IMG/VR virus record: IMGVR_UViG_3300049215_000771
Span: 468,730-532,729 of that record
Direction: 5' to 3' (one strand)
Length of the DNA stretch: 64,000 bases
Part shown: positions 1 to 64,000 of the stretch, piece after piece
How positions within the stretch are numbered: position 1 is the first letter of the stretch
Layout of the letters: each line of letters opens with the position of its first letter
Position numbers and translations under genes: made by a program
Notes under the pieces: model-generated
What the model saw: only the letters and a program-made list of their open reading frames with translations
The model's database searches: none
What the model was told of the DNA's origin: nothing

Positions 1-51
1 AAACAACAAGGCCCAGGAAGAAAAGCCCGATAATCCAAGGATGCTTCACTG

Positions 52-669
52 TCATGACCATTTCCCTTCAAGGTAGGATTGGATGACCTGCGGGTACATG
101 ATCCTTTCGGCTTCTTGCACCCTAGAGGCCAGGGAAACCAACGTATCGTCCTCACGCACTGGCACCCTGGTTTGCGCCAAGATCATTCCGTGGTCATACT
201 CGTTATCCACAACATGAACGGTACTACCAGTCCATTTTTCTTTTGCCGCCATTACAGCCTGGTAGACATGAAGGCCATACATGCCCTTGCCGCCGTATTT
301 GGGGAGCAAAGAAGGGTGGATGTTGAGTATTTTTCCTTCCCATTCAGGAGTCACGACCAGTTTGCAAGTTTTCACGACCAGACTTGGTGATTTGTGCCGG
401 TTACGTTTGGCATGGCCGAGTATCTTGCCGCTGTGTTCTTCGTCGCTGTACTTGCCGTACCAGTCGGTATCGTGGCCGAAGTCCTTCGGAATGATGACGT
501 AGGGAACCAGTCCATTCCGCTTGGCAACTTCCGACGCCCCACATTCCCGCTTATTGGTGATTACAGCGTCGATCCGGGCGTTTTTGATGATACCAGACTC
601 AATCGCCTTGGCGATGGCGTTCAAAATCGTGCCAGCGCCGGAAACGAGAACCACCAATCGTTTCTTCAT
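52..669 (-). CDS. purN: Phosphoribosylglycinamide formyltransferase
   Basis: LVVLVSGAGTIL, LNIHPSLLPKYGG, GSTVHVVDNEYDHG motifs; start moved to MKKRL. Confidence 0.92.
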   Translation of the reverse strand: MKKRLVVLVSGAGTILNAIAKAIESGIIKNARIDAVITNKRECGASEVAKRNGLVPYVIIPKDFGHDTDWYGKYSDEEHSGKILGHAKRNRHKSPSLVVKTCKLVVTPEWEGKILNIHPSLLPKYGGKGMYGLHVYQAVMAAKEKWTGSTVHVVDNEYDHGMILAQTRVPVREDDTLVSLASRVQEAERIMYPQVIQSYLEGKWS

Positions 670-953
670 GTCACCTTTGCGAACATCGGCTTGTCTTCCA
701 GCCATTCCCGTTGAAACTTGTTCAGGGCGTAGATCATTTCCTTCTTGTCGGCAATGTCCTCCCCTGTCTCCAGGTACTTCGTCAGCACCCGGCGAACCTG
801 TGATCGCTTCCCGTACAGGCCGTTGTCCTTCGTTCTGTACCAATGTGCTGTCTCATTAAGAAATAAGTCAACCAGGTCTTTGGCACTGAACACAAACCTG
901 CCCTGATACTCAGGGGTCAGTCGGTACGTCGGCTTTTTCTTCTTTGCGCTCAT
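666..953 (-). CDS. Hypothetical protein
   Basis: ORF whose stop overlaps the purN start. Confidence 0.6.
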   Translation of the reverse strand: MSAKKKKPTYRLTPEYQGRFVFSAKDLVDLFLNETAHWYRTKDNGLYGKRSQVRRVLTKYLETGEDIADKKEMIYALNKFQREWLEDKPMFAKVT

Positions 954-1236
954 CTTCAAACACCTTCTTGAAGGCGGCGAACAACTTCTCCGACACCTTG
1001 TCGGTATGATGCGTTGCACGAAGGAAGTTGTACAACATCGCCCGCATGTCGCCAATGTCCATGATGAGATTCACATCAACCCTGTCTTCCTCGTCGTTGC
1101 CGACGCTCAGACAAGTCACGACAGTCTCATCGCCTTCCGGCCCGCCGATGCGTCCCAGGTACGTTTCCTTGTACTTGGCGTAGGTCAGCTTCAGGTTGAT
1201 TAGGGCGTTCACCGGGCGTCCGTCATCACTTGCCAT
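910..1236 (-). CDS. Hypothetical protein
   Basis: ORF in co-oriented run. Confidence 0.55.
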   Translation of the reverse strand: MASDDGRPVNALINLKLTYAKYKETYLGRIGGPEGDETVVTCLSVGNDEEDRVDVNLIMDIGDMRAMLYNFLRATHHTDKVSEKLFAAFKKVFEDERKEEKADVPTDP

Positions 1237-2371
1237 ATTTATGTCTGCTCCCGTAAACATGGGGCACAAACCGAGAAAGATTGCCGGTGATGATGGAGTC
1301 GTCTTCTCGGATGCCGACGCCACAAGCCCATCCGTTGATGATCCAGCTTCCAATGCAGGGGTGCTTGCCATCGAAGTTGGGCAATTCCCAAATCTGCTGG
1401 TAGATGCCGGGTCCGTCGTATGGTCCCTCAGTTTTCAGGTACAACTTGCCATGCTCGAAAATCTGAATGTTCGCTCCCTCCCGGCTGAAAATCGGCTTCT
1501 TGACGTAGTTGCCGTCAGCGGGTGGGTCGAAAGTTGTACGAAGCAGGTTCGGATGGTCAGGGAACAACTCCCAAAGGACAGGAAGGATCGCCTTGTTGGA
1601 AAGGATGGCTTTCCACGGCGCTTCCAGCCAATTCGTAGTTCGCTCCAGGACCATCGGGCCAAACTGCTCCCGTTGCATCCATTCCCAGGGATATAACTTG
1701 AAGCAGTTGGTGATTTCGTTTTCGTCCAGGTCAGTGAAAACCCGGCGTTCGGGATGCCAGCCGATGTTCTCAACGTCGATGTAAGCCGTCTCCCAGCCCG
1801 CTTGCGTGGCGACATCACGGAGATAGTTGACGTTCATGTAGTCTTCGACGTGGCCGGCAAGGGCGGCGAAGTACATGATTCCAGGGCGTTGAGTCTTGAC
1901 GGCTTTCCAGGCTTCGATCAGCCGCTCGTGAATGCTGTTGAACTGGTTCCTGGTGGGGAATTTGTCGTTCAACCAAAACCACTGGCCCACGGCGGCTTCC
2001 AGCAACCCGGTTGGAGTATCTGCGTTGTACTCCAACATCTTCGGCTCGTAAGACCCATTGAACACAAGATCGAACCGACCGTAGATGGTGTGTTCGTCGT
2101 TCTCCCAGGAGTCCCGAATGTACTGGCGAAACTCACGAGGAATGAGGAACTGATCGAAACGGTCTTCGTCGATGACGTGCTGAATCGCCTCCAGGCAGAT
2201 ACGATTCAACTCGTAAGTTGCGGCTTCAAGCTGGTCCACTTCCTGTGGCGTGAACTCGTAGTAAACACTCTCGTCCCAATAAGGCACGCCGTCTACCGTG
2301 TGGTAGTACATGCCCTGGGATTCGACTGTTTTCTGCCAGTCGGGACGAACATCCGTTGTGTGCCGTTGCAT
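1226..2371 (-). CDS. Glutathionylspermidine synthase family (YgiC/YjfC-like ATP-grasp)
   Basis: YWDES, YGRFDL, KMLEYNADTPT, FKLYPWEW, SNKAIL, KPIFSREGANI. Confidence 0.93.
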   Translation of the reverse strand: MQRHTTDVRPDWQKTVESQGMYYHTVDGVPYWDESVYYEFTPQEVDQLEAATYELNRICLEAIQHVIDEDRFDQFLIPREFRQYIRDSWENDEHTIYGRFDLVFNGSYEPKMLEYNADTPTGLLEAAVGQWFWLNDKFPTRNQFNSIHERLIEAWKAVKTQRPGIMYFAALAGHVEDYMNVNYLRDVATQAGWETAYIDVENIGWHPERRVFTDLDENEITNCFKLYPWEWMQREQFGPMVLERTTNWLEAPWKAILSNKAILPVLWELFPDHPNLLRTTFDPPADGNYVKKPIFSREGANIQIFEHGKLYLKTEGPYDGPGIYQQIWELPNFDGKHPCIGSWIINGWACGVGIREDDSIITGNLSRFVPHVYGSRHKYGK

Positions 2372-2704
2372 TTAGTCCTCGCCAGCAATCGCCAACTCCG
2401 GGTAACGCTCGTTGTCACCATCGAAGTTTTCGATGAATTTCACGACGGCGGCGGGCGGCTTCACACTGAAAATTTCATCACCGAATTCGATGTCGATAGT
2501 ATCGCTATCGACAGCGATCTCGGTTGCGCTCCTGAAAAGTTTCTTCACGAACTTCGCCGTAGGACAGTCGGTAGCACTGCCACGCTCTCCCATGCACTTC
2601 TTGGCAAGAAGCGCCTCGGCGACCTTGTTGGGACCAGTGCCCAATTCCTTCAACGCAGGCAGAAGCCGTTCTTCCACCTTCTCCTGGGTCCATTTTGTTG
2701 CCAT
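2372..2704 (-). CDS. Hypothetical protein
   Basis: 110-aa ORF abutting neighbours. Confidence 0.6.
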   Translation of the reverse strand: MATKWTQEKVEERLLPALKELGTGPNKVAEALLAKKCMGERGSATDCPTAKFVKKLFRSATEIAVDSDTIDIEFGDEIFSVKPPAAVVKFIENFDGDNERYPELAIAGED

Positions 2705-2715
2705 TCCGAATCTCC

Positions 2716-3033
2716 TTATGCGCCCGCCGTGGCCGCATGGCCCATAGAGCCAAAACCGCCACGAACCGAGCTAACTGATGGTGACGAACTGAAACCCCTA
2801 GACGATCCTCCTGCTGTAACAGTCACGCCGGATGGCGTTGTTGGAACATAACCGCCGTGCCCGCCTTGAAAATACCACCATGATGGTGCAGTCTGAACAG
2901 GCGGGGCCGATTCTTCTTTTTCTTCTGAGTGGCTAGAGCATCCACTCAAGATTAGCGACGAAGAAATCAACACGAGGCCGATCTTCTTCGTCAACCTTGA
3001 CGGACGTAATAGTTTCATGGCCCACCAGGACAA
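2716..3033 (-). CDS. YgiB-like lipoprotein
   Basis: Lipobox LSGC, C-terminal RGGFG, linked to GSP synthase; start uncertain. Confidence 0.7.
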   Translation of the reverse strand: MSWWAMKLLRPSRLTKKIGLVLISSSLILSGCSSHSEEKEESAPPVQTAPSWWYFQGGHGGYVPTTPSGVTVTAGGSSRGFSSSPSVSSVRGGFGSMGHAATAGA

Positions 3034-3036
3034 AAT

Positions 3037-3176
3037 ACACTGACCGGGTATAACCGCTCAACCCTTCCGAACTCGGCAAGCCGGTGGCCGGAAGTCGTTT
3101 GTCCCTTGGTTTGAAATGCTTATAAGGCATTAACCGAACCTAGCGGGAAGGCAAAGCCTTGCATACCCGGCCAGTG
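3037..3176. ncRNA. Putative structured intergenic RNA
   Basis: Nested stems CCGGGTAT/ATACCCGG, CCGCT/AGCGG, CTTCCG/CGGAAG, AATGC/GCATT, AAGGC/GCCTT. Confidence 0.45.
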
Positions 3177-3431
3177 TTAATGGATCACGTTGGCAGCGAT
3201 GTAAGCGATGCCGCCGATGAGAGCGAGCATCGTCACCGACACCACGATGGCGACGGCGATGTTGCCCTTCTTCAGTTCATCGGTGAAATGCAGATCGGGA
3301 AGCAGTCGGTCGAACACCTTGTAACCGATCACCATTCCCACGATAAGCAGGAACAGCCCAATCAGCCCGAAGATGCCGGAACCGGCAGCCCCGACCCAAA
3401 AATTGTCAGGAATGGTCAAGTCTGCGAACAT
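3177..3431 (-). CDS. DUF350 family membrane protein
   Basis: Two TM segments around ELKKGNIAVAIV; usual partner of GSP synthase. Confidence 0.8.
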   Translation of the reverse strand: MFADLTIPDNFWVGAAGSGIFGLIGLFLLIVGMVIGYKVFDRLLPDLHFTDELKKGNIAVAIVVSVTMLALIGGIAYIAANVIH

Positions 3432-3503
3432 GGTTGAACTCCTTGAATCAGTTGAACCGCAGCACACAGGAAGATGATACTACCTTCCCCCTCGGTTGTA
3501 AAG

Positions 3504-4103
3504 TCACTTCAGAACATAACGCTTCTTGTCAGGGTCGTACTGAGCGAACAGACGTAACTCCTTGAGTCCCTTCCTGTTCCAGATACACCCGGAGGCACAA
3601 TCCCACCCGTAATACCAGATAGATTCAAGCCGGCGCTTCCACTGATACGGAGTAATTTCCAGTGCCGAGTATTGCTTGGACAATTTCGGCCAGTCGATAT
3701 GCAAGCTGAGACGGCGCATCATATCAGGCATGGCCGGCAGCATAAAATCCAGGCCAGCATTTTTAGCCCGAAGCATGTATGCCGGCAGGCTCCCATATTC
3801 ATCCTCGAACTCGTCGAACTCATCCAGATTGGAAATACGAAGCACCCTTTCTTCATCCACGACGACTTCGTAGATGTAGGGCTGGAACCAGTTACACCCA
3901 GCTTCCATCATCCAGTCGAACCAGGAGTCATTGAATCCATACCAAATACCCGTGGGCTTCATCTCAATACGCTGGCGCTTCGAGATGAACTTCTCGATGG
4001 GGTCTTTGGAAATATGCAAACGCCGGGGCTTGTCGTCGAACAGGTGATCGGCGATGAAGTCCTTGATGGCAGGGATCAGTGGAATCTTTGCGTCTTTCGG
4101 CAT
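3504..4103 (-). CDS. Hypothetical phage protein
   Basis: KPTGIWY and WYYGWDCASGCIW segments; ~200 aa. Confidence 0.7.
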   Translation of the reverse strand: MPKDAKIPLIPAIKDFIADHLFDDKPRRLHISKDPIEKFISKRQRIEMKPTGIWYGFNDSWFDWMMEAGCNWFQPYIYEVVVDEERVLRISNLDEFDEFEDEYGSLPAYMLRAKNAGLDFMLPAMPDMMRRLSLHIDWPKLSKQYSALEITPYQWKRRLESIWYYGWDCASGCIWNRKGLKELRLFAQYDPDKKRYVLK

Positions 4104-4122
4104 CGGTCCCTCCATGAAAACG

Positions 4123-4148
4123 AAAAAACCCGCACGATGGCGGGTTTT
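4123..4148 (-). terminator. Intrinsic terminator after the last tRNA
   Basis: AAAACCCGC-CATCGT-GCGGGTTTTTT on minus strand. Confidence 0.75.
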
Positions 4149-4153
4149 ACAAG

Positions 4154-4238
4154 CGGAAGGTGAGGGAATCGAACCCTCTTCCCTTTCGGGAAACGCTTTT
4201 CAAGAGCGCCGCAGCCAACCAATATCTGCCTACCTTCC
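4154..4238 (-). tRNA. tRNA-Ser(UGA)
   Basis: Cloverleaf, loop CT-TGA-AA, long variable arm, G73. Confidence 0.92.
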
Positions 4239-4293
4239 AAAACCCCTGGTTGATTATGCCATAACATAAGAGCAATAGCCAGAGGACTGCAAG

Positions 4294-4382
4294 CGGAAGG
4301 TGAGAGAATCGAACTCTCGGCCCCCGTTAGGGGGCACCACCTTTCCAGGGTGGCGTGACGAACCAACAGTCACCTACCTTCC
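4294..4382 (-). tRNA. tRNA-Ser(GGA)
   Basis: CCACC-CTGGAAA-GGTGG, long arm, G73. Confidence 0.93.
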
Positions 4383-4405
4383 ATCGACCGTGAAGGGAAC
4401 TGCTC

Positions 4406-4681
4406 TTATGGTAGTATAGATGCCGCCAATTTTTCCTTCAAGGCCAGAACCTCTGCCTCGGCGTCAGAATCCAGCAGTCCCTCCGCAAGATAGACATCGA
4501 CAAAGACGAGAAGGTTCGCTTTTTCTTCGATAGAAAGTGGCTCATTTCTTTCCAGCTTATCACGCATATTCCAGGCCACCTTGCCCTGCCATCGGTCTTC
4601 AATGGCTGGGTAGGTGGCTTTGATGTAAGCGTAGCAAGCGTCAGCGAGGTATTCGACCTCTTGCGGCGTAAACTCCATCAC
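4406..4681 (-). CDS. Hypothetical protein
   Basis: Coupled ORF. Confidence 0.6.
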   Translation of the reverse strand: MMEFTPQEVEYLADACYAYIKATYPAIEDRWQGKVAWNMRDKLERNEPLSIEEKANLLVFVDVYLAEGLLDSDAEAEVLALKEKLAASILP

Positions 4682-5322
4682 TGCGTCCCGCTTTCCACAC
4701 TCGGCTCGGCAGCATGGACCCCAGCGATCCCTGCGAAGTTGATGGGAACCTCGCTGTCCACGACCAGCGTGCCCACGGCGTCGTGCAGCACGATATTGCG
4801 AGCGCCCAGGGCGGCGATGGCGTCCTGAACGGCCTGCGGGTTGGCGTCATCGGTGAGGGTCACGATATACTGGTACTGACCAACTTCCTTCACTTCCTGG
4901 CTGTTCTCAACGCCACTGATGGCGGCGAAGTTGAGGGGAACCTCGCTGTCAACGGTCATGAGGCCCATGCCGTGAATCTCGATGTTGCGAGCGCCCTGCG
5001 CCGCCACAGCTTGTTTCACGGCCTCCAGGGTAGCCGTCGAGTCGAGGGCTTCCGCCGTCAGGGTCAGGACGTACTTCTTCATCTTCGTCTTGCCTTTCTT
5101 CTTGCGTGCTTCGTACTCGGCGATTTTGTTCGACATGAGGACCATGTGGGTCAAACCGCCAACAAACCCCAGCACTACGGATATGATCGTGATCCAGGGC
5201 ATAGTTCCTAGACGGGAATCTAGGAATATGCCCAGGATCATCGGGGCGACCATTTCCATGCCGCACTGAGCAAGGGCCATATACATGCCCATTTCTTTGC
5301 GATCACCGTCGTTCGGGATCAT
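4678..5322 (-). CDS. AtpZ/AtpI-like membrane domain in frame with a duplicated ~55-aa domain
   Basis: GMEMVAPMILGIFLDSRLGTMPW...LGFVGG; repeat GARNI...VDSEVP.NFA.I.GV occurs twice. Confidence 0.7.
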   Translation of the reverse strand: MIPNDGDRKEMGMYMALAQCGMEMVAPMILGIFLDSRLGTMPWITIISVVLGFVGGLTHMVLMSNKIAEYEARKKKGKTKMKKYVLTLTAEALDSTATLEAVKQAVAAQGARNIEIHGMGLMTVDSEVPLNFAAISGVENSQEVKEVGQYQYIVTLTDDANPQAVQDAIAALGARNIVLHDAVGTLVVDSEVPINFAGIAGVHAAEPSVESGTQ

Positions 5323-5702
5323 TGCTTGCCCGCCGCCACCCGTTGTGCAGACATCAGGATATTGTAGTTGCTCATGCGCTGCTGCGCTTCAGCATTCGCT
5401 GCCGCTCGATTCTGTGCCCGCTGGATATTGATGGCCTTGTGCGCCGCCCAGGTCTGCTGTTGAAGCATGAGTCGCTGATTGTAGTAATCGAGCGGCGTCA
5501 TCAACGTCTTGGTCGGCAACGGAGTCGTGAGTGTCGAAGGCAGCGTCGGCAATGCCTTCATCAGATCGGCACGGGTCGGCGCACATTGCGCCGTACATTT
5601 TCCGTTCTTGCAGGAGAAGGTCGGTGGTCCGCCGATCACCGGCGCTTGCCCGAAGGCAGTTGCGGAAAATACCAACACGGCGAGCAAAGACAGAATTCTC
5701 AT
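5319..5702 (-). CDS. Secreted hypothetical protein
   Basis: Signal peptide MRILSLLAVLVFSATAFG. Confidence 0.65.
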   Translation of the reverse strand: MRILSLLAVLVFSATAFGQAPVIGGPPTFSCKNGKCTAQCAPTRADLMKALPTLPSTLTTPLPTKTLMTPLDYYNQRLMLQQQTWAAHKAINIQRAQNRAAANAEAQQRMSNYNILMSAQRVAAGKQ

Positions 5703-6226
5703 AGCTTCTTCCTCCGGTAATGGGAACGCTGGCGGTTTTCAAACGCCCAGCACTTGAACACTGTTTTCAGTTCTTCAGGTGAGGAAGCCCGGCGAAGCAC
5801 GGTCCCGTCGATCATTTCTTCAGTCAAAACCGTAATCAGGATGGGAGGTTCGCCTTCTCTGTCATTCTCTCCAATGCAAAAAACAGCCCTACCAGATTGG
5901 TAGAACTCAAATTCCTCGCCCTCGGAGCGCTGCTCTTTCTTGAATGCTGCCAAGAACAACGGATCGACAACCCTGGCCCCTGCTTCCTTGGCCTCCCGAT
6001 ACCGCTGAACAATTGAACGGTCGATGTACCTGGCCCCGATGTAAATGGCCTCTCGAATGTCCCGCTGAAGATTGGCACAAGTCACACAACCTGGACACTT
6101 CCCCAGGTGTTCGTAACGCTTGGGATCAGCGATGCGCTCGATCCAGCGTTCACGAGCATGAGGCGTAATGATGATAAGGTATGGCTTGCGAACAGGCACA
6201 TCAGGGGTTGGAGGCTGCTCGTCCAT
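5699..6226 (-). CDS. Hypothetical protein
   Basis: ITPHARERW motif and two CxxC. Confidence 0.6.
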   Translation of the reverse strand: MDEQPPTPDVPVRKPYLIIITPHARERWIERIADPKRYEHLGKCPGCVTCANLQRDIREAIYIGARYIDRSIVQRYREAKEAGARVVDPLFLAAFKKEQRSEGEEFEFYQSGRAVFCIGENDREGEPPILITVLTEEMIDGTVLRRASSPEELKTVFKCWAFENRQRSHYRRKKL

Positions 6227-6235
6227 ACCCCCATC

Positions 6236-6730
6236 TTACCCTGAAAAATCCTGGTTGTAAAGTCCCTTGCGAAGATACCACCGATTTGCTTCAAGGTACT
6301 GGAGGGTTCCGTTAAACTCCTCCTGCGGCACCCGGCTGAAATACTGGTTGATCCAGTTTTGCGCCTCGACGTTACTGGCCGGCATTGTCGGCACGGGAAT
6401 GAAGTACAAGGTGATTGTGGTCGGGTTGCATAGCTCGAACAGTTCGCCTTCGGGAATCTCCTCGAACTGGTCGAGCAGCATCATGAAAGCACAACAAACT
6501 CGATGCTCCTCGTCGATGCCGATGAGAAACATCCCTTCCGGCCACTTATTGGGAGGAAGATACATCTGATGCGTTCGCATGTAGCGAACGCAATTCGCCA
6601 TCCGACTCAGGGTCGGATCATCCTCGAAGAAACCTTCGTCACGTTTGAGTGGGTTGTCGGGATCGACGAGTTTGTGAATAGGAACAAGAATCGGCTTCAA
6701 CGCTCCAAGTTCCCAATCAGGACTGTCCAT
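6236..6730 (-). CDS. Hypothetical protein
   Basis: Start MDSPDW directly after upstream stop. Confidence 0.6.
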   Translation of the reverse strand: MDSPDWELGALKPILVPIHKLVDPDNPLKRDEGFFEDDPTLSRMANCVRYMRTHQMYLPPNKWPEGMFLIGIDEEHRVCCAFMMLLDQFEEIPEGELFELCNPTTITLYFIPVPTMPASNVEAQNWINQYFSRVPQEEFNGTLQYLEANRWYLRKGLYNQDFSG

Positions 6731-6731
6731 G

Positions 6732-7028
6732 TTACCATCCAGCTTGATAGAAGTAGTGACATCCAGGACACTGCATCCGTACAGGGTCGCCGGCCTCAAC
6801 GAAATACGGTTCTTTCTTCTCAAGAACCGTGCCGCATCTCGGACAAAACGTACTTCTGGCAACTGGAAGGTCTTTGGTGCATTGCTCATTCATAAGCCGC
6901 TGACTTTCCAGCAAGACCGCCGTGGTTTGTCGGGACCACTTATCGGAGATGCCTTTCAGCAAGCCATGCTTATTCCACCGTGCCTCCAGTTGTTTTGCTT
7001 CTTCGAGGAAACGATGATTCGGGTTCAT
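6732..7028 (-). CDS. gp23-like capsid N-terminal fragment fused to a Zn ribbon
   Basis: LEARW...GLLKGI.D...RQTTAVLLESQ then CPRCG..CPGC. Confidence 0.65.
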   Translation of the reverse strand: MNPNHRFLEEAKQLEARWNKHGLLKGISDKWSRQTTAVLLESQRLMNEQCTKDLPVARSTFCPRCGTVLEKKEPYFVEAGDPVRMQCPGCHYFYQAGW

Positions 7029-7528
7029 TTCACTATCACCTTATTCCCATCAACAACGATCAACTTCTCACCTTCGACGATCTCGATGGGTTTTTCTTTT
7101 TTCTTTTTTTCTGGTGGCGGGTCATCGGGGAACATCTTCTTGTAGACTTTGATGTACACAATGTACAAAGTCAACGAAATGATGAGGAAGTCCAAGAATG
7201 CTTTTATCAGGTGGCCTATCTCAACATTCATGCCGGCGACCGGATGGATCACCATATCCCGCCAGTTCCCAGCAGAAGCCCCTCCGTTGACAAAATAATT
7301 GACGACTGGCATCAGGGCGTAGTCGCAAATTGCAGTCACGACCTTGTTGAAAGCAGCCGCCATAATAAGACCCACAGCGACTTGCATCATATCTTTGTTG
7401 AAAGCGAACTTCTTGTATTCCTCCAACTCCTTGCTTGGGTCAATGACTATCGGGCCGAGCATTTTCTGTGTTGCATTGCCCGGCTCAGGTGGTGTAGGTT
7501 GTGGAGGAAGCGGCGTCACGTTGTTCAT
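7025..7528 (-). CDS. mscL: Large-conductance mechanosensitive channel-like protein
   Basis: EYKKFAF..DMMQVAVGLIMAAAFNKVV...MP; GHLIKAFLDFLII. Confidence 0.85.
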   Translation of the reverse strand: MNNVTPLPPQPTPPEPGNATQKMLGPIVIDPSKELEEYKKFAFNKDMMQVAVGLIMAAAFNKVVTAICDYALMPVVNYFVNGGASAGNWRDMVIHPVAGMNVEIGHLIKAFLDFLIISLTLYIVYIKVYKKMFPDDPPPEKKKKEKPIEIVEGEKLIVVDGNKVIVK

Positions 7529-7530
7529 AG

Positions 7531-7613
7531 TGGCCTGGGTGGGAGTCGAACCCACATGGTCTTGCGACCGGCAGATTTTGAGTCTGCTGCGTATACCGTT
7601 TCGCCACCAGGCC
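7531..7613 (-). tRNA. tRNA-Leu(CAA), long arm
   Basis: GCAGA-CTCAAAA-TCTGC, A73. Confidence 0.95.
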
Positions 7614-7618
7614 AACCA

Positions 7619-7819
7619 TCATGTGGTATTGTAGAATGACGACATGATGAGTCCAATCTGGATTGGTTTTGCGCCACCAGCCTTGGTAACTTCCAACCAC
7701 GCCCGCTCGCACGCTGCGACTTCCACGGCATTGTCGGTCCAAGGTTCAAGCGGAACTTCCACTGTCATCTTCGTCCAGGTTCCGTCTTTCCACAGTAGGT
7801 ACACTTCCACCTTCTTCAT
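7619..7819 (-). CDS. Hypothetical protein
   Basis: Coupled small ORF. Confidence 0.55.
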   Translation of the reverse strand: MKKVEVYLLWKDGTWTKMTVEVPLEPWTDNAVEVAACERAWLEVTKAGGAKPIQIGLIMSSFYNTT

Positions 7820-8454
7820 TTTTCTTCCTCAGTGTGACCTTCACCCCGCCGTAACTTAACGACATCTCGGAGATGAAGGGGAAGTCCGCCAAAATTCCCG
7901 ACGCCTGTTTCATCACTTGCCTGACGATTTGCAGGTCGTCGGCTGGGTTCTCGCTCCCTTTCATGCAATTCTCCATCCAAATACGCCTTGAGGATCACCA
8001 GCACGTCAGCTTGTTTCATCCCCATTTCTTTGGCGACTTCTGCCAGAGCTACTTCGTGATCCCTCGGATAGAGCCTGGTTTTCAAGTAGATCAGAAACAA
8101 CACTTGCCAGGGACGTTTTTCTTTACTGTACTCCCTTTTGAGAAAGAAATCCGTGCCCTGCTTGCCAGTAATCTCCGGGAACCTGAAAACGAGCGGTTTT
8201 GGTTTTTCCTTCACCGGCTTTGCCTTCGGCATCCCTTTCTTGTAGTTTCTGATGTTCCTGTAAACTTCAGGCACAGGAACTTTCGCCATCTCAGCAACTT
8301 GTTCCGGCTTGTAGCCCAGGCGAAGATACAACAAACATTCGAGGAACTTGTTGCCTGGCTTTGCTTCGAGCAGCGTCCGAATCTCGGCAGCTTCGTGTTG
8401 CCATTCAACCTTGGGGGCGAGTTTTTTCTTTCTCCATCGCCAGCGCCATGTCAT
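7816..8454 (-). CDS. Putative HTH DNA-binding protein
   Basis: GYKPEQVAEMAKVPVPEVYR and LAEVAKEMGMKQADV; ATGA overlaps at both ends. Confidence 0.55.
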   Translation of the reverse strand: MTWRWRWRKKKLAPKVEWQHEAAEIRTLLEAKPGNKFLECLLYLRLGYKPEQVAEMAKVPVPEVYRNIRNYKKGMPKAKPVKEKPKPLVFRFPEITGKQGTDFFLKREYSKEKRPWQVLFLIYLKTRLYPRDHEVALAEVAKEMGMKQADVLVILKAYLDGELHEREREPSRRPANRQASDETGVGNFGGLPLHLRDVVKLRRGEGHTEEEK

Positions 8455-8699
8455 CGTGTAGTCCACCAGCGTTTGAGTCGTTGCCACCAGGTATGGTAAA
8501 TGCGTTGATGATGCTGATGTTCCTTCATCCTTTCGAGGGCCAAAGTCTTGAACCCACAATCGACACACTGGTACTCAATGTCAAGTTCACTACCATCCAG
8601 AACTTGACCATCCTTCAGGCCAATGGTCGGGATCAGGATATTTGCCGCAGTCCTGGGCGGTATCTCGCCCAGGTTGTCGATATGAACGCTCATGTTCAT
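8451..8699 (-). CDS. Small C2H2-like zinc-finger protein
   Basis: CVDC...HQHH. Confidence 0.5.
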   Translation of the reverse strand: MNMSVHIDNLGEIPPRTAANILIPTIGLKDGQVLDGSELDIEYQCVDCGFKTLALERMKEHQHHQRIYHTWWQRLKRWWTTR

Positions 8700-8905
8700 G
8701 GTGGTTGATCCGGGTATACCCGGTCCAGTTCGTGTTCTTCTTCAATCAGCTTGTTCAACTTTCGGAAGTAGGCGATGGCGTCCTCAACATTGCCGGTCGT
8801 GGGGACTTTGAGCGCCACCCTGCGGTCGGCAAGGTCTTGCAATCGCCTCATCTTCTCGGCCTCGGTGATCTGGTTGGGCGGCGTGCCCAGCAGGATATTT
8901 CTCAC
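8696..8905 (-). CDS. Hypothetical protein
   Basis: Coupled ORF. Confidence 0.5.
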   Translation of the reverse strand: MRNILLGTPPNQITEAEKMRRLQDLADRRVALKVPTTGNVEDAIAYFRKLNKLIEEEHELDRVYPDQPP

Positions 8906-9507
8906 TTCGGGGCCACCTTCCTGAACTCGGTAGCCAACTCATTGTAGATGGGTTGGTACTTGGTTTTGAAGTAAGCCCAATCATAATGCGGGTCGTTCAG
9001 GATGTCAAACCAGAATTGGTTCGCCGCCCCGAAATCCAAAATCTGCCCATGATCGGCGATTTGCTTGCCGAAGTTGAGTATTCTCAACGAGTGGAATAGG
9101 CTTTTCCAACCGATGTAGAAGTCTTTCTCAACCTCGATCTTCTTCTTCGCCTTCACGAAACTGTGAGACGCCTTCGCCGACAACTCGTTGCGAAGGCTGC
9201 CCAGGTTCAGCTTGAACTTGAATCGCTTCTTCACCTGACCGTCAGGATGGAAATATCCCTCCAGGGTGTGAATCTTGTGCAGGTCCAGTTGTTGCTGCCA
9301 GTCCCGCTTGTTGTAAATGTGAATGTTCACATTGTCGTGGCGGAACTCAGTCCCGGTATCGGCACGACGATTCTCAGGCACGATAGCCATGTAGTCGTAG
9401 TCCGACTTGTCGCTATGCGTACCATAAACCCGGCTGCCGTAGGGGACAAGAACCACATCCCTGTCCGACAGCCCGTAGGTCGCCTTGAAATAGTCAATGC
9501 CGTTCAT
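8902..9507 (-). CDS. Nucleotidyltransferase (Pol beta superfamily)
   Basis: YGSRVYGTHSDKSDYDY. Confidence 0.85.
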   Translation of the reverse strand: MNGIDYFKATYGLSDRDVVLVPYGSRVYGTHSDKSDYDYMAIVPENRRADTGTEFRHDNVNIHIYNKRDWQQQLDLHKIHTLEGYFHPDGQVKKRFKFKLNLGSLRNELSAKASHSFVKAKKKIEVEKDFYIGWKSLFHSLRILNFGKQIADHGQILDFGAANQFWFDILNDPHYDWAYFKTKYQPIYNELATEFRKVAPK

Positions 9508-9511
9508 GACA

Positions 9512-9868
9512 TCACTGAGGGCAGGCCGGACTAATATGGTCGAACCACAACGGGGCCGGCTCACAATTCCCGATATTGACGAGACGCTGAACTGCACCGT
9601 CATCTTTGTGGATCGAAAAACTCACACCGCAAACCAGCGACATGGCTGTATACTCAATGCCAGTCGTATCCAGGTAAGCCTTCACACCTTTCTGTTGCTC
9701 GTCGGCGTGATCCTTGCGCCATTGTCTTTTGTCGTAAACGCCTGCGGGCACGTCATCCGGGTCGTCGAAATGAAGGTACACGTCAAGCCGATCACCATCA
9801 TCCTCGACATGCCTCCGCAGATGCGGCGTACACCGCTTTTCCTGGGCTGCCCATTCAGCAAGTGTCAT
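9512..9868 (-). CDS. Hypothetical protein
   Basis: Coupled ORF. Confidence 0.55.
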   Translation of the reverse strand: MTLAEWAAQEKRCTPHLRRHVEDDGDRLDVYLHFDDPDDVPAGVYDKRQWRKDHADEQQKGVKAYLDTTGIEYTAMSLVCGVSFSIHKDDGAVQRLVNIGNCEPAPLWFDHISPACPQ

Positions 9869-10194
9869 GTTGGCCTCAGTTTCATCCTCGCCCGTAATGC
9901 CAGCCTGCTTTTCAGCAACGGGCTGTCCTGGCGAGTCTTCCTTTCGTCGTTATCGTCGATGCTCCTGTGTTGCTTCTCTCCGACAACCACCAAGTCATCG
10001 GGATTGTAACCATAACGAAGGTTACTCGGCTGCCACCGCACATCCACTTCCGGCCCCTGGAAGGTTCCGTAGTCCAGAAGCCCATCCACAACGCCGATGC
10101 AATCACCAAACTCTTCAATATGTTCAGCGCAACCATTGCCGATCATGGCCTGCTTGAGTTCTTCCGACATTCTTACTAGGGTGCCAGGTTTCAT
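9865..10194 (-). CDS. Small beta-barrel-like protein with HRSIDD motif
   Basis: MKPGTLVRM...VDVRW; KQHRSIDD. Confidence 0.65.
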   Translation of the reverse strand: MKPGTLVRMSEELKQAMIGNGCAEHIEEFGDCIGVVDGLLDYGTFQGPEVDVRWQPSNLRYGYNPDDLVVVGEKQHRSIDDNDERKTRQDSPLLKSRLALRARMKLRPT

Positions 10195-10499
10195 AGCTTC
10201 TCAATCTGCTTACAAAGGTCACGAAGGAACCTGTTCCTCCTGGCTTCGATTGCCTCCCGAAGCATCGACACGAGTGCGCCGCCGTGATCCTGAACCGTCA
10301 CCCGCCCCATCTCCCAGCCTCCCCTGGAGAGAATATGGAAGCTGTCGTCTACACTAAAAGACGCCTCAGCCCGCTCAAGGTTCAGATTAAAAACTTCCGG
10401 CTCGCCCCCGCTGGTGTGCCAGATGAAGCGGTCTTCGTTGGTTGCGTGGACCAACTCTTCGAGGATGACGGAAACTTTCTCGGTGTCAAGTAACGGCAT
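10191..10499 (-). CDS. Hypothetical protein
   Basis: Coupled ORF. Confidence 0.55.
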   Translation of the reverse strand: MPLLDTEKVSVILEELVHATNEDRFIWHTSGGEPEVFNLNLERAEASFSVDDSFHILSRGGWEMGRVTVQDHGGALVSMLREAIEARRNRFLRDLCKQIEKL

Positions 10500-10767
10500 C
10501 TTGCGTCTTCTCGTGCTTCAAGCAATGGTAGTGTTCCAGACCACGGGTCGGGAAAACGTAGTACCCACAGTGTTCCGTGAAGACAGCAATTTCTTCTCGC
10601 TGCTCGTCACGCACCAGGAAAGCGTAGTTGAAGAACATATTCGAGCCGTCCTCAAACTGGATCGACACGAACGAATTGAACTGGCTCAGGTCGAACCAGT
10701 TGTTCTTCTTGATGTAGTCCTGCCAGTGTTTGGGCAAGTTGTTGAAAAACTTGTCAATGACGTTCAT
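10486..10767 (-). CDS. Hypothetical protein
   Basis: Coupled ORF. Confidence 0.6.
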   Translation of the reverse strand: MNVIDKFFNNLPKHWQDYIKKNNWFDLSQFNSFVSIQFEDGSNMFFNYAFLVRDEQREEIAVFTEHCGYYVFPTRGLEHYHCLKHEKTQDAVT

Positions 10768-11042
10768 TTCTTCTTCCTGTATCGACCGTCGATCTCTTCT
10801 TCCCGGAACTCATCCACCACGTTTTTCTCGACGTGATGGAGTTTGTACCAGTGTTCCTTATGGATTCCAGTTGTGTAGCGACCGACGACCACGGCAATTG
10901 CGCCATTCCAGTAGTAGGGCGTCTGGCCGTCCTTGGATCGTCCCTTCAGGACACGAACTTTCTGACCTGGCTCGTACAAATAGGGTTTAGGGTCCGGGCG
11001 GTTGTATGCTTTCACCAACAGGTCCATGAAGGTGTCGCTCAT
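10764..11042 (-). CDS. SH3/KOW-like small protein
   Basis: YEPGQKVRV...AVVVG. Confidence 0.55.
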   Translation of the reverse strand: MSDTFMDLLVKAYNRPDPKPYLYEPGQKVRVLKGRSKDGQTPYYWNGAIAVVVGRYTTGIHKEHWYKLHHVEKNVVDEFREEEIDGRYRKKK

Positions 11043-11231
11043 ACCTCAGTCAACTCCAATCCAAGGTCTTCACACAACTCGCTGGCAGCCTCCATCGAGC
11101 GGTTGTAGACCGTTTTACCTTGCCGATCATTGATGAACAATTCACCGCCGTTGTAGTAGCCAGCAAGTCCATGATCGGATTTCTTACAGGCTTCACGCAA
11201 TTGTTTCAGCGCCAACATTATCTTCTCCTTG

Positions 11232-11312
11232 TGACCGGGGAGGGAGTCGAACCCTCACGCCTTTCGGCACAGCGTTCTAAGCGCTGCGTGGCTGCCATTA
11301 CACCACCCGGCC
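11232..11312 (-). tRNA. tRNA-Leu(UAG)
   Basis: CAGCG-CTTAGAA-CGCTG, long arm. Confidence 0.94.
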
Positions 11313-11744
11313 ATATTGACTATGACAATTAGGACATCTGAATTCCAAATTTCCCAACCTGTTGTCAAGCCAGTTCCCATTTTTGTGATTGACTTCCAAC
11401 ACAATCGGAAGTCCGTTCCAAGTGTCTCTGACAGGACAACAGGCACACTTGTACTCCACGCCACTTTCAATCATCGCCCGCCGTAATCGGGCGGCTGCTT
11501 CCCTTGATCCACTCTCACGCAACACCAGGATGTCTTCTGCATCCTTCCGGTTCAATCCGGGCTGCAAGAAATCGGTCGGCTTTTTGAAATGCGAAACATC
11601 AATCTTATACTCAGCCAATCGCCGTTTGATATGACTGAAGTTTCCACCAGCCTCCCTAAGCCCTAGTTTTCTGATTACATCGGCGACCGATTCACTATCA
11701 GAAACAATCGCCTGGAGCATGTCACGAGTATATTTGATTCTCAT
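11298..11744 (-). CDS. HNH endonuclease
   Basis: CACC...LEVNHKNGNWLDNRLGNLEFRCPNCHSQ; stop lies inside the tRNA. Confidence 0.9.
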   Translation of the reverse strand: MRIKYTRDMLQAIVSDSESVADVIRKLGLREAGGNFSHIKRRLAEYKIDVSHFKKPTDFLQPGLNRKDAEDILVLRESGSREAAARLRRAMIESGVEYKCACCPVRDTWNGLPIVLEVNHKNGNWLDNRLGNLEFRCPNCHSQYGRVV

Positions 11745-11774
11745 GACATATTGTAGTAGCCTGGCTGTAGAAAA

Positions 11775-11971
11775 CTACGGCGTGTCTTCCTTTTTTTCTC
11801 GTTCCTTCTGGATCGACTCCATAATGGAGTTGGTGAAAGCATACCCGCATCTGGTACATTTCCACATGCGCTCGCTTTCTGGAGCCTTGTACGGATCGGC
11901 GTACCGATCTTCCATGTATTCCAGGTCCAGTTCACAATCACCGCCGCAGATGCAACAAGTCGTGTCATGTA
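11775..11971 (-). CDS. Zn-ribbon protein
   Basis: CCICGG...CTRCG; start approximate. Confidence 0.5.
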
Positions 11972-12213
11972 GCATCGTCGATGCTCCTGTGTTTCTTGTT
12001 GACCACCACTTCGATGGGATCAACACAAACAACACTCCCATCTGCCAGTTCCACAATTATACAAAGACCGTGGGAGTCGTGGTACTCTCGAACGTACCCG
12101 ACTCCCTCCACCGGCTCTCCGTGATGTTCTGTGTCGTATTCGTTGCCGTTGGTGCCTCGGAAGTATACCGTTTTACCAACGGCATCACGACACTTCTCCC
12201 ACAAATTTCTCAT
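11965..12213 (-). CDS. Small protein with C-terminal HRSIDD
   Basis: KKHRSIDDAT*. Confidence 0.65.
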   Translation of the reverse strand: MRNLWEKCRDAVGKTVYFRGTNGNEYDTEHHGEPVEGVGYVREYHDSHGLCIIVELADGSVVCVDPIEVVVNKKHRSIDDAT

Positions 12214-13412
12214 TTCTTCAACACCACCGAAGAACCATCGCTCCGATCCCGAATCTCACAACCCAGGTCGATGATCCTTCTTTTCAGGGCATCGGCCCCA
12301 GCCCAATTTCGCTGCCGCCTGCATTCCTCTCGGAGTTTGGCAAGCTGGATGGCGTCGTCGGGAGCATCCTCATCCGAGAACATCTGGAAACCGAGTAATT
12401 CGGCTTGCTCCAGGCTGGGATTCACGAAAGTCGCTGCGATGGCTTCCGAAGTATTCAGGTTGGCGTCCATCGCCTTGGCGAAATCTTCCGAAACTCCATG
12501 TTCTGGTGCCGACTTCAGCCGATTCCTCAAAGCCTTCCACTGTTGCGCCGAAGTCCCATCCAACAACCCTTCAACGGATAAAGGTTTGGCATAACTGGCC
12601 GAGAGAATCCAGAAGCGAATCACGTTGGGGTCCGTGCCATTCGCCCGATAGTCCCGGATGTTGACGGCGTTCCCCTCGGATTTTCCCATCCTCCTGTCGC
12701 CGATCTGAACCATCCCATTGTGGAGCCAGATGTCCGCCAAGGGCGATCCGGCATGAAGGCATTCGGACTGAGCGATCTCATTCTCGTGATGCGGAAACTT
12801 CAAATCGTCGCCGCCCACATGAATATCCACCGTGAACCCAATGGTCCTTTCAATCATGATGGAGCATTCAAGATGCCAACCAGGTCGCCCCTTGGGGAAT
12901 TCAGACTCATTGGCCTTCGGCCCCTTCCACAAAACGAAATCTTCCGCCGTTTTCCGACGTGAAAGTTTCCCATATCCAGGGAACGTCTTCGTTTTGAAGC
13001 GAATGTCGCCATCTTTGTGGTAAGCATGGCCACTTTCGACAAGCGCCGTAGCTGCAACCTTCATCGGGATCATGTAGTCCGTCACACGGGGGTACAAGTC
13101 CGCCTTCTGGACGTTCAGCCAGCCCATGTCATTGAAATAGTCGTCGATGAAGCGGTCAGCCAGTTCTTTGCTGGTCACGCCCTCCTTTGCCGCCCGATCC
13201 ACGATTTTGTCGTCCACGTCCGTAAAATTCTGAACGTGGTAGACCTTCTGCCGGCGTTTGAGCCAGCGTTTCAGCACGTCCCACACAACATAGCTCCTGG
13301 CGTGTCCCAGGTGGCAGTAGTCGTAGACCGTTACACCACAAGCGTACATAGTGATCGGGCGGTCACTAGGGACTTCTTTTTCACGCCGGGTTAGGGAGTC
13401 GTGCAGTTTCAT
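12210..13412 (-). CDS. cysS: Cysteine--tRNA ligase (compact)
   Basis: MYACGVTVYDYCHLGHAR, NFTDVDDKI, GRPGWHLECS, FPHHENEIAQ, RMGKS. Confidence 0.96.
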   Translation of the reverse strand: MKLHDSLTRREKEVPSDRPITMYACGVTVYDYCHLGHARSYVVWDVLKRWLKRRQKVYHVQNFTDVDDKIVDRAAKEGVTSKELADRFIDDYFNDMGWLNVQKADLYPRVTDYMIPMKVAATALVESGHAYHKDGDIRFKTKTFPGYGKLSRRKTAEDFVLWKGPKANESEFPKGRPGWHLECSIMIERTIGFTVDIHVGGDDLKFPHHENEIAQSECLHAGSPLADIWLHNGMVQIGDRRMGKSEGNAVNIRDYRANGTDPNVIRFWILSASYAKPLSVEGLLDGTSAQQWKALRNRLKSAPEHGVSEDFAKAMDANLNTSEAIAATFVNPSLEQAELLGFQMFSDEDAPDDAIQLAKLREECRRQRNWAGADALKRRIIDLGCEIRDRSDGSSVVLKK

Positions 13413-13448
13413 GCGCCCATAGTACCCCGATTTAGAAGAAGTGTAAAG

Positions 13449-13527
13449 TAGCCTCGGTGGGAGTCGAACCCACATCCTTTCGGCACCGGGTTTAAGCCGG
13501 CTGCGTATACCGTTCCGCCACGAGGCC
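13449..13527 (-). tRNA. tRNA-Leu(UAA)
   Basis: GCCGG-CTTAAAC-CCGGT. Confidence 0.93.
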
Positions 13528-13531
13528 ATTC

Positions 13532-13573
13532 AACCAAATCGGTTGAAAGTTGGTGTTTTCAACCGATTTGGTT
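13532..13573. repeat. Perfect inverted repeat between PheRS and tRNA
   Basis: AACCAAATCGGTTGAAA...TTTCAACCGATTTGGTT. Confidence 0.8.
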
Positions 13574-14640
13574 TATCTAATCTCGACCTTCAATTCCTTC
13601 ATCCGGTCACGAAGCTGTTGCTGACGGGCGTTGATTTCCTCGTTCGTCAGCACCCGATCCATCGACCTGTAGGTGATGCGGTAGCAATGAGATTCCCGCT
13701 CACCTTTTTTGAAAGAATCCAGCAGCTTGACACTTTCAACCAGATCGCCGTGTAGATCACGAACAATCTGGTAGAAATCGTTCTCGCTGTAGCCAGCCGG
13801 AATCCAGAACGCCATGTCTTTGACACACGGCGGCTGGACCGAGAATGGCTTGAATTTAGAGTCCAGGTCTTTGAACTGGTTGAGGAAGCGTTCGTCCTCA
13901 CTCCAGAACAATCGGATGTCCGGGATGTCGAAAACAAGCATTGCCAGCCGCTCCAGGCCAACACCGAACGCCCAGCCCTGGGTGTAGTCACTGTAGTTGT
14001 CACCAAGAGGCCCAAGGGCTTCACAGCGCTTGATAACATCGGGATGGACGATGCCACAACCCGCTACTTCCAGCCACTCGCCATTCCATTCGATCTCCAA
14101 CTCCCAAGAAGGGTTCGTGAACGGGAAGTAGGAGTCCACGAATCTGTAGTTCAACTGCCGGTTATGTGGGCTGTACGGGATGTTGAGAACTCGTTCTATC
14201 ATGTCGAACATATGTTCCTTCAACATCCTCTCAAGGTCCAATGTCTGATATTTCGCCTTGTGAAAAAGGCCCACGCCTTCAACCTGGTGGAACACCGGGT
14301 AATGCGTGCGATCAATGGTGTCTCGCCGGTACACGTCGCCACAGACCAGGAACTTCATGTGTCCCTTGTTGATGAGCATGTGCTGATGGGCGCTGGTATG
14401 CGTCCTCAGAACGTGCTTCTCGTCAACGTAGTAGGTGTCAGAAGGCCGGCGAGAGGGATGGTCGGGTGGAATCAGCAGATGGTCGAAGTTATCTTCCACT
14501 GTCACCACCGGCCCGAACGTCTCGTAGATTTCGTGGCCGGGGAAGGCCATATAGATAGCCTTCTTGACAATTTCGAGCGGGTGTCGTTCCTTCAGATGGA
14601 GGTTACGCCCCATTTTTTCTTTGATGCTCGGCGGGATCAT
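13573..14640 (-). CDS. Monomeric (mitochondrial-type) phenylalanine--tRNA ligase
   Basis: LRTHTSAHQ, YRRDTIDRTHYPVFHQ, YFPFTNPS, GWAFGVGLERLAM, C-terminal FDX-ACB domain (YRSMDRVLTNEEIN). Confidence 0.95.
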   Translation of the reverse strand: MIPPSIKEKMGRNLHLKERHPLEIVKKAIYMAFPGHEIYETFGPVVTVEDNFDHLLIPPDHPSRRPSDTYYVDEKHVLRTHTSAHQHMLINKGHMKFLVCGDVYRRDTIDRTHYPVFHQVEGVGLFHKAKYQTLDLERMLKEHMFDMIERVLNIPYSPHNRQLNYRFVDSYFPFTNPSWELEIEWNGEWLEVAGCGIVHPDVIKRCEALGPLGDNYSDYTQGWAFGVGLERLAMLVFDIPDIRLFWSEDERFLNQFKDLDSKFKPFSVQPPCVKDMAFWIPAGYSENDFYQIVRDLHGDLVESVKLLDSFKKGERESHCYRITYRSMDRVLTNEEINARQQQLRDRMKELKVEIR

Positions 14641-14807
14641 GGCTTACCGTCCTGATCGACCCAAATCATGCGGAAGTTTTTGCCGCTCCACTCCATGTGG
14701 TAGCCTTGGCTTTTCATGTAGGCGTAGTGCATGGCGGCAATGCCAAAAACCACGGCGAACAACAAAACATACCAACGAATTTCTTTCCACATATTTCACC
14801 CTTTCAG

Positions 14808-14898
14808 CGGAAGAGAAGGGAATTGAACCCTTGCCGGACAATTAAGCCGGGCCAGTTTTCGAGACTGGTGCAGCAATCACAACATCTGCCTCTCTTCC
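14808..14898 (-). tRNA. tRNA-Ser(CGA)
   Basis: CCAGT-CTCGAAA-ACTGG, G73. Confidence 0.92.
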
Positions 14899-15479
14899 TT
14901 GGAGCCGCACTACGACCATCGTGGCCCCCACGCCTATCGTAGTTTTCGCAACCGGGCCTGAGAACGGCTTTTGACGGCCAACACAGGACTTAACTGGTGC
15001 TGGATGCGGCATAAATAGGGACCGTGCTGCGACCATCATAGTCCTCGACGAATGTATCGCAACTTTTCCAGCCGGACTTACCGAACGTGTTTTCGTTCTT
15101 GCCCCCGGCGCTCCAGGCGAAGGTCTTTTTCAACCATAGGAGTCGGTAAGGCAGCTTGAACTATTCACTCGGATACTGTTTGGATACGGCCCTCGTCGAA
15201 CAGTCCTCCCAGGCTTGTAGGATTTCTCGTTCGGGCAAGGTTGTGCGCACAACCTTGTCGGGTCCAAAGCGACTCAGCCAGTGTGCTATTACGCCAAAAG
15301 GATTGCACACCAGGTAGCCTAACCTGGGTGCGTTTACTCCCACTCTTTGAATGGTGGCTGCCTCTAAGCCAACATCCTGGCTATCTCCGTTTAGCTTTGG
15401 CGGCGAGTTTATACAGCCCGCCGTGATATATCCCGATTCCTTCATCCTGGTGGATGCCCAACCATTTCGATGAAGGAAG
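14899..15479 (-). ncRNA. Large ncRNA candidate containing a 23S rRNA GTPase-centre (H42-H44) like domain
   Basis: No credible ORF between two tRNAs; 15386-15270 reads AGATAGCCAGGATGTTGGCTTAGAGGCAGCCACCATTCAAAGAGTG-(insert)-GCGTAATAGCACACTGGCTGAGTCG. Confidence 0.8.
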
Positions 15480-15562
15480 TGTCCAAGGTGGGAGTCGAAC
15501 CCACAAGTCCTTGCGGACGCCAGCCCCTCAAGCTGGTGCGTTTACCGTTTCGCCACTTGGAC
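15480..15562 (-). tRNA. tRNA-Leu(GAG), long arm
   Basis: CCAGC-TTGAGGG-GCTGG. Confidence 0.95.
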
Positions 15563-15761
15563 AAAAATCGTCGTCTATGCTTCTCCAATCTTTCGGTTTT
15601 GCTGGTGGAAGTTTGCGAGCAAACCTCCCGTAATGCCTTTCGTCTACCACAAGACCGCCCCAGCCTTTACCAAACCATCGCTTCCCGGTCCATTCTTTGT
15701 CTTCCGGTCGGACGGTTTCACCAACTTCAAGAAACCGATACCCTGGAGGCGGTTTTCTCAT
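15528..15761 (-). CDS. Small protein with WRSIDD motif
   Basis: PPPGYRFLEVGE...KDWRSIDDD; runs into the tRNA. Confidence 0.55.
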   Translation of the reverse strand: MRKPPPGYRFLEVGETVRPEDKEWTGKRWFGKGWGGLVVDERHYGRFARKLPPAKPKDWRSIDDDFCPSGETVNAPA

Positions 15762-16014
15762 CTTGCACCTGAACAAAACACGTCCCTGGAGGCAAGTAGA
15801 AACTTTTCACCCTCCATGTCATTTCCGGCAGGACGTATTCGATCTCAATGATCCTACCTTCTTTCACCAACTCATCCAGTAAGTCGGGCACGTCGATGTC
15901 GTTCATCGACAGCTTCGTGACCACTTCCTCGTCCGCAGCAAGCTGCGTTGCTTTGCACCCCTGAAGGGAGATGATCTTGTCCACAAGAAACTGCTTGGCC
16001 TCGTCCCTATTCAT
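15727..16014 (-). CDS. Winged-helix-like hypothetical protein
   Basis: LLDELVKEGRI. Confidence 0.55.
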   Translation of the reverse strand: MNRDEAKQFLVDKIISLQGCKATQLAADEEVVTKLSMNDIDVPDLLDELVKEGRIIEIEYVLPEMTWRVKSFYLPPGTCFVQVQDEKTASRVSVS

Positions 16015-16360
16015 CGTCGATACTCCGGTACTTGCGTTGCTTTGGTGTTGGTTCGGGCTTCTTCCGAATCAATTCTATATCAACTTCCCAACAAGTACCA
16101 GGACTACCATCACGAATTGACTTGACGTTATATGCCGCCATCGGCTCCCCGCCACGACCATCCAGACCGCATCCATATCCATTGCACGGAACATACCTGT
16201 CCGTGATCTCACATTCGCTGTAGTCACGGCCCGACGCCAGTTCGGGACTGGCCCATTTTCCTGATGATGGCAAAATCCGAATGATGTCGCCTACCTCGAA
16301 CTTGTAGAGGTAAAACGGCGGGTTATTGTGCGGGGGATACGGGTTGGGTGGCACTGGCAT
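16007..16360 (-). CDS. SH3-like protein with C-terminal YRSIDD
   Basis: KFEVGDIIRI...RKYRSIDDE*. Confidence 0.65.
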   Translation of the reverse strand: MPVPPNPYPPHNNPPFYLYKFEVGDIIRILPSSGKWASPELASGRDYSECEITDRYVPCNGYGCGLDGRGGEPMAAYNVKSIRDGSPGTCWEVDIELIRKKPEPTPKQRKYRSIDDE

Positions 16361-16515
16361 TGTCTTGTCTCCTTGCACAGACAGGACAAAGCATAACATA
16401 ATGCTTGGACTTTGGCAACCTCACCATTTTCCAGCCATCTTTTTCGCCCCAACCGCCACTTTTCTTACTGCCCCCAAGCGGTTGCTTCCGTGTGCAGGTG
16501 TGACACTTGAGCGTG

Positions 16516-16752
16516 CTATGTTTCTTGAAGCCCATCTAACCACTCCCTGAACGAGAGTTTCTGAAACGTGTTGATCGGGCGGCTGGGGTCTTGAAGTAAC
16601 TTCTGAACCTCACGCTGCCCCGTGCTGCCCGTCAAATCCTTCCAGGCTTTCTCCCTGGTTTGTCGGGCGTATTTCTTGAAGACACCAGACAGGCTCGACG
16701 CCATGTCCACGATAGCCTTCTTGATATTTGTGTCAGGCGTTTTCTTCGTCAT
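16516..16752 (-). CDS. Hypothetical protein
   Basis: C-terminal LSFREWL. Confidence 0.55.
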   Translation of the reverse strand: MTKKTPDTNIKKAIVDMASSLSGVFKKYARQTREKAWKDLTGSTGQREVQKLLQDPSRPINTFQKLSFREWLDGLQET

Positions 16753-17240
16753 CCTACCCCCGTTGGCGGATTGACCGGGGGCTTAACTTTCTTCGGCTTC
16801 GGCAAGCTGGGAGCGTCAGGTTTGTCCTGCCCACTACCACGAGCCTTTGTCTGGACGTAAAACACGAAAGAAGTTTTGTTCTCGAATGCCTGGGACGGCG
16901 AGTCGGTTTCCCGGTAAACCAGTTGTAGTTTTGTCTGAGGCGTCTCAAAATTGAGAAATTCCTTCAGACGAGCGAGTACCGAGCCAATGAACTCAGGTGA
17001 GCCGGTGATCCGAACGCCGTCCTGGGCATACGTCGTACCTTGGTGATCGTACCGAATCGGCGACATCTGGATCGGCGTATCTGGCCGAAGATTTCGCCAA
17101 TACTGTACAATCTGGTCCTTAGTCGCCTTCCATTTCTTCTGGACAGGCTTCTTCGAGGGCGTTCCCTGGACCGGCTGTGCTGTCGGTTTTGGTTGTGCCT
17201 CCCCAGGTTGTTCGTTCATCCACTCGCTGAAACTCTTCAT
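16749..17240 (-). CDS. Putative virion-internal protein
   Basis: N-terminal MKSFSEWMNE, preceded by CTACATAC. Confidence 0.6.
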   Translation of the reverse strand: MKSFSEWMNEQPGEAQPKPTAQPVQGTPSKKPVQKKWKATKDQIVQYWRNLRPDTPIQMSPIRYDHQGTTYAQDGVRITGSPEFIGSVLARLKEFLNFETPQTKLQLVYRETDSPSQAFENKTSFVFYVQTKARGSGQDKPDAPSLPKPKKVKPPVNPPTGVG

Positions 17241-17500
17241 ACCAAGTATGTAGAGCGTGCGAGTTGTTTTCACGGCGGATTCGGCGGCTCATGCACTTCT
17301 TGACGTAATGCCAACGACCGGCATTTTTCGCCATGCAATCCCGCCAACGATGCGGAGGCGAACCAACACAGTCATGTTCGTCGCCATTCCGGGCCTTGTA
17401 GCGATGTCCCATCATGTAAGACTCCTTGGTTAGAGACTTACATTGGACACCTTGCCTTTCCTCTCATGGGTTCCTCCCGCACACTGACTGTGCGTATTTG

Positions 17501-17749
17501 TCACAAGTCTTCGAGCATCGGGATGGGTGGGCCGAGAAACTTCAGCGGCATCCTCTCACCCTTCATCTCAAATTCGCACGGATCGTTGTAGTGTTTTCGC
17601 CTCTCATCAAGGCATTTTCCGTCTTTATACCATTGGCAGCCAGGGCAGGCAGCGAAAATTTGCCAGTCGGTTGCAATGATGGGCAGCTTCTTCAGTTGTT
17701 TGCAGTACATATAGCACCTTCTTTCAGGAAGGTATACTGCAAATAACAC
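17501..17749 (-). CDS. Cys-rich hypothetical protein
   Basis: ORF; start uncertain. Confidence 0.4.
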   Translation of the reverse strand: MLFAVYLPERRCYMYCKQLKKLPIIATDWQIFAACPGCQWYKDGKCLDERRKHYNDPCEFEMKGERMPLKFLGPPIPMLEDL

Positions 17750-17764
17750 GCCAAAGGACTGTAG

Positions 17765-18355
17765 TTAGTGGCTTACCTCCGACTTGTTCTTGGCATCTCG
17801 CTCGGCCTGGACCTTGGCAAAATCCCATTCGGCATCCATCAGGTCTTCGACCAGGCGCTCCGTTCCGGCCAGCATATCATCGCCTCGCTCCAGCAATTCC
17901 CACCACTTGGGAACCTTCTTCAGCTTCTTGTCGAACTCCTGGGCCAGCCAATGAGAGTTTGCTTCCTCGCCAGGCGGGTTGAAACCCATCAATTCGACGC
18001 CATGAATCGTCCAAAGTGTCACGACCCGACCGGGAACCGGCCCACGTTCATATTCGTCCTGATGCGGCGGATCGTAGGGTTCCTTCTTCGTGAGCCAGTT
18101 TATGTACTCAGCGGTGTTATGCCTGTCGTCGGCGAAATCGCCACGGTTCTTGACTTCGCCGGTCGGATAGCCGTCGTGGTCGATGCCATAGAACTCGACG
18201 AGGAACCACCGCTTGTCATCTCGATACTTCGCCGGTTGACGATGCTCCCAATAACAGATAACCCCATAGGGTCGCTCATGTTTGGCTGGTTCTGCTTGGG
18301 CTTGAACCTCAGTCTGAGGCTCACCCTGATAGTGATGTTTCTCTCGCTTCGGCAT
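17765..18355 (-). CDS. Hypothetical protein
   Basis: 196-aa ORF with GAGG SD. Confidence 0.7.
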   Translation of the reverse strand: MPKREKHHYQGEPQTEVQAQAEPAKHERPYGVICYWEHRQPAKYRDDKRWFLVEFYGIDHDGYPTGEVKNRGDFADDRHNTAEYINWLTKKEPYDPPHQDEYERGPVPGRVVTLWTIHGVELMGFNPPGEEANSHWLAQEFDKKLKKVPKWWELLERGDDMLAGTERLVEDLMDAEWDFAKVQAERDAKNKSEVSH

Positions 18356-18369
18356 GACAACCTCTCAAG

Positions 18370-18455
18370 TGGGCACTGAGGGAGTTGAACCCCTCGACGA
18401 CCGCCTGGATGTTTAACGTCACGAGTTTTACAGACTCGCACCAGGAACAGCGCCC
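18370..18455 (-). tRNA. Atypical tRNA-Tyr(GUA)-like RNA lacking a normal D-arm
   Basis: Acceptor stem, CGAGT-CTGTAAA-ACTCG and T-arm present; D region only ~9 nt. Confidence 0.7.
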
Positions 18456-18512
18456 AAATCATACCCCAATTTTAGGGCATTGTAAACCAGGTCTTGCTAA
18501 CTACAATTCACC

Positions 18513-18944
18513 ATGCACAAAAACTCCAAGAAACAAGGTGATGCCTGCCTCGGTGGTGCAATCGCTTATTTCACTCACAAGGGCTACGGCGTATCAATAC
18601 CATTAACCGACAGTCAGGATTATGACCTGATCGTAGACATTGACGACACGCTCAATCGTGTGCAAGTCAAAACTACTTATTTCGCTCGCCCAAACAGCAA
18701 GGGACAATTGGAATACTACGTTTCTCTTTCTACCAAGGGCGGCAACAAATCACGCCAAACCATCAAATACTTCGATCCGAACCGTGTCGAAATACTGTAC
18801 ATCGTCACGCACGGCGGGGATCACTACTGTATCCCGATGAAGGATGGTTTCAGCGCCAAAAGCACACTTAGGTTGTCCTCCAAATACGACCGTTACAAAG
18901 TGCATCCGGCAGGAATCGAACCTGCAAGTCCCGAAGGAAGCTGA
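18513..18944 (+). CDS. PD-(D/E)XK endonuclease (homing type)
   Basis: KQGD...VSIPLTDSQDYDLIVD...RVQVKT. Confidence 0.85.
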   Translation: MHKNSKKQGDACLGGAIAYFTHKGYGVSIPLTDSQDYDLIVDIDDTLNRVQVKTTYFARPNSKGQLEYYVSLSTKGGNKSRQTIKYFDPNRVEILYIVTHGGDHYCIPMKDGFSAKSTLRLSSKYDRYKVHPAGIEPASPEGS

Positions 18945-18984
18945 TTTACAGTCAGCTAGGCCCACCACACTGCCCAACGGATGC
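18901..18984 (-). tRNA. tRNA-Tyr(GUA)
   Basis: GCTGA-CTGTAAA-TCAGC. Confidence 0.92.
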
Positions 18985-18999
18985 GTTCGTAGCCAACAC

Positions 19000-19464
19000 T
19001 CATTTACACGGTTCAACGACGACGGCGACATGCGCCGGCGTTTCCATCGGCCTCCAGTTCATGGCCTTGTAGTCGAAAAACATATCGACAAAACCCAGGA
19101 CCAGTTCCTTCTCCAACGGCAGTTTGTAATTGTCCACGATGGTCAACTGCCCTACCCGCCCCATCTGCGGAACGTCCATCTCATAATAGCACAACTGGAG
19201 AGCGTGCAGTCCGAGACGGATGTACTTGTTGTACTCCTTGCAAGCCGAAGTAGCGTCCGGCCCATGAATCCTCAACATCGGGCCGACCATTTCTTTGTCC
19301 ACTGTCTCGTCTGCCTGAGCAGTTTTGCACGCCTTCAGGAAGTCGAATGGCGGATCAGCCTTCGCCTTTGCCTTCATCTGTTCGACCAGCGACTCCAATT
19401 CCTCCCAAGAAACTTCCTTGTAAAACAAGTCGCCGTTTTCGTCTTTCAGGTTGAAACCAAACAT
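19000..19464 (-). CDS. Hypothetical protein
   Basis: 154-aa ORF between tRNAs. Confidence 0.65.
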   Translation of the reverse strand: MFGFNLKDENGDLFYKEVSWEELESLVEQMKAKAKADPPFDFLKACKTAQADETVDKEMVGPMLRIHGPDATSACKEYNKYIRLGLHALQLCYYEMDVPQMGRVGQLTIVDNYKLPLEKELVLGFVDMFFDYKAMNWRPMETPAHVAVVVEPCK

Positions 19465-19484
19465 TTCAGGTTCTCCAAGGCGAG

Positions 19485-19560
19485 TAGCCGGGAGGGGACT
19501 CGAACCCCTAAGACTCTAGGTTTGAGCTAGAGATGTCTGCCAAGATTGCATCACCCGGCC
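19485..19560 (-). tRNA. tRNA-Leu(CAA), short variable loop
   Basis: TCTAG-CTCAAAC-CTAGA, 5-nt variable loop. Confidence 0.88.
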
Positions 19561-19937
19561 AAATCTTCCAACAACTGATCCACACAACTTTCCAGGTCCA
19601 CCAGCGATTCACCCTCGAAAGTGAATTCCAACAAATGTTCCGCTTCAACATCCCTCATCTCAGGCATGAATGGATACGCCTTCAAGAAGGCTCTCGTCTT
19701 GTCGGGATATTCCTCGTCCCAAAACAAGTGCAAGTTCGTCTTGCCGAAGCGACCAACATGGGTCACACACTGACACTTCTTCTGGCAGAACTCCTTGATC
19801 TCCTTCAGAATCTCGAAACTGAGCAGCTTGAACTGGAACGTCACAGCCCTGGTCTGGACCTGAACCTCCAGGTCGTCACCCAGCATTACATCCCAATTGT
19901 CAGTATGGGCCACCGCCGCCACGCCAGACTCAGCCAT
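19551..19937 (-). CDS. Hypothetical protein
   Basis: ORF ends inside the tRNA 5' end. Confidence 0.55.
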   Translation of the reverse strand: MAESGVAAVAHTDNWDVMLGDDLEVQVQTRAVTFQFKLLSFEILKEIKEFCQKKCQCVTHVGRFGKTNLHLFWDEEYPDKTRAFLKAYPFMPEMRDVEAEHLLEFTFEGESLVDLESCVDQLLEDLAG

Positions 19938-20175
19938 CTTTCGTTACCACCGTTCCTTCTGGAATCTCAACATCTTGAATGTTGCGAAACATCAAGGCCA
20001 CTCCCTCGCCGGCCTTGGCGGACTCCCTCAAGCGAGCGTAGTTTTCGATGGCGGACAGGACGGCGGTGTGCGAGCCGATGGTCAGTTTCTCACCAACCCG
20101 CACATCGCATTCCAGTCTGCCAACAAGCTGTGTGCCCTTGACTCGGTACACACGCTCAACGGTCATCACCTTCAT
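19930..20175 (-). CDS. Stand-alone EF-Tu domain II-like protein
   Basis: Aligns by eye to domain II of the tuf gene in this window (AKAGEGVALMFR vs [12 protein letters not shown]). Confidence 0.75.
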   Translation of the reverse strand: MKVMTVERVYRVKGTQLVGRLECDVRVGEKLTIGSHTAVLSAIENYARLRESAKAGEGVALMFRNIQDVEIPEGTVVTKDG

Positions 20176-20458
20176 TGAATTCCTTCAACTGTTCCTTGAA
20201 GGACAATTCCGACAAGATTTCGTGTTCGTGTTTGCTCCGCTTGGGAAACTTGTCACTGTGGCAGACTCCACACTGAGTATTGCCGCAGTCCCAGGCGTCC
20301 TTCTTGCGGAACCGACCGATCTGTTCGTCGCATTCACAATCAACGACGTAGGGATCAGCGCCGATCTTGCCTCGGTCCTTGTTGCTCTCGACGTGCATAC
20401 GCCGATGTTTCTTCCACTCACGACGAGCAATCCGCTCATCTTCGTGCCATCGTTTCAT
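20156..20458 (-). CDS. Hypothetical Cys-containing protein
   Basis: DCG..CGVCH. Confidence 0.6.
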   Translation of the reverse strand: MKRWHEDERIARREWKKHRRMHVESNKDRGKIGADPYVVDCECDEQIGRFRKKDAWDCGNTQCGVCHSDKFPKRSKHEHEILSELSFKEQLKEFNEGDDR

Positions 20459-20517
20459 CAGTACCTCCGTAATGGGAATAGAAGTTAGGCTTCTGTTCCC
20501 CGGAGATACGAACGAAA

Positions 20518-20763
20518 TTACACATGGCTACTCCTGCATGTAGGGCAAAGAACTGTCCAATCTTCCCAGGAATGGCCCCCTTCAGTCCTGGTGATGTCTT
20601 CAACCAGCCACCCCGCATCTTTGGCTACTTGTGCCATACTTGCCCAGGTAGCTCCCGGCTCGTGCTGTTTGCCGTCCTCGTAGGTGTTGCATTTCTCGCA
20701 AATGAACCCGGCATAAACCAGCGCCACAAGTTCATATGGGTCGTCAGCATTAGTCGCTTCCAT
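20518..20763 (-). CDS. Zn-binding hypothetical protein
   Basis: CEKC...AGW...LCPTC. Confidence 0.55.
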   Translation of the reverse strand: MEATNADDPYELVALVYAGFICEKCNTYEDGKQHEPGATWASMAQVAKDAGWLVEDITRTEGGHSWEDWTVLCPTCRSSHV

Positions 20764-20949
20764 CGCCCTCGCTCTCCTTAACATGCTTGTCGAATTCTTC
20801 CATCAACATCTCGGTCTGAGCGACCAATTCCGGTGATGGCTCCGTTGTCCAGGGGATAGAAGGAACCTTCATTCGCCACTTGCGACAAGTACACCAGTGA
20901 GTTTCCGTTTTACGGGTGAACTTCATTTCGTGTCTGATCTTACCCATAG

Positions 20950-21026
20950 TGCCCAGGGTGGGACTCGAACCCACAAGACCCTCGTTCTGAGCGAGAGATG
21001 TCTGCCTATTTTTGCATCACCTGGGC
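20950..21026 (-). tRNA. tRNA-Leu(CAG), short variable loop
   Basis: TCTCG-CTCAGAA-CGAGG, 5-nt variable loop. Confidence 0.88.
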
Positions 21027-21030
21027 ATAT

Positions 21031-21105
21031 TGTAGGGACGTATTCGATGACCTTTGCTCCCCGTAGTTGAGAACAGCTTTCGCTTGGGGTCATCTAGCCC
21101 CTACA
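21031..21105 (-). ncRNA. Small structured RNA candidate
   Basis: TGTAGGGGC/GTCCCTACA, GATGACC/GGTCATC, AGC-GAAA-GCT. Confidence 0.5.
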
Positions 21106-21141
21106 GTATTTAGACGCACCTGCGTCCAAGAGGTTCGCAAT

Positions 21142-22323
<1,182 letters not shown>

Positions 22324-22444
22324 TTCAAACTCCTAGTTGGTTCCAACGAGGAACCGTTCAGGGCCATTAGTCCCGCCAACCCAACCCTTTCGAGTCTTTT
22401 CACCACAACGAGTGAATGCCAGAGTTGTCAAAGAACCGATGCAG

Positions 22445-22527
22445 TGCGGCGGGTGGGAGTCGAACCCACAAGGGCTTTCGCCCGCAGCGTTCTGAGCGCT
22501 GTGCGTTTACCGTTTCGCCACCGCCGC
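22445..22527 (-). tRNA. tRNA-Leu(CAG), long arm
   Basis: CAGCG-CTCAGAA-CGCTG. Confidence 0.95.
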
Positions 22528-22530
22528 AAC

Positions 22531-22761
22531 TTACTTCTTCATTTCGTCGTACACTTGCAAGGCAAAATCAACCCACTTCGCCTTGACATCAGGAGGCATC
22601 CCCTTCTCGTCGGCCTTCGCCTCGCAGAGATGTTGATACGCCTCACGGGAGTCAGCTTGTTGGTAAAAAGCCAACAGCGTGTTCTGCATGTCGTTGAGAA
22701 CTTCGTCTTCGCTGGGAACCGCATTCCAGGCCATTATTCTCTCCTTATCCACACGCTCCAT
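22531..22761 (-). CDS. Hypothetical protein
   Basis: Small ORF. Confidence 0.5.
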   Translation of the reverse strand: MERVDKERIMAWNAVPSEDEVLNDMQNTLLAFYQQADSREAYQHLCEAKADEKGMPPDVKAKWVDFALQVYDEMKK

Positions 22762-22990
22762 CTTCGATCTTGACGATCACCTTGTCAGTTTTCACCGCAT
22801 AGGTCAGCATCGTCCAGTCGGCGTCCTTTTCCTTCACCTTCGCCGCTTGCAAGGCCACCTTCTTAAACCTCTCCACGACGGCGAGGGCAGCCCGCAACTC
22901 GTCAGTTTCCTGCTTCGTTGCCGAGATCACCACCGAGCGTTCGCCACGCACGGCCCCGTCGTAACCCTTGATGACTTCTTCAGCTTTCAT
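22745..22990 (-). CDS. Hypothetical protein
   Basis: Start MKAEE after the tRNA-like RNA. Confidence 0.55.
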   Translation of the reverse strand: MKAEEVIKGYDGAVRGERSVVISATKQETDELRAALAVVERFKKVALQAAKVKEKDADWTMLTYAVKTDKVIVKIEDGACG

Positions 22991-23006
22991 AGTTGCCTCG
23001 CAGAAA

Positions 23007-23097
23007 TTGGCAAGGTGGGATTCGATACCCACACGGTAGATTCGTCAACCTACCAACCCCCTCTAGCGGGGGCTGCGTCTTCTTCCGCCACTTGCCA
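23007..23097 (-). tRNA. Leu-like tRNA with 8-nt anticodon loop and 8-nt T loop
   Basis: GCCCC-CGCTAGAG-GGGGT; T loop TATCGAAT. Confidence 0.7.
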
Positions 23098-23098
23098 G

Positions 23099-23174
23099 TG
23101 TCCAAGGTGGGACTCGAACCCACAAAATCACCAGATTCTCAACCTGGCGGCTTTGCCAATTTGCCTACCTGGAC
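23099..23174 (-). tRNA. tRNA-Leu(GAG), short variable loop
   Basis: CCAGG-TTGAGAA-TCTGG. Confidence 0.88.
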
Positions 23175-23618
23175 AATTCTCTGGCTATGACAATTAGGAC
23201 ATAGAAACTGCAAGTTTTCTTTCCTGTTGTCGAGCCAGTTATCGTTCTTGTGGTCAACTTCCAACACCAACGGTTTGCCGTTCCATACATCCGTTTGACC
23301 ACAACACGCACATTTATACTCAACTCCCGATTCGATCAATGCCCGCCGCAGCATATACCCGTGAGTTCTGCGGTCGCCCTCGGACAACACCAGTATTTCA
23401 GACCAGTGCTTCTTCAGTCCGTTCGTCAATCCCTTCCGTGACGCTTGCCCCAAAAAATGAGTCGTATCAATCTCGTATCTTTTGAGAAGAGCCTTAATAT
23501 GCGATTGACTCCCCCCGGTCAGCTTGAGGCCCAACATTCGCAAAACATCACGAATGCAAATGGACTCCTTGGCAATTTCCCCAAGCAACTCTTTGGTGTA
23601 TTTCGTCTTGTTTCCCAT
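23139..23618 (-). CDS. HNH endonuclease (paralogue of 11298-11744)
   Basis: LEVDHKNDNWLDNRKENLQFLCPNCHSQ; stop lies in the tRNA anticodon loop. Confidence 0.9.
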   Translation of the reverse strand: MGNKTKYTKELLGEIAKESICIRDVLRMLGLKLTGGSQSHIKALLKRYEIDTTHFLGQASRKGLTNGLKKHWSEILVLSEGDRRTHGYMLRRALIESGVEYKCACCGQTDVWNGKPLVLEVDHKNDNWLDNRKENLQFLCPNCHSQRIVQVGKLAKPPG

Positions 23619-23643
23619 GAAGACATTATAGCAAACATATCTG

Positions 23644-23883
23644 TCATTTGCAAGTAATGTCTTCCAGTCTCGTGTACTGCCAGAAGTAAATGCTACCCTT
23701 GTCGCTGTTCAACTTGTTCAGCCGCTTCACTTCCGCTTCTGCCCGTTCCGGCGTCGGAACTACCTTCTTCACCGTGAGTCGCATCTTCAACTCGTCCGGC
23801 GTCAGTTTCACCGCTCCCGACGCTATCTCGGTTGGTTCTAAGTCCAGCCTCAGTACGGCGTAAGCAGGGGCTAGGGGAATCAT
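23644..23883 (-). CDS. Hypothetical protein
   Basis: Small ORF. Confidence 0.55.
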   Translation of the reverse strand: MIPLAPAYAVLRLDLEPTEIASGAVKLTPDELKMRLTVKKVVPTPERAEAEVKRLNKLNSDKGSIYFWQYTRLEDITCK

Positions 23884-23978
23884 CGAACAACAACCTCATG
23901 TAATTGTCCACTGTTCTCGTCTGAATCTGACCGCCTCTCTCGAAGCGGTCCCACTGTTTTTCAGAGATACCAGTAAAC

Positions 23979-24266
23979 TCATCGCTCGTCATCGCCGACT
24001 TCCCGGAGGGTGCGGTCGGCTTTTTCGATCTTGTCGAAGTCTTCGTTGTAGAGGGCGAACCGGATTTCTTGCGTTTCGTCATTGGAAAGTACCGCCCGGA
24101 TTGGGAAGTCAACCACAATGGTCGTCGGTTCCTCCAGTTCCACGCTGGCCTCGTCGCCTTCTTCCTCCGCAGGCATGTCGATCCGCATGAACTGAGAAAG
24201 ATTGATGGTATAATCCAACAAGTGCGGCTCGGCTTCCGCCATCTCAACCAAATCACGCAGTTTCAT
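23979..24266 (-). CDS. Acidic hypothetical protein
   Basis: Start MKLRDL. Confidence 0.55.
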   Translation of the reverse strand: MKLRDLVEMAEAEPHLLDYTINLSQFMRIDMPAEEEGDEASVELEEPTTIVVDFPIRAVLSNDETQEIRFALYNEDFDKIEKADRTLREVGDDER

Positions 24267-24468
24267 GTTTTTCCTTATCGTGGATGCGCCACCCAGGACG
24301 TTCCTTGTAGAGAATGTCGTTGATGGCATCGCCGTAAACAAACCCCGCCTTCGCCTCGGTCGTCATCAGGCTGTGGGAAAGTTCTTCCAACTCGCTCACC
24401 ATCTCCTGATAGTCCTGAACGACTGCGATCAGTTCTTCCTTGGTCAGTTCGTGCAGTTGTCGTTGCAT
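24253..24468 (-). CDS. Hypothetical protein
   Basis: Small ORF. Confidence 0.5.
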   Translation of the reverse strand: MQRQLHELTKEELIAVVQDYQEMVSELEELSHSLMTTEAKAGFVYGDAINDILYKERPGWRIHDKEKHETA

Positions 24469-24469
24469 G

Positions 24470-24811
24470 TTAGTTCGCCGGCTCGATCTCACACTTCATG
24501 CTCCCCTTGCAGCGTGCCACACGCTTGTCAGGGCCGAAGCTGTGAACTTGTTCTTGTTTCAGTTCCGCCAGTTCCTTGCTGCAAGTCTTCAAAATGGCCC
24601 GGCCTTTGTGATGGACCGTTTCGGCAACCTTCTTCCCGTGCTGTACCGAGTGTCCAAACACCTTCTGGCACAACTCGATAACATAGTCAACCGTGTGATC
24701 GTCGTCATTGACCAAGATCACATTGTACGGAGGAAGAATCTTGTTCTTCGTCTCGTTGTCGGTTTGATCTTCCACGTCGATGCCCAAGTCGGGCAGAGTC
24801 GTTGTACTCAT
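24470..24811 (-). CDS. clpS: Clp protease adaptor ClpS
   Basis: PPYNVILVNDDDHTVDYVI...VHHKGRA...ELAELK. Confidence 0.92.
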   Translation of the reverse strand: MSTTTLPDLGIDVEDQTDNETKNKILPPYNVILVNDDDHTVDYVIELCQKVFGHSVQHGKKVAETVHHKGRAILKTCSKELAELKQEQVHSFGPDKRVARCKGSMKCEIEPAN

Positions 24812-25632
24812 TCGTCTGTTTCTTCCTTTCAAGAACTTCTTCAAAGTGAGCGATGACCTTGGCTCCACGCACCGGGCAGAAGCGGCCCTCGTTCACTTCT
24901 CTACGGTAGTAAGCGATCCAACCTTCCAGTTCTTTGACACTCCCCTGCTTCCGCAGGTTCATGTGCCCGCCGTAGATTCCCCGTCGCTGGGCGAGTTGTT
25001 GTCCCGCCCGATGTCGGGACTGCATTTCCCCTCGGATGATTCCGATTCTTGTTGATTCTGACATCGGTACTTTCCTGGTAATGGCCCTATCCAACCCTTT
25101 GGCAAACCATCGCCAACCGGAATATACCATCCGGTCGCCGTTTCGGGATGCCCTGTCTGTTGAAGAATCCCGATCAGTTCGCCGTTGAACTCACAGCCTT
25201 CGGGATAATCATCCGTACTGTATTTCGCCAGTACACCCTGAATGGCCTCGTTCAGTTCCTTCTTGATTTTCTCGATCACACTCATTTCTGCGCCCCACGC
25301 CTTATGCCCGCCAACTTCTTGCAAGATCGGCTCGTAGTATTTCCAGGCCGTAGCGTAAGGAATGTTGGTGTCACACCCTTCACAATCTTCTTCCAGCAAA
25401 TGATGCCCAACACCTTCTTCAGCACAAGCCGGGTCCGGGCAATGCCTCATTGGAGCATGACAGTTCGGACAAACGTAGTAAAACTTCCTGCCACTGGCGT
25501 CGGTACTCCATTCAATCGACCGGGCCTGAAACTCCCTCCAAGTGATCGCCCCATCTTCGTACAACTTGCGAAGTCGGCGGGGGTCCATCTTCTTGTATGG
25601 TCCAGCCGGGCCGTTGATGGTTATGAGCCGTC

Positions 25633-25974
25633 TCAGGTATCTTTGAGCGCCTTCATCACGGCGTTGAACGCTGCTGTCGCCCGTTCCTTGTCCCCGATCT
25701 TGTTGACCGCCCATAACATCAACCTCAAGTCGTTCGCTTGAGCCTCCAGCGCCGTTTGCGGGATTGGGAAAGCATCTCCATTGCGGTCATGCTTGCCGTA
25801 CCTGTCGATTTTTCGAGCCTCGGCGATGGCTTCTTCGTCGCCTTCGAGGATGCGTTGCACCAGACCACGTTCGTTGAGAGCCGCCAGGAAATTGAAAACT
25901 TCACCTTTGCTGATGGTCAACTTCTCGGCCAGCATTTCACACAGCTTCCAGCGATCCTTCATCGACATCGCCAT
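25633..25974 (-). CDS. Hypothetical protein
   Basis: ORF with GGAG SD. Confidence 0.6.
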   Translation of the reverse strand: MAMSMKDRWKLCEMLAEKLTISKGEVFNFLAALNERGLVQRILEGDEEAIAEARKIDRYGKHDRNGDAFPIPQTALEAQANDLRLMLWAVNKIGDKERATAAFNAVMKALKDT

Positions 25975-25988
25975 AACTGTTCTCCAAG

Positions 25989-26070
25989 TGCCTCCCCAGG
26001 GGATTGAACCCTAACCTTCTGCTTTTCAGGCAGATGTGCAGACCAAATGGAACCACTACACCAGAGAGGC
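25989..26070 (-). tRNA. tRNA-Phe(GAA), enlarged D loop
   Basis: TCTGC-CTGAAAA-GCAGA. Confidence 0.85.
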
Positions 26071-26277
26071 AATCATTCATCCCACAACTGATACCGCCAA
26101 TGCTTTGGGATAGAAGCAAGGGGGATTTTCGTCGGTTTGTCACACGCCGCACACACGCAATAGGCTCCCACTTCCATCGCATCCTTGATGTCTTCTACCG
26201 TCACCGCCAGAACCGACTTGCAGTGTTCGCATACCACCCGAATGGTGTTGTTATTTTCAACAATTCTCATGGAAGCC

Positions 26278-26541
26278 TCAATCTTCCGGTCGTCCCCACC
26301 GATGATGGTCGTGATCGTCCCTGGCGTAATCATCCGGGTTGAAGTATTGCAAGTTGCCGGACCAGTGATCGACTTGCTCCACGAATGCCCGCAGGCTGTT
26401 ATAAACTTCCAATATCCCGGCTTTCTGCATCTTATTGTAGTTCCGAGACTCGCCCTTGGTTGCCGTGGTTTCCTCGATGAACTTCACTAACGTCCGTGCT
26501 TCGTCCACAGTAAGCACTGACCACTGAAAAGGCAATAGCAT
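26278..26541 (-). CDS. Hypothetical protein
   Basis: Small ORF. Confidence 0.45.
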   Translation of the reverse strand: MLLPFQWSVLTVDEARTLVKFIEETTATKGESRNYNKMQKAGILEVYNSLRAFVEQVDHWSGNLQYFNPDDYARDDHDHHRWGRPED

Positions 26542-26801
26542 TACAACTCCAAACCACCGTTGACCAGAATTTCTCGAACCTCAGCAGAACTACCGATGGG
26601 TTCCAGGGCGGCATACAACTGCTCGGCGACATAAACCTCGCTTGCGCCCTCATGGTTGACCACCCGAACCTGAGTCGGGTCCGCCTCAACCGGAAACGCC
26701 TCGTACTCACCTGTGACGAAAACCAGGAAGCAGTGATTGATCTGCTTGATCCTTTCTTCGTCATCGAGAGCAGGCGGAAGAAACTCGTTCCAATAACCCA
26801 T
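26541..26801 (-). CDS. Hypothetical protein
   Basis: Start MGYWNEF with AGGAG SD. Confidence 0.55.
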   Translation of the reverse strand: MGYWNEFLPPALDDEERIKQINHCFLVFVTGEYEAFPVEADPTQVRVVNHEGASEVYVAEQLYAALEPIGSSAEVREILVNGGLEL

Positions 26802-26813
26802 GTTTTTTTCTCC

Positions 26814-26903
26814 TGGCGGTAACGAAGGGAATTGAACCCATAAGGCGGTTTCCCGCTCGGCGGCTCTTGTGCCGTTGCCTTCTCCACTTAGGCTTGCGCT
26901 ACC
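26814..26903 (-). tRNA. Ser-like tRNA with 6-nt anticodon loop and encoded CCA
   Basis: GGTAGCG/CGTTACC-G-CCA; CGGC-ACAAGA-GCCG; long arm. Confidence 0.65.
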
Positions 26904-26969
26904 AGATTTCGCCATTTGCTCCGCTGTTGATGGCATTGATCGACTCATCATCCATCCTTGCTCTACCAG

Positions 26970-27043
26970 TGCCCAGGGTCGGACTTGAACCGACGACCTT
27001 CTGCTCTTCAGGCAGACGCTACTACCAACTGAGCTACCTGGGC
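26970..27043 (-). tRNA. tRNA-Phe(GAA)
   Basis: TCTGC-CTGAAGA-GCAGA. Confidence 0.95.
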
Positions 27044-27060
27044 CAAACCATTCAGTAAAA

Positions 27061-27172
27061 AAGGGCGTGCAGGATGATGGGACTCGAACCCACCTGTACC
27101 TACCTTGCACGGCTTGCGCCGCTTGGGGACTCGCTGCCAACTGCTCATTACGGTCACACCCTGCACGCCCTT
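27061..27172 (-). ncRNA. tRNA-like RNA with 16-bp terminal stem
   Basis: AAGGGCGTGCAGGGTG/CATCCTGCACGCCCTT plus T-arm GTGGG-TTCGAGT-CCCAT; no canonical anticodon arm. Confidence 0.65.
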
Positions 27173-27520
27173 GGTCCTTAGCCCCTCACTCGCCCGTGAA
27201 CCGTTCGCTTCCTGCGACGGTTGAACCGGAAGTTATTCCAGTAGGCTTTTCGCCTCCAGACGCCTTGGGACTTTTTCTTCTTCCTTTGTTTCAACTTTGC
27301 CTCCGCAGTTGAGGAATTGGTAGTTTCCAACGCCGTTGCAGAGGACGCAGATGACCATTTTATTTACTCCCAGGTTGCGGCCTTTTCTTCAACCAAGGCG
27401 TATGCCGCTTCGCCTGACACTCGGCTGTGCAGAAATGCAGCAGCCGCCTTTTGCCACGAACCGTGTGATATGGGCCTTCAATCACTGTGCGGCAACCGTC
27501 GCACACAACTCCACCCATTT

Positions 27521-27766
27521 TTAACACGACTCGTCTCCCGAACGCTCGAAAAGTGAACCCTTCACTTCATGTCCGATGCCGACACACTTGACGCCAGCCT
27601 GGACAACGTGACTTCCCAGCCGCCCCTTGTGGACCTTCACGACCTTGCTACACCAGGGACATTTGACTTCCTTCAGCTTCGACAAATCTTTCTTCTCATA
27701 GCCCCTGTGAACCTTCTTTCGTTCAAGGTGCTTGCCGGTATTTGTCGGAATGTTCTTGTTTGCCAT
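27521..27766 (-). CDS. Basic Zn-finger-like protein
   Basis: CPWC...H...C. Confidence 0.5.
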   Translation of the reverse strand: MANKNIPTNTGKHLERKKVHRGYEKKDLSKLKEVKCPWCSKVVKVHKGRLGSHVVQAGVKCVGIGHEVKGSLFERSGDESC

Positions 27767-27776
27767 GTTACACCAG

Positions 27777-27894
27777 CGGATCAGAACGGGACTCGAACCC
27801 GCAACATGAATTTGGGTAGCGATTTTGCTACAAGACCCCCATGTACCTTACCTTTTTAGGGCTTAGTGCTTCTGCCGTTTCTGCCACCTGATCC
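27777..27894 (-). ncRNA. 118-nt expanded tRNA-like RNA
   Basis: GGATCAG/CTGATCC-G, D- and T-arms, loop CTAAAAA, ~45-nt variable region. Confidence 0.65.
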
Positions 27895-27896
27895 AG

Positions 27897-27984
27897 CGGA
27901 AGGTGCGGGAGTCGAACTCGCAACACCCCTTTCAGGGTGTGTCCCGTTTCGAGCGGGGTGGGCCTGCCAATGCCCAAACCTTCC
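27897..27984 (-). tRNA. tRNA-Ser(CGA), second copy
   Basis: CCCG-CTCGAAA-CGGG, long arm, G73. Confidence 0.88.
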
Positions 27985-27986
27985 AG

Positions 27987-28247
27987 TTACATTCTTGCTC
28001 TGACATCACACCATCGAATCCGACGAACGGTGTAAGCACCACGAAGTTCACCATCTTCAATCGCCGCCAGCGCCTCTTCTTCCGTATCATACGACATCGT
28101 GTATATCGACGCCGTGTTGAGGTTGAGAATTCGCCATTCCTTCGACCGACCATCAAAAATAGCCGTCTCGAAGATGAGAGTACCAGTCCTTCGGACACCC
28201 TTCAACCACTCCATGTCTTCAGGACCGCCAGTGATGAAATCACCCAT
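27987..28247 (-). CDS. Hypothetical protein
   Basis: GGAGG SD; between tRNAs. Confidence 0.6.
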   Translation of the reverse strand: MGDFITGGPEDMEWLKGVRRTGTLIFETAIFDGRSKEWRILNLNTASIYTMSYDTEEEALAAIEDGELRGAYTVRRIRWCDVRARM

Positions 28248-28262
28248 AACAAATCCTCCAAG

Positions 28263-28351
28263 CGGAAGGTGAGGGAGTTGAACCCTCAGCCCCCTTGCGG
28301 GGGCACCAACTTAGCAGGTTGGCGTGACGAACCGATAGTCACCTACCTTCC
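28263..28351 (-). tRNA. tRNA-Ser(GCU)
   Basis: CCAAC-CTGCTAA-GTTGG. Confidence 0.93.
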
Positions 28352-28356
28352 AAACA

Positions 28357-28560
28357 TCACTCAATCTCACTGACAAATTCTACACGTCGCCCACGTCGTT
28401 TAACATCCTTGTTCAAATCAATTCTCATCCAGCAGTATTGCCCGGTCGATATTCCCATTTCAGCCAGGTACTTCTGGCACGCTTCGACGATTTCACTTTC
28501 CGTCAGGGTCACGACCGCCTTCTTATTGCCCTTCGCTTTGCGGAATCGCATCGTCGTCAA
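28357..28560 (-). CDS. Hypothetical protein
   Basis: Small ORF. Confidence 0.5.
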   Translation of the reverse strand: MTTMRFRKAKGNKKAVVTLTESEIVEACQKYLAEMGISTGQYCWMRIDLNKDVKRRGRRVEFVSEIE

Positions 28561-28717
28561 TGCTCCGGTACTTCGGCTTCTTCAGCAGCGGCTTGCCATC
28601 CCACAATCGCTTCAGATTTTCCCACTCCCACACAGTCCTGGCTCGTAGCTCGAAGGCTTCTTCCAGGTTCCAGCCCGCCGCCCGAAGGTTGGCGATTTCT
28701 TCCTCGTTAAATAGCAT
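28523..28717 (-). CDS. Small protein with YRSIDD motif
   Basis: KKPKYRSIDDD. Confidence 0.6.
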   Translation of the reverse strand: MLFNEEEIANLRAAGWNLEEAFELRARTVWEWENLKRLWDGKPLLKKPKYRSIDDDAIPQSEGQ

Positions 28718-29192
28718 CGAGCATGTCCTTGATCTTGGCGTACTTCTCCCACACGATCTGAGCGTCGTGCTTGTTGATATAACCGAACGAGAAAAAGCAA
28801 GGATAGCCATTCACCCCACGAGGACCAGCTTTGTCGTAATACTCGTAGATCATGCCGATGTCTTGCTTGTACTCGTCCGTGGCGTCGGCAAACGCTCCCA
28901 GGACGAGCGGCATGAAAATCATGCCCAGGTGCGTGATGTCAAATTCCCGAACATGCCGGTCAGTAAACACCAGGTTCATGGCGATGTCTTTCGCCAATTG
29001 CGTCAGGTACTCCGATGGCTTGTTGTCGATTGCCTTGGGCTTCAACGCCCCGACAGCCCAATCTCCCTTCATGGGGGCTTCTGAAACTTCTTCTTTCACC
29101 ATCATTGCCTCAGTACAGCGTTCACAGTCGCATTCACAACCACCCATGCGCCAGCTTGTCTGACACAACCCCTGGCGACAATGTTCTACCAT
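28707..29192 (-). CDS. Hypothetical phage protein
   Basis: IYEYYDKAGPRGVNGYPCFFS; start uncertain. Confidence 0.65.
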   Translation of the reverse strand: MVEHCRQGLCQTSWRMGGCECDCERCTEAMMVKEEVSEAPMKGDWAVGALKPKAIDNKPSEYLTQLAKDIAMNLVFTDRHVREFDITHLGMIFMPLVLGAFADATDEYKQDIGMIYEYYDKAGPRGVNGYPCFFSFGYINKHDAQIVWEKYAKIKDMLDAI

Positions 29193-29256
29193 GAAGACAC
29201 CGAAAACGCTGCAAGGTTCGTGTTCCGGGCGGATTTTGGCGAGGAATCCGCCCGGA

Positions 29257-29556
29257 TCACGTTTCGACCTTCACCAATTTGCCAAAGACCCCGTTGCGGC
29301 CAACCCAGCCGTTAATATGGCCTCGGTTGTTCCCGATCTGGTAGCGGTCCCCCTGGACTGCCTTCACCAGATGAAGATATTGACGACCGGCGACCTTGCA
29401 CAAGACAACATCACCAACTTCAATATCACCGCTGATGGGTTCCACGGTGCAGAGTTGGCCGCTATCGACCTTTCCCTTCATCGAGGAACCCCGTGGACGA
29501 AACTTCACAGTCTCGCCCGCCTGCAACTTCGAGATGTAGCCGGTTGCCCAGCCCAT
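29257..29556 (-). CDS. S24/S26 peptidase-like small protein
   Basis: RGSSM...VGDVVLCKV...LHLVKA...GNN. Confidence 0.7.
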   Translation of the reverse strand: MGWATGYISKLQAGETVKFRPRGSSMKGKVDSGQLCTVEPISGDIEVGDVVLCKVAGRQYLHLVKAVQGDRYQIGNNRGHINGWVGRNGVFGKLVKVET

Positions 29557-29579
29557 ATTTGCCGCCTTTGTGTGGGTAT

Positions 29580-29635
29580 AAAAAAAGAACCCCGGCAGCC
29601 TGTTTCCCTTTTGAGGATTCGGCTGCCGGGGTTCT
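29580..29635 (-). terminator. Strong intrinsic terminator (attenuator 3:4 hairpin)
   Basis: 15-bp AGAACCCCGGCAGCC/GGCTGCCGGGGTTCT followed by a T run. Confidence 0.9.
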
Positions 29636-29653
29636 ACCCCCACAAAGTCCTTG

Positions 29654-29737
29654 TCAGACCGTGCAGCCTCCCTCAGCGCTATACGAAAATAGCGACGACG
29701 AGGAAAACAGACTAAGTGACAAGGAGAAGAAATTCAC
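29654..29737 (-). CDS. Leader peptide MNFFSLSLSLFSSSSLFSYSAEGGCTV
   Basis: GTG start after AAAGGG; 18 consecutive F/S/L/Y codons; TGA 18 nt before the terminator. Confidence 0.8.
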   Translation of the reverse strand: MNFFSLSLSLFSSSSLFSYSAEGGCTV

Positions 29738-29766
29738 GGTTTTTCCCTTTTGTTCAGGTTATGACT

Positions 29767-29795
29767 ATGGTAGTCGCCCTGGTTCAAAAAATCAA
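29767..29795 (-). promoter_or_regulatory. Sigma70-type promoter
   Basis: TTGATT-N17-TACCAT. Confidence 0.65.
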
Positions 29796-29859
29796 GGGAA
29801 GTTCCGAAAAATTCTTCCCCCTTGTTTCGACGGTTGGCTGGCTTTGTTCAATTTCCCCT

Positions 29860-29990
29860 ACACCAGCACGCCGGGACATAGCCGGACAGCAGCCAGTTCA
29901 TTGCCTCACTCGATCTCGGTTTCCCGGTGGCCGATATATTGGCTCCCTGGCGGAACCCGGCAATGCCGGTAATCCCGCTACACTGCGCCG
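29860..29990 (-). ncRNA. Structured RNA candidate
   Basis: CGGGAT/GTCCCG, CCGG/CCGG, CATTGCC/GGCAATG, GGTTCC/GGAGCC. Confidence 0.45.
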
Positions 29991-30001
29991 CAACCATCTA
30001 G

Positions 30002-30151
30002 CGAACCACCCAGGAGTCGAACCTGGAGGTTGGACCGGCGTGTACACCCCCGGTGGCCCCAACCCTGGAAACCTCACTTTCCCCCATCAAAAACAAGGTC
30101 GGTTTGCAACCCTTCCATGTTCCATCAAGGTACTCGTTATCCTAGTGGTCC
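30002..30151 (-). ncRNA. 150-nt tRNA-like RNA
   Basis: GGACCAC/GTGGTTC-G acceptor, CCAGG-TTCGACT-CCTGG T-arm, expanded interior. Confidence 0.6.
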
Positions 30152-30163
30152 AATCGTACACAG

Positions 30164-30272
30164 CGGAGAAGGTAGGAGTCGAACCTACAATGTCGGCGGG
30201 AGTTCCCCAGGGAATGCTTGGAACAATACACCTGGGTACTAGCCGCCCGCTTTGCCGTTTGCGTACTTCTCC
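30164..30272 (-). ncRNA. 109-nt tRNA-like RNA with elongated anticodon arm
   Basis: GGAGAAG/CTTCTCC-G, D-arm, T-arm; ~55-nt hairpin replaces the anticodon arm. Confidence 0.7.
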
Positions 30273-30443
30273 GGGAGGCGGTTTGATTACGGCCCAAACC
30301 AGCCAAGAAAAGCCGGTTCGTTTTACGTCTGAATCCAGACGGAGTTGAGTTAAGGCCAACAGCAAAAGCCCGGTCAGTTTACATCGGACTCCAGATGGGC
30401 CAGTTTTAAGTCGTGGCTCCCGACCATCATGACAAGGGTTATA

Positions 30444-30761
30444 CTACTCCGGTTTTTCGGGGTTGTAAACCTCGTTCTGCCATTTTCCTCGCATCCTGCC
30501 AAGATTGTAGCCGGCCAGCAGGGTCATGCGAATGATCCCCACCTTCTGCGTGATCTCAGGGTCATTTTCTGCGCCCCTGGCCAGCGTTTCCGGCTCGAAA
30601 ACGCCCGTCATGTACATCGCCAGCAAATTCTTGAGCGAGGGCTTGTCCCCATCAGCCGGCTCCTGGCACAGAAGCGGCTGGTTAATCAGCTTCATCGCTT
30701 CGTCCAGACAGGCGAAGAACTCCTCGTTGTCCTTGTAGAGTCTGCTTTGCTCATCCGACAT
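30444..30761 (-). CDS. Hypothetical protein
   Basis: Coupled ORF. Confidence 0.55.
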   Translation of the reverse strand: MSDEQSRLYKDNEEFFACLDEAMKLINQPLLCQEPADGDKPSLKNLLAMYMTGVFEPETLARGAENDPEITQKVGIIRMTLLAGYNLGRMRGKWQNEVYNPEKPE

Positions 30762-31518
30762 GATGGTTCTCCAGGAAGTTGTACACGCACCTGTCCGTGC
30801 CGATGGCGACTTCCAGCACCTTGGCCTGGCACACCTGCCCCGAAGATTGTGTCCACTTGCAGTCCGTTCGCTTCGAGATCGAACAGACTTCCATCTTGGT
30901 GGAATCGCAAACAATGTCCACCGTTTCCTCACTGTAGGAAGGCAGCCGGTCACTCTTCTCGACGTAGCAAAGGCCGATCATGTCAGAAATCATCTTCTTG
31001 ACCGCCCCGATCACAGCCTTGCTGTAGTCGTTCTGCGTGGTGACGCCGTACATGCACTGGAATTCCAACTGGTAGAACTCCTTGAGTCGCATATTTTTTG
31101 TCACCTGGTCCTGCTCACGCCGGAACGACTTGCCATGCTGCCAGACGCATATCGGCAGCCTCGTTTTCGTTTCGGTGTGGTCCAGGAGCCACTGGCCGAA
31201 CAAATACGATCCCATCGTCGTTTCGGGGCGCAAAGCCAGGGTATCGTAATCCAGGACCGTATTGGCGTATGTGCCGCCCACAGCCCCTTCTTCCCGCTCA
31301 ACCGCAGGAACGTAGATGTCAGCGGGCGTATAGTTGGGGTTGATGAAGTCTCGTGGCGTCAGAATCGGCGCTTCCACCTGGATCATCTCGAAGGCTCGGT
31401 TCTCGGCTTTGAGAATATCCCTCATGCCGGCCACGAAGTAATCCACCATCATGTTGCGCAGGCGGATTTCCTTCTCGGTCCAGAAAATCAGACCGTTCCG
31501 GTTATACAAACTATCCAT
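30751..31518 (-). CDS. Minimal class II aaRS core, GlyRS (alpha2)-like
   Basis: LRPETT, QHGKSFRRE, MRLKEFYQLEFQ, EVCSISKRTD, VLEVAIGTDR; no anticodon domain. Confidence 0.8.
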   Translation of the reverse strand: MDSLYNRNGLIFWTEKEIRLRNMMVDYFVAGMRDILKAENRAFEMIQVEAPILTPRDFINPNYTPADIYVPAVEREEGAVGGTYANTVLDYDTLALRPETTMGSYLFGQWLLDHTETKTRLPICVWQHGKSFRREQDQVTKNMRLKEFYQLEFQCMYGVTTQNDYSKAVIGAVKKMISDMIGLCYVEKSDRLPSYSEETVDIVCDSTKMEVCSISKRTDCKWTQSSGQVCQAKVLEVAIGTDRCVYNFLENHHVG

Positions 31519-31578
31519 CGTAGTCTCCGGGAGAATAGGGAACCGCCCTTTGGAACTTACCAAAGGGCGGTTGAGGGG

Positions 31579-31752
31579 TTAGTTTTCTTCGTGATGCGCC
31601 GGGTGGTCTTCCACAAAGTCCGGCTTTGCTTCCAGCTTTCCGATAGCCACCTTCAGGTTGGCGAGGGTGGCTTCGGAAACGCCCCCTGAACGATTGATCT
31701 CGCTCAAGGCGTACTCCAACGTGTTGCGAACGAACTCGATGTCTTTGGTCAT
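31579..31752 (-). CDS. Hypothetical protein
   Basis: GGAAGG SD. Confidence 0.5.
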   Translation of the reverse strand: MTKDIEFVRNTLEYALSEINRSGGVSEATLANLKVAIGKLEAKPDFVEDHPAHHEEN

Positions 31753-31762
31753 TGGACCTTCC

Positions 31763-33298
31763 TTATGAAAAGTTACTGCTGTCAGGAGTCGAATCCGGCA
31801 CGTCGGCAGGAGGACTCCAGTTGTCGGACACCGGAATCTCGGCGAACGATTGTGGCGGCGTCGAGTCCGGGACATAGGGACTGGCGTTTTCCAAACTCGG
31901 CGTCGAATCAGGAATCGACGCTCCAACGTCATCCTGAACCGGGTCCGAGTTGGGAATGTCGGGTTGCGCCGGCCAGTCACTCGGCGAAACCTGTTCGGTT
32001 GCTGCGGGTGGTGTCCAGTCCGTGCCAGGAGCATCCGGCCCGGAAGGTGTCGAATCAGGAACCACCGCCTGCGCCGGCCAGCCATCAGCCACAGGCACAA
32101 TGGCATCGGCGACACCAGGCGTCGAATCGGGAACGTCGGGTTGTTGTTCCCAAAAAATACCAGGAAGTCCGGTCGGATCATCCCGCATGTAAGAAGGTTG
32201 GCTGAAGTTGCTCACGATGTCGGCCAGGGCGTAGCCCATGTCCTCGATGAATTCCGGCTCCATGTAGAAGCTGTCGAAATCATCGTCATACATGATCTGA
32301 TGGACTTCACGCTTGCGGTAATACTTCTTGACGTAGGCAGCACGGCTACCCGTCGCCTTGTAGAAGCCAGCCTTGTCCTTCTCCATGCCGGGCACGGCAC
32401 TGGTGAAGTCCTGAATTCGCTTCAGATACTTCCGGTCGCCAATATCGCCGTGCCAGATATGGTAAAGATCACCCTCCACGAAGGACAAAGGCGAACGCAG
32501 GTCTTGCTGCACCATCACCAGACGAGCAGCCTGGTAAAACCGCCTCGACCATTCCAGGGTGTCATCCAGATTGTCAGCATAGCCTTTCTGGATGCAGGGA
32601 TGCGGAATCTGGCCGGCGACGGCATGGGCGAGGATATGGTCGGCCCCGCCAATGAGAGCCTTCTCGTACAACGGGCACTGCTCCAGCACTTCCCGCCGTG
32701 CGCCCCAGGCAAAACCGACATGCCCATGCAAGTCGTAATTCTCGTTGAGCGAAAGAACCATGTTCGTGTCGAAATTGGCGGCAAAACTGCGCCAAACCTT
32801 CTTGTTGCGATGCTCCACGTCGTTGGAGTAGACCTTCACCTGGTCCACGTTGAAAGAAGGAACCAGCTTGTGCTTGTCCAGGTGAACACACCACTCGAAC
32901 GGTTGAATGACGGCGGCGTGCTGCAACGCCTCGACACCTTGCGGCAGCCACCATTTGTTGGTGAACAACACGTCGGCGTCCACCCAAAAAATGTACTTGT
33001 ACTGCGAGGGAAGTTCTGCGACGACCTTGTTGAGAAGGGCTTCTTTGTGGAACAGAAGTGTGTCGGCGTGGACCCGTGTGATGTTCGGACTGTCAGGAAG
33101 CTGTTGTTTCGCATCGGGGCCGACCAGACACTCGATGATCCGATGCGGCAAATGCTTGATCGAGTGATACCACTTCTGGAATGCCAGAAGGCGGTAAGGC
33201 GAGCATTGCGGGTTGAAGAAACATGACACGATCACGGCTTCGGAATGCGTGCGATAACGATTCCGGTTGGTGAAAGTGTTTTTGAGCCAGTCGAACAT
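31763..33298 (-). CDS. Glycosyltransferase-like protein with PDSTP-repeat tail
   Basis: FHKEALLN, FWVDADV, GFAWGARR, GGAD, YHIWHG. Confidence 0.7.
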   Translation of the reverse strand: MFDWLKNTFTNRNRYRTHSEAVIVSCFFNPQCSPYRLLAFQKWYHSIKHLPHRIIECLVGPDAKQQLPDSPNITRVHADTLLFHKEALLNKVVAELPSQYKYIFWVDADVLFTNKWWLPQGVEALQHAAVIQPFEWCVHLDKHKLVPSFNVDQVKVYSNDVEHRNKKVWRSFAANFDTNMVLSLNENYDLHGHVGFAWGARREVLEQCPLYEKALIGGADHILAHAVAGQIPHPCIQKGYADNLDDTLEWSRRFYQAARLVMVQQDLRSPLSFVEGDLYHIWHGDIGDRKYLKRIQDFTSAVPGMEKDKAGFYKATGSRAAYVKKYYRKREVHQIMYDDDFDSFYMEPEFIEDMGYALADIVSNFSQPSYMRDDPTGLPGIFWEQQPDVPDSTPGVADAIVPVADGWPAQAVVPDSTPSGPDAPGTDWTPPAATEQVSPSDWPAQPDIPNSDPVQDDVGASIPDSTPSLENASPYVPDSTPPQSFAEIPVSDNWSPPADVPDSTPDSSNFS

Positions 33299-33336
33299 AC
33301 ACTTCTCCTGTAGGAAGACAGGAAACTAGCTAAGTG

Positions 33337-33960
33337 CTAGTTTCCTGCAAGTTTGGCATGACCCAAGTAGTCGAAAGTTTCATCGGGGTTGCGACGACAG
33401 TAGCCTCGTACCAAGTCGCTGAACAACACCATCGTTTGATAACGGGCCAGCATCTTTCGGATGCTCTCCAACGGAACACAGTGGGTTTCCTGGTTCTTCT
33501 CAAAAAGAAGCTGCGCTGCCGCTTCCAGTTCAGCCTTGTACAACTGCTTGTCCAGCAAGTATGGAGCAATGTCGTTGATCCACCAGGGCGAAGTGGGTTC
33601 CTCGATCTGCACCTTGTACTTGTACTGAACCGCCATGTCGAAGTACGGCATCATCTCGGCGATCCGGGTGTTCGTGTTATCCACGATCACCAGCGGGCGC
33701 TGACGCTGCATGGACTCCCGAACACGACGCTGACACCAGGAGTGTGCGTGATGCAACTTATCCTTCGTCCAGGAAGCGACGTATTCCTCCTTCGTCAAGC
33801 CGAAATAATGGTCAGCCGAGAAGATGACGGTATCATCCCCACCCGACAATTCCTTCGCTCGGTAGCTCTTCCCGGATGCAGGCAAGCCACGCATCAGGAT
33901 GAGCGTCAACTCATTGAGCGGGTCTTGCATCCACTGGAACAGGGGATCGTTGATGTTCAC
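33337..33960 (-). CDS. P-loop polynucleotide kinase-like (AAA_33/N4BP2-like)
   Basis: MRGLPASGKS, FSADHYF, IVDNTN, HCVP. Confidence 0.85.
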   Translation of the reverse strand: MNINDPLFQWMQDPLNELTLILMRGLPASGKSYRAKELSGGDDTVIFSADHYFGLTKEEYVASWTKDKLHHAHSWCQRRVRESMQRQRPLVIVDNTNTRIAEMMPYFDMAVQYKYKVQIEEPTSPWWINDIAPYLLDKQLYKAELEAAAQLLFEKNQETHCVPLESIRKMLARYQTMVLFSDLVRGYCRRNPDETFDYLGHAKLAGN

Positions 33961-34144
33961 GGGCGTCTCCTCTCTTCACGGCTTCCTGGACACACCAGGC
34001 GGCACCACCCCAACAGGCAATGACGCCCCAAATCAGCATCCAGGCCCAATCTTCATTTCGCCATTTGATTCCGATGGCGATACACGCAAAACCGCCCAAA
34101 CCACAGGCAAGGGCGGCAATTGCCAACAGGGTTACAATATCCAT
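33911..34144 (-). CDS. Small membrane protein
   Basis: Two hydrophobic segments. Confidence 0.5.
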   Translation of the reverse strand: MDIVTLLAIAALACGLGGFACIAIGIKWRNEDWAWMLIWGVIACWGGAAWCVQEAVKRGDAREHQRSPVPVDARPAQ

Positions 34145-34145
34145 T

Positions 34146-34853
34146 TTACCTCAGCTTGTTTTTCTTGATCTCATCCCCCAACAGGCATCCCTGTTGAAAA
34201 CCTTCTCGGACCATCTTGAAGCGATCCGTTACCCATTTGCCGTCAGACACCTTGATGTAAATACCTTCCCTGGTTTTTGAGGCGAAGTGGGACGGCCTGT
34301 TGGCAATTTCTTCAAGAAACTCGTAGCTTTGTGCCGATCCCCACACGTCCAAAGGGATCACCTGGAATCCGGCCCGGTTCAGGGCATCCAGACTCGTCAG
34401 CGGGTCAATGTAGTTCCCAGCCTCCTGATCGTACAAGTCGTAGGCGATGAACCAGTCCGGCAACAAGTCGTACTCCATACCGTGCTGCTGAACCATCCAC
34501 TCTCCATAGACCGTGACGGGGCCGACAAGGTTCGTAATTTCCTCAAACTTGTCCTTGTTCTTGTAGAACCAGTTGAACGCCCCGGCAAACTGCGACAGCG
34601 AAGGGTTCAAGTCCTTGCTCAGATCGCCTTTACGGAGAATCTTCGTTCGGTTCCGAATCACTGGATGGCCGTCCACCAATGCCATACCACAGTTAGCCCC
34701 GTCGATTTTCTCCTGAACCATGCAGCGAGAGCCGAAAATGACCGCCGCTTCTTGTTCGGAGGCGATGCGGTCCCCTTTCGTGTTCGGCTTCCAGGGCAGG
34801 TGCCGAGTTGCAGGGTATTCCGGCAGCAGGCTCGTGAGTTTCACCTTTTTCAT
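34146..34853 (-). CDS. RNA ligase family protein
   Basis: YPATRHLPW, QEKIDGAN, VYGEW, FIAYD, EGIYIK, KMVR. Confidence 0.88.
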   Translation of the reverse strand: MKKVKLTSLLPEYPATRHLPWKPNTKGDRIASEQEAAVIFGSRCMVQEKIDGANCGMALVDGHPVIRNRTKILRKGDLSKDLNPSLSQFAGAFNWFYKNKDKFEEITNLVGPVTVYGEWMVQQHGMEYDLLPDWFIAYDLYDQEAGNYIDPLTSLDALNRAGFQVIPLDVWGSAQSYEFLEEIANRPSHFASKTREGIYIKVSDGKWVTDRFKMVREGFQQGCLLGDEIKKNKLR

Positions 34854-34933
34854 ATCTGATGACCGTGAGTTCGGATTTTCCGCTCACCGGCATCATACCA
34901 CGAAAGTTACTGGCTGTAAAGCTAGATAGCCTT

Positions 34934-35701
34934 ATGTGGTCATTCAGAAAATTCCTAGTAGAAGTGGAACAACAAGCCGGCCCGGTGGTCGTCAATATGT
35001 TCAACCTCCCGGACAAAGGCGGCTTGTTCCTGAAACTGGCAAATGGCAAACAAATCGGCCCAATATCCAATATCCAGGCCCAGCAAGGAGACACTACGCA
35101 TAGCCGCTGGATTATAACCTCCCAGGTCGGCCAGCACGCCGTTGGCATGGACCCGGAACTTGCCAAGAAGATCGTCCCAGCCTTCTTCAGACTGCGTGGC
35201 AACCCACCTGCGCAACCGCACCCGGCCCAGCACCAACCTCAACAACCACAGCCAGGACATTTTGAAGCCTTGGCAAAATTATTGCGTTGGTTCGAGCCGC
35301 AACCACCCCCACCACCACAAGGTTGGAGGCCGGAAATGATGGACACTGGACATTGGGATGGCCTGATGAAAAGGATGCAAAACCAGGAAAAACTTCCCTA
35401 CAAGGTGGTATACGACATTGGTGACTATATCAAAAGCTGGAGCGCTCGCCCCAATTTCGTTCGAGAACGAGCGCTCCGCAAATTGAAGGATTCGTTTCCA
35501 GAAGAAGGCGGTCACGCCACCTTCGACGAACTGGAAAAAATGCGTGCCACCAGCGCTGGAGTTCAACAAGACAACGAACTCATCAGTCAAATCCATCGTC
35601 AGCTAATGGACAATGGTTACAACTGGAACGCTGTCCAATTGCCCCAGCAACCAACAGCACGCCGATCCGCCAAGATCGACCTTACTCCTCCACAAACGTA
35701 A
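34934..35701 (+). CDS. Putative virion-internal protein
   Basis: MWSFRKFLVE start after CTAGATAG. Confidence 0.6.
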   Translation: MWSFRKFLVEVEQQAGPVVVNMFNLPDKGGLFLKLANGKQIGPISNIQAQQGDTTHSRWIITSQVGQHAVGMDPELAKKIVPAFFRLRGNPPAQPHPAQHQPQQPQPGHFEALAKLLRWFEPQPPPPPQGWRPEMMDTGHWDGLMKRMQNQEKLPYKVVYDIGDYIKSWSARPNFVRERALRKLKDSFPEEGGHATFDELEKMRATSAGVQQDNELISQIHRQLMDNGYNWNAVQLPQQPTARRSAKIDLTPPQT

Positions 35702-36536
35702 CTTTCTCAAGCGGCTTGACGGCATCGTACCCTTCCGGCCCGCCGTCCGTGTCGAGGAACACCAACCCCTTCTCGATGGTAAGTTCCACAGGCCGAACAT
35801 CGAACTTGCGCTCCACGTCCATCTTCAGATTTCGATCATGCCGAACCGGATGGTACTGCATAATCTCGGCCACGATGTCATCGGCGTCCTTCTTCTTCTC
35901 GAAAATGGCAAGGCCGAACGTAAATTCCAACACCAGCCCTTGCTCGACAACGGCCCAGCCCTGTTTCGGCTGCCAGATGTCGTTGTCTTGCATTGACTTG
36001 TAGACCTTGCGGAAGGCCGGCAACATCTTGTAGAACTGCCAGTACCAGTTCACGTCCTTCTGGTACAATTGCTTCTGATCCTTCTTGCCGATATGATCCC
36101 AGGCCAGATAGTTGACGCCACTAGCGATGACTTCAACAGCATCTTCCAGGTGGTCCAAGTCCTTACCGTAGGCCCGGACTCGAACATCGGCATCTTTCTT
36201 CACTGCTTCCCACAGGTCGATAATCTTCTGTTGAACCTCGTTCGGTTCATCGTGGTGATGGCGAAGGAGGTATGATGCCTCCCACAGCGGTTCCACGTCG
36301 ATGTAGAATTCCTCCCGGATGACGCCGAACAAAATGTCCCGGACCCGGCTGATATTGCCACAACAGGCTGGCAGATATTCCCCTTCCTTGTTGAGACAGC
36401 CAACCCACTGTTCCGGTGTCAGGTCAAGGACCACCGACGACACCTTCGGGTTGTCCGCCCAACTCGGTTCGATTGTCAAGCCCTTGGCCTTGTACTTCTC
36501 CACCAGCGCCGCCCGCTTGTCTTTTTTCTTGCTCAT
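35682..36536 (-). CDS. Hypothetical protein
   Basis: 284-aa ORF. Confidence 0.7.
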   Translation of the reverse strand: MSKKKDKRAALVEKYKAKGLTIEPSWADNPKVSSVVLDLTPEQWVGCLNKEGEYLPACCGNISRVRDILFGVIREEFYIDVEPLWEASYLLRHHHDEPNEVQQKIIDLWEAVKKDADVRVRAYGKDLDHLEDAVEVIASGVNYLAWDHIGKKDQKQLYQKDVNWYWQFYKMLPAFRKVYKSMQDNDIWQPKQGWAVVEQGLVLEFTFGLAIFEKKKDADDIVAEIMQYHPVRHDRNLKMDVERKFDVRPVELTIEKGLVFLDTDGGPEGYDAVKPLEKVTFVEE

Positions 36537-37548
36537 CGACAGGCTCCAGAAAAAGATGAGGAATGGTAATCTTCGTGCCTTCCTCATCCAGAAAACAAAC
36601 CACAGCGGTTGCTGAACTTCGGTTGACTTGCAAAATGGTGCCCGCCTCCAACACCATCTTCGCCTTCTGGCGAGTTTTCTCCCGTAGCTCGGCCCACCGA
36701 ATACCGTGGTAGAAATTAGGCTTGTTCGGTTGCGGCATGACGGCGATAGTGGTGTTCAACCGAAGGCGAGGCTCCAAAGCCTTCTGCTTGGCTTCCGCCA
36801 CTTTCGTCAGATGGGTTTTCTTCCTGCCGTAGCTGGCTTCTTCGGCAATACCGGCCTTGGTCTGCTTGAGAATAGCCGCCAGCTTATTCTTGTGCCCGTT
36901 TTTGCGCTCGTTGTAAACCTTCCGAAGTTCGGCGACTTGCTGGTTTGTGAGAAATGCCTTTCCTTTCAACAAGTTGCATATTTCACAGTAAGTTTGCAGA
37001 TTGTCCATCCGGTCGGGACCGCCGTTGGAACTGGCGAGAATGTGATCTTTCGTGAACAAAACCTGCCTACCGTCCTCGATGGCATAAAGGTTGAAGTGTG
37101 CCCGCCCCTCCTTGGTCGAGCGATCACGCTCCAGGTACATTTCTGTACCGACGAGGCCACAGGCTTGACAGGTGCAGTTGTCCCTGGCGAACAAATGGTA
37201 TCGTTGCGACACCATGCTGACCTTGTAGATCGTGCCGTCCTCAGCCTTCCAGTCCATCAAATCTTCATCGGGACTGGTATGATGTTGGCTTACCTCATTG
37301 CCTTTGCCGGCGTAGCGACTGACACGGCGATGTTTCAGGACTTCTTCGGGATTGAACGGACCACCCACCCGTGCCTTACGAGAAACCCGCTCGGCACAAC
37401 GATTGGCCTTGACTTTGATGGTGAGTTTCTGCCAGACTTCTGGAGGCAGGTGTTCCTCCAGAACCTTGCGAACTTCCAGGTCGAATTGATCTTGGGCGAT
37501 TTTGTGGGATTCGGAGTCGGTTGCTTCGGCTTCAAACTGCCACGTCAT
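36424..37548 (-). CDS. HNH-domain protein
   Basis: CQACG...TKDHILASSNGG...NLQTYCEICN; start uncertain. Confidence 0.8.
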   Translation of the reverse strand: MTWQFEAEATDSESHKIAQDQFDLEVRKVLEEHLPPEVWQKLTIKVKANRCAERVSRKARVGGPFNPEEVLKHRRVSRYAGKGNEVSQHHTSPDEDLMDWKAEDGTIYKVSMVSQRYHLFARDNCTCQACGLVGTEMYLERDRSTKEGRAHFNLYAIEDGRQVLFTKDHILASSNGGPDRMDNLQTYCEICNLLKGKAFLTNQQVAELRKVYNERKNGHKNKLAAILKQTKAGIAEEASYGRKKTHLTKVAEAKQKALEPRLRLNTTIAVMPQPNKPNFYHGIRWAELREKTRQKAKMVLEAGTILQVNRSSATAVVCFLDEEGTKITIPHLFLEPVDEQEKRQAGGAGGEVQGQGLDNRTELGGQPEGVVGGP

Positions 37549-38167
37549 TGTCGCCAGGCCCAGCCACTTGCGGGTCTTGGAAGCCATAAACCACCTTGTT
37601 GAACCAGACTTGTTCGCCGTGACGGAAGTATGAGATACTGGAGTTATCGACGTATTGCCCGGTGTGAACACCAGGAATGCCATCGTAAATCCCCTGAATC
37701 ATCTGTGAAATGACCGTGGCCGGTGTACCGTGGGTTACGACAAGCGCCTTGAAGGGGTTCTCCGTCAAGCACTCGACGTATTTCTTCATCCTACTGTTGA
37801 AAGTTTCAACATCTTCTTGATGGTAAGAACAATCACCCAGGAACCGATCCCATGCGAATTCAGGAAACTCTCGATGACGACAAAGGACATGGGCTTTCTC
37901 ATGGCGAACCATGATCTCCCTGGGACCATCATCGACCCAAAAATCAATCCCGGTTTCCTCTCGGAGAATCCGGGCTGTTTGCAAGCACCGTAGGTACGGC
38001 GAACATCGACCTACAAATTCGTGCAGGTGGCCGAGATGCTGTCTCAGGAACCTACCCGTCAGATGAACCTGGCGGTGTCCTTCTTCAGTCAACTCACTGT
38101 CCAGATGGTCAGTAAGCTGCATGTTATAACGGCTTTGACCATGCCGGACCAGTATCAGTTCTCGCAT
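37532..38167 (-). CDS. Histidine phosphatase family
   Basis: LVRHGQS, SPYLRCLQTA, VVTHG. Confidence 0.92.
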   Translation of the reverse strand: MRELILVRHGQSRYNMQLTDHLDSELTEEGHRQVHLTGRFLRQHLGHLHEFVGRCSPYLRCLQTARILREETGIDFWVDDGPREIMVRHEKAHVLCRHREFPEFAWDRFLGDCSYHQEDVETFNSRMKKYVECLTENPFKALVVTHGTPATVISQMIQGIYDGIPGVHTGQYVDNSSISYFRHGEQVWFNKVVYGFQDPQVAGPGDNDVAV

Positions 38168-38181
38168 ATCTTACCCCGATT

Positions 38182-38742
38182 TCATTTGATTGTAAAGCTG
38201 AAAGTGTACCAAACGTACACGAACAGCAGTCCCAGGGCATAACCAGCGATCACGTCGGTAAGCCAGTGTGCCCCCAGGTACATTTTACCAACCCCAATGA
38301 GAAGCGCTAGTATAAGAGCAGACGAGATGAAAAACGTAGCGCAAACAGGCGCAGCAACGCCGCCCAATATCGCCAGGCTCAGATATAAAAACACCGCCAT
38401 CGCCGTGTGTCCGCTGGGGAAGGCTGGAAAATGATGAACCTTGATGGATTTGGCGAAACCTGTGTGGAATGGGTCGTAGGGAAGCGGCCCGGAGCGAGCA
38501 AACAATTCCTTCAAGCTGCAAGTAATGATGCAACCGAAAGCATATCCGACCATGTTGACCATCGCCTGCCAGGTATCGCCCAGCATAATCAACATGACAC
38601 TGGTGAACAAAATGATGGCAATAACAGTAGCACTGCCTGCCATTCCCGTCAAATCCCTACAAAAATAATCCCAAATGAAATGTTGATGTCGTTGCATCCA
38701 TACCCAAATAGACTCATCTACCTTCTTGAGATATTCCTTCAT
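38182..38742 (-). CDS. PAP2 family phosphatase
   Basis: KELFAR, FPSGH, MYLGAHWLTDV. Confidence 0.9.
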   Translation of the reverse strand: MKEYLKKVDESIWVWMQRHQHFIWDYFCRDLTGMAGSATVIAIILFTSVMLIMLGDTWQAMVNMVGYAFGCIITCSLKELFARSGPLPYDPFHTGFAKSIKVHHFPAFPSGHTAMAVFLYLSLAILGGVAAPVCATFFISSALILALLIGVGKMYLGAHWLTDVIAGYALGLLFVYVWYTFSFTIK

Positions 38743-39032
38743 ATTTCTCCAATCAGCGGCGTACTTGCTATCGCCCTGATGAGATCACCGACCGTGCCAC
38801 TTTGCGGCCCATCAATCATGGCGAAAACTTTTTGTTGAACTTGCATTGGTAATTTCGTAAACTCCCCTAGACCTTGCAGCCGGCGCTTCAGGTTGGGCTT
38901 GTTCATGGTATCCAATGTTTGCGACAGCCCATTCACCGGATCAAGGTTCAAATATCCAAGGAGGATGCCTTTCCATTTGGACATAGCATCTTCTTCCTCA
39001 GTGAGCCAGTGTTTGAAAGTTACTTGTCGCAT
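38739..39032 (-). CDS. Hypothetical protein
   Basis: N-terminal TFKHWLTE. Confidence 0.6.
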   Translation of the reverse strand: MRQVTFKHWLTEEEDAMSKWKGILLGYLNLDPVNGLSQTLDTMNKPNLKRRLQGLGEFTKLPMQVQQKVFAMIDGPQSGTVGDLIRAIASTPLIGEI

Positions 39033-39163
39033 CCCCGTAGCTCGAAACGAATAGTGTTATTTTCCCTGCTGTAATGCTCGGCATATTTGTAACCGGCAAA
39101 GAAACCAATGATCGCCCCCAGCAGAAGGCCAACCAGCAAAGCACCAAGACCGTTGTTATTCAT
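39020..39163 (-). CDS. 47-aa membrane peptide
   Basis: AGGAGG SD; MNNNGLGALLVGLLLGAIIGFFAG. Confidence 0.55.
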   Translation of the reverse strand: MNNNGLGALLVGLLLGAIIGFFAGYKYAEHYSRENNTIRFELRGCDK

Positions 39164-39174
39164 GCTTCCTCCTG

Positions 39175-39210
39175 TGCAGGTATATAGACCGAAATGCTAT
39201 ATACCTGCAT
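39175..39210. promoter_or_regulatory. Divergent pair of CTATATAC putative late promoters
   Basis: CTATATACCTGCA on both strands at a strand switch. Confidence 0.6.
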
Positions 39211-40015
39211 GAAGTCTCTCAAGTTCTCCGACTATGTTGAATGGGCCGATTACGGATTTGACAGAAAATCCGTACTTGGTCCCCAGGGCGGCACCCAGGA
39301 AATCAAAGGGGACAATCCGCTCACACCCGTCAAGTCTGAAGAAATCATCCAAGAACTCGTACATCTCGGCAAGTTGGGAATATACAAACCACGTTCACGG
39401 CCCGACATCGTGGAATGGGGCGAAGAAGTCGGAGCCATGCGTGTCGAATTCAGCCCCATTGGTTCCTCCAAAATCATCGGTCGTCGGAAAATCAAAGACA
39501 TCAAAGGCGAACAAACCTGGGTCTGCAAGTACGTCTGGCCCCTGACCGCCGAGAATAAACTCAACGACAAAGAAACCAGCGTTGCTCACGAAATCCACGA
39601 GGAGTTGGAGAAACTGAGCATGACCATGATCGACTCCCCCAAAATCTTCTACCCCGATTTTGCACGGCTGGTAGACAAACTTACCACCGCCGTCCGACTG
39701 GATTACCCTTCCTACTGCATGTTCCCAGCGGGCTACAAGAAGATCAATGAAGATTACTACAAGATTTACTTCGAGTACAGGGGGCATGGACAAAATCGGA
39801 TGCGCAACCGCAACGCCCGCTCGGAACAATTCGACATCGACATTTTTTGGGACCAGAAGAAGGGATTGATACGCATTTGGGGATACAACATCGACTCCCA
39901 GGCAAAACAACACTCCTGGCAAGTCCAACCATCCGAGTTTGATGAGTGGTTTGCACCAAGTCAGGACGTTGATGAAATAATCGAATGTGTGAAGAAACTG
40001 TTTCTTACCTACTAG
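39209..40015 (+). CDS. Hypothetical phage protein
   Basis: 268 aa, MKSLKFSDYVE start. Confidence 0.75.
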   Translation: MKSLKFSDYVEWADYGFDRKSVLGPQGGTQEIKGDNPLTPVKSEEIIQELVHLGKLGIYKPRSRPDIVEWGEEVGAMRVEFSPIGSSKIIGRRKIKDIKGEQTWVCKYVWPLTAENKLNDKETSVAHEIHEELEKLSMTMIDSPKIFYPDFARLVDKLTTAVRLDYPSYCMFPAGYKKINEDYYKIYFEYRGHGQNRMRNRNARSEQFDIDIFWDQKKGLIRIWGYNIDSQAKQHSWQVQPSEFDEWFAPSQDVDEIIECVKKLFLTY

Positions 40016-40022
40016 GGGAACA

Positions 40023-40439
40023 ATGTTTAGCTTTAGAGAATACGCAGCACTGCAAGAAGGTATCGCCGGTCAACTCTACAACCCGGCAGATATTCAGAAA
40101 GGGCCAGATGGATTGATGACAACCACCTTCCACGGAGCCAAAGGTCCAATGAAACAATACGTCCTACCTGACGAGCAAGTTCAGGCATTCATGCAGGGGA
40201 CCGACGCCAAGGGGTTCGAGCAACGAGTGAAAGATTACTTCCACCAAAAATACGAAGTCCACGTCAAGATCACCTGGGGACCGTTCGGCAGATGGGCCAT
40301 CCTTGCTGCTGATGAAGGAGTAGGCCAAAGCCGCCCCGACCCCGTAAGCGTTCGCCAGGAACCAGGCACATCGCCAGCCAAGGCCATGTTCAATCGGGTT
40401 CATCCGGCCCAAACGTCACCGATGGGCGGCAACAACTAG
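40023..40439 (+). CDS. Putative virion-internal protein
   Basis: MFSFREYAALQE start. Confidence 0.6.
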   Translation: MFSFREYAALQEGIAGQLYNPADIQKGPDGLMTTTFHGAKGPMKQYVLPDEQVQAFMQGTDAKGFEQRVKDYFHQKYEVHVKITWGPFGRWAILAADEGVGQSRPDPVSVRQEPGTSPAKAMFNRVHPAQTSPMGGNN

Positions 40440-40441
40440 CA

Positions 40442-40470
40442 TTGAAAAACCAAAGCAAGTGGGTTATACT
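40442..40470 (+). promoter_or_regulatory. Sigma70-type promoter
   Basis: TTGAAA-N17-TATACT. Confidence 0.7.
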
Positions 40471-40494
40471 ACCTCAGTTTGTACTGGAGGCCAT

Positions 40495-41412
40495 ATGAAA
40501 CACCTGCTGGGTTGTCGCCAGCTTGAAGAAACTGATGTCATCAAGATTTTTGCGTTAGCTGATTACTTTGAACAAAGCCAACACGCTACAAATCTCGTTT
40601 CCATCAACAAAACCTTGATCTCGTTCTTCGGGGAACCTTCCACGAGGACGAGATTTTCTTTTGAAGCTGCTGCCAGCCGCCTGGGGATGAGAACACTGAC
40701 TGCCGCCGATGCCAGCGTTTCTTCATCTTTACGCAAAGGTGAAACCTGGAAAGATACCTTCCGCACCCTTTCCCAATATGGCGACATCATCGTGTGTCGC
40801 CACGGAGATGTCGATTGGGTCGGAGCCGCCGATCTATACTCAAGGATTCCAGTCATCAACGCCGGCAACGGTCATGTGGAACATCCAACCCAAGCACTCC
40901 TGGATGTCTACACGATTCAGAAAGAACTCGGCAACCTTCGAGGGCTGAAGATTCTCGTTTGCGGCGATCTCGCCTTCGGCAGAACCGTCAACTCGCTTCT
41001 GTATCTGATGAAACGGTACAATCCTGAAGTGTACGCCTACCCCGCAAGTGGTACATTCACCTGGGGCGGGCGGGAAACCAGGGTCAAATTCGACCTGCAA
41101 CCGAATCCAGAACATCCCAAAGTCAAAGAAGTCAAACTAAGCGAAACTTTGGATTTGCTGCCGAAGATTGATGTTCTGTACATGACTCGCATCCAGACAG
41201 AACGCCAGGACAAGGTTCACGTCGATGACTACTTCCGGCTCCAGGGATGGACCGAAACACTAAACAAGAAAGCCATCGTGTTGCATCCACTGCCTCGTGG
41301 TGATGAAATTCCACAACACTTTGACGACGATCCCAGGGCAGTGTATCATGAGAGGCAGGTGAAGAATGGACTGTTCGTCAGGATGGCCCTATTGAAGCTA
41401 CTTACTGAGTGA
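40495..41412 (+). CDS. pyrB: Aspartate carbamoyltransferase catalytic subunit
   Basis: EPSTRTR, KGE, INAGNG, HPTQALLD, YMTRIQ.ER, HPLPR. Confidence 0.95.
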   Translation: MKHLLGCRQLEETDVIKIFALADYFEQSQHATNLVSINKTLISFFGEPSTRTRFSFEAAASRLGMRTLTAADASVSSSLRKGETWKDTFRTLSQYGDIIVCRHGDVDWVGAADLYSRIPVINAGNGHVEHPTQALLDVYTIQKELGNLRGLKILVCGDLAFGRTVNSLLYLMKRYNPEVYAYPASGTFTWGGRETRVKFDLQPNPEHPKVKEVKLSETLDLLPKIDVLYMTRIQTERQDKVHVDDYFRLQGWTETLNKKAIVLHPLPRGDEIPQHFDDDPRAVYHERQVKNGLFVRMALLKLLTE

Positions 41413-41425
41413 AATACAATACATC

Positions 41426-41974
41426 ATGAACAATCCTCGTATTGGACTCATTGTCATTGTCCTCGCCCTTGTCGGCATCATCGGCTTCACTGTATATCAG
41501 AAGAAGTTCGCTGGATGCAATGACCCCAATTGTAAAGATCACGGGCCTCAATTCCCAGGCGAATCGAAAAATCCCAACACCCCGCCAGAATTGAACCCTC
41601 CTGTTGCGCCGCCTGACTTCAAAGGCAAAATCTTCAAATATACAGAAGCCCTGCCCGTCAGCAAGCAAACCCATGTCCCCATGCTAGTAGTTTTCAGCGC
41701 CGAGAAACGATGTATTTGGTGCAAGAAACTGGAACAAACCCTCAAATCACCAGAACTTCAGAACGATCTGGCTCACTACATCAATGTCCGAGTCGATGTG
41801 GATCAGGAGAAAGATGTAGCTTCCAAACTAGGAGCAGCGGGTAAAGGTGTTCCTTGCTACGCCATTGTTGATGAGAATGAGAGGGTGGTGAAAACCGGGA
41901 GTGGCTATAAAAACGCCAGTAACTTCCAGAAGTGGCTTGCCGGCTCGCAAAGCGAAGCGTGGGAAACACCTTAA
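41426..41974 (+). CDS. Membrane-anchored thioredoxin-like protein
   Basis: CIWC motif, GVP, N-terminal TM. Confidence 0.85.
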   Translation: MNNPRIGLIVIVLALVGIIGFTVYQKKFAGCNDPNCKDHGPQFPGESKNPNTPPELNPPVAPPDFKGKIFKYTEALPVSKQTHVPMLVVFSAEKRCIWCKKLEQTLKSPELQNDLAHYINVRVDVDQEKDVASKLGAAGKGVPCYAIVDENERVVKTGSGYKNASNFQKWLAGSQSEAWETP

Positions 41975-42576
41975 TTCCAGACATCTCGGATATTTTTGGC
42001 GACTCGCTTCCAATCTTCATCCAGATTGGGACAATTCCAGAAGAAAAATGCCCCAATCCCTAATGTGGGATGATATTCCGGCACGGATATATGCGCCCAA
42101 TCCGGCAAATCTTCGGGCGTCCACAAACTTTTGTGCGATTCCGGGGCCGGATTGGTCGGGTCCATCATCCAGGCGTGCAGTGGAGTAAACAACACCTGCC
42201 GGTCAGCAAGCTGCTTCATCCTTTCCAACAACTTCCAGCCTTGTTCCTTGGTCAAATGTTCAATACCATCTGAACAAATTGCTACATCGTAACGTCTGTT
42301 GAAAACAGGGTGATCGCCAAGCACATCAGCTTGTACGAACTTATCTTGCTCGCCTGGCCCTACGTTGTCGAGATTCCTGAAGGAAATATCGACATAGGTT
42401 CGGTCGGCAAATGGCAATCGCCGTGTCAGGCGAGCCTCGTAGGAACAAAGGTCGATGAAACTGGTTCCTGTGCCGCAAATCAGCTTCATAGTGCCAAGGA
42501 AACGGTCATCGTCTCCGTGTTTGGCGTCGAGAGTGATAATTCGTCCGGGTTGCATATCGTTATTTAGCCACTCCAT
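41971..42576 (-). CDS. SAM-dependent methyltransferase-like
   Basis: IDLCS, YVDI, DVAICSDGIEHL. Confidence 0.7.
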   Translation of the reverse strand: MEWLNNDMQPGRIITLDAKHGDDDRFLGTMKLICGTGTSFIDLCSYEARLTRRLPFADRTYVDISFRNLDNVGPGEQDKFVQADVLGDHPVFNRRYDVAICSDGIEHLTKEQGWKLLERMKQLADRQVLFTPLHAWMMDPTNPAPESHKSLWTPEDLPDWAHISVPEYHPTLGIGAFFFWNCPNLDEDWKRVAKNIRDVWN

Positions 42577-43169
42577 CACAATATCGGCGCACGCAAAGCA
42601 AAGAATACGATCAACAACGGAACCAATATAGGGGCAAACAAGAAGGAGAAAATATATGCCGGCCACCCGCCAGTCGGTATCAACTCACCACTGACAAGCA
42701 TATATCCCATCAGGCCATAAGTGCCTACCAGGAACAAAGTAAGCATCACCCACGGGAACATATACGACAACACAATGATGGTCAGAAGGACCAGAAATTG
42801 TGTTGGGCGGAACCACCAGGGCGGCGGACAGCCCTTCTTCTGCCATTCTCGATATTTTTTACGGGCTTTCTCATCGACCGGCAGTGACATATTCACTTTG
42901 CACTTCGAGCATTCGTAGCGATCCCAGCCTTTGCTATCTTCAAATCCCCAATCTTTACACCAGTTGAAGGTTTGCACGCCGCAATTGTAACATTCATACT
43001 CGAAAGTTCGTACAATGGGCGGGTTTTTGGCTTTGTAGTTTCTGGAACTGCCACATTTCGTACATTTCCACCAGGTTTCGTTCTCCTTGCGGATCATGCT
43101 TTCTTTGGTGTGGACATCATGCTCACACATCAGGTCGCAGTGTGGACAGTAGGCATTCATTATCGGCAT
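42576..43169 (-). CDS. Double Zn-ribbon membrane protein
   Basis: Four CxxC plus C-terminal TMs. Confidence 0.65.
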   Translation of the reverse strand: MPIMNAYCPHCDLMCEHDVHTKESMIRKENETWWKCTKCGSSRNYKAKNPPIVRTFEYECYNCGVQTFNWCKDWGFEDSKGWDRYECSKCKVNMSLPVDEKARKKYREWQKKGCPPPWWFRPTQFLVLLTIIVLSYMFPWVMLTLFLVGTYGLMGYMLVSGELIPTGGWPAYIFSFLFAPILVPLLIVFFALRAPIL

Positions 43170-43863
43170 TTTCGTACTCCTTGCTGAAGGTCTTGGCAAA
43201 ATATGCCCGGATTTCGGGCGTGATGGCCTGGCGATACACATCCAGGTTTTTCACGGCCTTGTCCACATCCAGCACTTTCGCCACGAAGGGTGACAGCGCC
43301 AGGTAGTACGGGCTTATTTTCCCCAAAGTAACCCACCGCAAGAAATTCTTATTCACAACCGCTTCTTGCAATTTTTCGAGAGAAACTTCGCCGCTGAAGG
43401 TTTGTACAAGAAACTCCCGTGTCCGGTCGAGGGCTTCAGCAACTTTGATTTGGTTCGCAGGGAGCGGAACTTTATCTTCGATGACTTTGGTGCGCTCATC
43501 GTATTTCTTCTTCCAAAATTTCCAGCGGACCCATGCCTTCTCTCCCACCAAACAGTTGGGGTCGATCATGGCATGTTCATTTCCCCTGGTGATGTGTTTG
43601 AGGATTTCCAACTGCGCCCGCACATAGAGCGGGTATTCCGACTCCTCCAATATACCCTGGGTCTTGCGGACGAGGGTATAGCAATATCTGAATATCAGCG
43701 ACTTCCGGGGATCACCGCCCTTCATCTTGGCATGGGCGTAGTTGGGAAACATCTTCCGGCTTTTGTCCAGCCAGATCAGCAGCAGCTTGTAGGCTTTTGC
43801 TTCGAGGTTGTCCATCTCATAATCAATGATGGCATCAAGTCGCATGTCTTTGTCCTCCGACAT
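43123..43863 (-). CDS. Hypothetical phage protein
   Basis: 246 aa, AAGGAGG SD. Confidence 0.75.
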   Translation of the reverse strand: MSEDKDMRLDAIIDYEMDNLEAKAYKLLLIWLDKSRKMFPNYAHAKMKGGDPRKSLIFRYCYTLVRKTQGILEESEYPLYVRAQLEILKHITRGNEHAMIDPNCLVGEKAWVRWKFWKKKYDERTKVIEDKVPLPANQIKVAEALDRTREFLVQTFSGEVSLEKLQEAVVNKNFLRWVTLGKISPYYLALSPFVAKVLDVDKAVKNLDVYRQAITPEIRAYFAKTFSKEYENADNECLLSTLRPDV

Positions 43864-43908
43864 CAGCTTACCTCCTTTTTACTCCGACGTATATATCGAA
43901 ATCTGGAC

Positions 43909-43937
43909 TTGCTCCAGCAGCCTTCTTGGGATATAGT
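43909..43937 (+). promoter_or_regulatory. Sigma70-type promoter
   Basis: TTGCTC-N17-TATAGT. Confidence 0.5.
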
Positions 43938-43989
43938 AGCGATATTGACCGGCACTATACACTGACCACTAACCTACAAAGTGGAGGCA

Positions 43990-44240
43990 TCCCTCCTGCG
44001 CTCTGATCCATAAGGTAGCGTCTCCAAAAAGATCAGGGTGTACAATCCAGAACTTGTCTGAGCGCAAGAATCCGTCCTTGAGGCATCAGGTGACGGTATT
44101 TCGGCCATACTTTAGCGCCGTCGGGACCACGAGGCCCGCAGAAAAGACAAGAGTGTGAGTAAGTTCTGACCCGGTAGCAATACGCATTCTCCACTAGACG
44201 GTCCTGGTGAGAGACTACCGAAAGGTTACTTAGGACTCAC
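43990..44240 (+). ncRNA. Structured leader/ncRNA candidate
   Basis: Multiple stems, several with G-U pairs favouring the + strand. Confidence 0.45.
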
Positions 44241-44517
44241 CTAATTTACTCCAACCTGTTTTTACCAACAGTGAAGGGTAAACTGACGCACTGAGTTTTT
44301 GTTCAAGTAAAGTAAGCTGCTTCTCGATCTAAGTGCAACTAGAACAGGGGGTTATCTACTCTCTGTTCTTTTTTGCAAAACAATGGCAGCCTCCTTTATT
44401 GCGGACTCGGTGTGCGCATATTAGACAAATACTACAACGTCTTGTAAACATGGACGTTGCGTGGTATCATTTCTACACAGTGTTCTTTCATCACCATGAC
44501 AAAGTTGGCGGCTGTAC

Positions 44518-45843
44518 ATGCTGGGAAGATTGGTTCAAACACTTGCCGAAGCTGTACAGTCAGGACCGAACATCTTCGTGTGTTTGGAGCCGGAAGTTTT
44601 TGACTTCACCGATCCAGAAGCGAAAACCAAGTTGTTGTTGATGGGGCAAGGAGGCAACGTAGCCGAAGTGGAGATTACCAAGGAGAACATCTTCGATCTG
44701 TTCGGCGTGTTAAAGGTGGCGCTGAAGGGCATGAAGGTGATCGCCTGGAACTGGAAGAACCTGGTGAGCTACTTCCTGGGCAAAACGGGTCACGCCCTGC
44801 GGCTGGAAGAAGGCACTGTGCTGATCGACCTGAAAGTGGTCGAGCTATATTTGGGCATCAAGGAGAAGGCTCCAGGATCGCTTGCAGCGGCCCTGGGACG
44901 TGTAAAGGCTGTTGTACAGGGCGGCGGCTGGAAAGAAGCTCAGAAGGTCTACCAGGGCGTCCTGATGCCCTTGGTGACGACTGTGGTGCCGGCGTTGGAG
45001 ACAGTGGGGATATTGGACCCGGAGAAGGGGAAGCGGTTATATGCCCACTATGAGATATGCGATCAGGCGAACGGGCGGCTGAACTGCGACGGCTCGTTTC
45101 GGGACAATTACGTTCCGCACACGCTGAGTGAGTCGGAGAGGAAGCGGCTGAAGCCTCGATTTCAGGACGAGATGTTCATGTACTTCGATTACAGGCATTA
45201 CGAGGTTTCGGTGTTGGCGGCGCTGACGAAGGACGAGAAATTGAATGAGTTGGTTGGCAGGGAAGATGCGTACACGGCGATCTATGAGACAGTAACGAGC
45301 ATCGAGGGCGACAGCGAAGCCAGAAATAAGGCGAAAAAAATGTTCCTGCCGGTTATATACGGGGCCGGTGCTACTACATTAGCACGGCGAATGAGCATCG
45401 CTATTCCAGTAGCCGAGCAGATCATTACCCGTATACACGCCCTGTTTCCCACTGCCCTCAAGTGGGTCGAAACATATCAAGAACAGGCCAAGGCGACGGG
45501 ATCGGCGAAGGATGTATTCGGCAAGCGCCGTTCATTCGACAAGGGGGAGGAATACCTCGCCCGCAATTTCTCAATCCAGGCACCCGCCTCGACAATTAGT
45601 TTGGACAAACTGGTACAGCTACATGCTGCGCTCAAGGGCGTTACTGATGTTGCCTACAGCGTTCATGATGGCTATTGCGTGTATGCAAGTAAGAACAACT
45701 GGAAGGAGGTCTTTCAGAAGGGATACAACACGTTGACCAGTGAAAGTGCGATGTGTCCCGGCTTACGGTTCAAAGTGGCTTGCCGTGCCGGGCGTTCTCT
45801 CGATAATCTGAAGCCGCTGGCAAAGGCAAAAGGAGCGCAATGA
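44518..45843 (+). CDS. DNA polymerase family A-like (short)
   Basis: Motif A FDYRHYE, motif B RNKAKKMFLPVIYG, motif C VHDG. Confidence 0.85.
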   Translation: MLGRLVQTLAEAVQSGPNIFVCLEPEVFDFTDPEAKTKLLLMGQGGNVAEVEITKENIFDLFGVLKVALKGMKVIAWNWKNLVSYFLGKTGHALRLEEGTVLIDLKVVELYLGIKEKAPGSLAAALGRVKAVVQGGGWKEAQKVYQGVLMPLVTTVVPALETVGILDPEKGKRLYAHYEICDQANGRLNCDGSFRDNYVPHTLSESERKRLKPRFQDEMFMYFDYRHYEVSVLAALTKDEKLNELVGREDAYTAIYETVTSIEGDSEARNKAKKMFLPVIYGAGATTLARRMSIAIPVAEQIITRIHALFPTALKWVETYQEQAKATGSAKDVFGKRRSFDKGEEYLARNFSIQAPASTISLDKLVQLHAALKGVTDVAYSVHDGYCVYASKNNWKEVFQKGYNTLTSESAMCPGLRFKVACRAGRSLDNLKPLAKAKGAQ

Positions 45844-46406
45844 AAGACATCTGTATCAAGTTTCGCATCAACGATGAGGAGTACGAATCACTACAGAAGC
45901 ACTTCGGAAAACTATGCTGGCACGCTGCTCACGAACTTAAACGAAAAAACTCCAGAAACAACTACACAGACGACGCCGAAGACATCTATCAGGAACTTGT
46001 GTCCGCCATGCTCCGGGCAGGCTCCTACTACAAGCGACAAGTCTACATCGAAAAATGCCTCAGCCTTGCCAAAGAACATGCAGGCGAGGATACCTTCATG
46101 TCACGAATCATACACTCTCTCGAAGAACTGTGGAAAAACCGCACTCGGCATGGCGCAAATCGCCAGAAGTTCGGCCCGTTCCAGGAACGTATTCTCGAAC
46201 GTATTGTGCGCAGGATCGTTCCCAAGGAAGAACGGCCCGACCGTGGCGATGATCTCAGGATCGACTCCAAGTTCGCAACCTACTGCAAGGCTATTGTTTG
46301 GAACGGTCAGAAAAGCATGGGCAAACGCATAACTCGTGAGAAGGTTATACGCTCAGGCCAGGTGTCATTGTCTGAATATGATTATCTGGCTGGCACGGCG
46401 ATCTGA
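45840..46406 (+). CDS. Hypothetical protein, possibly sigma-like
   Basis: AEDIYQE...SKFATY resembles sigma region 2. Confidence 0.55.
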   Translation: MKDICIKFRINDEEYESLQKHFGKLCWHAAHELKRKNSRNNYTDDAEDIYQELVSAMLRAGSYYKRQVYIEKCLSLAKEHAGEDTFMSRIIHSLEELWKNRTRHGANRQKFGPFQERILERIVRRIVPKEERPDRGDDLRIDSKFATYCKAIVWNGQKSMGKRITREKVIRSGQVSLSEYDYLAGTAI

Positions 46407-46436
46407 CATCGACAGCCAATACGCATGACGTTACAA

Positions 46437-46473
46437 TACACCGCAGGCAATATCACCTGCGGTGTACTTTTTT
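46437..46473 (+). terminator. Intrinsic terminator
   Basis: TACACCGCAGG/CCTGCGGTGTA followed by T6. Confidence 0.8.
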
Positions 46474-46484
46474 GTAGGGTTGTA

Positions 46485-47003
46485 ATGTCAACAAAACTGA
46501 AAGAATATGTCGTCGTTCACACTCGTCGCATTGACGTGGATGGGGCTTATGACGACGTGTTGCTCATTCACAAAGACAAACCCGCCTGGCAGAAAGGGCG
46601 GCTGAATCTTGTTGGGGGCAAGGTCGAGGAAAATGAAAGTCCCCTGCAATGTGCCGTGCGAGAACTCAAGGAGGAAGCGGGCCTGGACCCAATCCCGTCC
46701 CAGCCGGTGTTGCACTGCGGGATGATTTTCGGCGTGGATTGCATCATTCATTGCATTCGGGTGGATGTGGACCCGTATGACAGTCAAACGCTTCAGCCTC
46801 GTGAGGGTGAAACCGAGAAGGTGGAGTGGTTTACCTTCAAGGAGGCATGGGCTGACGACCGCCTGATGCCCAATCTGAAGGTTATTGTGCCGATGCTTCA
46901 TTTGGGAGTTACGGGATGGAAGTTGGTGGACCAAACTTCATCTTCCGATATTCATGGGGTGATCGTACAATTGCCTATCATGAAGCCGTTTACCAACGGA
47001 TAG
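46485..47003 (+). CDS. NUDIX hydrolase
   Basis: GGKVEENESPLQCAVRELKEEAGL. Confidence 0.92.
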   Translation: MSTKLKEYVVVHTRRIDVDGAYDDVLLIHKDKPAWQKGRLNLVGGKVEENESPLQCAVRELKEEAGLDPIPSQPVLHCGMIFGVDCIIHCIRVDVDPYDSQTLQPREGETEKVEWFTFKEAWADDRLMPNLKVIVPMLHLGVTGWKLVDQTSSSDIHGVIVQLPIMKPFTNG

Positions 47004-47010
47004 ATATTCC

Positions 47011-48561
47011 ATGCGAGAACCCACCCCCGAAGAACAAGCACGCATCGACGGATTCGGTGCGGGTGCCGACAATACTCCAAAATTCGAGTGGGACGATTCG
47101 TTCCAGTCGAAACTCCTGGGGTCGCTGCTCACCGACCGTTTCGTGCTTGTTCAAAGTCAGGACAAGATCAAGCCGGCGTACTTCTCCAACGAAGCCTACG
47201 TCATGATCTGTAAGATTTTGTTTGAGTATTTTCAGAAACAGAAGGACGTGCCGCCCGCCTGGGTGCTGAAACAGGAACTCTCCGACCAACTGAATGACCG
47301 GGATAAAGCCGTCCAGATTCACTACCTGGGGCAGTTGGAATCCCTCTACACCTTCCACGTTCCCGGCCTCGACACTCGTGAGTACCTTTGCGACAAGATC
47401 ACCTACTTCGCCAAGGTCCAGGCCGTCAAAGTCGCCTTCCACAAGTGCGTCGAGAAGATGAATGAAGCCCCTGAAGACGACAAAACTTGGTCATTTGTGT
47501 ACGATCAGATGCGCCAGGCCATGATTGTTGAACGCAATTTCGAGCCGGGCCTGGAATACTTCTTGAATATCGACGAGATGTTCCGTCGAATGCGAGAAAT
47601 CTTTCAGGGCAAAGATCGTTTCACCAGTGCTTTTGAAACGATTGACAACGCCCTCACAGGTGGAGGTTTCTTTCCCGGCCAGATTGTGGCCTGGATCGGC
47701 TTGCCGGGTAGTGGCAAATCGCTGGCCTTGGTGAAAGCTGCCGTGGCGAACGTGTTGCTGGGGCATAAGGTTTTGTATCTCACGATGGAAATGGACGAGG
47801 TTGGTATCGCCCAGCGTTTCACCAGCCAGATGTTGAAGAAGGACATCAACAACTTGCTCAACATGGAAGTTGAAATCAAGAAAGATATTGAGGAGTTTTG
47901 TTTCGACAAGGCCGACAAGAATCTTCTGCGTATTACGCAGTTCCCTGGTGGTATGTTGACGGTCAATCATATTCGTGCATATCATAACCAGTTGGTGTTG
48001 CGTGGCTGGAAGCCAAACCTTATCATCATCGACTATGTTGGCGAAATGGCCGACGACCCGAACTTGAAGAAGTACGAGTCGGCCTACCGAATCCTTCGTG
48101 ATTTGCGGGCCTTCGGCATTGAGGAGAAACACGGCACCATGACCGCCATTCAGCCCAATGCGTCGGCAGCGAAACTGGAAATCGGCCAGTACATCGACGA
48201 GTCCAACATCGGCACGTCGTTCGATCAGTTCAAGCCGTTGGACGCATTCTGGTCCATCAACCAGCAGACAATCGAGAAGGATGCGGAAGTCGGGCGTGGG
48301 TTCATCATCAAGCATCGAAACGGTGCTTCTCGGAAGCCTTTCCGTATTGGTTTTGATTATCGGTTGGGCACTTTGGATATTTTCGAGATCAGCAAGGACA
48401 AGTATCGAGAGGCGATGAACGCCATTCAGGACAAGAAGTCGGATGAGGTTCAAATCGACACGGTGAATATGGGCAAGGGCGGCAAGAAACAGCGCAGCCG
48501 CAGTGGGTTCAAACCGAACGCAGCGATTGATCCGACTGAGGAAGAACTGCGTGGGGAATAA
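47011..48561 (+). CDS. Replicative DnaB/gp41-like helicase
   Basis: GLPGSGKS, YLTMEM, IIIDY, KHRNG. Confidence 0.92.
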   Translation: MREPTPEEQARIDGFGAGADNTPKFEWDDSFQSKLLGSLLTDRFVLVQSQDKIKPAYFSNEAYVMICKILFEYFQKQKDVPPAWVLKQELSDQLNDRDKAVQIHYLGQLESLYTFHVPGLDTREYLCDKITYFAKVQAVKVAFHKCVEKMNEAPEDDKTWSFVYDQMRQAMIVERNFEPGLEYFLNIDEMFRRMREIFQGKDRFTSAFETIDNALTGGGFFPGQIVAWIGLPGSGKSLALVKAAVANVLLGHKVLYLTMEMDEVGIAQRFTSQMLKKDINNLLNMEVEIKKDIEEFCFDKADKNLLRITQFPGGMLTVNHIRAYHNQLVLRGWKPNLIIIDYVGEMADDPNLKKYESAYRILRDLRAFGIEEKHGTMTAIQPNASAAKLEIGQYIDESNIGTSFDQFKPLDAFWSINQQTIEKDAEVGRGFIIKHRNGASRKPFRIGFDYRLGTLDIFEISKDKYREAMNAIQDKKSDEVQIDTVNMGKGGKKQRSRSGFKPNAAIDPTEEELRGE

Positions 48562-48564
48562 AAC

Positions 48565-49098
48565 ATGAATGATGCACCCATTGAAAAAGTTACAGTCCAA
48601 GTGCGGGGGAAGGATGTTATCCTTGATCCCGACAACATGAAGTTCAGCGATGCGTCCTTGTCAGAGTACATGGACAAGGAGTATGGCTGGGTGGATTATT
48701 TCGGCAAACAGTTGGAATTTGCCAACAAGGATTGTCTGGACGCCGAGATTTTGTACGAGGAAGCCTACGCCAAGAAATACTGCGAGGCCAAGGACATGGG
48801 CTGGACGGAAACCCGCTCCAAGCAATTTGCCCTGGCCGATCCCGTTGTGAACCAAGGTCGCAAGGACGTGGCGAAAGCGAAGGAAATTGCTGCGCTTATC
48901 AAAGCCCATTTGAAGGCGTGGGACAAGAACCACGAGAACGCTCAGAACCGTGGGCATACGCTACGCAAGGAGATGGAGAAGTTGCACCGGGAAATCTACA
49001 AGACGCCCGGCCCGCTCCCGGAAGATGCCACGGTCGCTATCGACGAAGATTTTTTCAAGGTGAAGTCTGCGGAGGTTCTTCCCCAAAATGGAGAGTAA
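48565..49098 (+). CDS. UvsY-like helical protein
   Basis: Helical pattern, ALADP, next to helicase. Confidence 0.5.
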   Translation: MNDAPIEKVTVQVRGKDVILDPDNMKFSDASLSEYMDKEYGWVDYFGKQLEFANKDCLDAEILYEEAYAKKYCEAKDMGWTETRSKQFALADPVVNQGRKDVAKAKEIAALIKAHLKAWDKNHENAQNRGHTLRKEMEKLHREIYKTPGPLPEDATVAIDEDFFKVKSAEVLPQNGE

Positions 49099-49333
49099 AT
49101 GGGATTTCCAGACTGCCCTGGGTGACACCATTCGGGAGAAATACGAGTCTTTGTATGTCAAAGTCGTCGAAGTCTCCAACGTAATTAACAGGAAGATGGT
49201 TCGAGGGCAGGCTAATTGGGTTGTTACTTCTCCCGAAGTGGCCTCCATGTTTTTTGAAACAGTTGATGTTGTAGCTGACCAGAAGAAGAAAAAATATCGC
49301 TCCATTGACGACCCCTGGGAATCGTATGAGTGA
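49088..49333 (+). CDS. gp23-like capsid fragment with YRSIDDPW tail
   Basis: EKYESLYVKVVEVSNVINRKMVRGQANWVVTSPEVAS. Confidence 0.7.
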   Translation: MESKWDFQTALGDTIREKYESLYVKVVEVSNVINRKMVRGQANWVVTSPEVASMFFETVDVVADQKKKKYRSIDDPWESYE

Positions 49334-49544
49334 TTACATCCAAAATGCCTTGGATCAATATCAGGCACAACGGGCGGACGAGATGTTCAGAAAGGCTCAG
49401 GAAGCATTGGGGGATATGGTTGTTTTCCTCAAACAGAATCCCATCGTGAGTCCTGGGCGTGACGACTACTTTGCGATGAACAAAGCATGGCTGAAGAAAA
49501 AGAAGAAGAAATATCGGTCAATCGACGATCCGTGGCAGACATGA
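49326..49544 (+). CDS. Small protein with YRSIDDPW tail
   Basis: KKKKYRSIDDPWQT*. Confidence 0.7.
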   Translation: MSDYIQNALDQYQAQRADEMFRKAQEALGDMVVFLKQNPIVSPGRDDYFAMNKAWLKKKKKKYRSIDDPWQT

Positions 49545-49780
49545 CTTACGACGAGATTTGTGAAGCAATTGACAACGGCGTAATCCCTGTTGAGTTTCCC
49601 AAGTGGCAGTGGAATATGACGGATTACGAACATCCGGTGTCGCTTGCTCCCGAAATATACCAAAACAGAAAGGGAATTCTCACCCGATACGGGCGAAAAC
49701 TTCTTGCCGAGCGTGAGGAACGTGAGATCAACGAGAAGAAGAAATACCGCTCGATTGACGACCCCTGGGAGGCGTCATGA
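49541..49780 (+). CDS. Small protein with YRSIDDPW tail
   Basis: KKKYRSIDDPWEAS*. Confidence 0.7.
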   Translation: MTYDEICEAIDNGVIPVEFPKWQWNMTDYEHPVSLAPEIYQNRKGILTRYGRKLLAEREEREINEKKKYRSIDDPWEAS

Positions 49781-50055
49781 AGAAATGCTACAAGTTCAAA
49801 TCCATGCTCGACAGGGATTTGTACATAAACATACCTTCCAGTTCGCACTATCGGATGGTGAAGCCTGGCATGGAGTTTACCTTCGAGGGCGACTGGCATC
49901 CTTATTGGGAAGATTTGATCTACAAAGGCTATGTCGCCCTGGTTGAAATCAATGAACCTCGACAGCCTGTTGACCCCTATTCGCTCCTGACGCCCAATCC
50001 GACGAAACCTGGCAAGTACCGTTCCATTGACGATCCGGGACACTACGATGATTGA
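49777..50055 (+). CDS. Small protein with YRSIDDP tail
   Basis: GKYRSIDDPGHYDD*. Confidence 0.7.
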   Translation: MKKCYKFKSMLDRDLYINIPSSSHYRMVKPGMEFTFEGDWHPYWEDLIYKGYVALVEINEPRQPVDPYSLLTPNPTKPGKYRSIDDPGHYDD

Positions 50056-50686
50056 CCCTACTAAGATCACCAACTATAAGCAGACCCGTCACCAACTCGA
50101 AGAAGTTCTGATCTTCTGGATTTGTGTGGCTGGCAAAACCGCCCTTCAAATTGCACCCCGCCTCGACCGGCTTCTGAAGAAATGGAAGCCTATGGCAATG
50201 GGGAAAAACCCTACGCCATTCGACATCATCAAGCAAATCAACTACCGTGGCAATCTGGCCGAAGAACTGAAATCTCACGGCATTGGTTGCTACAATCAGA
50301 AGGCTCGGTCACTTCTTTGTTTGATATGGGCTGGGTTGGATTTGAAGAAGTGTACGGTCGAAGACCTTGAGAAAATACCAGGCATTGGTCCTAAAACAGC
50401 CCGGTGTTTCCTCATGCACAGCCGCAAGGACGCCGAACACGCCGGCCTGGATACGCATGTCCTTAAATTCATGGGCGACCTGGGGTACGAGGTTCCCAAG
50501 GGCACACCCACTGGCAAGCGTTATCGGGATTTGGAGAAAACCTTCATCATGCTTGCGAGGCGAGTGGGGATGAGCGTGGCGGACTTCGATTTGCTGATCT
50601 GGAACGCTTATTCCGGCAATAAGGGCAAGCCGGAAGATGTTCTGGAGATGTTCGACATCATTCCGTACAGGAGGAAGCTGGCGTGA
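50048..50686 (+). CDS. HhH-GPD DNA glycosylase-like
   Basis: LEKIPGIGPKTA...LDTHV. Confidence 0.85.
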   Translation: MIDPTKITNYKQTRHQLEEVLIFWICVAGKTALQIAPRLDRLLKKWKPMAMGKNPTPFDIIKQINYRGNLAEELKSHGIGCYNQKARSLLCLIWAGLDLKKCTVEDLEKIPGIGPKTARCFLMHSRKDAEHAGLDTHVLKFMGDLGYEVPKGTPTGKRYRDLEKTFIMLARRVGMSVADFDLLIWNAYSGNKGKPEDVLEMFDIIPYRRKLA

Positions 50687-50931
50687 AGCTGGTTGTTCTT
50701 CACAAATATGGTTACATCAGTTGTCAGACGAGTAAGTACCCCACGGGAATTTATTGGCCGGGCGACATCATCGAGGATGATGCGCCCGCCGACAAATACT
50801 TCCAGTGGATTCAGGAAGGGGCTGTAGCGATTGTTCCAGATTCTACGCCGGTCATTATTCGTACTCCTGAACCCGTGAACGGCAGGAAATATAGAACAAT
50901 TGATGACTGGTCGGAATACTACACCGCTTAG
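50683..50931 (+). CDS. Small protein with YRTIDD tail
   Basis: RKYRTIDDW. Confidence 0.65.
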   Translation: MKLVVLHKYGYISCQTSKYPTGIYWPGDIIEDDAPADKYFQWIQEGAVAIVPDSTPVIIRTPEPVNGRKYRTIDDWSEYYTA

Positions 50932-51844
50932 GGATCGGGATGTACGTCCTGGGGTATTCCTTCTGCGGTCCCATGCGGTCGATGATCGGGATGCGATTCG
51001 GCAATCCTCCAAGGAGGCCGAAGATGGCTTTGTCGGGACTTTTGGCGTAGATCAATTCGCCACGTTCCTTGCCGCATTCTTTGGAGATGAAGGCACTCAA
51101 GGAGGCGGCTGTGACAATATCTTCTCCGTTAGGGCAAATGACGGGATCACGGGCTGCCATTGCGCAGAAAACCTTCTCCATGATCTTGCCCTGGGTGCAG
51201 AAGTAGCTGACTTTGCTGGCCGGGCTGCTGGCTGACATCGAGAACAAGTCTTGTTGTTTCGGCGTCAGTGAGGAGATAGGTGGTAGATGAGCGCCGGCGT
51301 GACAACTTGTTTGCCACCAGAAGGTTTCCTGGTCATTTTCTTCGGCGCATTCGGCAAGAATCTTCATGATTCCTGCCCGTTGGCCCAGGCGCATGACGGA
51401 ACCATTCTCGCTGCCGTGCCCGATGGTGTAGATAACGAAGGTATCTCCTGGAGCGGCTTTGACCTTCATTTGTTCGTTGACAAACTTCTTCAAGCCTGAA
51501 AGATCGGTTGGGTCGCTCCACACCATTCGGTCGGTTTTTCCTTTGTCATCGACGTGGAAATTGCCGACATCTTCGATGGTCAAGCCTTTGCTAGACGCCA
51601 ATTTAGCGGCCTGGACGACTTCATTTGCGTCGGTGTTGGCGATAGAATCAGGACAGTGCTTCAGGACGAGAATACGGACGGAAATAGCGGGGAGTGGAAC
51701 TTCTCCGACATATTCGGAGATGGAATTTGTTACAATGATGGGTTTGAACGGCTTCTGTTTGGTTTGTGTCTTTGGTTGAATGCAGATGATTGACGCTACA
51801 ACCAAGGCAAACACTGTTGCCGCAAACAACAAGAATCTTATCAT
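50855..51844 (-). CDS. Membrane-anchored clan CD (caspase-like) peptidase
   Basis: VIYTIGHG and QTSCHAG His/Cys dyad; N-terminal TM. Confidence 0.65.
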   Translation of the reverse strand: MIRFLLFAATVFALVVASIICIQPKTQTKQKPFKPIIVTNSISEYVGEVPLPAISVRILVLKHCPDSIANTDANEVVQAAKLASSKGLTIEDVGNFHVDDKGKTDRMVWSDPTDLSGLKKFVNEQMKVKAAPGDTFVIYTIGHGSENGSVMRLGQRAGIMKILAECAEENDQETFWWQTSCHAGAHLPPISSLTPKQQDLFSMSASSPASKVSYFCTQGKIMEKVFCAMAARDPVICPNGEDIVTAASLSAFISKECGKERGELIYAKSPDKAIFGLLGGLPNRIPIIDRMGPQKEYPRTYIPIPKRCSIPTSHQLFYISCRSRVQEYE

Positions 51845-51889
51845 GGACCTCCTCTCATAATACAAATAGGTAGGGGGAGTAAACGAAAA

Positions 51890-53596
51890 ATGGCAACTGA
51901 ACCATTCAAGCTGAAAGTCTGGCATCTTCATCCAAAGCACGGGCGAGTGATTGCTGCGGAACGTACACTAAATGGCACTGGTCATCCTGGGGCGCTGAAA
52001 CTTTGTGGCCCTTACACCAATGCCAACAAATCTGGCTACTGGTTGTTTCCCCCTGTTGACATCGACATTATGTGGAAGGGTGGTAAGGATTTCGACATCC
52101 GACAGTACGAGAATTGGGACGATGAAGACTATCGCCTGGTTCGCCGGCTTATCTTGCCGCAGGATGCCGCCCATTTGGACGTTTGGAGCCTGGAAGGGGA
52201 AGGTAGGAACAAATTTACTTGGGGAGCGGTGGAAGATGGTGTCGTCCAGATGTGGACGGGAAATATCTTTGAGACACCGCCCGGCTGGTGTTTGCATATC
52301 CGCAGTCCGATCAACTGGCCTCCACGTTCCTGCTATGTGATGGAAGGCGTCCTGGAAACCGACTTCATGCAGCAGGACATCTGGACAAACATTGTTTTCA
52401 CCAAACCTGGTGAGTGGGTGGAGTTCAGGAAAGATGGTTGGCCTCCACTGGCCCAGCTTCAGGTAATTCGTCGTGAAGGGTTTGCCGAGAAGTGGGAAGT
52501 GGAAGAAGAAATGGTGAATCGGGACACGCCGGAAGCAAATCGGGTATTCGAGTATTGGGTGAATTTCAATGAGCAGAAGTTTGCCAAAGGCGGCAAGCAG
52601 GCGTTGTTGCCGGATATGAGTCGCACGAAGGATGGCACCACCTTCTACAAAGAAAAAGCTCGGTGTCTTGGTGGGGCGATGGAACCCAAGGCTGAAGTTA
52701 TTGCGCCGCACGGGTGTCCTTTCCACAAGCCCAAGGACAGAACAGTGGTATTTTGCATCAATGATGCACCACGTTATCAGGAGATGTTCCTGCACGCCGT
52801 TGGGATGTTACGAAAGCACAACGCAACGATACCCGTGAAATTGATATACATTGACGGCAAAGATCAGGATTTCATGCGTGGCTGTGCCAGATATAACGTC
52901 CAGGTTATTCAAAGGCCGTGGTTCCGCCCGGAGGCTCAATACTTCTCGATCAACAAGTATTGGCTGCATGAACTCCAAGAAGATTCTGTGCTATACTTAG
53001 ACGTGGATTTGTTCATTAACGGCGATGTATCGACGTTGTTTGACAAATATCGCACTGAGTTTACGGCGATTGAGAGCAAGTGGGCATATGGCAAGGGCTG
53101 GAAGGATGATTTCTTGCCTAATGGCCACAAGCCGGTCAATTCGGGTGTTCAGTTGTTCCACGGTGGGTATCACCGTAAAATGTTCTCGGCGTTATCAGAA
53201 GCGTTTGACCGTTTGAGTGGGCATGATACACCGCTGGCTCACTGGTCATGGAACTACTACAACGGCTGCTTGCGAGAGGAACTGGCATGTACGTTGATCT
53301 TGTCGGAGATGAATCCAAGTTATTCGTATTTCCAGGCCAGGGATTGTTACAACATTGAGCGAAGTGAGGATGTTGCCAGGTGTCACGAGTCGATCATCTT
53401 CCACAGCTACACTCGGCAGTGGGAGTTGGTGAAACGATGGTATGCACAACGCCGCAAGATGGTCTGGCCGAAACGCCCTGATTGTGGTACAACTTTTTGT
53501 TGTATTCACGAACAAGGAGCGGCCAATGGCTCACATTCGCTGGATGATACGCAGGGACATGCCGGAAGTGATGGAAGCAGAGCGCCTTTGTCATGA
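51890..53596 (+). CDS. DUF6065-like domain fused to a GT-A glycosyltransferase
   Basis: CGPYTNANKSGY...GVLETDF; YLDVD, NSGV, IFH. Confidence 0.7.
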   Translation: MATEPFKLKVWHLHPKHGRVIAAERTLNGTGHPGALKLCGPYTNANKSGYWLFPPVDIDIMWKGGKDFDIRQYENWDDEDYRLVRRLILPQDAAHLDVWSLEGEGRNKFTWGAVEDGVVQMWTGNIFETPPGWCLHIRSPINWPPRSCYVMEGVLETDFMQQDIWTNIVFTKPGEWVEFRKDGWPPLAQLQVIRREGFAEKWEVEEEMVNRDTPEANRVFEYWVNFNEQKFAKGGKQALLPDMSRTKDGTTFYKEKARCLGGAMEPKAEVIAPHGCPFHKPKDRTVVFCINDAPRYQEMFLHAVGMLRKHNATIPVKLIYIDGKDQDFMRGCARYNVQVIQRPWFRPEAQYFSINKYWLHELQEDSVLYLDVDLFINGDVSTLFDKYRTEFTAIESKWAYGKGWKDDFLPNGHKPVNSGVQLFHGGYHRKMFSALSEAFDRLSGHDTPLAHWSWNYYNGCLREELACTLILSEMNPSYSYFQARDCYNIERSEDVARCHESIIFHSYTRQWELVKRWYAQRRKMVWPKRPDCGTTFCCIHEQGAANGSHSLDDTQGHAGSDGSRAPLS

Positions 53597-54023
53597 GGAC
53601 GCTTGGACTGAGGACCAGTTCATCGCTTGTTTGCAACAACGGAATTGCATCGGTATGGTTGCCGAAATTCAGGAGTTCGTTGTTGGGTATATGGTTTACG
53701 AACTCTACAAGAACCATTTGTGGCTGGTAAATCTGGCGGTCCATCCGAAATGGCAGGGCCAGGGTATTGGCCGTGAGATGGTGGAGAAATTGAAAGGCAA
53801 ATTGTCTACTCATCGTCGATCTGCGATACACATGAAAGTTTCTGAGCGCTGCCAAGGCGCTCATTTCTTCCTTCGGAAGATGGGCTTCCGAGCAACAAGG
53901 GTGGAAAGAAACTTCTTTCTTGTAGGCGGGGAGTTTGAAGACGCCTATCACTTCCGCTTCGTGCTGGGCCACCCCTACAGACACGAACGGGCAGTCGAGG
54001 AACTGTTGTGTCAGGGAAAATGA
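53526..54023 (+). CDS. rimI: RimI-like GNAT acetyltransferase
   Basis: HIRWMIRRDMPEV, LAVHPKWQGQGIG, EDAY. Confidence 0.85.
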   Translation: MAHIRWMIRRDMPEVMEAERLCHEDAWTEDQFIACLQQRNCIGMVAEIQEFVVGYMVYELYKNHLWLVNLAVHPKWQGQGIGREMVEKLKGKLSTHRRSAIHMKVSERCQGAHFFLRKMGFRATRVERNFFLVGGEFEDAYHFRFVLGHPYRHERAVEELLCQGK

Positions 54024-54034
54024 GATGGACGAAA

Positions 54035-54472
54035 ATGAGCAACGACCCGAATGATATAGGCTGGGTTGGTTGTTTGATCCCGGTCGTCATTTTCGGAATC
54101 GCTGGCTTGATTGCTTTCGGTATTTATGGCTGTGTTCAACACTTCAAAAATGAACAACTGATCCAAAATACCGTCACCCAGGACAACCACAAAGAAGTTG
54201 TTCGGTTGAAGAAAGATGTCATCACTTGTTTGAAGTTGAGGGCCAAGCACGCTCAGGAGTGGAAGTTCAAAACATGCGATGACTACGAACTCGTCACCAT
54301 CCAGAACTCTCAGGATTGGAACAGCACAGGGCGAGGGAGCGGCTACTGGTCGGATAGTGTAGAAATCTGGATGAAAGTGAAGCGACCTTTTGTCCTAGAG
54401 ATGAACTACAAGAACGAGAAGGGAAACGACAAGTTCTTGTACCTCAAGATGGACTTCATGCCGGACAAGTGA
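54035..54472 (+). CDS. Membrane-anchored hypothetical protein
   Basis: N-terminal TM. Confidence 0.6.
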   Translation: MSNDPNDIGWVGCLIPVVIFGIAGLIAFGIYGCVQHFKNEQLIQNTVTQDNHKEVVRLKKDVITCLKLRAKHAQEWKFKTCDDYELVTIQNSQDWNSTGRGSGYWSDSVEIWMKVKRPFVLEMNYKNEKGNDKFLYLKMDFMPDK

Positions 54473-54525
54473 AAGGAGAGGCCAGGAAATAATCCTGGCC
54501 TCACTCATTTTACAGTTGCCTCAAA

Positions 54526-54873
54526 TCAGGGTACTATGTTGATGTTCACGCAGCCATCGAACGGAATGAAAACCACTCCGTCGTAGCGGAACCAGCAGTA
54601 TTGAACCGGACACCAGTAGCACCAGCACCCATAGCGAACGCTCCAGGAGCGGCAGCTATAGCCGACCCAGGTGGATCGGTAGCAGTAGTGGCGGTAGGTG
54701 TAACCACGATAGCTGTAGCCAAAGTAGTGAACACTGCGGGCACCAGGCGGAACATGGCCTGGATGTCCAGGATGGCCTGGATGTCCTCCGGGATGTCCTC
54801 CACGATGTTGAGCAAGCGCAGGCGAAACGAGGAACAAACAGGCAACAAGGGCTGCCAGAAGATACTTCGTCAT
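54526..54873 (-). CDS. Secreted GHP-repeat, Tyr/Cys/Trp-rich protein
   Basis: Signal peptide, GHP repeats, YGCWCYWCP. Confidence 0.7.
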   Translation of the reverse strand: MTKYLLAALVACLFLVSPALAQHRGGHPGGHPGHPGHPGHVPPGARSVHYFGYSYRGYTYRHYCYRSTWVGYSCRSWSVRYGCWCYWCPVQYCWFRYDGVVFIPFDGCVNINIVP

Positions 54874-54918
54874 AGCTTTACCTCCAAAGAAACACTTCAT
54901 CATATGTAGGAGAGGAAC

Positions 54919-55602
54919 ATGAAACTTATTCTTCGAGATCGAAACCAGGGCATGATTGATGCCTGGAAAGTTCACTTCAAGAACCTTCCTGAAGTTGAAA
55001 TTGGCTGCGGTGATATTTTTGACACCCCCGCTGATGCCATTGTTAGTCCCGCCAACAGTTTTGGTTTCATGAATGGCGGTATTGACCTGGCGTACAGCAA
55101 GCGTTTCGGCTGGCAACTTCAGAACAGGTTACAAAAACACTTGTACGAAAACCATGATGGTGAATTGCCAGTTGGTGAAGCAACTATGATCCCGATTGAG
55201 GTTCCTACCGAATCCTACAAGTACCTGATCTCGGCACCAACCATGAGGGTTCCGACTGACATCGACGGAACCGTGAATGCTTACTTGGCGATGCGTGCGA
55301 TCCTTCGTCTAGTAAAACACTTCAACCAGAAGAACTTGCGCCAGGCCGAGTACGACTCGATACGTTCGGGAAAAACAATCATTCCAGAAGCCATCAATTC
55401 CGTCATTTGTCCAGGTTTGGGCACCGCCATTGGCCGACTTCCGTACAATGTAGCAGCTTACCAGATGCGGGAAGCCTACAGGGTTGTGATGGAAAATCAA
55501 CCACATGATTTTCACGACATCGCCGGCTCGTATTGTTATCACGATGCCATGAGGCGAGGCTTGCCGTATAGGGAGCAAGAAGCGTTATTTGGTGAGGCAT
55601 GA
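54919..55602 (+). CDS. Macro domain ADP-ribosylhydrolase
   Basis: GDI, VSPANSFGFMNGGID, APTMRVP, PGLGT. Confidence 0.92.
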   Translation: MKLILRDRNQGMIDAWKVHFKNLPEVEIGCGDIFDTPADAIVSPANSFGFMNGGIDLAYSKRFGWQLQNRLQKHLYENHDGELPVGEATMIPIEVPTESYKYLISAPTMRVPTDIDGTVNAYLAMRAILRLVKHFNQKNLRQAEYDSIRSGKTIIPEAINSVICPGLGTAIGRLPYNVAAYQMREAYRVVMENQPHDFHDIAGSYCYHDAMRRGLPYREQEALFGEA

Positions 55603-56081
55603 TTCAGTACGTTGACAAGAAGCGTGGCAAGTACCGGAGCATTGACGACGACACGCCACCCGACGCCCCGGATGTGATGACCCTCGATGAGTTCCTGGAG
55701 TTGTTCGACAATGCAGGGACGGTATCATTGTGGGATTTCAACTGCGCCCTGGGCACTACCTGCCGTGAGAAGTATGAAAGTCTGTGGATGAAGTTGCTGG
55801 AACTGGCGGGGGTCATCTCGCAGAAAATTGGCAAACAGATGACTTATTGGGCGGCTGTTCATCCCTGTGTGGGGACTGCTTGTTTTCAGGGGTTCAGTCA
55901 TTCACCCCGGCTTATTCCGATGGGTGGGACCGAACCTATTTACCTGGGAACTCTTTGCCAAAGGATGGAGATTTTCGAGTGTCCTCTACCGGACCCGACC
56001 CGGATTCTGGTAGGATGTGGCAACGAGAAGATGACTCCTGAGCATTACGCCAGATTGTCGTTGTGTAACTACGTTATTTGA
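55599..56081 (+). CDS. gp23-like capsid fragment with N-terminal YRSIDD
   Basis: WDFNCALGTTCREKYESL matches 49088-49333. Confidence 0.7.
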   Translation: MIQYVDKKRGKYRSIDDDTPPDAPDVMTLDEFLELFDNAGTVSLWDFNCALGTTCREKYESLWMKLLELAGVISQKIGKQMTYWAAVHPCVGTACFQGFSHSPRLIPMGGTEPIYLGTLCQRMEIFECPLPDPTRILVGCGNEKMTPEHYARLSLCNYVI

Positions 56082-56088
56082 GGTCAAC

Positions 56089-56730
56089 ATGAAGGTCTAC
56101 GAAGAACATCACGTTTTCAACCCCGTTCAAAGGGATCAGTATCAGACCAAGATCACGGTCGAGGATATTGATACGCTGGGTGCCGCCCAGCAATATGCCG
56201 ACCCTTGCTGCCTGAATTTTGCTTCGCACAAGCGTCCTGGCGGCGGGTACAAAAGCGTGCAACATATTCCCATGCCCATCAAAACTCAGGAAGAAGACTT
56301 GTTCCGCAGGTCCAATCTCCCGGAGATGATGGACAACAAGCATGTCCGGCAGCACTACCCGCTGAACACTACGAAAGGGTTGTACTGCAACAACGTGCAG
56401 GTGGATCGGGACCAAATGCTGGTTCAGCACGATCCGTACTTCCTTTCTCTCATCACTGTGGCGGCACTGGTCAATCCTGGCCTGGAGCATCCGATGACGG
56501 AGAGGAAGGTTCGACGCATTCTGGAGATCGCCGCCGACAACAACGAGAAGACTCTCATCTTGGGTGCCTGGGGCTGTGGAGCGTTCCGTAACGACCCTGA
56601 TGAGATTGCCGGGTTGTTCAAGAAATATCTGGAGAATGAGTTCCGTGGTGTGTTCGAGACAGTTGTGTTTGCTATTCCCGGCAAGCAAAGCAGGAACTTC
56701 CAGGTTTTTGAAAGTGTTCTGAAAGGGTGA
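56089..56730 (+). CDS. Microbial-type PARG (TIGR02452/DUF2263)
   Basis: LNFAS..PGGG...QEEDL, ILGAWGCGAFRNDP. Confidence 0.9.
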   Translation: MKVYEEHHVFNPVQRDQYQTKITVEDIDTLGAAQQYADPCCLNFASHKRPGGGYKSVQHIPMPIKTQEEDLFRRSNLPEMMDNKHVRQHYPLNTTKGLYCNNVQVDRDQMLVQHDPYFLSLITVAALVNPGLEHPMTERKVRRILEIAADNNEKTLILGAWGCGAFRNDPDEIAGLFKKYLENEFRGVFETVVFAIPGKQSRNFQVFESVLKG

Positions 56731-56731
56731 A

Positions 56732-57811
56732 ATGATAGAGCCGAAATACGATCTTAGCATCGCCATGCCTATTTGCGATGCTACCAAAGCATTCTACAAG
56801 CGCTACGAAGATCACAAAAAATATGGTCTGTTGAATATCAAGGATCGAAAAATTCAACTCAAGTTGCTTATTGGGCCGGGCGAGGATTTCTACGGCCATG
56901 ACATCAAGGCGGGTTGGCCGAGTGGTATTGATGTCGTGGTTGTTGAAACGCCCTATTGTGACGTAGCCAGGAAGATTGCTTGGTTTTTCGATACAAACCC
57001 TGATGAAGAAATCATGGAGGCTCGGTGGCACGCAAAATGGGATGATGACAGCCTGAACGACATCGACACATTGATTCGGTGGTTGGACGAGGATTACGAT
57101 TGGACTCGTGCAGAATACCTAGCAGGGGATGTTCACTACGATCTTGACGACAATACGATGAAGTCGTTGCGGAAGGTTGGGTATGACCATCTTCGCTATC
57201 ATGAGCGACTTGTCCACGAACTAGAAGTTTCTGTTTGTTCTCAGGCGGCGATGATGACTGTGCGTCGGAATGAGAAAGCCAAGGAATACCTCACGGAGCG
57301 ACTGAAGTATTTCGGAGGGTTTGGCGATCATGCCCTTTGTATCATGATGTATTTCTGCAAAATCCATCCTGTCAGAGCAAGTTTTCTTTCCTTCTGGAAT
57401 GAGTTGCCGAAGTTTAGTTTTTTCGGTGGCAAGTTTGCGCACGTTCACATGCACCAAGAAGATCAAACAGAGCCTCGTACATTCGCTGTCGCCAAAGCGA
57501 TTATCGACGGGGTTAAGAACAAGGGTCTGGCCAGGGCCGCTGACAATAGATTTTTCTTTGCCAGGGGCACTGGTGATTCGAGGGATTACATCGGGGAATT
57601 GTTGTTCAGCGCCGAACACAGGATGATAGATTTCAACCATATGGCTGCCGGGCTGTGGGGACCATCCAGACAAGGTGATGGCATTGTTGTGGTTTTTCAA
57701 TCGAGTCCCTGGCTCGCTTTCGACCTGGAGCCATCAGAAGATGGTGGTTTTCAGGGCATCTGTCCAGATACGAGGCTCCCGTTGAAGATGGATTTTGTTG
57801 GGCCTAAATAA
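56732..57811 (+). CDS. Glycosyltransferase-like protein (paralogue 1)
   Basis: WHAKWDDDS. Confidence 0.6.
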   Translation: MIEPKYDLSIAMPICDATKAFYKRYEDHKKYGLLNIKDRKIQLKLLIGPGEDFYGHDIKAGWPSGIDVVVVETPYCDVARKIAWFFDTNPDEEIMEARWHAKWDDDSLNDIDTLIRWLDEDYDWTRAEYLAGDVHYDLDDNTMKSLRKVGYDHLRYHERLVHELEVSVCSQAAMMTVRRNEKAKEYLTERLKYFGGFGDHALCIMMYFCKIHPVRASFLSFWNELPKFSFFGGKFAHVHMHQEDQTEPRTFAVAKAIIDGVKNKGLARAADNRFFFARGTGDSRDYIGELLFSAEHRMIDFNHMAAGLWGPSRQGDGIVVVFQSSPWLAFDLEPSEDGGFQGICPDTRLPLKMDFVGPK

Positions 57812-57815
57812 TGAC

Positions 57816-58943
57816 ATGAGAGAACCAAAGTATGATATGAGTGTCGCAATGCCGATAACGGATTCGACACAGGCTTTCTTCAGGCGATACGAAGACCAGA
57901 AAAAATATGGGTATCTAAATATCAAGGACAGGAAGTTACAACTTAGGCTTCTTGTCGGACCTCATGAAAAGTTCGAGGGTGAGGATATAACCCAGGGCTG
58001 GCCACAGGGAATGGATGTCGATGTGGTCAGAAGCCCATATATGGATGTTGCCCGCAAGGTTATTCACTTCTACGCCACGCAGACTCAGGAGGATATTGAG
58101 TCTGCTCGCTGGCACGCCAGATTTGACGATGATACCATGAACGATATTGACCAGCTAATCACCTGGCTGGACGAGGATTTTGACTGCCAAAGGCCAGTTT
58201 ATGCCGTCACGGATTTGCGTGACGAGATTGAAGAAAAAGAAAGCATCATTCTCAAGGGTATGGGCTACGGACATTTGTTTGGGCGGTTTTGGCGGCATGG
58301 CAATATCAACTATCAGCATAGAGGGACCGGGGCGAGCTACCACCATAGTCACAGGATTAGGCATGAATGGGAGGGGGCTGTTGTTTCTCGGCAAGCCCTG
58401 ATGGAGATGCAGGACAACCAGAAGTCGAAGACATATTTCGCCGAGCGATTGAAGTTGCCGGGAGGTTTGGGCGATCAGTGTTTGGGTATTGCTTTGTATT
58501 TCTGCAAAATACACCCGTATCAAGCTGGGTATATGTCATACAGGCATGAAGAAGTTCCTGAATTCACTTTGTTCGGCGGCAAGATGGCTCATGTCCATCT
58601 TCAGCTTGATCGGGTTGAAACTCTTTGGATGGACGTGTTAAAGCTCATTCTTGATGTTGGTTCTAACCGCTGTAGTGATATACTGGTCAATAGGCGATGG
58701 GAGTTCACCAAGGACGACGGAGAACACAACAGGTGCGTGTTTTTCAATAACCATCGGTTTGTTTCTGAACATGGCTCTCCGGGTTTGTGGGCACCAGTAG
58801 GTGACGGCATAATGATGGTGTTCAATGACAGGCCGAATTGCGGATATAGGCTGTTTCCAGTAGACGACACGATGCTCGAAGGTGTATGTTCAGAAACAGG
58901 TTTTGCGGTTAGGATCAGCGTTGTCCCAAGCAAGGTGTTTTAG
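57816..58943 (+). CDS. Glycosyltransferase-like protein (paralogue 2)
   Basis: WHARFDDDT; collinear with the previous ORF. Confidence 0.6.
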   Translation: MREPKYDMSVAMPITDSTQAFFRRYEDQKKYGYLNIKDRKLQLRLLVGPHEKFEGEDITQGWPQGMDVDVVRSPYMDVARKVIHFYATQTQEDIESARWHARFDDDTMNDIDQLITWLDEDFDCQRPVYAVTDLRDEIEEKESIILKGMGYGHLFGRFWRHGNINYQHRGTGASYHHSHRIRHEWEGAVVSRQALMEMQDNQKSKTYFAERLKLPGGLGDQCLGIALYFCKIHPYQAGYMSYRHEEVPEFTLFGGKMAHVHLQLDRVETLWMDVLKLILDVGSNRCSDILVNRRWEFTKDDGEHNRCVFFNNHRFVSEHGSPGLWAPVGDGIMMVFNDRPNCGYRLFPVDDTMLEGVCSETGFAVRISVVPSKVF

Positions 58944-58944
58944 A

Positions 58945-59580
58945 ATGAAGCGAAAGTTCATTGGCAAATATATGCGACTCGCCAAGCAAGTTGGCGAAGA
59001 CAAAAACCCCTGTTACAGTCGCAAGATTGGCGTTGTCGTCGTAAGGGCATATGACGATGGTTCTGGTCGTGTGTTGGGGACGGGCTACAACGGCCCGCCT
59101 CGTGGAACTCCTCACTGTGATGAGCGTGGGTATCTTCAGGAAATCTTCTGGCCGCAACTCGATCCCGTCGAGAAGGCCAAAGCCTTCCACGCTGCTGGTG
59201 GGGCCATGTTCGGGGGTACACATTCCGACGACGAGATGTGTCAGTTGGTTTGCGACAAGTACGCCAACAGCAAAACTTGCCCACGCAAGATCATCGGCGC
59301 TCCTTCTGGTAAGCGGTTGGAACTGTGTTCCTGCGCTCATGCGGAAACCAATGCCATCGTGAACTCCACGGATGATCTTCACGGGGCGTATATGTTCTGC
59401 TGGTGTGGGGTGCCATGCGTGGAGTGTACAAAACTCATCATCAACGCCGGTATCAGGAAGGTTTTCACCATTGATTGGGGTGCGGATTACTCTCATGGCT
59501 CCAGATGGTTGTTCGAGCAGGCTGGTATCGAGGTCATCTGTTTGCCGCCCGAATACTACCTGAGCGAAGACGAAACTTGA
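58945..59580 (+). CDS. dCMP deaminase
   Basis: TGYNG, HAETNAI, PCVECTK. Confidence 0.92.
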   Translation: MKRKFIGKYMRLAKQVGEDKNPCYSRKIGVVVVRAYDDGSGRVLGTGYNGPPRGTPHCDERGYLQEIFWPQLDPVEKAKAFHAAGGAMFGGTHSDDEMCQLVCDKYANSKTCPRKIIGAPSGKRLELCSCAHAETNAIVNSTDDLHGAYMFCWCGVPCVECTKLIINAGIRKVFTIDWGADYSHGSRWLFEQAGIEVICLPPEYYLSEDET

Positions 59581-59587
59581 GGTTGAA

Positions 59588-60697
59588 ATGGCGATCTTGG
59601 CATTTGGAGCCAAACTAGGCGATGAGGAGTTTCTTTCGGTAAAAACCAGCATCGACAATGCTTGGATGGGCATGGGTCCAAAATCTGCCGAGTTCGAGGC
59701 GAAGTTTTCTGCCCGACTCGGCAGACCTTTTGTTTTGACCAACAATTGTTCCAACGCCTTGCATTTGGCCGTGCGTTACCTGAATTTGCCGCCTGGCTCG
59801 TGTATAATCGTTCCTTCTTTCACCTGGGCTGCTTGCGCCAATGCCGTAGTCCTGGAAGGGCATGTACCTGTTTTTGCTGACAGCGAACTGAATGGCAATG
59901 TGTCGTTGCGAACCATCAAAAATGTTCTGACGGATAGAACCAAGGCCATCATGGTGGTCCATTATGCCGGCCTCCCCGTGCCAATGAAGGAAATCCTGGC
60001 ACTTGGCCTCCCCGTGATTGAGGATGCTGCCCATGCTGTTGATTCCAAGTTAGACGGCCAGTATTGCGGCACTTTTGGCGATGTGGCAGCCTTCAGTTTT
60101 GATCCCGTCAAGAATCTCGCCACGCCGGACATGGGAGGCATAGCAGTCAACGACCCTTCTCTCGCCAAAACTCTAAGACACTGTGGCATTCCTTCCACTG
60201 GTTTTGATTCCAGTACCAATGACCCAAGGTGGTGGGATCAGGATGTACAATTTGCATTTCCGAAGTACACGCCAAACGACATCGCAGCTTCTATTGGGCT
60301 GGTGCAGCTTGAGAAATTACCAGAACATCAACAGCGCAGAAAGGAGTTGTGGGACATTTACCAGGGTGCCCTTGACCTGGATTGGATAGTGAACCCCGCC
60401 GATCCTCCATATCATGTTCAACACTCCTACTTCACATATCTTGTCCGTGTCGCTTGTGGGCAAAGGGACGGACTGGCCAGATACCTGAAGGAGCAGGGTA
60501 TCTACACGACATTGAGATTCCGCCCCCTGCACACCTGCTCGGCATTCAGACAGTACAATAGGTGTCTCCCTGGATGTGATACACTGGAGAAAGAAGGGTT
60601 GAATTTGCCGCTCCACCCTCGCATGACGGATGATGATGTCTACAAAGTGATCGAGGCAATCAAGGACTATGAAGGTATTTGGACTAGGGCTAAGTAG
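59588..60697 (+). CDS. DegT/DnrJ/EryC1/StrS aminotransferase
   Basis: VHYAG, IEDAAH, FSFDPVKN. Confidence 0.93.
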   Translation: MAILAFGAKLGDEEFLSVKTSIDNAWMGMGPKSAEFEAKFSARLGRPFVLTNNCSNALHLAVRYLNLPPGSCIIVPSFTWAACANAVVLEGHVPVFADSELNGNVSLRTIKNVLTDRTKAIMVVHYAGLPVPMKEILALGLPVIEDAAHAVDSKLDGQYCGTFGDVAAFSFDPVKNLATPDMGGIAVNDPSLAKTLRHCGIPSTGFDSSTNDPRWWDQDVQFAFPKYTPNDIAASIGLVQLEKLPEHQQRRKELWDIYQGALDLDWIVNPADPPYHVQHSYFTYLVRVACGQRDGLARYLKEQGIYTTLRFRPLHTCSAFRQYNRCLPGCDTLEKEGLNLPLHPRMTDDDVYKVIEAIKDYEGIWTRAK

Positions 60698-61295
60698 GAC
60701 CGGGACGGCGACTTTGAATGAGGCGCTGACGATTCTTGGTTTCAAATCTGTTCATTATCCGACTGACGAAAAAACAGTTCAGGAATTGATGGGAGGGAAG
60801 CGAAAGCTGACTCTCCTTGAAAACCATGATGCGATTACCGACATCACTCCTGTTCCATTTTTCAAGGAACTGGATGAGTTGTATGACGCCAAGTTCATTT
60901 TGACTGTGCGAGAAAAACGGGCATGGCTGGCTTCGGTAGGTCCGTTTTGGGACACGGTGTTGATTAACGGCAAGTGGAACGAGTTGGTGGACTTGTATAT
61001 TTCGGGCGATTGGCCGGCACACTTCAATCAGAACATGAAGCGGTATTTGAGGTTTACTTTTTTTCTACATGCCGCCGTGTTTGGACAGTTAAAGTTTACT
61101 GTTGATGGTTTTGGCCGTGCGTGGGATGAACACATCGCCAAAATACAAGAACATTTCAAATACAGGAATAACTTACTTGTGTTGGATGTTACGCAGGGTG
61201 ATGGGTGGGAGAAGTTATGTCCATTTTTAGGCAGACCTATTCCTAAACACCCTTTCCCTCACGAGAACAGAAGACCCCATGTCAAAATCCTATAA
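60669..61295 (+). CDS. Sulfotransferase family
   Basis: GLGLSRTGT, KFILTVR, GWEKLCPFL, FPHEN. Confidence 0.88.
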   Translation: MKVFGLGLSRTGTATLNEALTILGFKSVHYPTDEKTVQELMGGKRKLTLLENHDAITDITPVPFFKELDELYDAKFILTVREKRAWLASVGPFWDTVLINGKWNELVDLYISGDWPAHFNQNMKRYLRFTFFLHAAVFGQLKFTVDGFGRAWDEHIAKIQEHFKYRNNLLVLDVTQGDGWEKLCPFLGRPIPKHPFPHENRRPHVKIL

Positions 61296-61965
61296 GATAA
61301 AAATTGTCCATTTGTTATGTGTTCCAGATGATGTGCGAGAACGCAAATCAGTTCAGCATATTCGTCCCCTGGGCGACATGGGCGTGCAATATGTCGCTCA
61401 TGTCAACCCTCCTTACAAAGACACCCCGCCGAGGGAGTTTTGCCGTCGTCCGAACATGGTGACGGAGAACAACCCAGGGGTGCCAGGCCAGTTGTGGGCA
61501 GGACATTACGGAGCGTTCCTGGCCTGGCGTCGGGCTGTAGAAACGGAGTTTAGCGACGACCTGGATTTTCTGATGGTTTGTGAGTGCGATTGTTTGTTGT
61601 TGGTGCCACCTGATGTGTTTTTGAAGGAAGTGTATGAAGCCTGCGAGTACATGGAGGAGGCAAATGTTGTTTACCTTTCATTTGGCAACAAAGACACCCA
61701 GGACAAAGACAAATCGCCCGGCAAGTACACGGTAGTTTCTGGCATCTTCAAAAGTCACTGCATCTTGTTTTCCAAAAACATCAGGGACTACATGATACGA
61801 TGTTACTCCGAGCGGCCCTGGGACAATGATGATTTCTGGAAGAACTGGATATTCGAGAAATATCGCATCGCTATAACAAATCAAACACTGGCGGTTCAGA
61901 TGGGTTATTCCCTTGTTGAGAATAAGATGGACCGCCCTCCTGACCGCATATTGCCTCTCATTTGA
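61279..61965 (+). CDS. GT25-like glycosyltransferase
   Basis: GHYGAFLA, VCECD. Confidence 0.6.
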   Translation: MSKSYKIKIVHLLCVPDDVRERKSVQHIRPLGDMGVQYVAHVNPPYKDTPPREFCRRPNMVTENNPGVPGQLWAGHYGAFLAWRRAVETEFSDDLDFLMVCECDCLLLVPPDVFLKEVYEACEYMEEANVVYLSFGNKDTQDKDKSPGKYTVVSGIFKSHCILFSKNIRDYMIRCYSERPWDNDDFWKNWIFEKYRIAITNQTLAVQMGYSLVENKMDRPPDRILPLI

Positions 61966-62500
61966 ATAGCTTGTATTTTTTGATTGCCCAACTGCTTAGT
62001 TTTTCTCTCGTGAGAGCGTGCAGTTTGGCGTGGTAGGTTGCGCAGAACTCATCCACGGTCCTTTTGACCTGGATGAACTCGATGTTGATGTAGTCATGTC
62101 CGCAAAGGTAGCCGTTGGTTTTAACTTTGGGCCACCATGCCTTCATATCGGCCCACACCGCCGCTCGACTGTGGTTGGCGTCAATATAGACCCAATCGAA
62201 GTATTCGTCTGGAAAGGTCGAAGCGGCTTGCAGGGAGTACATTTTTCGTATTTCTACGGATGGGACGTTGGCAAAGCGATCCAAAACGCTTTGGTAAATT
62301 GGATTTTGATCTCGAACATCTGCCGGGTCTTCTTCGTAAACTCCGGGCTGAAATTCCCAACAGTCGATTAAATACAATTTAGTGGGACGGCATTGCTCAA
62401 GAATGATGCTTGCGTGTTTTCCCCACTGCACACCGATTTCGGCAACAATGCCAGCAGGCATGTTGGAAGCAAACTCCAGGCGGTCTTGGTAGTACAACAT
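61958..62500 (-). CDS. Class I SAM methyltransferase (Methyltransf_24-like)
   Basis: AEIGV, DWVYIDANH, GHDY. Confidence 0.88.
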   Translation of the reverse strand: MLYYQDRLEFASNMPAGIVAEIGVQWGKHASIILEQCRPTKLYLIDCWEFQPGVYEEDPADVRDQNPIYQSVLDRFANVPSVEIRKMYSLQAASTFPDEYFDWVYIDANHSRAAVWADMKAWWPKVKTNGYLCGHDYINIEFIQVKRTVDEFCATYHAKLHALTREKLSSWAIKKYKLFK

Positions 62501-63323
62501 GATTCCTCACCTATCTATCGTTCTTACCCCCGATCAAAACCAGTTATTTCAGTTGCGCATGTTGTTGGACTCTATCCGCACACTTGGCGGCTGCAAAAAC
62601 TTTCATTGCACGGTTTTTGTTCAGAAAGGGGAGCAGCATCTCATCACGGGGTTCGACGACGTTGAAGTACAAACATATCGAAGGGAAGGTCGTCGTTATG
62701 TTCGCCCGTGGCATTGTTGTCCCAGGTGGGACATCAAGCCTCGTGGCGACCCGTTTTTGGCGCTAGACGTTGATGTATTGGCTCTTAGCGACATCAATGG
62801 GTTGTTGAAGTTTGACAAATTGGCAGGAGTGATCGCACACAAAAGCCCCTTTGTTGGCAACTCATTCCAAACGTGGAAGTCCTTGTACAACATTTGTGGA
62901 ATCCAACACCCGCCCGACTGGTACTTCTATCGAACGTACAAGCAGAATTTTTTCGCTGCCAGGGGTAATTGCTTGTGCCCGTTCTACATTAACCACGGTG
63001 TCATTGTTATGCCATCCGAGTGGCTTACGCCGATGAAGGCGGCGGTTCAGTATGTCATAAAGAAAACTAGCCACGTCATAGGAAAAAACTACTACTTCCC
63101 GCAAATTGTTACAACGCTGGCAGCAGACATGATCGGAGTACCCAGGGAGCCAATAGCCACGAAATACAACAACTTGGTGTTTGAGAACAAAACGAGACTA
63201 CAAGATGTTGTGTTTTTCCATTACAGCGGACTGCGCAACATCGGCAGTTGTCATGCTTTGTTCAAAGCGTGTCCGGCCCTGAAGAAATACCGTGAATCTT
63301 TATTGAATGTGAGTATGGCATGA
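62499..63323 (+). CDS. GT8-like glycosyltransferase
   Basis: LDVD, INHGV, YN, FFHY. Confidence 0.7.
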   Translation: MIPHLSIVLTPDQNQLFQLRMLLDSIRTLGGCKNFHCTVFVQKGEQHLITGFDDVEVQTYRREGRRYVRPWHCCPRWDIKPRGDPFLALDVDVLALSDINGLLKFDKLAGVIAHKSPFVGNSFQTWKSLYNICGIQHPPDWYFYRTYKQNFFAARGNCLCPFYINHGVIVMPSEWLTPMKAAVQYVIKKTSHVIGKNYYFPQIVTTLAADMIGVPREPIATKYNNLVFENKTRLQDVVFFHYSGLRNIGSCHALFKACPALKKYRESLLNVSMA

Positions 63324-64000
63324 ATTTCATTCTCGTTCAGTACAAACATCAGTACAAGCAGGACCATCTCCGGGTGTACTACCAACATTCCGAGTATTAT
63401 CACGATTTGATGATTGAGCAAATCAAAACGATCTACAAAGATCACCGAATTCATGTTTTGACAAATGTGAACATGAAGAAGCAGGGCGTGGTGTACCATT
63501 TCGATCCAGACCTGGAGCCGAACAATTATGCCAAGTTGAAGGTCTTTGGTTTGCTCGACGAGCCGGCCATCTACGTTGACAGCGATGTGATTTTGGTGCG
63601 GCGGTTCCTTCCAGAAGAATTACCAACTGATTCACCATTCAATCTTTACCAAAGCTACACGGATACATCCAAGTTGACCCCTGAGATGCAGACATATCCT
63701 CACTACAATACAGGGGTTATGTGGATTCCAAGACCAGATCAAAAAATCGTGGAAGCTCTATTGAGTGTTAGGAATAAGTTCATGATCCATCCCAATGGCT
63801 GGGTGAATGATGAATATCCGATTAGTTGGTTTGTGAAGGAGAATGGATTGAAAATGGCGACGGGAGGGCTTGTGAATAGGGGAAGGGAACATCTCAAGGC
63901 GAGTGAAGTTGGAAAATACCAAAGTGTTCATTACACGGGACCACAATACAAAAACCTCCTCCCTGAAGAATTGGCTCGACTTCGGTTGAAGATGCTATGA
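63320..64000 (+). CDS. GT-A glycosyltransferase
   Basis: YVDSD, YNTGV, VNDE, VHY. Confidence 0.75.
   Translation: MNFILVQYKHQYKQDHLRVYYQHSEYYHDLMIEQIKTIYKDHRIHVLTNVNMKKQGVVYHFDPDLEPNNYAKLKVFGLLDEPAIYVDSDVILVRRFLPEELPTDSPFNLYQSYTDTSKLTPEMQTYPHYNTGVMWIPRPDQKIVEALLSVRNKFMIHPNGWVNDEYPISWFVKENGLKMATGGLVNRGREHLKASEVGKYQSVHYTGPQYKNLLPEELARLRLKML

What the first reader, a model, noticed from the sequence alone, without database searches (positions are those of the whole stretch)
30002..30272. Tandem oversized tRNA-like RNAs (150 and 109 nt) downstream of the minimal GlyRS-like gene
Both have 7-bp acceptor stems, G73, perfect T-arms and the same CT trailer as the true tRNAs, but long inserted hairpins replace the anticodon arm. 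The 150-mer contains an internal GG-TTGCAAA-CC (Cys-like) loop. They could be substrates of the anticodon-blind synthetase, or precursors spliced by the nearby kinase/ligase (speculative).
Basis: partly seen in the sequence, partly recalled or inferred. Interest (0 to 1): 0.6.

Follow-up and report, generated by a model that had tools for sequence, protein, structure and literature searches.

The report
Non-decoding tRNA-like RNAs, huge phage
Two oversized genes in a 533-kb phage keep the top half of a tRNA but have no usable anticodon loop; they are conserved in related phages, so they are probably tRNA mimics rather than decoding tRNAs, and an apparently circular RNA lies just after them.

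Summary
Window 30164-30272(-) (109 nt) and 30002-30151(-) (150 nt) each have a 7-bp acceptor stem, a perfect T arm and the N73-C-T trailer found in 51 of 56 tRNAs of this 532,729-bp phage. The 109-mer passes Rfam's tRNA threshold (38.3 bits); the 150-mer matches no family. Both are conserved. The 109-mer occurs in four related phages, with 7 compensatory pairs and 100% pairing. The 150-mer occurs in two, and all 11 helix substitutions keep pairing. In the 109-mer the anticodon stem runs through an invariant AGUA/GAA internal loop (sarcin-ricin or loop E type) into a hairpin that varies in length. Position 33 is G in three of four orthologs, and the acceptor stem looks like Ser, not Thr. A spliced tRNA-Thr(AGU) is therefore unlikely. 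The 150-mer has three extra hairpins and no 7-nt anticodon loop. Both lie in one RNA operon (promoter, repeat leader, 109-mer, 150-mer, 174-nt RNA, terminator), downstream of a minimal class II synthetase-like gene and a kinase/RNA-ligase cluster. One metatranscriptome contig shows the 174-nt RNA as a closed circle. Best reading: non-decoding tRNA mimics that are matured like tRNAs. Charging and splicing remain untested.

The parts
30441..30469 (-). sigma-70-like promoter TTTACA-17 nt-TAGTAT for the RNA operon
   Evidence: The same TTTACA-17-TAGGAT / TATTAT arrangement is seen upstream of the orthologs in L014 and L032.
30273..30434 (-). about 160-nt leader with a 35-nt direct repeat (30308-30342 and 30364-30398), each holding a small hairpin
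   Evidence: The leader is 70-77% identical in L025 and L032; L032 has three copies.
30164..30272 (-). 109-nt tRNA-like RNA: full tRNA body; the anticodon stem is extended through an AGUA/GAA internal loop into a hairpin
   Evidence: Rfam tRNA 38.3 bits. Four orthologs, 26 pairs 100% paired, 7 pairs with compensatory change. Fold z-score -2.9.
30002..30151 (-). 150-nt tRNA-like RNA: acceptor stem and T arm plus three extra hairpins (RNA positions 29-62, 70-85, 87-125)
   Evidence: Ortholog at L014:7367-7513. Three compensatory and five one-sided changes, all pairing kept. Single copy in the genome. No Rfam family.
29825..29998 (-). 174-nt structured RNA with paired ends, starting 3-4 nt after the 150-mer's discriminator; appears as a closed circle in one metatranscriptome
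   Evidence: X13 contig of 204 nt = 174 + 30 overlap, 'goes back 174'. Fold z-score -3.2. Three orthologs, 97% paired, 5 compensatory pairs.
29775..29824 (-). terminator-like hairpin followed by a run of six T
   Evidence: The stem plus T6-7 is kept in L014 and L025 although the sequence differs. The hairpin energy is weak (-9 kcal/mol), and the scanner did not flag it.
30444..30762 (-). conserved 90-106 aa ORF overlapping the stop of the synthetase-like gene
   Evidence: no Pfam or PHROG family.
30751..31518 (-). minimal class II aminoacyl-tRNA-synthetase-like core (255 aa), no anticodon-binding domain
   Evidence: PF00587 at 32 bits. Profile search hits GlyRS structures at E 1e-8 to 1e-5. 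Motif 2 and motif 3 residues are invariant in 27 homologs.
33337..33960 (-). P-loop kinase (AAA_33, polynucleotide-kinase-like)
34146..34853 (-). ATP-dependent RNA ligase (PF09414), one of three in the genome
37532..38167 (-). histidine phosphatase (His_Phos_1), syntenic with the ligase/kinase cluster in L014 and L025

Best explanation
The 109-mer and the 150-mer are genes for non-decoding tRNA mimics.

Shown: they are transcribed-looking units in one RNA operon with its own promoter and terminator, and their structures are under selection.

Inferred: because they keep the acceptor stem, the T arm, the tRNA core nucleotides (109-mer) and the N73-C-U trailer of the phage's real tRNAs, they are cut out by RNase P and the tRNA 3' endonuclease. 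They would then receive CCA from the phage's own CCA-adding enzyme. The tRNA body would thus serve as a processing and stability scaffold.

The working part is what replaces the anticodon loop. In the 109-mer it is a conserved bulged-G (sarcin-ricin / loop E type) internal loop, a typical protein-binding module. In the 150-mer it is three hairpins, one tipped by the palindromic loop UUGCAA. They would then bind tRNA-handling or RNA-repair proteins, as bacterial YrlA Y RNAs do, rather than read codons. Candidate partners are the adjacent synthetase-like enzyme, the kinase/ligase set and the phage's Ro60-like protein.
For: - Structure under selection. 109-mer family: 4 sequences, 100% of cells paired, 7 pairs changed on both sides, against 0-1 in slid controls. 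150-mer: all 11 helix substitutions keep pairing.
- No canonical anticodon loop. The 5'-C-N-AGUA / GAA-N-U-3' loop and the CCC/GGG helix are invariant, while the apical hairpin varies from 19 to 44 nt. The two variable loop positions lie opposite each other (U.C in the window, G.A in the three orthologs).
- The window copy reads CUAGUAC / GGAAC. E. coli 23S sarcin-ricin loop reads CUAGUAC...GGACC.
- Position 33 is G in 3 of 4 orthologs.
- The acceptor GGAGAAG with G73 resembles the phage's tRNA-Ser. It does not resemble its tRNA-Thr (GCC..., U73). Thr GGT, CGT and TGT genes already exist.
- The 150-mer has no 7-nt loop on a 5-bp stem and no Rfam hit.
- Shared N73-C-T trailer and a phage CCA-adding enzyme.
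- Own promoter and terminator.
- Gene order with the RNA-repair and synthetase-like genes is kept in 4 phages.
- A Ro60-like protein is encoded in the genome. tRNA-like Y RNAs are known partners of Ro60 and lie in RNA-repair operons (PMC4201824, PMC7790460).
Against: - No direct evidence of mature ends, CCA addition or protein binding.
- RNA support is thin. One 83-nt metatranscriptome contig piece overlaps the 150-mer and then continues into unrelated sequence. No contig covers the 109-mer.
- Only 4 and 2 sequences are available, so the motif assignment rests on few events.
- The Ro60-like gene is about 66 kb away, and no GNCGAA(N)G motif or Rfam YrlA match is present.
- Other oversized tRNAs of this phage do look like true intron-bearing tRNAs. 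An example is the only tRNA-Lys, with a 21-nt insert. An excision activity may therefore exist.
Confidence: 0.5

Rival explanations
1. They are intron-containing pre-tRNAs, like the 'enigmatic introns' of Lak megaphage tRNAs. An unknown endonuclease would remove the insert. The neighbouring kinase, phosphatase and RNA ligase would heal and seal the halves, giving tRNA-Thr(AGU) from the 109-mer.
For: - ARAGORN places the insert at the canonical 37/38 position in the window and in L014.
- Removing it leaves a perfect 5-bp stem and the loop CUAGUAC in the window.
- The heal-and-seal genes are 3-8 kb away and syntenic.
- Phage tRNA introns have been reported (PMC6784885, PMC13037316).
- The phage's only tRNA-Lys carries a 21-nt insert whose removal gives CUCUUAA. 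A second phage has the same-size insert with a covarying helix.
Against: - G33 in 3 of 4 orthologs.
- L025 lacks one nucleotide of the would-be loop.
- No bulge-helix-bulge motif; the anticodon-intron pairing is not kept.
- No EndA, RtcB or Tpt1 in the genome.
- The acceptor stem and discriminator are unlike the phage's Thr tRNAs, and A34-Thr is redundant here.
- For the 150-mer, the only 'anticodon' offered (Pro GGG) lies inside a helix whose neighbour covaries.
Confidence: 0.25
2. They are dedicated substrates of the adjacent minimal class II synthetase-like enzyme. The enzyme would recognise only the acceptor end and load an amino acid for a non-ribosomal purpose. This can be true together with the best explanation.
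For: - Conserved adjacency in four phages.
- The catalytic motifs are intact and there is no anticodon-binding domain.
- 7-bp acceptor stems with a CCA-ready trailer.
Against: - The discriminator is not conserved.
- The family of about 1,940 homologs mostly lacks these RNAs nearby.
- The 150-mer is missing from L025 and L032, which keep the enzyme.
Confidence: 0.15
3. They are decaying tRNA pseudogenes that picked up insertions and have no function.
For: The tRNA region is crowded with duplicated and odd tRNA-like copies.
Against: - Compensatory changes in every helix and invariant loop motifs across phages whose neighbouring protein is only 66% identical.
- Conserved promoter and terminator.
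Confidence: 0.03

Closest known systems
Intron-bearing tRNA genes of Lak and other huge phages (Devoto et al. 2019, PMC6784885; PMC13037316)
   Same: Oversized tRNA genes in a genome of about 0.5 Mb. The insert sits in the anticodon loop. There is no known excision mechanism.
   Different: Removing the insert here does not give a canonical loop in most orthologs. The part next to the stem is a conserved structured motif. The 150-mer has no definable exon/intron layout.
YrlA-type bacterial and phage Y RNAs (Chen et al. 2014, PMC4201824; rsr-yrlBA-rtcBA operon, PMC7790460)
   Same: Non-coding RNAs with tRNA-like D arm, T arm and acceptor. In M. smegmatis they are cut by RNase P and receive CCA. 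They are encoded beside RNA-repair enzymes. This phage also encodes a Ro60-like protein.
   Different: The topology differs: the ends are at the acceptor stem, not in a Ro-binding stem. There is no GNCGAA(N)G motif and no Rfam match. The genes are not within 4 kb of the Ro60-like gene.
Sarcin-ricin loop / loop E bulged-G motif of rRNA
   Same: AGUA opposite GAA next to a Watson-Crick pair. The window copy shares the 7-mer CUAGUAC with E. coli 23S 2652-2658.
   Different: There is no GAGA tetraloop; the motif is an internal loop inside a tRNA-like anticodon arm. The fold is inferred from sequence, not shown.
Phage T4 stable RNAs C and D in the tRNA cluster (own knowledge, not checked here)
   Same: Small stable RNAs of unknown function, co-transcribed and co-processed with phage tRNAs.
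   Different: No sequence relation was tested. T4's RNAs are not known to carry these motifs.
tmRNA
   Same: A tRNA-like acceptor and T-arm domain with the anticodon arm replaced.
   Different: ARAGORN finds no tmRNA. There is no G3-U70, no tag reading frame of the usual kind and no pseudoknots.

Membership tests
tRNA (Rfam RF00005) | Score at or above the gathering threshold over the full model | tested here: met
   109-mer: 38.3 bits against 29, model positions 1-71.
tRNA (Rfam RF00005) | Same criterion for the 150-mer | tested here: not met
   No match even at E<=10 in 29600-30500.
tRNA (decoding) | 7-nt anticodon loop with U33 on a 5-bp stem | tested here: not met
   109-mer: the loop is replaced by a 43-nt insert. 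After notional removal, position 33 is G in 3 of 4 orthologs. 150-mer: no such loop.
Archaeal/eukaryal-type tRNA intron | Bulge-helix-bulge motif (two 3-nt bulges 4 bp apart) at the splice sites | tested here: not met
   By inspection of the consensus structure: a 6x6 (6x5 in L025) internal loop with no 4-bp central helix.
Archaeal/eukaryal-type tRNA intron | Splicing endonuclease and RtcB, or a Trl1 plus Tpt1 pathway, encoded | tested here: not met
   PF01974, PF01139 and PF01885 are absent from the phage genome. The host genome is unknown.
Archaeal/eukaryal-type tRNA intron | Spliced RNA observed | tested here: inconclusive
   No metatranscriptome contig covers 30164-30272.
Group I intron in tRNA | Ribozyme core of 200 nt or more | tested here: not met
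   The insert is 36-61 nt, with no Rfam intron match.
YrlA / Y RNA | Ro60 ortholog in the genome | tested here: met
   621-aa protein with vWA_Ro60 at 51.5 bits and a weak TROVE match, L036:556-2421.
YrlA / Y RNA | Encoded within about 4 kb of Ro60 on the same strand; GNCGAA(N)G near the 5' end | tested here: not met
   About 66 kb away across the contig ends, and no such motif. No Rfam Y RNA hit at either locus.
tmRNA | Detected by ARAGORN; tag frame; G3-U70 | tested here: not met
   (-m) found none. The acceptor has G2-U71.

The most novel reading that the evidence does not exclude
The three RNAs form one phage RNA module. tRNA-type processing would release two tRNA mimics and a 174-nt RNA. 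One of the phage's RNA ligases would then close the 174-nt RNA into a circle. In the window copy this turns its 4-nt 3' tail into a GAAA loop on the terminal helix. The set would work with the adjacent kinase/ligase/phosphatase, the synthetase-like enzyme or the Ro60-like protein in RNA repair or counter-defence. That would be a phage-encoded circular non-coding RNA made without a ribozyme or intron, together with new tRNA-scaffolded protein-binding RNAs.
Probability: 0.2. Interest if true: 0.85.

Novelty: new variant of a known kind. Interest (0 to 1): 0.62.

Why it matters
Huge phages carry dozens of tRNAs, and "tRNAs with enigmatic introns" have been counted in them since 2019 without a mechanism. 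This case shows that at least some oversized tRNA genes are better read as conserved tRNA mimics with a defined structured insert. That changes how phage tRNA inventories and predicted suppressor or extra anticodons should be counted. It also gives concrete, small, testable RNAs (109, 150 and 174 nt). They sit beside an orphan synthetase-like enzyme and an RNA heal-and-seal cluster, in a genome that also encodes a Ro60-like protein. These are the same ingredients as the bacterial Rsr/Y-RNA/RtcB repair operon. If the 174-nt circle is real, it is a rare example of a circular non-coding RNA encoded by a phage.

Tried and rejected
- Exact-pattern scans of viral contigs and metagenome contigs for conserved blocks of the three RNAs found nothing new. 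only re-found the L025 record.
- The search for related loci with the synthetase-like protein found none in viral contigs.
- Orthologs came instead from the protein search plus contig look-ups.
- Covariance model R1 (150-mer) found only the window and L014 among 19 sources and the whole genome.
- A single-sequence PDB search with the synthetase-like protein gave only a spurious RecA-concatemer hit. The profile search was needed.
- The 511-aa neighbour was checked as a possible endonuclease. It looks like a GT2 glycosyltransferase.
- ARAGORN's reading of the 150-mer as tRNA-Pro(GGG) with a 60-nt intron and a giant variable arm was rejected. Its 'anticodon' lies in the 5' strand of hairpin C.
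- A 14-codon ORF inside the 150-mer and an endless frame round the 174-nt circle were judged chance. Indels in L014 break both.
- RNAalifold's alternative pairing of the 150-mer D region with the T arm cannot be excluded. Both sides are invariant.
- Permuted-tRNA and tmRNA readings of the circle were tested with ARAGORN on the doubled sequence and found nothing.

Full report
**Context.** The window is the last 64 kb of a single 532,729-bp IMG/VR virus record (52.7% G+C, CheckV 100% complete) assembled from moss metagenomes. ARAGORN finds 56 standard tRNAs. They lie on the + strand in the first 121 kb and on the - strand in the last 60 kb. The window also encodes EF-Tu, CysRS and a monomeric PheRS-like enzyme. 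This is a translation-rich huge phage.

**Observation.** On the minus strand, 30164-30272 and 30002-30151 each have a 7-bp acceptor stem, a 5-bp T stem with a TTCGACT loop, G73 and then CT.
- The 109-mer scores 38.3 bits against Rfam tRNA (gathering score 29), with a 43-nt insertion where the anticodon loop should be.
- The 150-mer matches no Rfam family at E<=10.
- N73-C-T follows 51 of the 56 ordinary tRNAs, and the genome encodes a CCA-adding enzyme. The trailer is therefore a shared processing signature.
- A simple acceptor plus T-arm scan gives about eight hits in the roughly 350 kb outside the tRNA regions. Two tandem hits with the right trailer are not chance.

**Orthologs.** The synthetase-like gene upstream (30751-31518) has about 1,940 homologs, many on contigs of 0.3-0.67 Mb. 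Contig look-ups gave three syntenic relatives.
- L014 (89% protein identity) carries a 135-nt and a 147-nt ortholog plus the downstream RNA.
- L025 (66%) carries a 110-nt ortholog of the 109-mer and the downstream RNA, but no 150-mer.
- L032 (66%) carries a 124-nt ortholog only.
- Eight other lineages of the gene family have ordinary tRNAs or no tRNAs there.

**The 109-mer family.**
- On a model-based alignment of the four sequences, all 26 pairs are standard in every sequence. Seven pairs changed on both sides: acceptor 3, T stem 2, extension helix 2. Slid controls gave 0-1.
- The tRNA core is kept: U8, A14, A15 with U48, GG in the D loop and the T loop.
- Between the anticodon stem (GGCGG/CCGCY) and an invariant CCC/GGG helix lies the internal loop 5'-C-N-AGUA / GAA-N-U(C)-3'. 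It is invariant except for the two N positions. These face each other and change together (U.C in the window, G.A in the other three).
- The hairpin beyond the helix varies from 19 to 44 nt and is unrelated in sequence.
- AGUA opposite GAA beside a Watson-Crick pair is the consensus of the bulged-G (sarcin-ricin / loop E) motif (established knowledge). The window copy reads CUAGUAC / GGAAC. E. coli 23S reads CCUAGUAC-GAGA-GGACCGG.

**Why a spliced tRNA-Thr(AGU) is unlikely.**
- ARAGORN's reading needs position 33 to be G in three of the four phages.
- L025 lacks one loop nucleotide.
- There is no bulge-helix-bulge motif.
- The acceptor (GGAGAAG, G73; GGAAAGG in L025) resembles the phage's tRNA-Ser genes. 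It does not resemble its three tRNA-Thr genes (GCC..., U73).
- The genome has no EndA, RtcB or Tpt1.
- The nearest paralog is a 76-nt tRNA with the same unusual D loop (window 23099-23174, 58.7 bits with model R2). The family therefore probably arose from a normal tRNA by expansion of the anticodon loop.

**The 150-mer.**
- With L014, all 11 substitutions inside helices keep pairing: 3 compensatory (3:147, 33:58, 99:117) and 5 one-sided. With two sequences the statistics are weak (54 of 500 shuffles reach the observed values).
- The supported layout is: acceptor, a 3-bp D-like stem, hairpin A (29-62), hairpin B (70-85), hairpin C (87-125) and the T arm.
  - Hairpin A has three short helices with 1x1 and 2x2 internal loops and the invariant tip G-UUGCAA-A.
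  - Hairpin B has 5 bp and a 6-nt loop.
  - Hairpin C has 12 bp with a 4-nt bulge and abuts the T arm like a giant variable arm.
- No 7-nt loop on a 5-bp stem exists.
Its six central bases are a palindrome.
- The fold energy alone is not unusual (z = -1.3).
- The RNA is single-copy and absent from L025 and L032.

**Transcription unit.**
- A TTTACA-17-TAGTAT promoter lies at 30469-30441. It recurs upstream of the L014 and L032 orthologs.
- A leader of about 160 nt holds two copies of a 35-nt repeat.
- The order is then the 109-mer, a 12-nt spacer, the 150-mer, CUA, a 174-nt RNA, and a hairpin followed by a T-run that is kept in the relatives.
- Gene callers place no ORF there in L014.

**The 174-nt RNA (29825-29998).**
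- It folds with z = -3.2.
- In three sequences it is 97% paired, with five pairs changed on both sides. Two of those pairs show three different Watson-Crick types.
- Its first 8 nt pair with the 3' end, leaving a 4-nt tail.
- In metatranscriptome run X13, a 204-nt contig maps as 29922-29825 followed by 29998-29893. That is a closed path of 174 nt plus the 30-nt k-mer overlap. A DNA run of a near-identical strain is colinear through 29367-30227.
- This points to a circular or tandemly joined RNA whose 5' end is 3-4 nt after the 150-mer's discriminator.
- The evidence is one low-depth contig (2.7x) from contigs, not raw reads.

**Other RNA evidence.** It is thin. An X5 contig shares 83 nt (one mismatch) with RNA positions 36-118 of the 150-mer. 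It then runs into 161 nt that are absent from the phage genome. No contig covers the 109-mer.

**Neighbours.**
- The synthetase-like protein has only the class II core (PF00587). Motif 2 and motif 3 are invariant, and its remote similarity is to GlyRS.
- A conserved 90-106 aa ORF overlaps its stop.
- Upstream lie a GT2-like protein, a P-loop kinase, an RNA ligase, an HNH protein and a histidine phosphatase. The same order is seen in L014 and L025.
- The genome has three RNA ligases.
- At 32078-33943 it has a 621-aa Ro60-like protein (vWA_Ro60 51.5 bits).

**Interpretation.** The data fit tRNA mimics that use the tRNA body for processing and stability and display a structured insert. The closest analogues are YrlA Y RNAs. 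These are tRNA-like, and in M. smegmatis they are RNase P and CCA substrates. They are encoded with Ro60 and RNA-repair enzymes (PMC4201824, PMC7790460). Membership in that family fails on location, motif and topology. Intron-bearing pre-tRNAs remain possible, because other oversized tRNAs in this phage do look spliceable. The lone tRNA-Lys with a 21-nt insert, whose helix covaries in L018, is the clearest case. Such phage tRNA 'introns' have been reported without a mechanism (PMC6784885). Charging by the adjacent enzyme is compatible with the mimic model but has only gene-order support.

Noticed in passing
window 29825-29998 (-): A 174-nt conserved, strongly structured RNA directly after the 150-mer. 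One metatranscriptome contig is a closed 174-nt circle, while the DNA is colinear. It matches no Rfam family.
   Followed up: partly
window 30273-30434 (-); repeats at 30308-30342 and 30364-30398: The leader of the RNA operon has two copies (three in L032) of a 35-nt unit holding a small hairpin followed by UAAAC. It is conserved in L014, L025 and L032.
   Followed up: partly
L001:871-995, 4872-4970, 6212-6336, 14780-14904; L002:14759-14888: Five further oversized tRNA-like genes share an insert of about 45 nt (AGUCUC..AUUUGUCCUWCGGGAAUG..GGGAUUACAU). In one of them it sits in the variable region beside an intact Phe-type anticodon arm. The same motif lies inside a tRNA-like gene of an unrelated low-GC viral contig (L004).
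   Followed up: partly
L001:13184-13277; L018:7880-7973: The phage's only tRNA-Lys gene has a 21-nt insert in the anticodon loop, with the anticodon paired to the insert. Another phage has an insert of the same size with compensatory changes in that helix. This looks like a genuine short intron class.
   Followed up: partly
L036:556-2421 (genome 32078-33943, +): A 621-aa Ro60/Rsr-like protein (vWA_Ro60 above cut-off, weak TROVE). A 130-nt oversized tRNA-like gene lies 0.8 kb downstream on the same strand and is a candidate Y RNA. Rfam finds no YrlA there.
   Followed up: partly
window 27069-27163 (-) and 27778-27893 (-): Two more non-canonical tRNA-like elements (95 and 116 nt). The 95-mer is conserved in L014:8916-9009, with two compensatory acceptor pairs and a covarying GCAA-tipped hairpin. 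Its trailer is not CT.
   Followed up: no
window 30034-30116: A metatranscriptome contig (run X5) matches 83 nt inside the 150-mer with one mismatch. It then continues for 161 nt that occur nowhere in the phage genome. It may be a chimera, a relative or a joined RNA.
   Followed up: partly
window 30102-30109 (-) (RNA positions 43-48 of the 150-mer are the palindrome): The tip loop G-UUGCAA-A contains a 6-nt palindrome that is invariant in L014. It could mediate loop-loop dimerisation.
   Followed up: no
whole genome; window 1-30300: 51 of 56 tRNAs are followed by C-T after the discriminator, and the phage has its own CCA-adding enzyme (genome about 257.3-257.8 kb). The class II tRNAs (Leu, Ser, Tyr) are all clustered in the window, and the other tRNAs lie at the opposite contig end on the other strand.
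   Followed up: partly
window 12210-13529, 13573-14640, 21142-22323 (-): The phage encodes CysRS, a monomeric (mitochondrial-type) PheRS-like enzyme and EF-Tu among the tRNA genes.
   Followed up: no
window 23007-23174 (-): A 76-nt 'tRNA-Leu(GAG)' without the long variable arm expected of bacterial tRNA-Leu is the closest paralog of the 109-mer. It is fused head-to-tail with a 91-nt odd tRNA that ARAGORN calls CUA or AGA.
   Followed up: no

What the first reader, a model, noticed from the sequence alone, without database searches (positions are those of the whole stretch)
49088..56081. Two tagged fragments of a gp23-like major capsid protein
Seen: 49088-49333 and 55599-56081 share WDF..ALG.T.REKYESL, and both carry YRSIDD. 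The first continues SNVINRKMVRGQANWVVTSPEVAS, which resembles the T4-type gp23 segment (RG.GNF...S..VA) from memory; the second extends to YLGTL...RILVG. Established: capsid proteins trigger defences such as Lit and CapRel. Inference: decoys or assembly modulators derived from the phage's own capsid gene.
Basis: partly seen in the sequence, partly recalled or inferred. Interest (0 to 1): 0.75.

Follow-up and report, generated by a model that had tools for sequence, protein, structure and literature searches.

The report
Tagged capsid-protein pieces in a megaphage
A 533-kb phage from a moss metagenome encodes about 40 small proteins that share one eight-residue end tag; many, including the two flagged here, are conserved, non-functional-looking pieces of larger proteins such as its own capsid protein, and no searched paper or family library describes this arrangement.

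Summary
ORF 49088-49333 is major capsid protein (MCP) residues 316-368 plus a C-terminal tag (basic run, then YRSIDDPW). ORF 55599-56081 is the same tag at the N-terminus, a disordered linker, and a compact copy of the MCP C-terminal third.

The tag is a peptide, not a DNA repeat: its third codon positions vary freely and Ser uses both TCN and AGC. It ends about 38 small ORFs across the 532,729-bp genome and begins three more. A reversed-motif control gives 1 hit against 44.

Six tagged ORFs carry different MCP segments (55-102, 218-310, 316-368, 307-478, 400-448, 436-463). Others carry a catalytically dead prohead-protease paralogue, a gp32-like SSB core, an SSB piece and a PrkA piece. A relative has a tagged ribosomal bL12 piece.

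The pieces are old and under purifying selection, so they are not pseudogenes. Tagged MCP pieces recur in related phages from independent metagenomes.

What reads the tag is unknown. My best guess (0.33) is a docking peptide that targets its carriers to the assembling head, as the T4 capsid-targeting sequence and encapsulin cargo peptides do. An adaptor or dominant-negative "mimic library" is nearly as likely. The decoy idea is untested.

The parts
49088..49333 (+). ORF1, 81 aa: MCP piece plus C-terminal tag
   Evidence: Open frame. Pfam Gp23 E 1.3e-8. 77-80% identical to own MCP residues 316-368.
49094..49252 (+). MCP-derived body of ORF1 (residues 3-55; strand, long helix, strand, short helix of the A domain)
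   Evidence: BLASTP and phmmer to the MCP. Secondary structure read from the homologous part of the ORF2 model.
49283..49318 (+). Tag of ORF1 (KKKK-YRSIDD-PW)
49326..49544 (+). Tagged ORF, 72 aa from ATG 49326 (TTG 49305 is also possible); body has no known relative
   Evidence: Its start overlaps the end of ORF1.
49487..49780 (+). Tagged ORF (97 aa from ATG 49487; 79 aa from ATG 49541, which overlaps the previous stop); holds MCP residues 436-463
   Evidence: BLASTP E 7e-6, 64% over 28 aa; phmmer 4e-5. The orthologue in L140 keeps the tag.
49777..50055 (+). Tagged ORF, 92 aa; body unknown
   Evidence: The orthologue in L140 keeps the tag; dN/dS 0.17.
50683..50931 (+). Tagged ORF, 82 aa (variant YRTIDD)
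55599..56081 (+). ORF2, 160 aa: N-terminal tag, linker and MCP C-terminal third
55617..55652 (+). N-terminal tag of ORF2 (KKRG-KYRSIDD-D), in a segment modelled as disordered
   Evidence: Residues 1-28 have pLDDT 54-69. The tag is kept at the same place in six 50%-identity cluster representatives.
55698..56078 (+). Compact HK97-fold A-domain-like body of ORF2 (residues 34-160)
   Evidence: pLDDT 89-97 over most of it. Foldseek PDB hits are all capsid proteins: phage P1 E 7.5e-5, T4 gp23/gp24 TMq about 0.5.
28523..28810 (-). Tagged ORF, 95 aa
16007..16399 (-). Tagged ORF, 130 aa; body is a paralogue of an untagged 173-aa ORF at genome 17066-17587
15528..15806 (-). Tagged ORF (variant WRSIDD)
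11965..12255 (-). Tagged ORF (variant HRSIDD)

Best explanation
Shown. ORF1 and ORF2 belong to a family of about 40 small proteins (65-253 aa) in this 533-kb phage. Each is built as a variable body, a basic or proline-rich flexible linker, and a constant eight-residue peptide: aromatic-R-S-I-D-D-(P/D)-W. The peptide is usually at the extreme C-terminus and sometimes at the N-terminus. Many bodies are excised pieces of larger self-assembling or hub proteins that cannot do the parent's job. There are six different segments of the HK97-fold capsid protein, a prohead-protease paralogue without its catalytic His and Ser, a gp32-type SSB core without the canonical acidic tail, an SSB piece and a PrkA piece. 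A relative has a ribosomal bL12 C-terminal-domain piece. Both pieces and tag are kept by purifying selection.

Inferred. The tag is a short linear motif in a disordered tail that docks every carrier on one common receptor.

Favoured guess. The receptor is part of the assembling head (scaffolding core, shell interior or portal), so carriers are brought to or loaded into proheads. The T4 capsid-targeting sequence does this for otherwise unrelated internal proteins, and encapsulin cargo-loading peptides do it for an HK97-fold shell. In that reading the MCP-derived bodies are interface mimics that sit on MCP or core surfaces, and the membrane-anchored carriers would tether proheads to the membrane.
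For: The tag is selected as a peptide. Tyr, Ile and both Asp have zero entropy at codon positions 1-2 but 0.43-0.99 bits at position 3. Arg varies by 1.9 bits at position 3 and uses both CGN and AGR; Ser uses TCN and AGC. No two tags are more than 35/42 nt identical; the median is 20/42.

Terminal position: 38 tags lie 0-13 residues from a stop and 3 are N-proximal; 44 hits against 1 for the reversed motif. In the ORF2 model the tag lies in a disordered tail.

The oldest and most widespread carriers are capsid-derived. MCP 400-448 plus tag is found in G002, G003, G005, G006 and a MAG contig, with variants such as FRDLDDDW and FRTLDDEW. The N-tagged ORF2 type is found in six 50%-identity clusters. 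This links the tag historically to the head.

The dead protease paralogue is 39% identical to the real S77 protease, with the His and Ser motifs replaced.

Bodies evolve fast while the tag stays fixed. Orthologues are 43-62% identical, against 83% for DnaB and 96% for MCP; dN/dS 0.14-0.36. Delivered effector families with a conserved targeting signal show this pattern.

[quoted passage not shown] Encapsulin cargo peptides are cited from my own knowledge.
Against: There are no virion data and no identified receptor. Tagged genes are scattered over the whole genome. In the window they sit in tightly coupled operons with a DnaB helicase, an HhH glycosylase, and Macro and PARG genes rather than in the head module. 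The canonical scaffold, protease and portal do not carry the tag. At least three carriers have predicted membrane helices, which is unusual for capsid cargo. The tag has no sequence likeness to the T4 CTS and is mostly C-terminal. Bodies taken from bL12, PrkA and SSB fit a cytoplasmic adaptor or dominant-negative role at least as well. The MCP-plus-tagged-protein complex prediction gave no answer; that is neither support nor refutation.
Confidence: 0.33

Rival explanations
1. Cytoplasmic adaptor or dominant-negative 'mimic library'. Each body is a binding module cut from a hub or self-assembling protein (MCP, prohead protease, SSB, PrkA, bL12) and still binds that protein's partners. The constant tag couples the bound target to one cytoplasmic effector or fate, such as a protease (degron in trans), a modifying enzyme or a sequestration site. 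The targets could be host proteins, competing phages or the phage's own late proteins.
For: Bodies are truncated or catalytically dead derivatives. PrkA has no full-length copy in the genome. The canonical long-tailed SSB of relatives was not found in the 533-kb record, while the tagged short paralogue was. The pieces keep nearly all MCP-invariant residues under saturated synonymous change, as expected if they must still fit MCP partners. The genes lie in early-type operons. Position 3 of the tag alternates S/T/D among lineages, a pattern often seen at phospho-regulated sites (my own knowledge).
Against: No effector was identified. Pieces 77-88% identical to the own MCP would also poison the phage's own assembly unless they are controlled in time. 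About 29 tagged bodies have no recognisable parent.
Confidence: 0.28
2. Auxiliary scaffolding or assembly regulators for the phage's own very large capsid. MCP-segment mimics transiently occupy MCP interfaces to time or shape assembly. The tag ties them to the core or marks them for removal.
For: The pieces together cover most of the MCP outside the insertion domain. They are strongly conserved relative to the MCP. A protease paralogue is among the carriers. Stand-alone MCP C-terminal thirds are widespread: 124 cluster representatives.
Against: It does not explain the SSB, PrkA, bL12, zinc-ribbon and membrane carriers. ORF1 has no orthologue in 278 related loci, so it cannot be essential to the clade's assembly. 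Tag-poor relatives such as LR756511.1 have a near-identical MCP.
Confidence: 0.15
3. One reading: decoys that bind and blunt host defence sensors of capsid protein (Lit/Gol, CapRel type) and of other conserved phage proteins.
For: MCP and SSB are known trigger classes (my own knowledge). The piece at genome 58150-58437 covers the most conserved N-terminal MCP segment (Pfam positions 3-62), which from memory corresponds to the T4 Gol region. ORF2 sits between Macro and PARG genes, which are typical counter-defence enzymes.
Against: Known sensors are activated, not blocked, by the isolated trigger peptide (my own knowledge). The Macro/PARG neighbourhood is not conserved in relatives. No sensor is known for this unknown host. 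It does not explain the tag or the non-trigger carriers.
Confidence: 0.1
4. Non-functional debris: gene fragments left by recombination, a repeated DNA element read in frame, or an assembly artefact.
For: The ORFs are small and scattered, and ORF1 is so far unique to this genome.
Against: Codon-level variation shows selection on the peptide. pN is far below pS. Frames are intact and translationally coupled. Orthologues occur in independent metagenomes. An independent DNA run covers the region without changes.
Confidence: 0.02

Closest known systems
T4 capsid-targeting sequence (CTS) on internal proteins IPI-III and Alt, and the polymorphic IP locus of T-even phages (PMC3012670)
   Same: A short conserved terminal peptide is the only thing shared by otherwise unrelated, fast-evolving small phage proteins. 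The phage has a gp23-type MCP and an S77 prohead protease. The sets of carriers are lineage-specific.
   Different: The T4 CTS is N-terminal, has a different sequence and is removed by the prohead protease. Here the tag is mostly C-terminal, no cleavage is known and encapsidation is unproven. T4 internal proteins are not pieces of MCP, protease or SSB.
Encapsulin cargo-loading peptides (my own knowledge)
   Same: A roughly 8-10 residue terminal motif sits behind a flexible linker on unrelated cargo. It is mostly C-terminal and sometimes N-terminal, and the partner is an HK97-fold shell.
   Different: There is no sequence likeness and no dedicated encapsulin operon. Binding to the MCP could not be shown (no answer).
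SaPIbov5 Ccm, a capsid-protein homologue that redirects helper-phage assembly (PMC8569155, PMC5052747)
   Same: An HK97-fold MCP derivative is used as something other than the main shell protein.
   Different: Ccm is a full-length MCP homologue that co-assembles and belongs to a satellite. Here the derivatives are 50-170-residue pieces encoded by the phage itself, and they carry a shared tag.
Shared C-terminal interaction tails of replication proteins: bacterial SSB-Ct, and the T7 gp2.5 and gp4 acidic tails (my own knowledge)
   Same: A short acidic or aromatic terminal tail is used as a common docking handle. One carrier here is an SSB core.
   Different: The canonical SSB of related phages ends in a different amphipathic acidic tail. 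The tagged SSB is a shorter paralogue. No large replication enzyme carries the tag.
Capsid-derived triggers of abortive infection: the T4 Gol peptide with Lit, and CapRel (my own knowledge)
   Same: Isolated segments of an MCP have biological activity of their own.
   Different: Those are parts of the full MCP sensed by the host, not separate phage genes. No sensor is known here.

Membership tests
Gp23-type major capsid protein (Pfam PF07068, HK97 fold) | Significant sequence match to the family | tested here: met
   ORF1 scores 35.2 bits against a cut-off of 24.4. ORF2 matches the own MCP at E 7e-17 and its fold matches capsid proteins.
Gp23-type major capsid protein (Pfam PF07068, HK97 fold) | Complete protomer (N-arm, E-loop, P domain, A domain) able to form capsomers | tested here: not met
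   ORF1 covers MCP residues 316-368 only. ORF2 covers 307-478 and lacks the 416-463 loop region. They are derivatives, not capsid proteins.
T4-type CTS-tagged internal head proteins | One short terminal peptide shared by otherwise unrelated small proteins of the phage | tested here: met
   About 40 carriers. Bodies are unrelated to one another.
T4-type CTS-tagged internal head proteins | N-terminal position and removal by the prohead protease at an (L/I)-x-E site | tested here: not met
   38 of 41 credible tags are C-terminal, and no conserved Glu site sits next to the tag.
T4-type CTS-tagged internal head proteins | Presence of the carriers inside proheads or virions | not testable with these tools
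   The phage is uncultured and no proteome exists.
Encapsulin-type cargo-loading peptide | The peptide binds the inner face of the HK97-fold shell protein | tested here: inconclusive
   Complex prediction with the MCP and the tagged protein 49326-49544 scored 0.01 against a mark of 0.32, returned as 'no answer'.
Pseudogene or decaying fragment | Relaxed selection, broken frames, no orthologues | tested here: not met
   pN 0.13-0.14 against pS 0.75-0.79. Frames are intact. Orthologues keep the tag.
Repeated DNA element (promoter, terminator or mobile cassette) read in frame | Conservation at the nucleotide level irrespective of codon position | tested here: not met
   Third positions vary freely and Ser and Arg switch codon families.
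SSB C-terminal interaction tail | The same motif ends the canonical SSB of the clade | tested here: not met
   Canonical SSBs of G001, G002, G004, G005, W01 and L152 end in a D-F-(M/L)-x-E-L type acidic helix. Only the short paralogue carries the tag.
T4 clamp-binding C-terminal tails (gp43, gp33, gp55 binding gp45) | A gp45-type clamp and a family-B polymerase are present, and the polymerase carries the tail | tested here: not met
   The genome has no PF09116 and no PF00136 match. No large protein ends in the tag.
Capsid-sensor decoy (Lit/Gol, CapRel type) | A cognate host sensor exists and is bound without being activated | not testable with these tools
   The host is unknown; an Acidobacteria MAG contig is only a hint.

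The most novel reading that the evidence does not exclude
A protein-level 'variable guide plus constant handle' system. The phage keeps a library of inert pieces cut from conserved self-assembling or hub proteins: capsid protein, prohead protease, SSB and PrkA, and ribosomal bL12 in a relative. Each piece still recognises its parent's partners and is fused to one constant docking peptide that recruits a single effector or destination. The phage could then neutralise, mark or relocate chosen host proteins or the proteins of competing phages.
Probability: 0.22. Interest if true: 0.95.

Novelty: new variant of a known kind. Interest (0 to 1): 0.78.

Why it matters
If the tag is a head-targeting signal, it would be a second, independent cargo-addressing peptide for gp23-type capsids. 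It would define the packaged protein set of a 0.5-Mb phage from sequence alone, and it is short enough to serve as a loading handle for HK97-fold shells. If instead it is an adaptor handle, the family would show that phages use fragments of conserved proteins as recognition modules. That would be a new principle for phage-host or phage-phage conflict. In either case the function of about 5% of the genes of a megaphage becomes testable through one peptide, and the many short gp23-like ORFs seen in huge-phage metagenomes can be read as selected genes rather than annotation noise.

Tried and rejected
1. Complex prediction of the MCP (15-row alignment) with tagged protein 49326-49544: score 0.01, 'no answer'. 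It is not evidence either way.

2. AlphaFold2 of the full MCP with the shallow alignment failed (pLDDT 41), so MCP domain boundaries were not mapped structurally.

3. T4 clamp-tail idea: the genome has no gp45 clamp and no family-B polymerase.

4. SSB-tail idea: the tagged gp32-like protein is a short paralogue, and canonical SSBs of relatives end differently.

5. C13/C14-fold peptidase next to the tagged cluster (50855-51940, minus strand) as the tag reader: no homologue in the tag-bearing relatives G001, G002, G003, G005 and G006.

6. T4 late promoter TATAAATA as a timing marker: a single copy in the genome, so not usable.

7. Recent capture of the pieces from another lineage's MCP: best DNA identity to 160 MCP loci is about 76-82%.

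8. Recent spread of the tag by duplication: no two tags share more than 35/42 nt.

9. Conserved neighbours of the tagged MCP 400-448 piece or of ORF2: none informative.

10. Metatranscriptome contigs: sparse, with none over 49088-50931. This shows nothing about absence.

11. Pfam and PHROG scans of the remaining tagged bodies, and phmmer against all genome ORFs: no further parents.

12. Literature: no paper holds 'YRSIDD' or the relative's accession. Text searches of two huge- and jumbo-phage papers found no mention of capsid-protein fragments or shared terminal tags.

13. A possible likeness of the tag to the MCP strand (R-W-R-L-Y-K-D-P-L) was noted from an alignment. It is only 3/8 identical and was not pursued.


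Full report
**Setting.** The window is the last 64 kb of a single 532,729-bp virus record. IMG/VR labels it a provirus and CheckV rates it 100% complete. DNA runs that hold it come from moss metagenomes. The record has a gp23-type major capsid protein (MCP; genome 338843-340279, 478 aa, Pfam Gp23 289 bits) preceded by a scaffold-sized ORF, an S77 prohead protease and a portal. Of 386 pattern-matched stretches in IMG/VR, 353 encode an MCP relative, and the best 80 are 83-96% identical. The MCP of the 595-kb GenBank record LR756511.1 is 81.5% identical.

**Observation check.** ORF1 (49088-49333, 81 aa) and ORF2 (55599-56081, 160 aa) are open on the + strand.
- They share a 55-residue segment at 44% identity, E 9e-17.
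- ORF1 passes the Pfam Gp23 cut-off: 35.2 bits, E 1.3e-8, profile positions 206-258. It is 77-80% identical to MCP residues 316-368.
- ORF2 matches MCP residues 307-415 by BLASTP (E 7e-17), extending to the C-terminus in the alignment.
- With a 52-row alignment of its family, ORF2 folds with mean pLDDT 85.7. Residues 1-28 (tag and linker) are low-confidence and residues 30-160 are compact.
- Foldseek against the PDB returns only HK97-fold shell proteins: phage P1 head E 7.5e-5; T4 gp23 and gp24, HK97 and encapsulins with TM about 0.5.

**The tag is genome-wide and is a peptide.**
- The strict motif Y-R-S-I-D-D occurs 23 times in the six-frame translation. Twenty-one lie 7-15 residues before a stop in small ORFs and two lie near an N-terminus.
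- A profile and a relaxed pattern add variants with F, W or H in the first place. That gives 44 hits, against 1 for the reversed pattern. Thirty-eight lie 0-13 residues from a stop and three credible ones are N-proximal.
- The consensus is a basic run, then aromatic-R-S-I-D-D, then often P-W and a few acidic residues.
- The conserved residues show no variation at codon positions 1-2 but free variation at position 3. Arg uses CGN and AGR, and Ser uses TCN and AGC. No two copies share more than 35 of 42 nt; the median is 20. Selection therefore acts on the peptide, not on a DNA or RNA element.
- In the window the tag ends four consecutive, translationally coupled ORFs (49088-50055), then 50683-50931, and several minus-strand ORFs. 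It begins ORF2.

**Capsid pieces.** Pfam Gp23 finds the full MCP and four small ORFs, each holding a different part of the profile. BLASTP and phmmer add two more.

| Tagged ORF | MCP residues | Amino-acid identity |
|---|---|---|
| genome 58150-58437 | 55-102 | 88% |
| genome 453411-453812 | 218-310 | 43% |
| ORF1 | 316-368 | 77-80% |
| ORF2 | 307-478 | 35% |
| genome 351357-351617 | 400-448 | 59% |
| window 49487-49780 | 436-463 | 64-69% |

- Together the pieces cover most of the MCP outside its insertion domain.
- ORF2-type proteins lack the 416-463 loop region, and that region is carried by the last two pieces in the table.
- Against the own MCP, synonymous sites are saturated (pS 0.71-0.97) while pN is 0.13-0.14 for the two best-kept pieces. 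dN/dS is about 0.04 where it can be computed.
- No MCP gene in 160 related loci exceeds about 80% DNA identity to any piece.
- The pieces are therefore old paralogues under purifying selection.

**Other bodies.**
- Genome 238157-238627 is 39% identical to the S77 prohead protease over 124 residues, but the His and Ser motifs are replaced.
- Genome 247046-247429 holds PrkA C-domain positions 142-206 (E 3.6e-10). The genome has no full PrkA.
- Genome 36315-36992 is a gp32-type SSB core ending in the tag. The evidence is tblastn E 9e-15 to the relatives' SSB and PHROG 1192. Its orthologue in G002 matches Pfam gp32 positions 7-199 and also ends in the tag, and G002 has a separate canonical SSB.
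- Genome 18099-18464 is an N-terminal tag followed by an SSB piece.
- G002 has a tagged protein with a ribosomal bL12 C-terminal-domain piece (PF00542, E 1e-8). G001 has a tagged DnaJ-type zinc finger with only a weak match.
- At least three carriers have predicted membrane helices.
- About 29 bodies have no recognisable parent.
- No large enzyme carries the tag.

**Distribution.**
- The exact 27-nt back-translated tag finds only three other IMG/VR contigs and one MAG contig labelled Chloracidobacterium. Three of these four hold a tagged MCP 400-448 piece.
- The tag-rich genomes or fragments are G000, G001 (at least six tagged frames in 146 kb), G003 and L140, all from the nearest lineage.
- More distant relatives keep one to three tags, always including the MCP 400-448 piece, with variant tags such as F-R-D-L-D-D-D-W.
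- The two DNA patterns found no tag in LR756511.1, although it has untagged MCP pieces.
- ORF2 has 124 cluster representatives among 1.8 billion proteins. The six nearest keep the N-terminal tag, and many others are untagged stand-alone MCP C-terminal thirds of 140-190 aa.
- ORF1 itself has no orthologue among 278 related loci.
- Between G000 and its nearest relatives, tagged bodies are 43-62% identical, against 83% for DnaB and 96% for MCP. The tag is unchanged.

**What reads the tag.** I could not identify the receptor.
- Ideas tested and dropped: a T4 clamp tail (no gp45, no PolB); the SSB tail (canonical tails differ); and the neighbouring C13/C14-fold membrane peptidase (absent from tag-bearing relatives).
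- One complex prediction, MCP with a tagged non-capsid protein, gave no answer.
- Gene neighbourhoods gave no conserved partner.

**Mechanism.**
- Shown: a constant terminal peptide under peptide-level selection, in a disordered tail, on many unrelated small bodies. Many of these bodies are inert excised modules of self-assembling or hub proteins.
- Inferred: the peptide is a docking motif for one common receptor.
- Favoured (0.33): the receptor belongs to the assembling head. The reasons are that the oldest carriers are capsid-derived, a dead core protease is a carrier, the bodies evolve like delivered effectors, and gp23-type phages already use a shared capsid-targeting sequence for diverse internal proteins (PMC3012670). 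Cytoplasmic tags on membrane proteins could tether proheads to the membrane.
- Nearly as likely (0.28): a cytoplasmic adaptor or dominant-negative mimic library. This fits the bL12, PrkA and SSB bodies and the early-type operon context.
- Less likely: auxiliary scaffolding for the phage's own capsid (0.15), decoys for capsid sensors (0.10) and debris (0.02).

**Comparison and novelty.** The logic resembles the T4 CTS and encapsulin cargo peptides. The use of an MCP derivative recalls SaPIbov5 Ccm (PMC8569155, PMC5052747). The defining features of each were tested where possible and are only partly met (see the membership table). I found no description of a shared tag on fragments of capsid, protease and SSB proteins. 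I file it as a new variant of the shared-targeting-peptide kind. A categorically new reading, the guide-plus-handle mimic library, remains open at about 0.22.

Noticed in passing
window 50855-51940 (-): A 361-aa ORF with an N-terminal membrane helix and a GHG...SCHAG dyad. ESM Atlas look-alikes by features and by structure are Peptidase_C13/C14 (legumain/caspase fold); there is no Pfam hit. It overlaps tail-to-tail with tagged ORF 50683-50931. The nearest relative, L140, lacks both genes. No homologue was found in eight related records. An Asx-type peptidase sitting beside I-D-D tags is a lead, not a finding.
   Followed up: partly
window 54919-55602 and 56089-56730 (+): ORF2 lies between a Macro-domain gene (PF01661, E 2e-9) and a microbial-type PARG gene (PF10021, E 2.6e-16). 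ORF2's start overlaps the Macro gene's stop. Both are ADP-ribose-removing enzymes typical of counter-defence. The neighbourhood is not conserved in relatives.
   Followed up: partly
genome 36315-36992 (outside the window); L255 and L258 in G002: The only gp32-like SSB found in the 533-kb record is a short paralogue ending in the tag. Relatives have a canonical SSB of about 320-360 aa with a long acidic tail a few kb from DnaB. The canonical copy may lie outside the record.
   Followed up: partly
L109:1498-2172 (-) in IMGVR_UViG_3300047160_036266: A related 343-kb phage encodes a tagged 225-aa protein containing a piece of the ribosomal bL12 C-terminal domain (PF00542, E 1e-8).
   Followed up: partly
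window 56732-57811 and 57795-58943 (+): Two adjacent paralogous genes (359 and 382 aa) of unknown function with very similar N-terminal halves. The only Pfam hit is a sub-threshold DUF2695 match.
   Followed up: no
window 54526-54870 (-): A small ORF on the opposite strand with a signal-peptide-like start, His-Pro-Gly repeats and a Cys/Trp/Tyr-rich tail. It has no family hit.
   Followed up: no
whole record: The protein database places this genome's tagged MCP piece on a 673,178-bp contig, while the IMG/VR record is 532,729 bp and labelled 'provirus'. The element may be larger than the record, or it may be flanked by host DNA.
   Followed up: no
L251 (JAYVUD010000002.1, MAG labelled Chloracidobacterium sp.): A 69.8-kb contig binned with an Acidobacteria MAG encodes a tagged MCP 400-448 piece. 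This is either a host hint or a mis-binned phage contig.
   Followed up: no
P0010, P0011 (database proteins, 303 and 277 aa): Stand-alone MCP derivatives made of the insertion domain joined directly to the C-terminal third, without the N-arm or spine helix. Partial MCP paralogues therefore come in several architectures in this clade.
   Followed up: no
window 49286-49321: In an independent DNA run, one contig matches only the tag-coding 36 nt and continues into the flanks of another tagged gene (genome 18099-18464). This is a cross-match between tags, not a rearrangement.
   Followed up: yes
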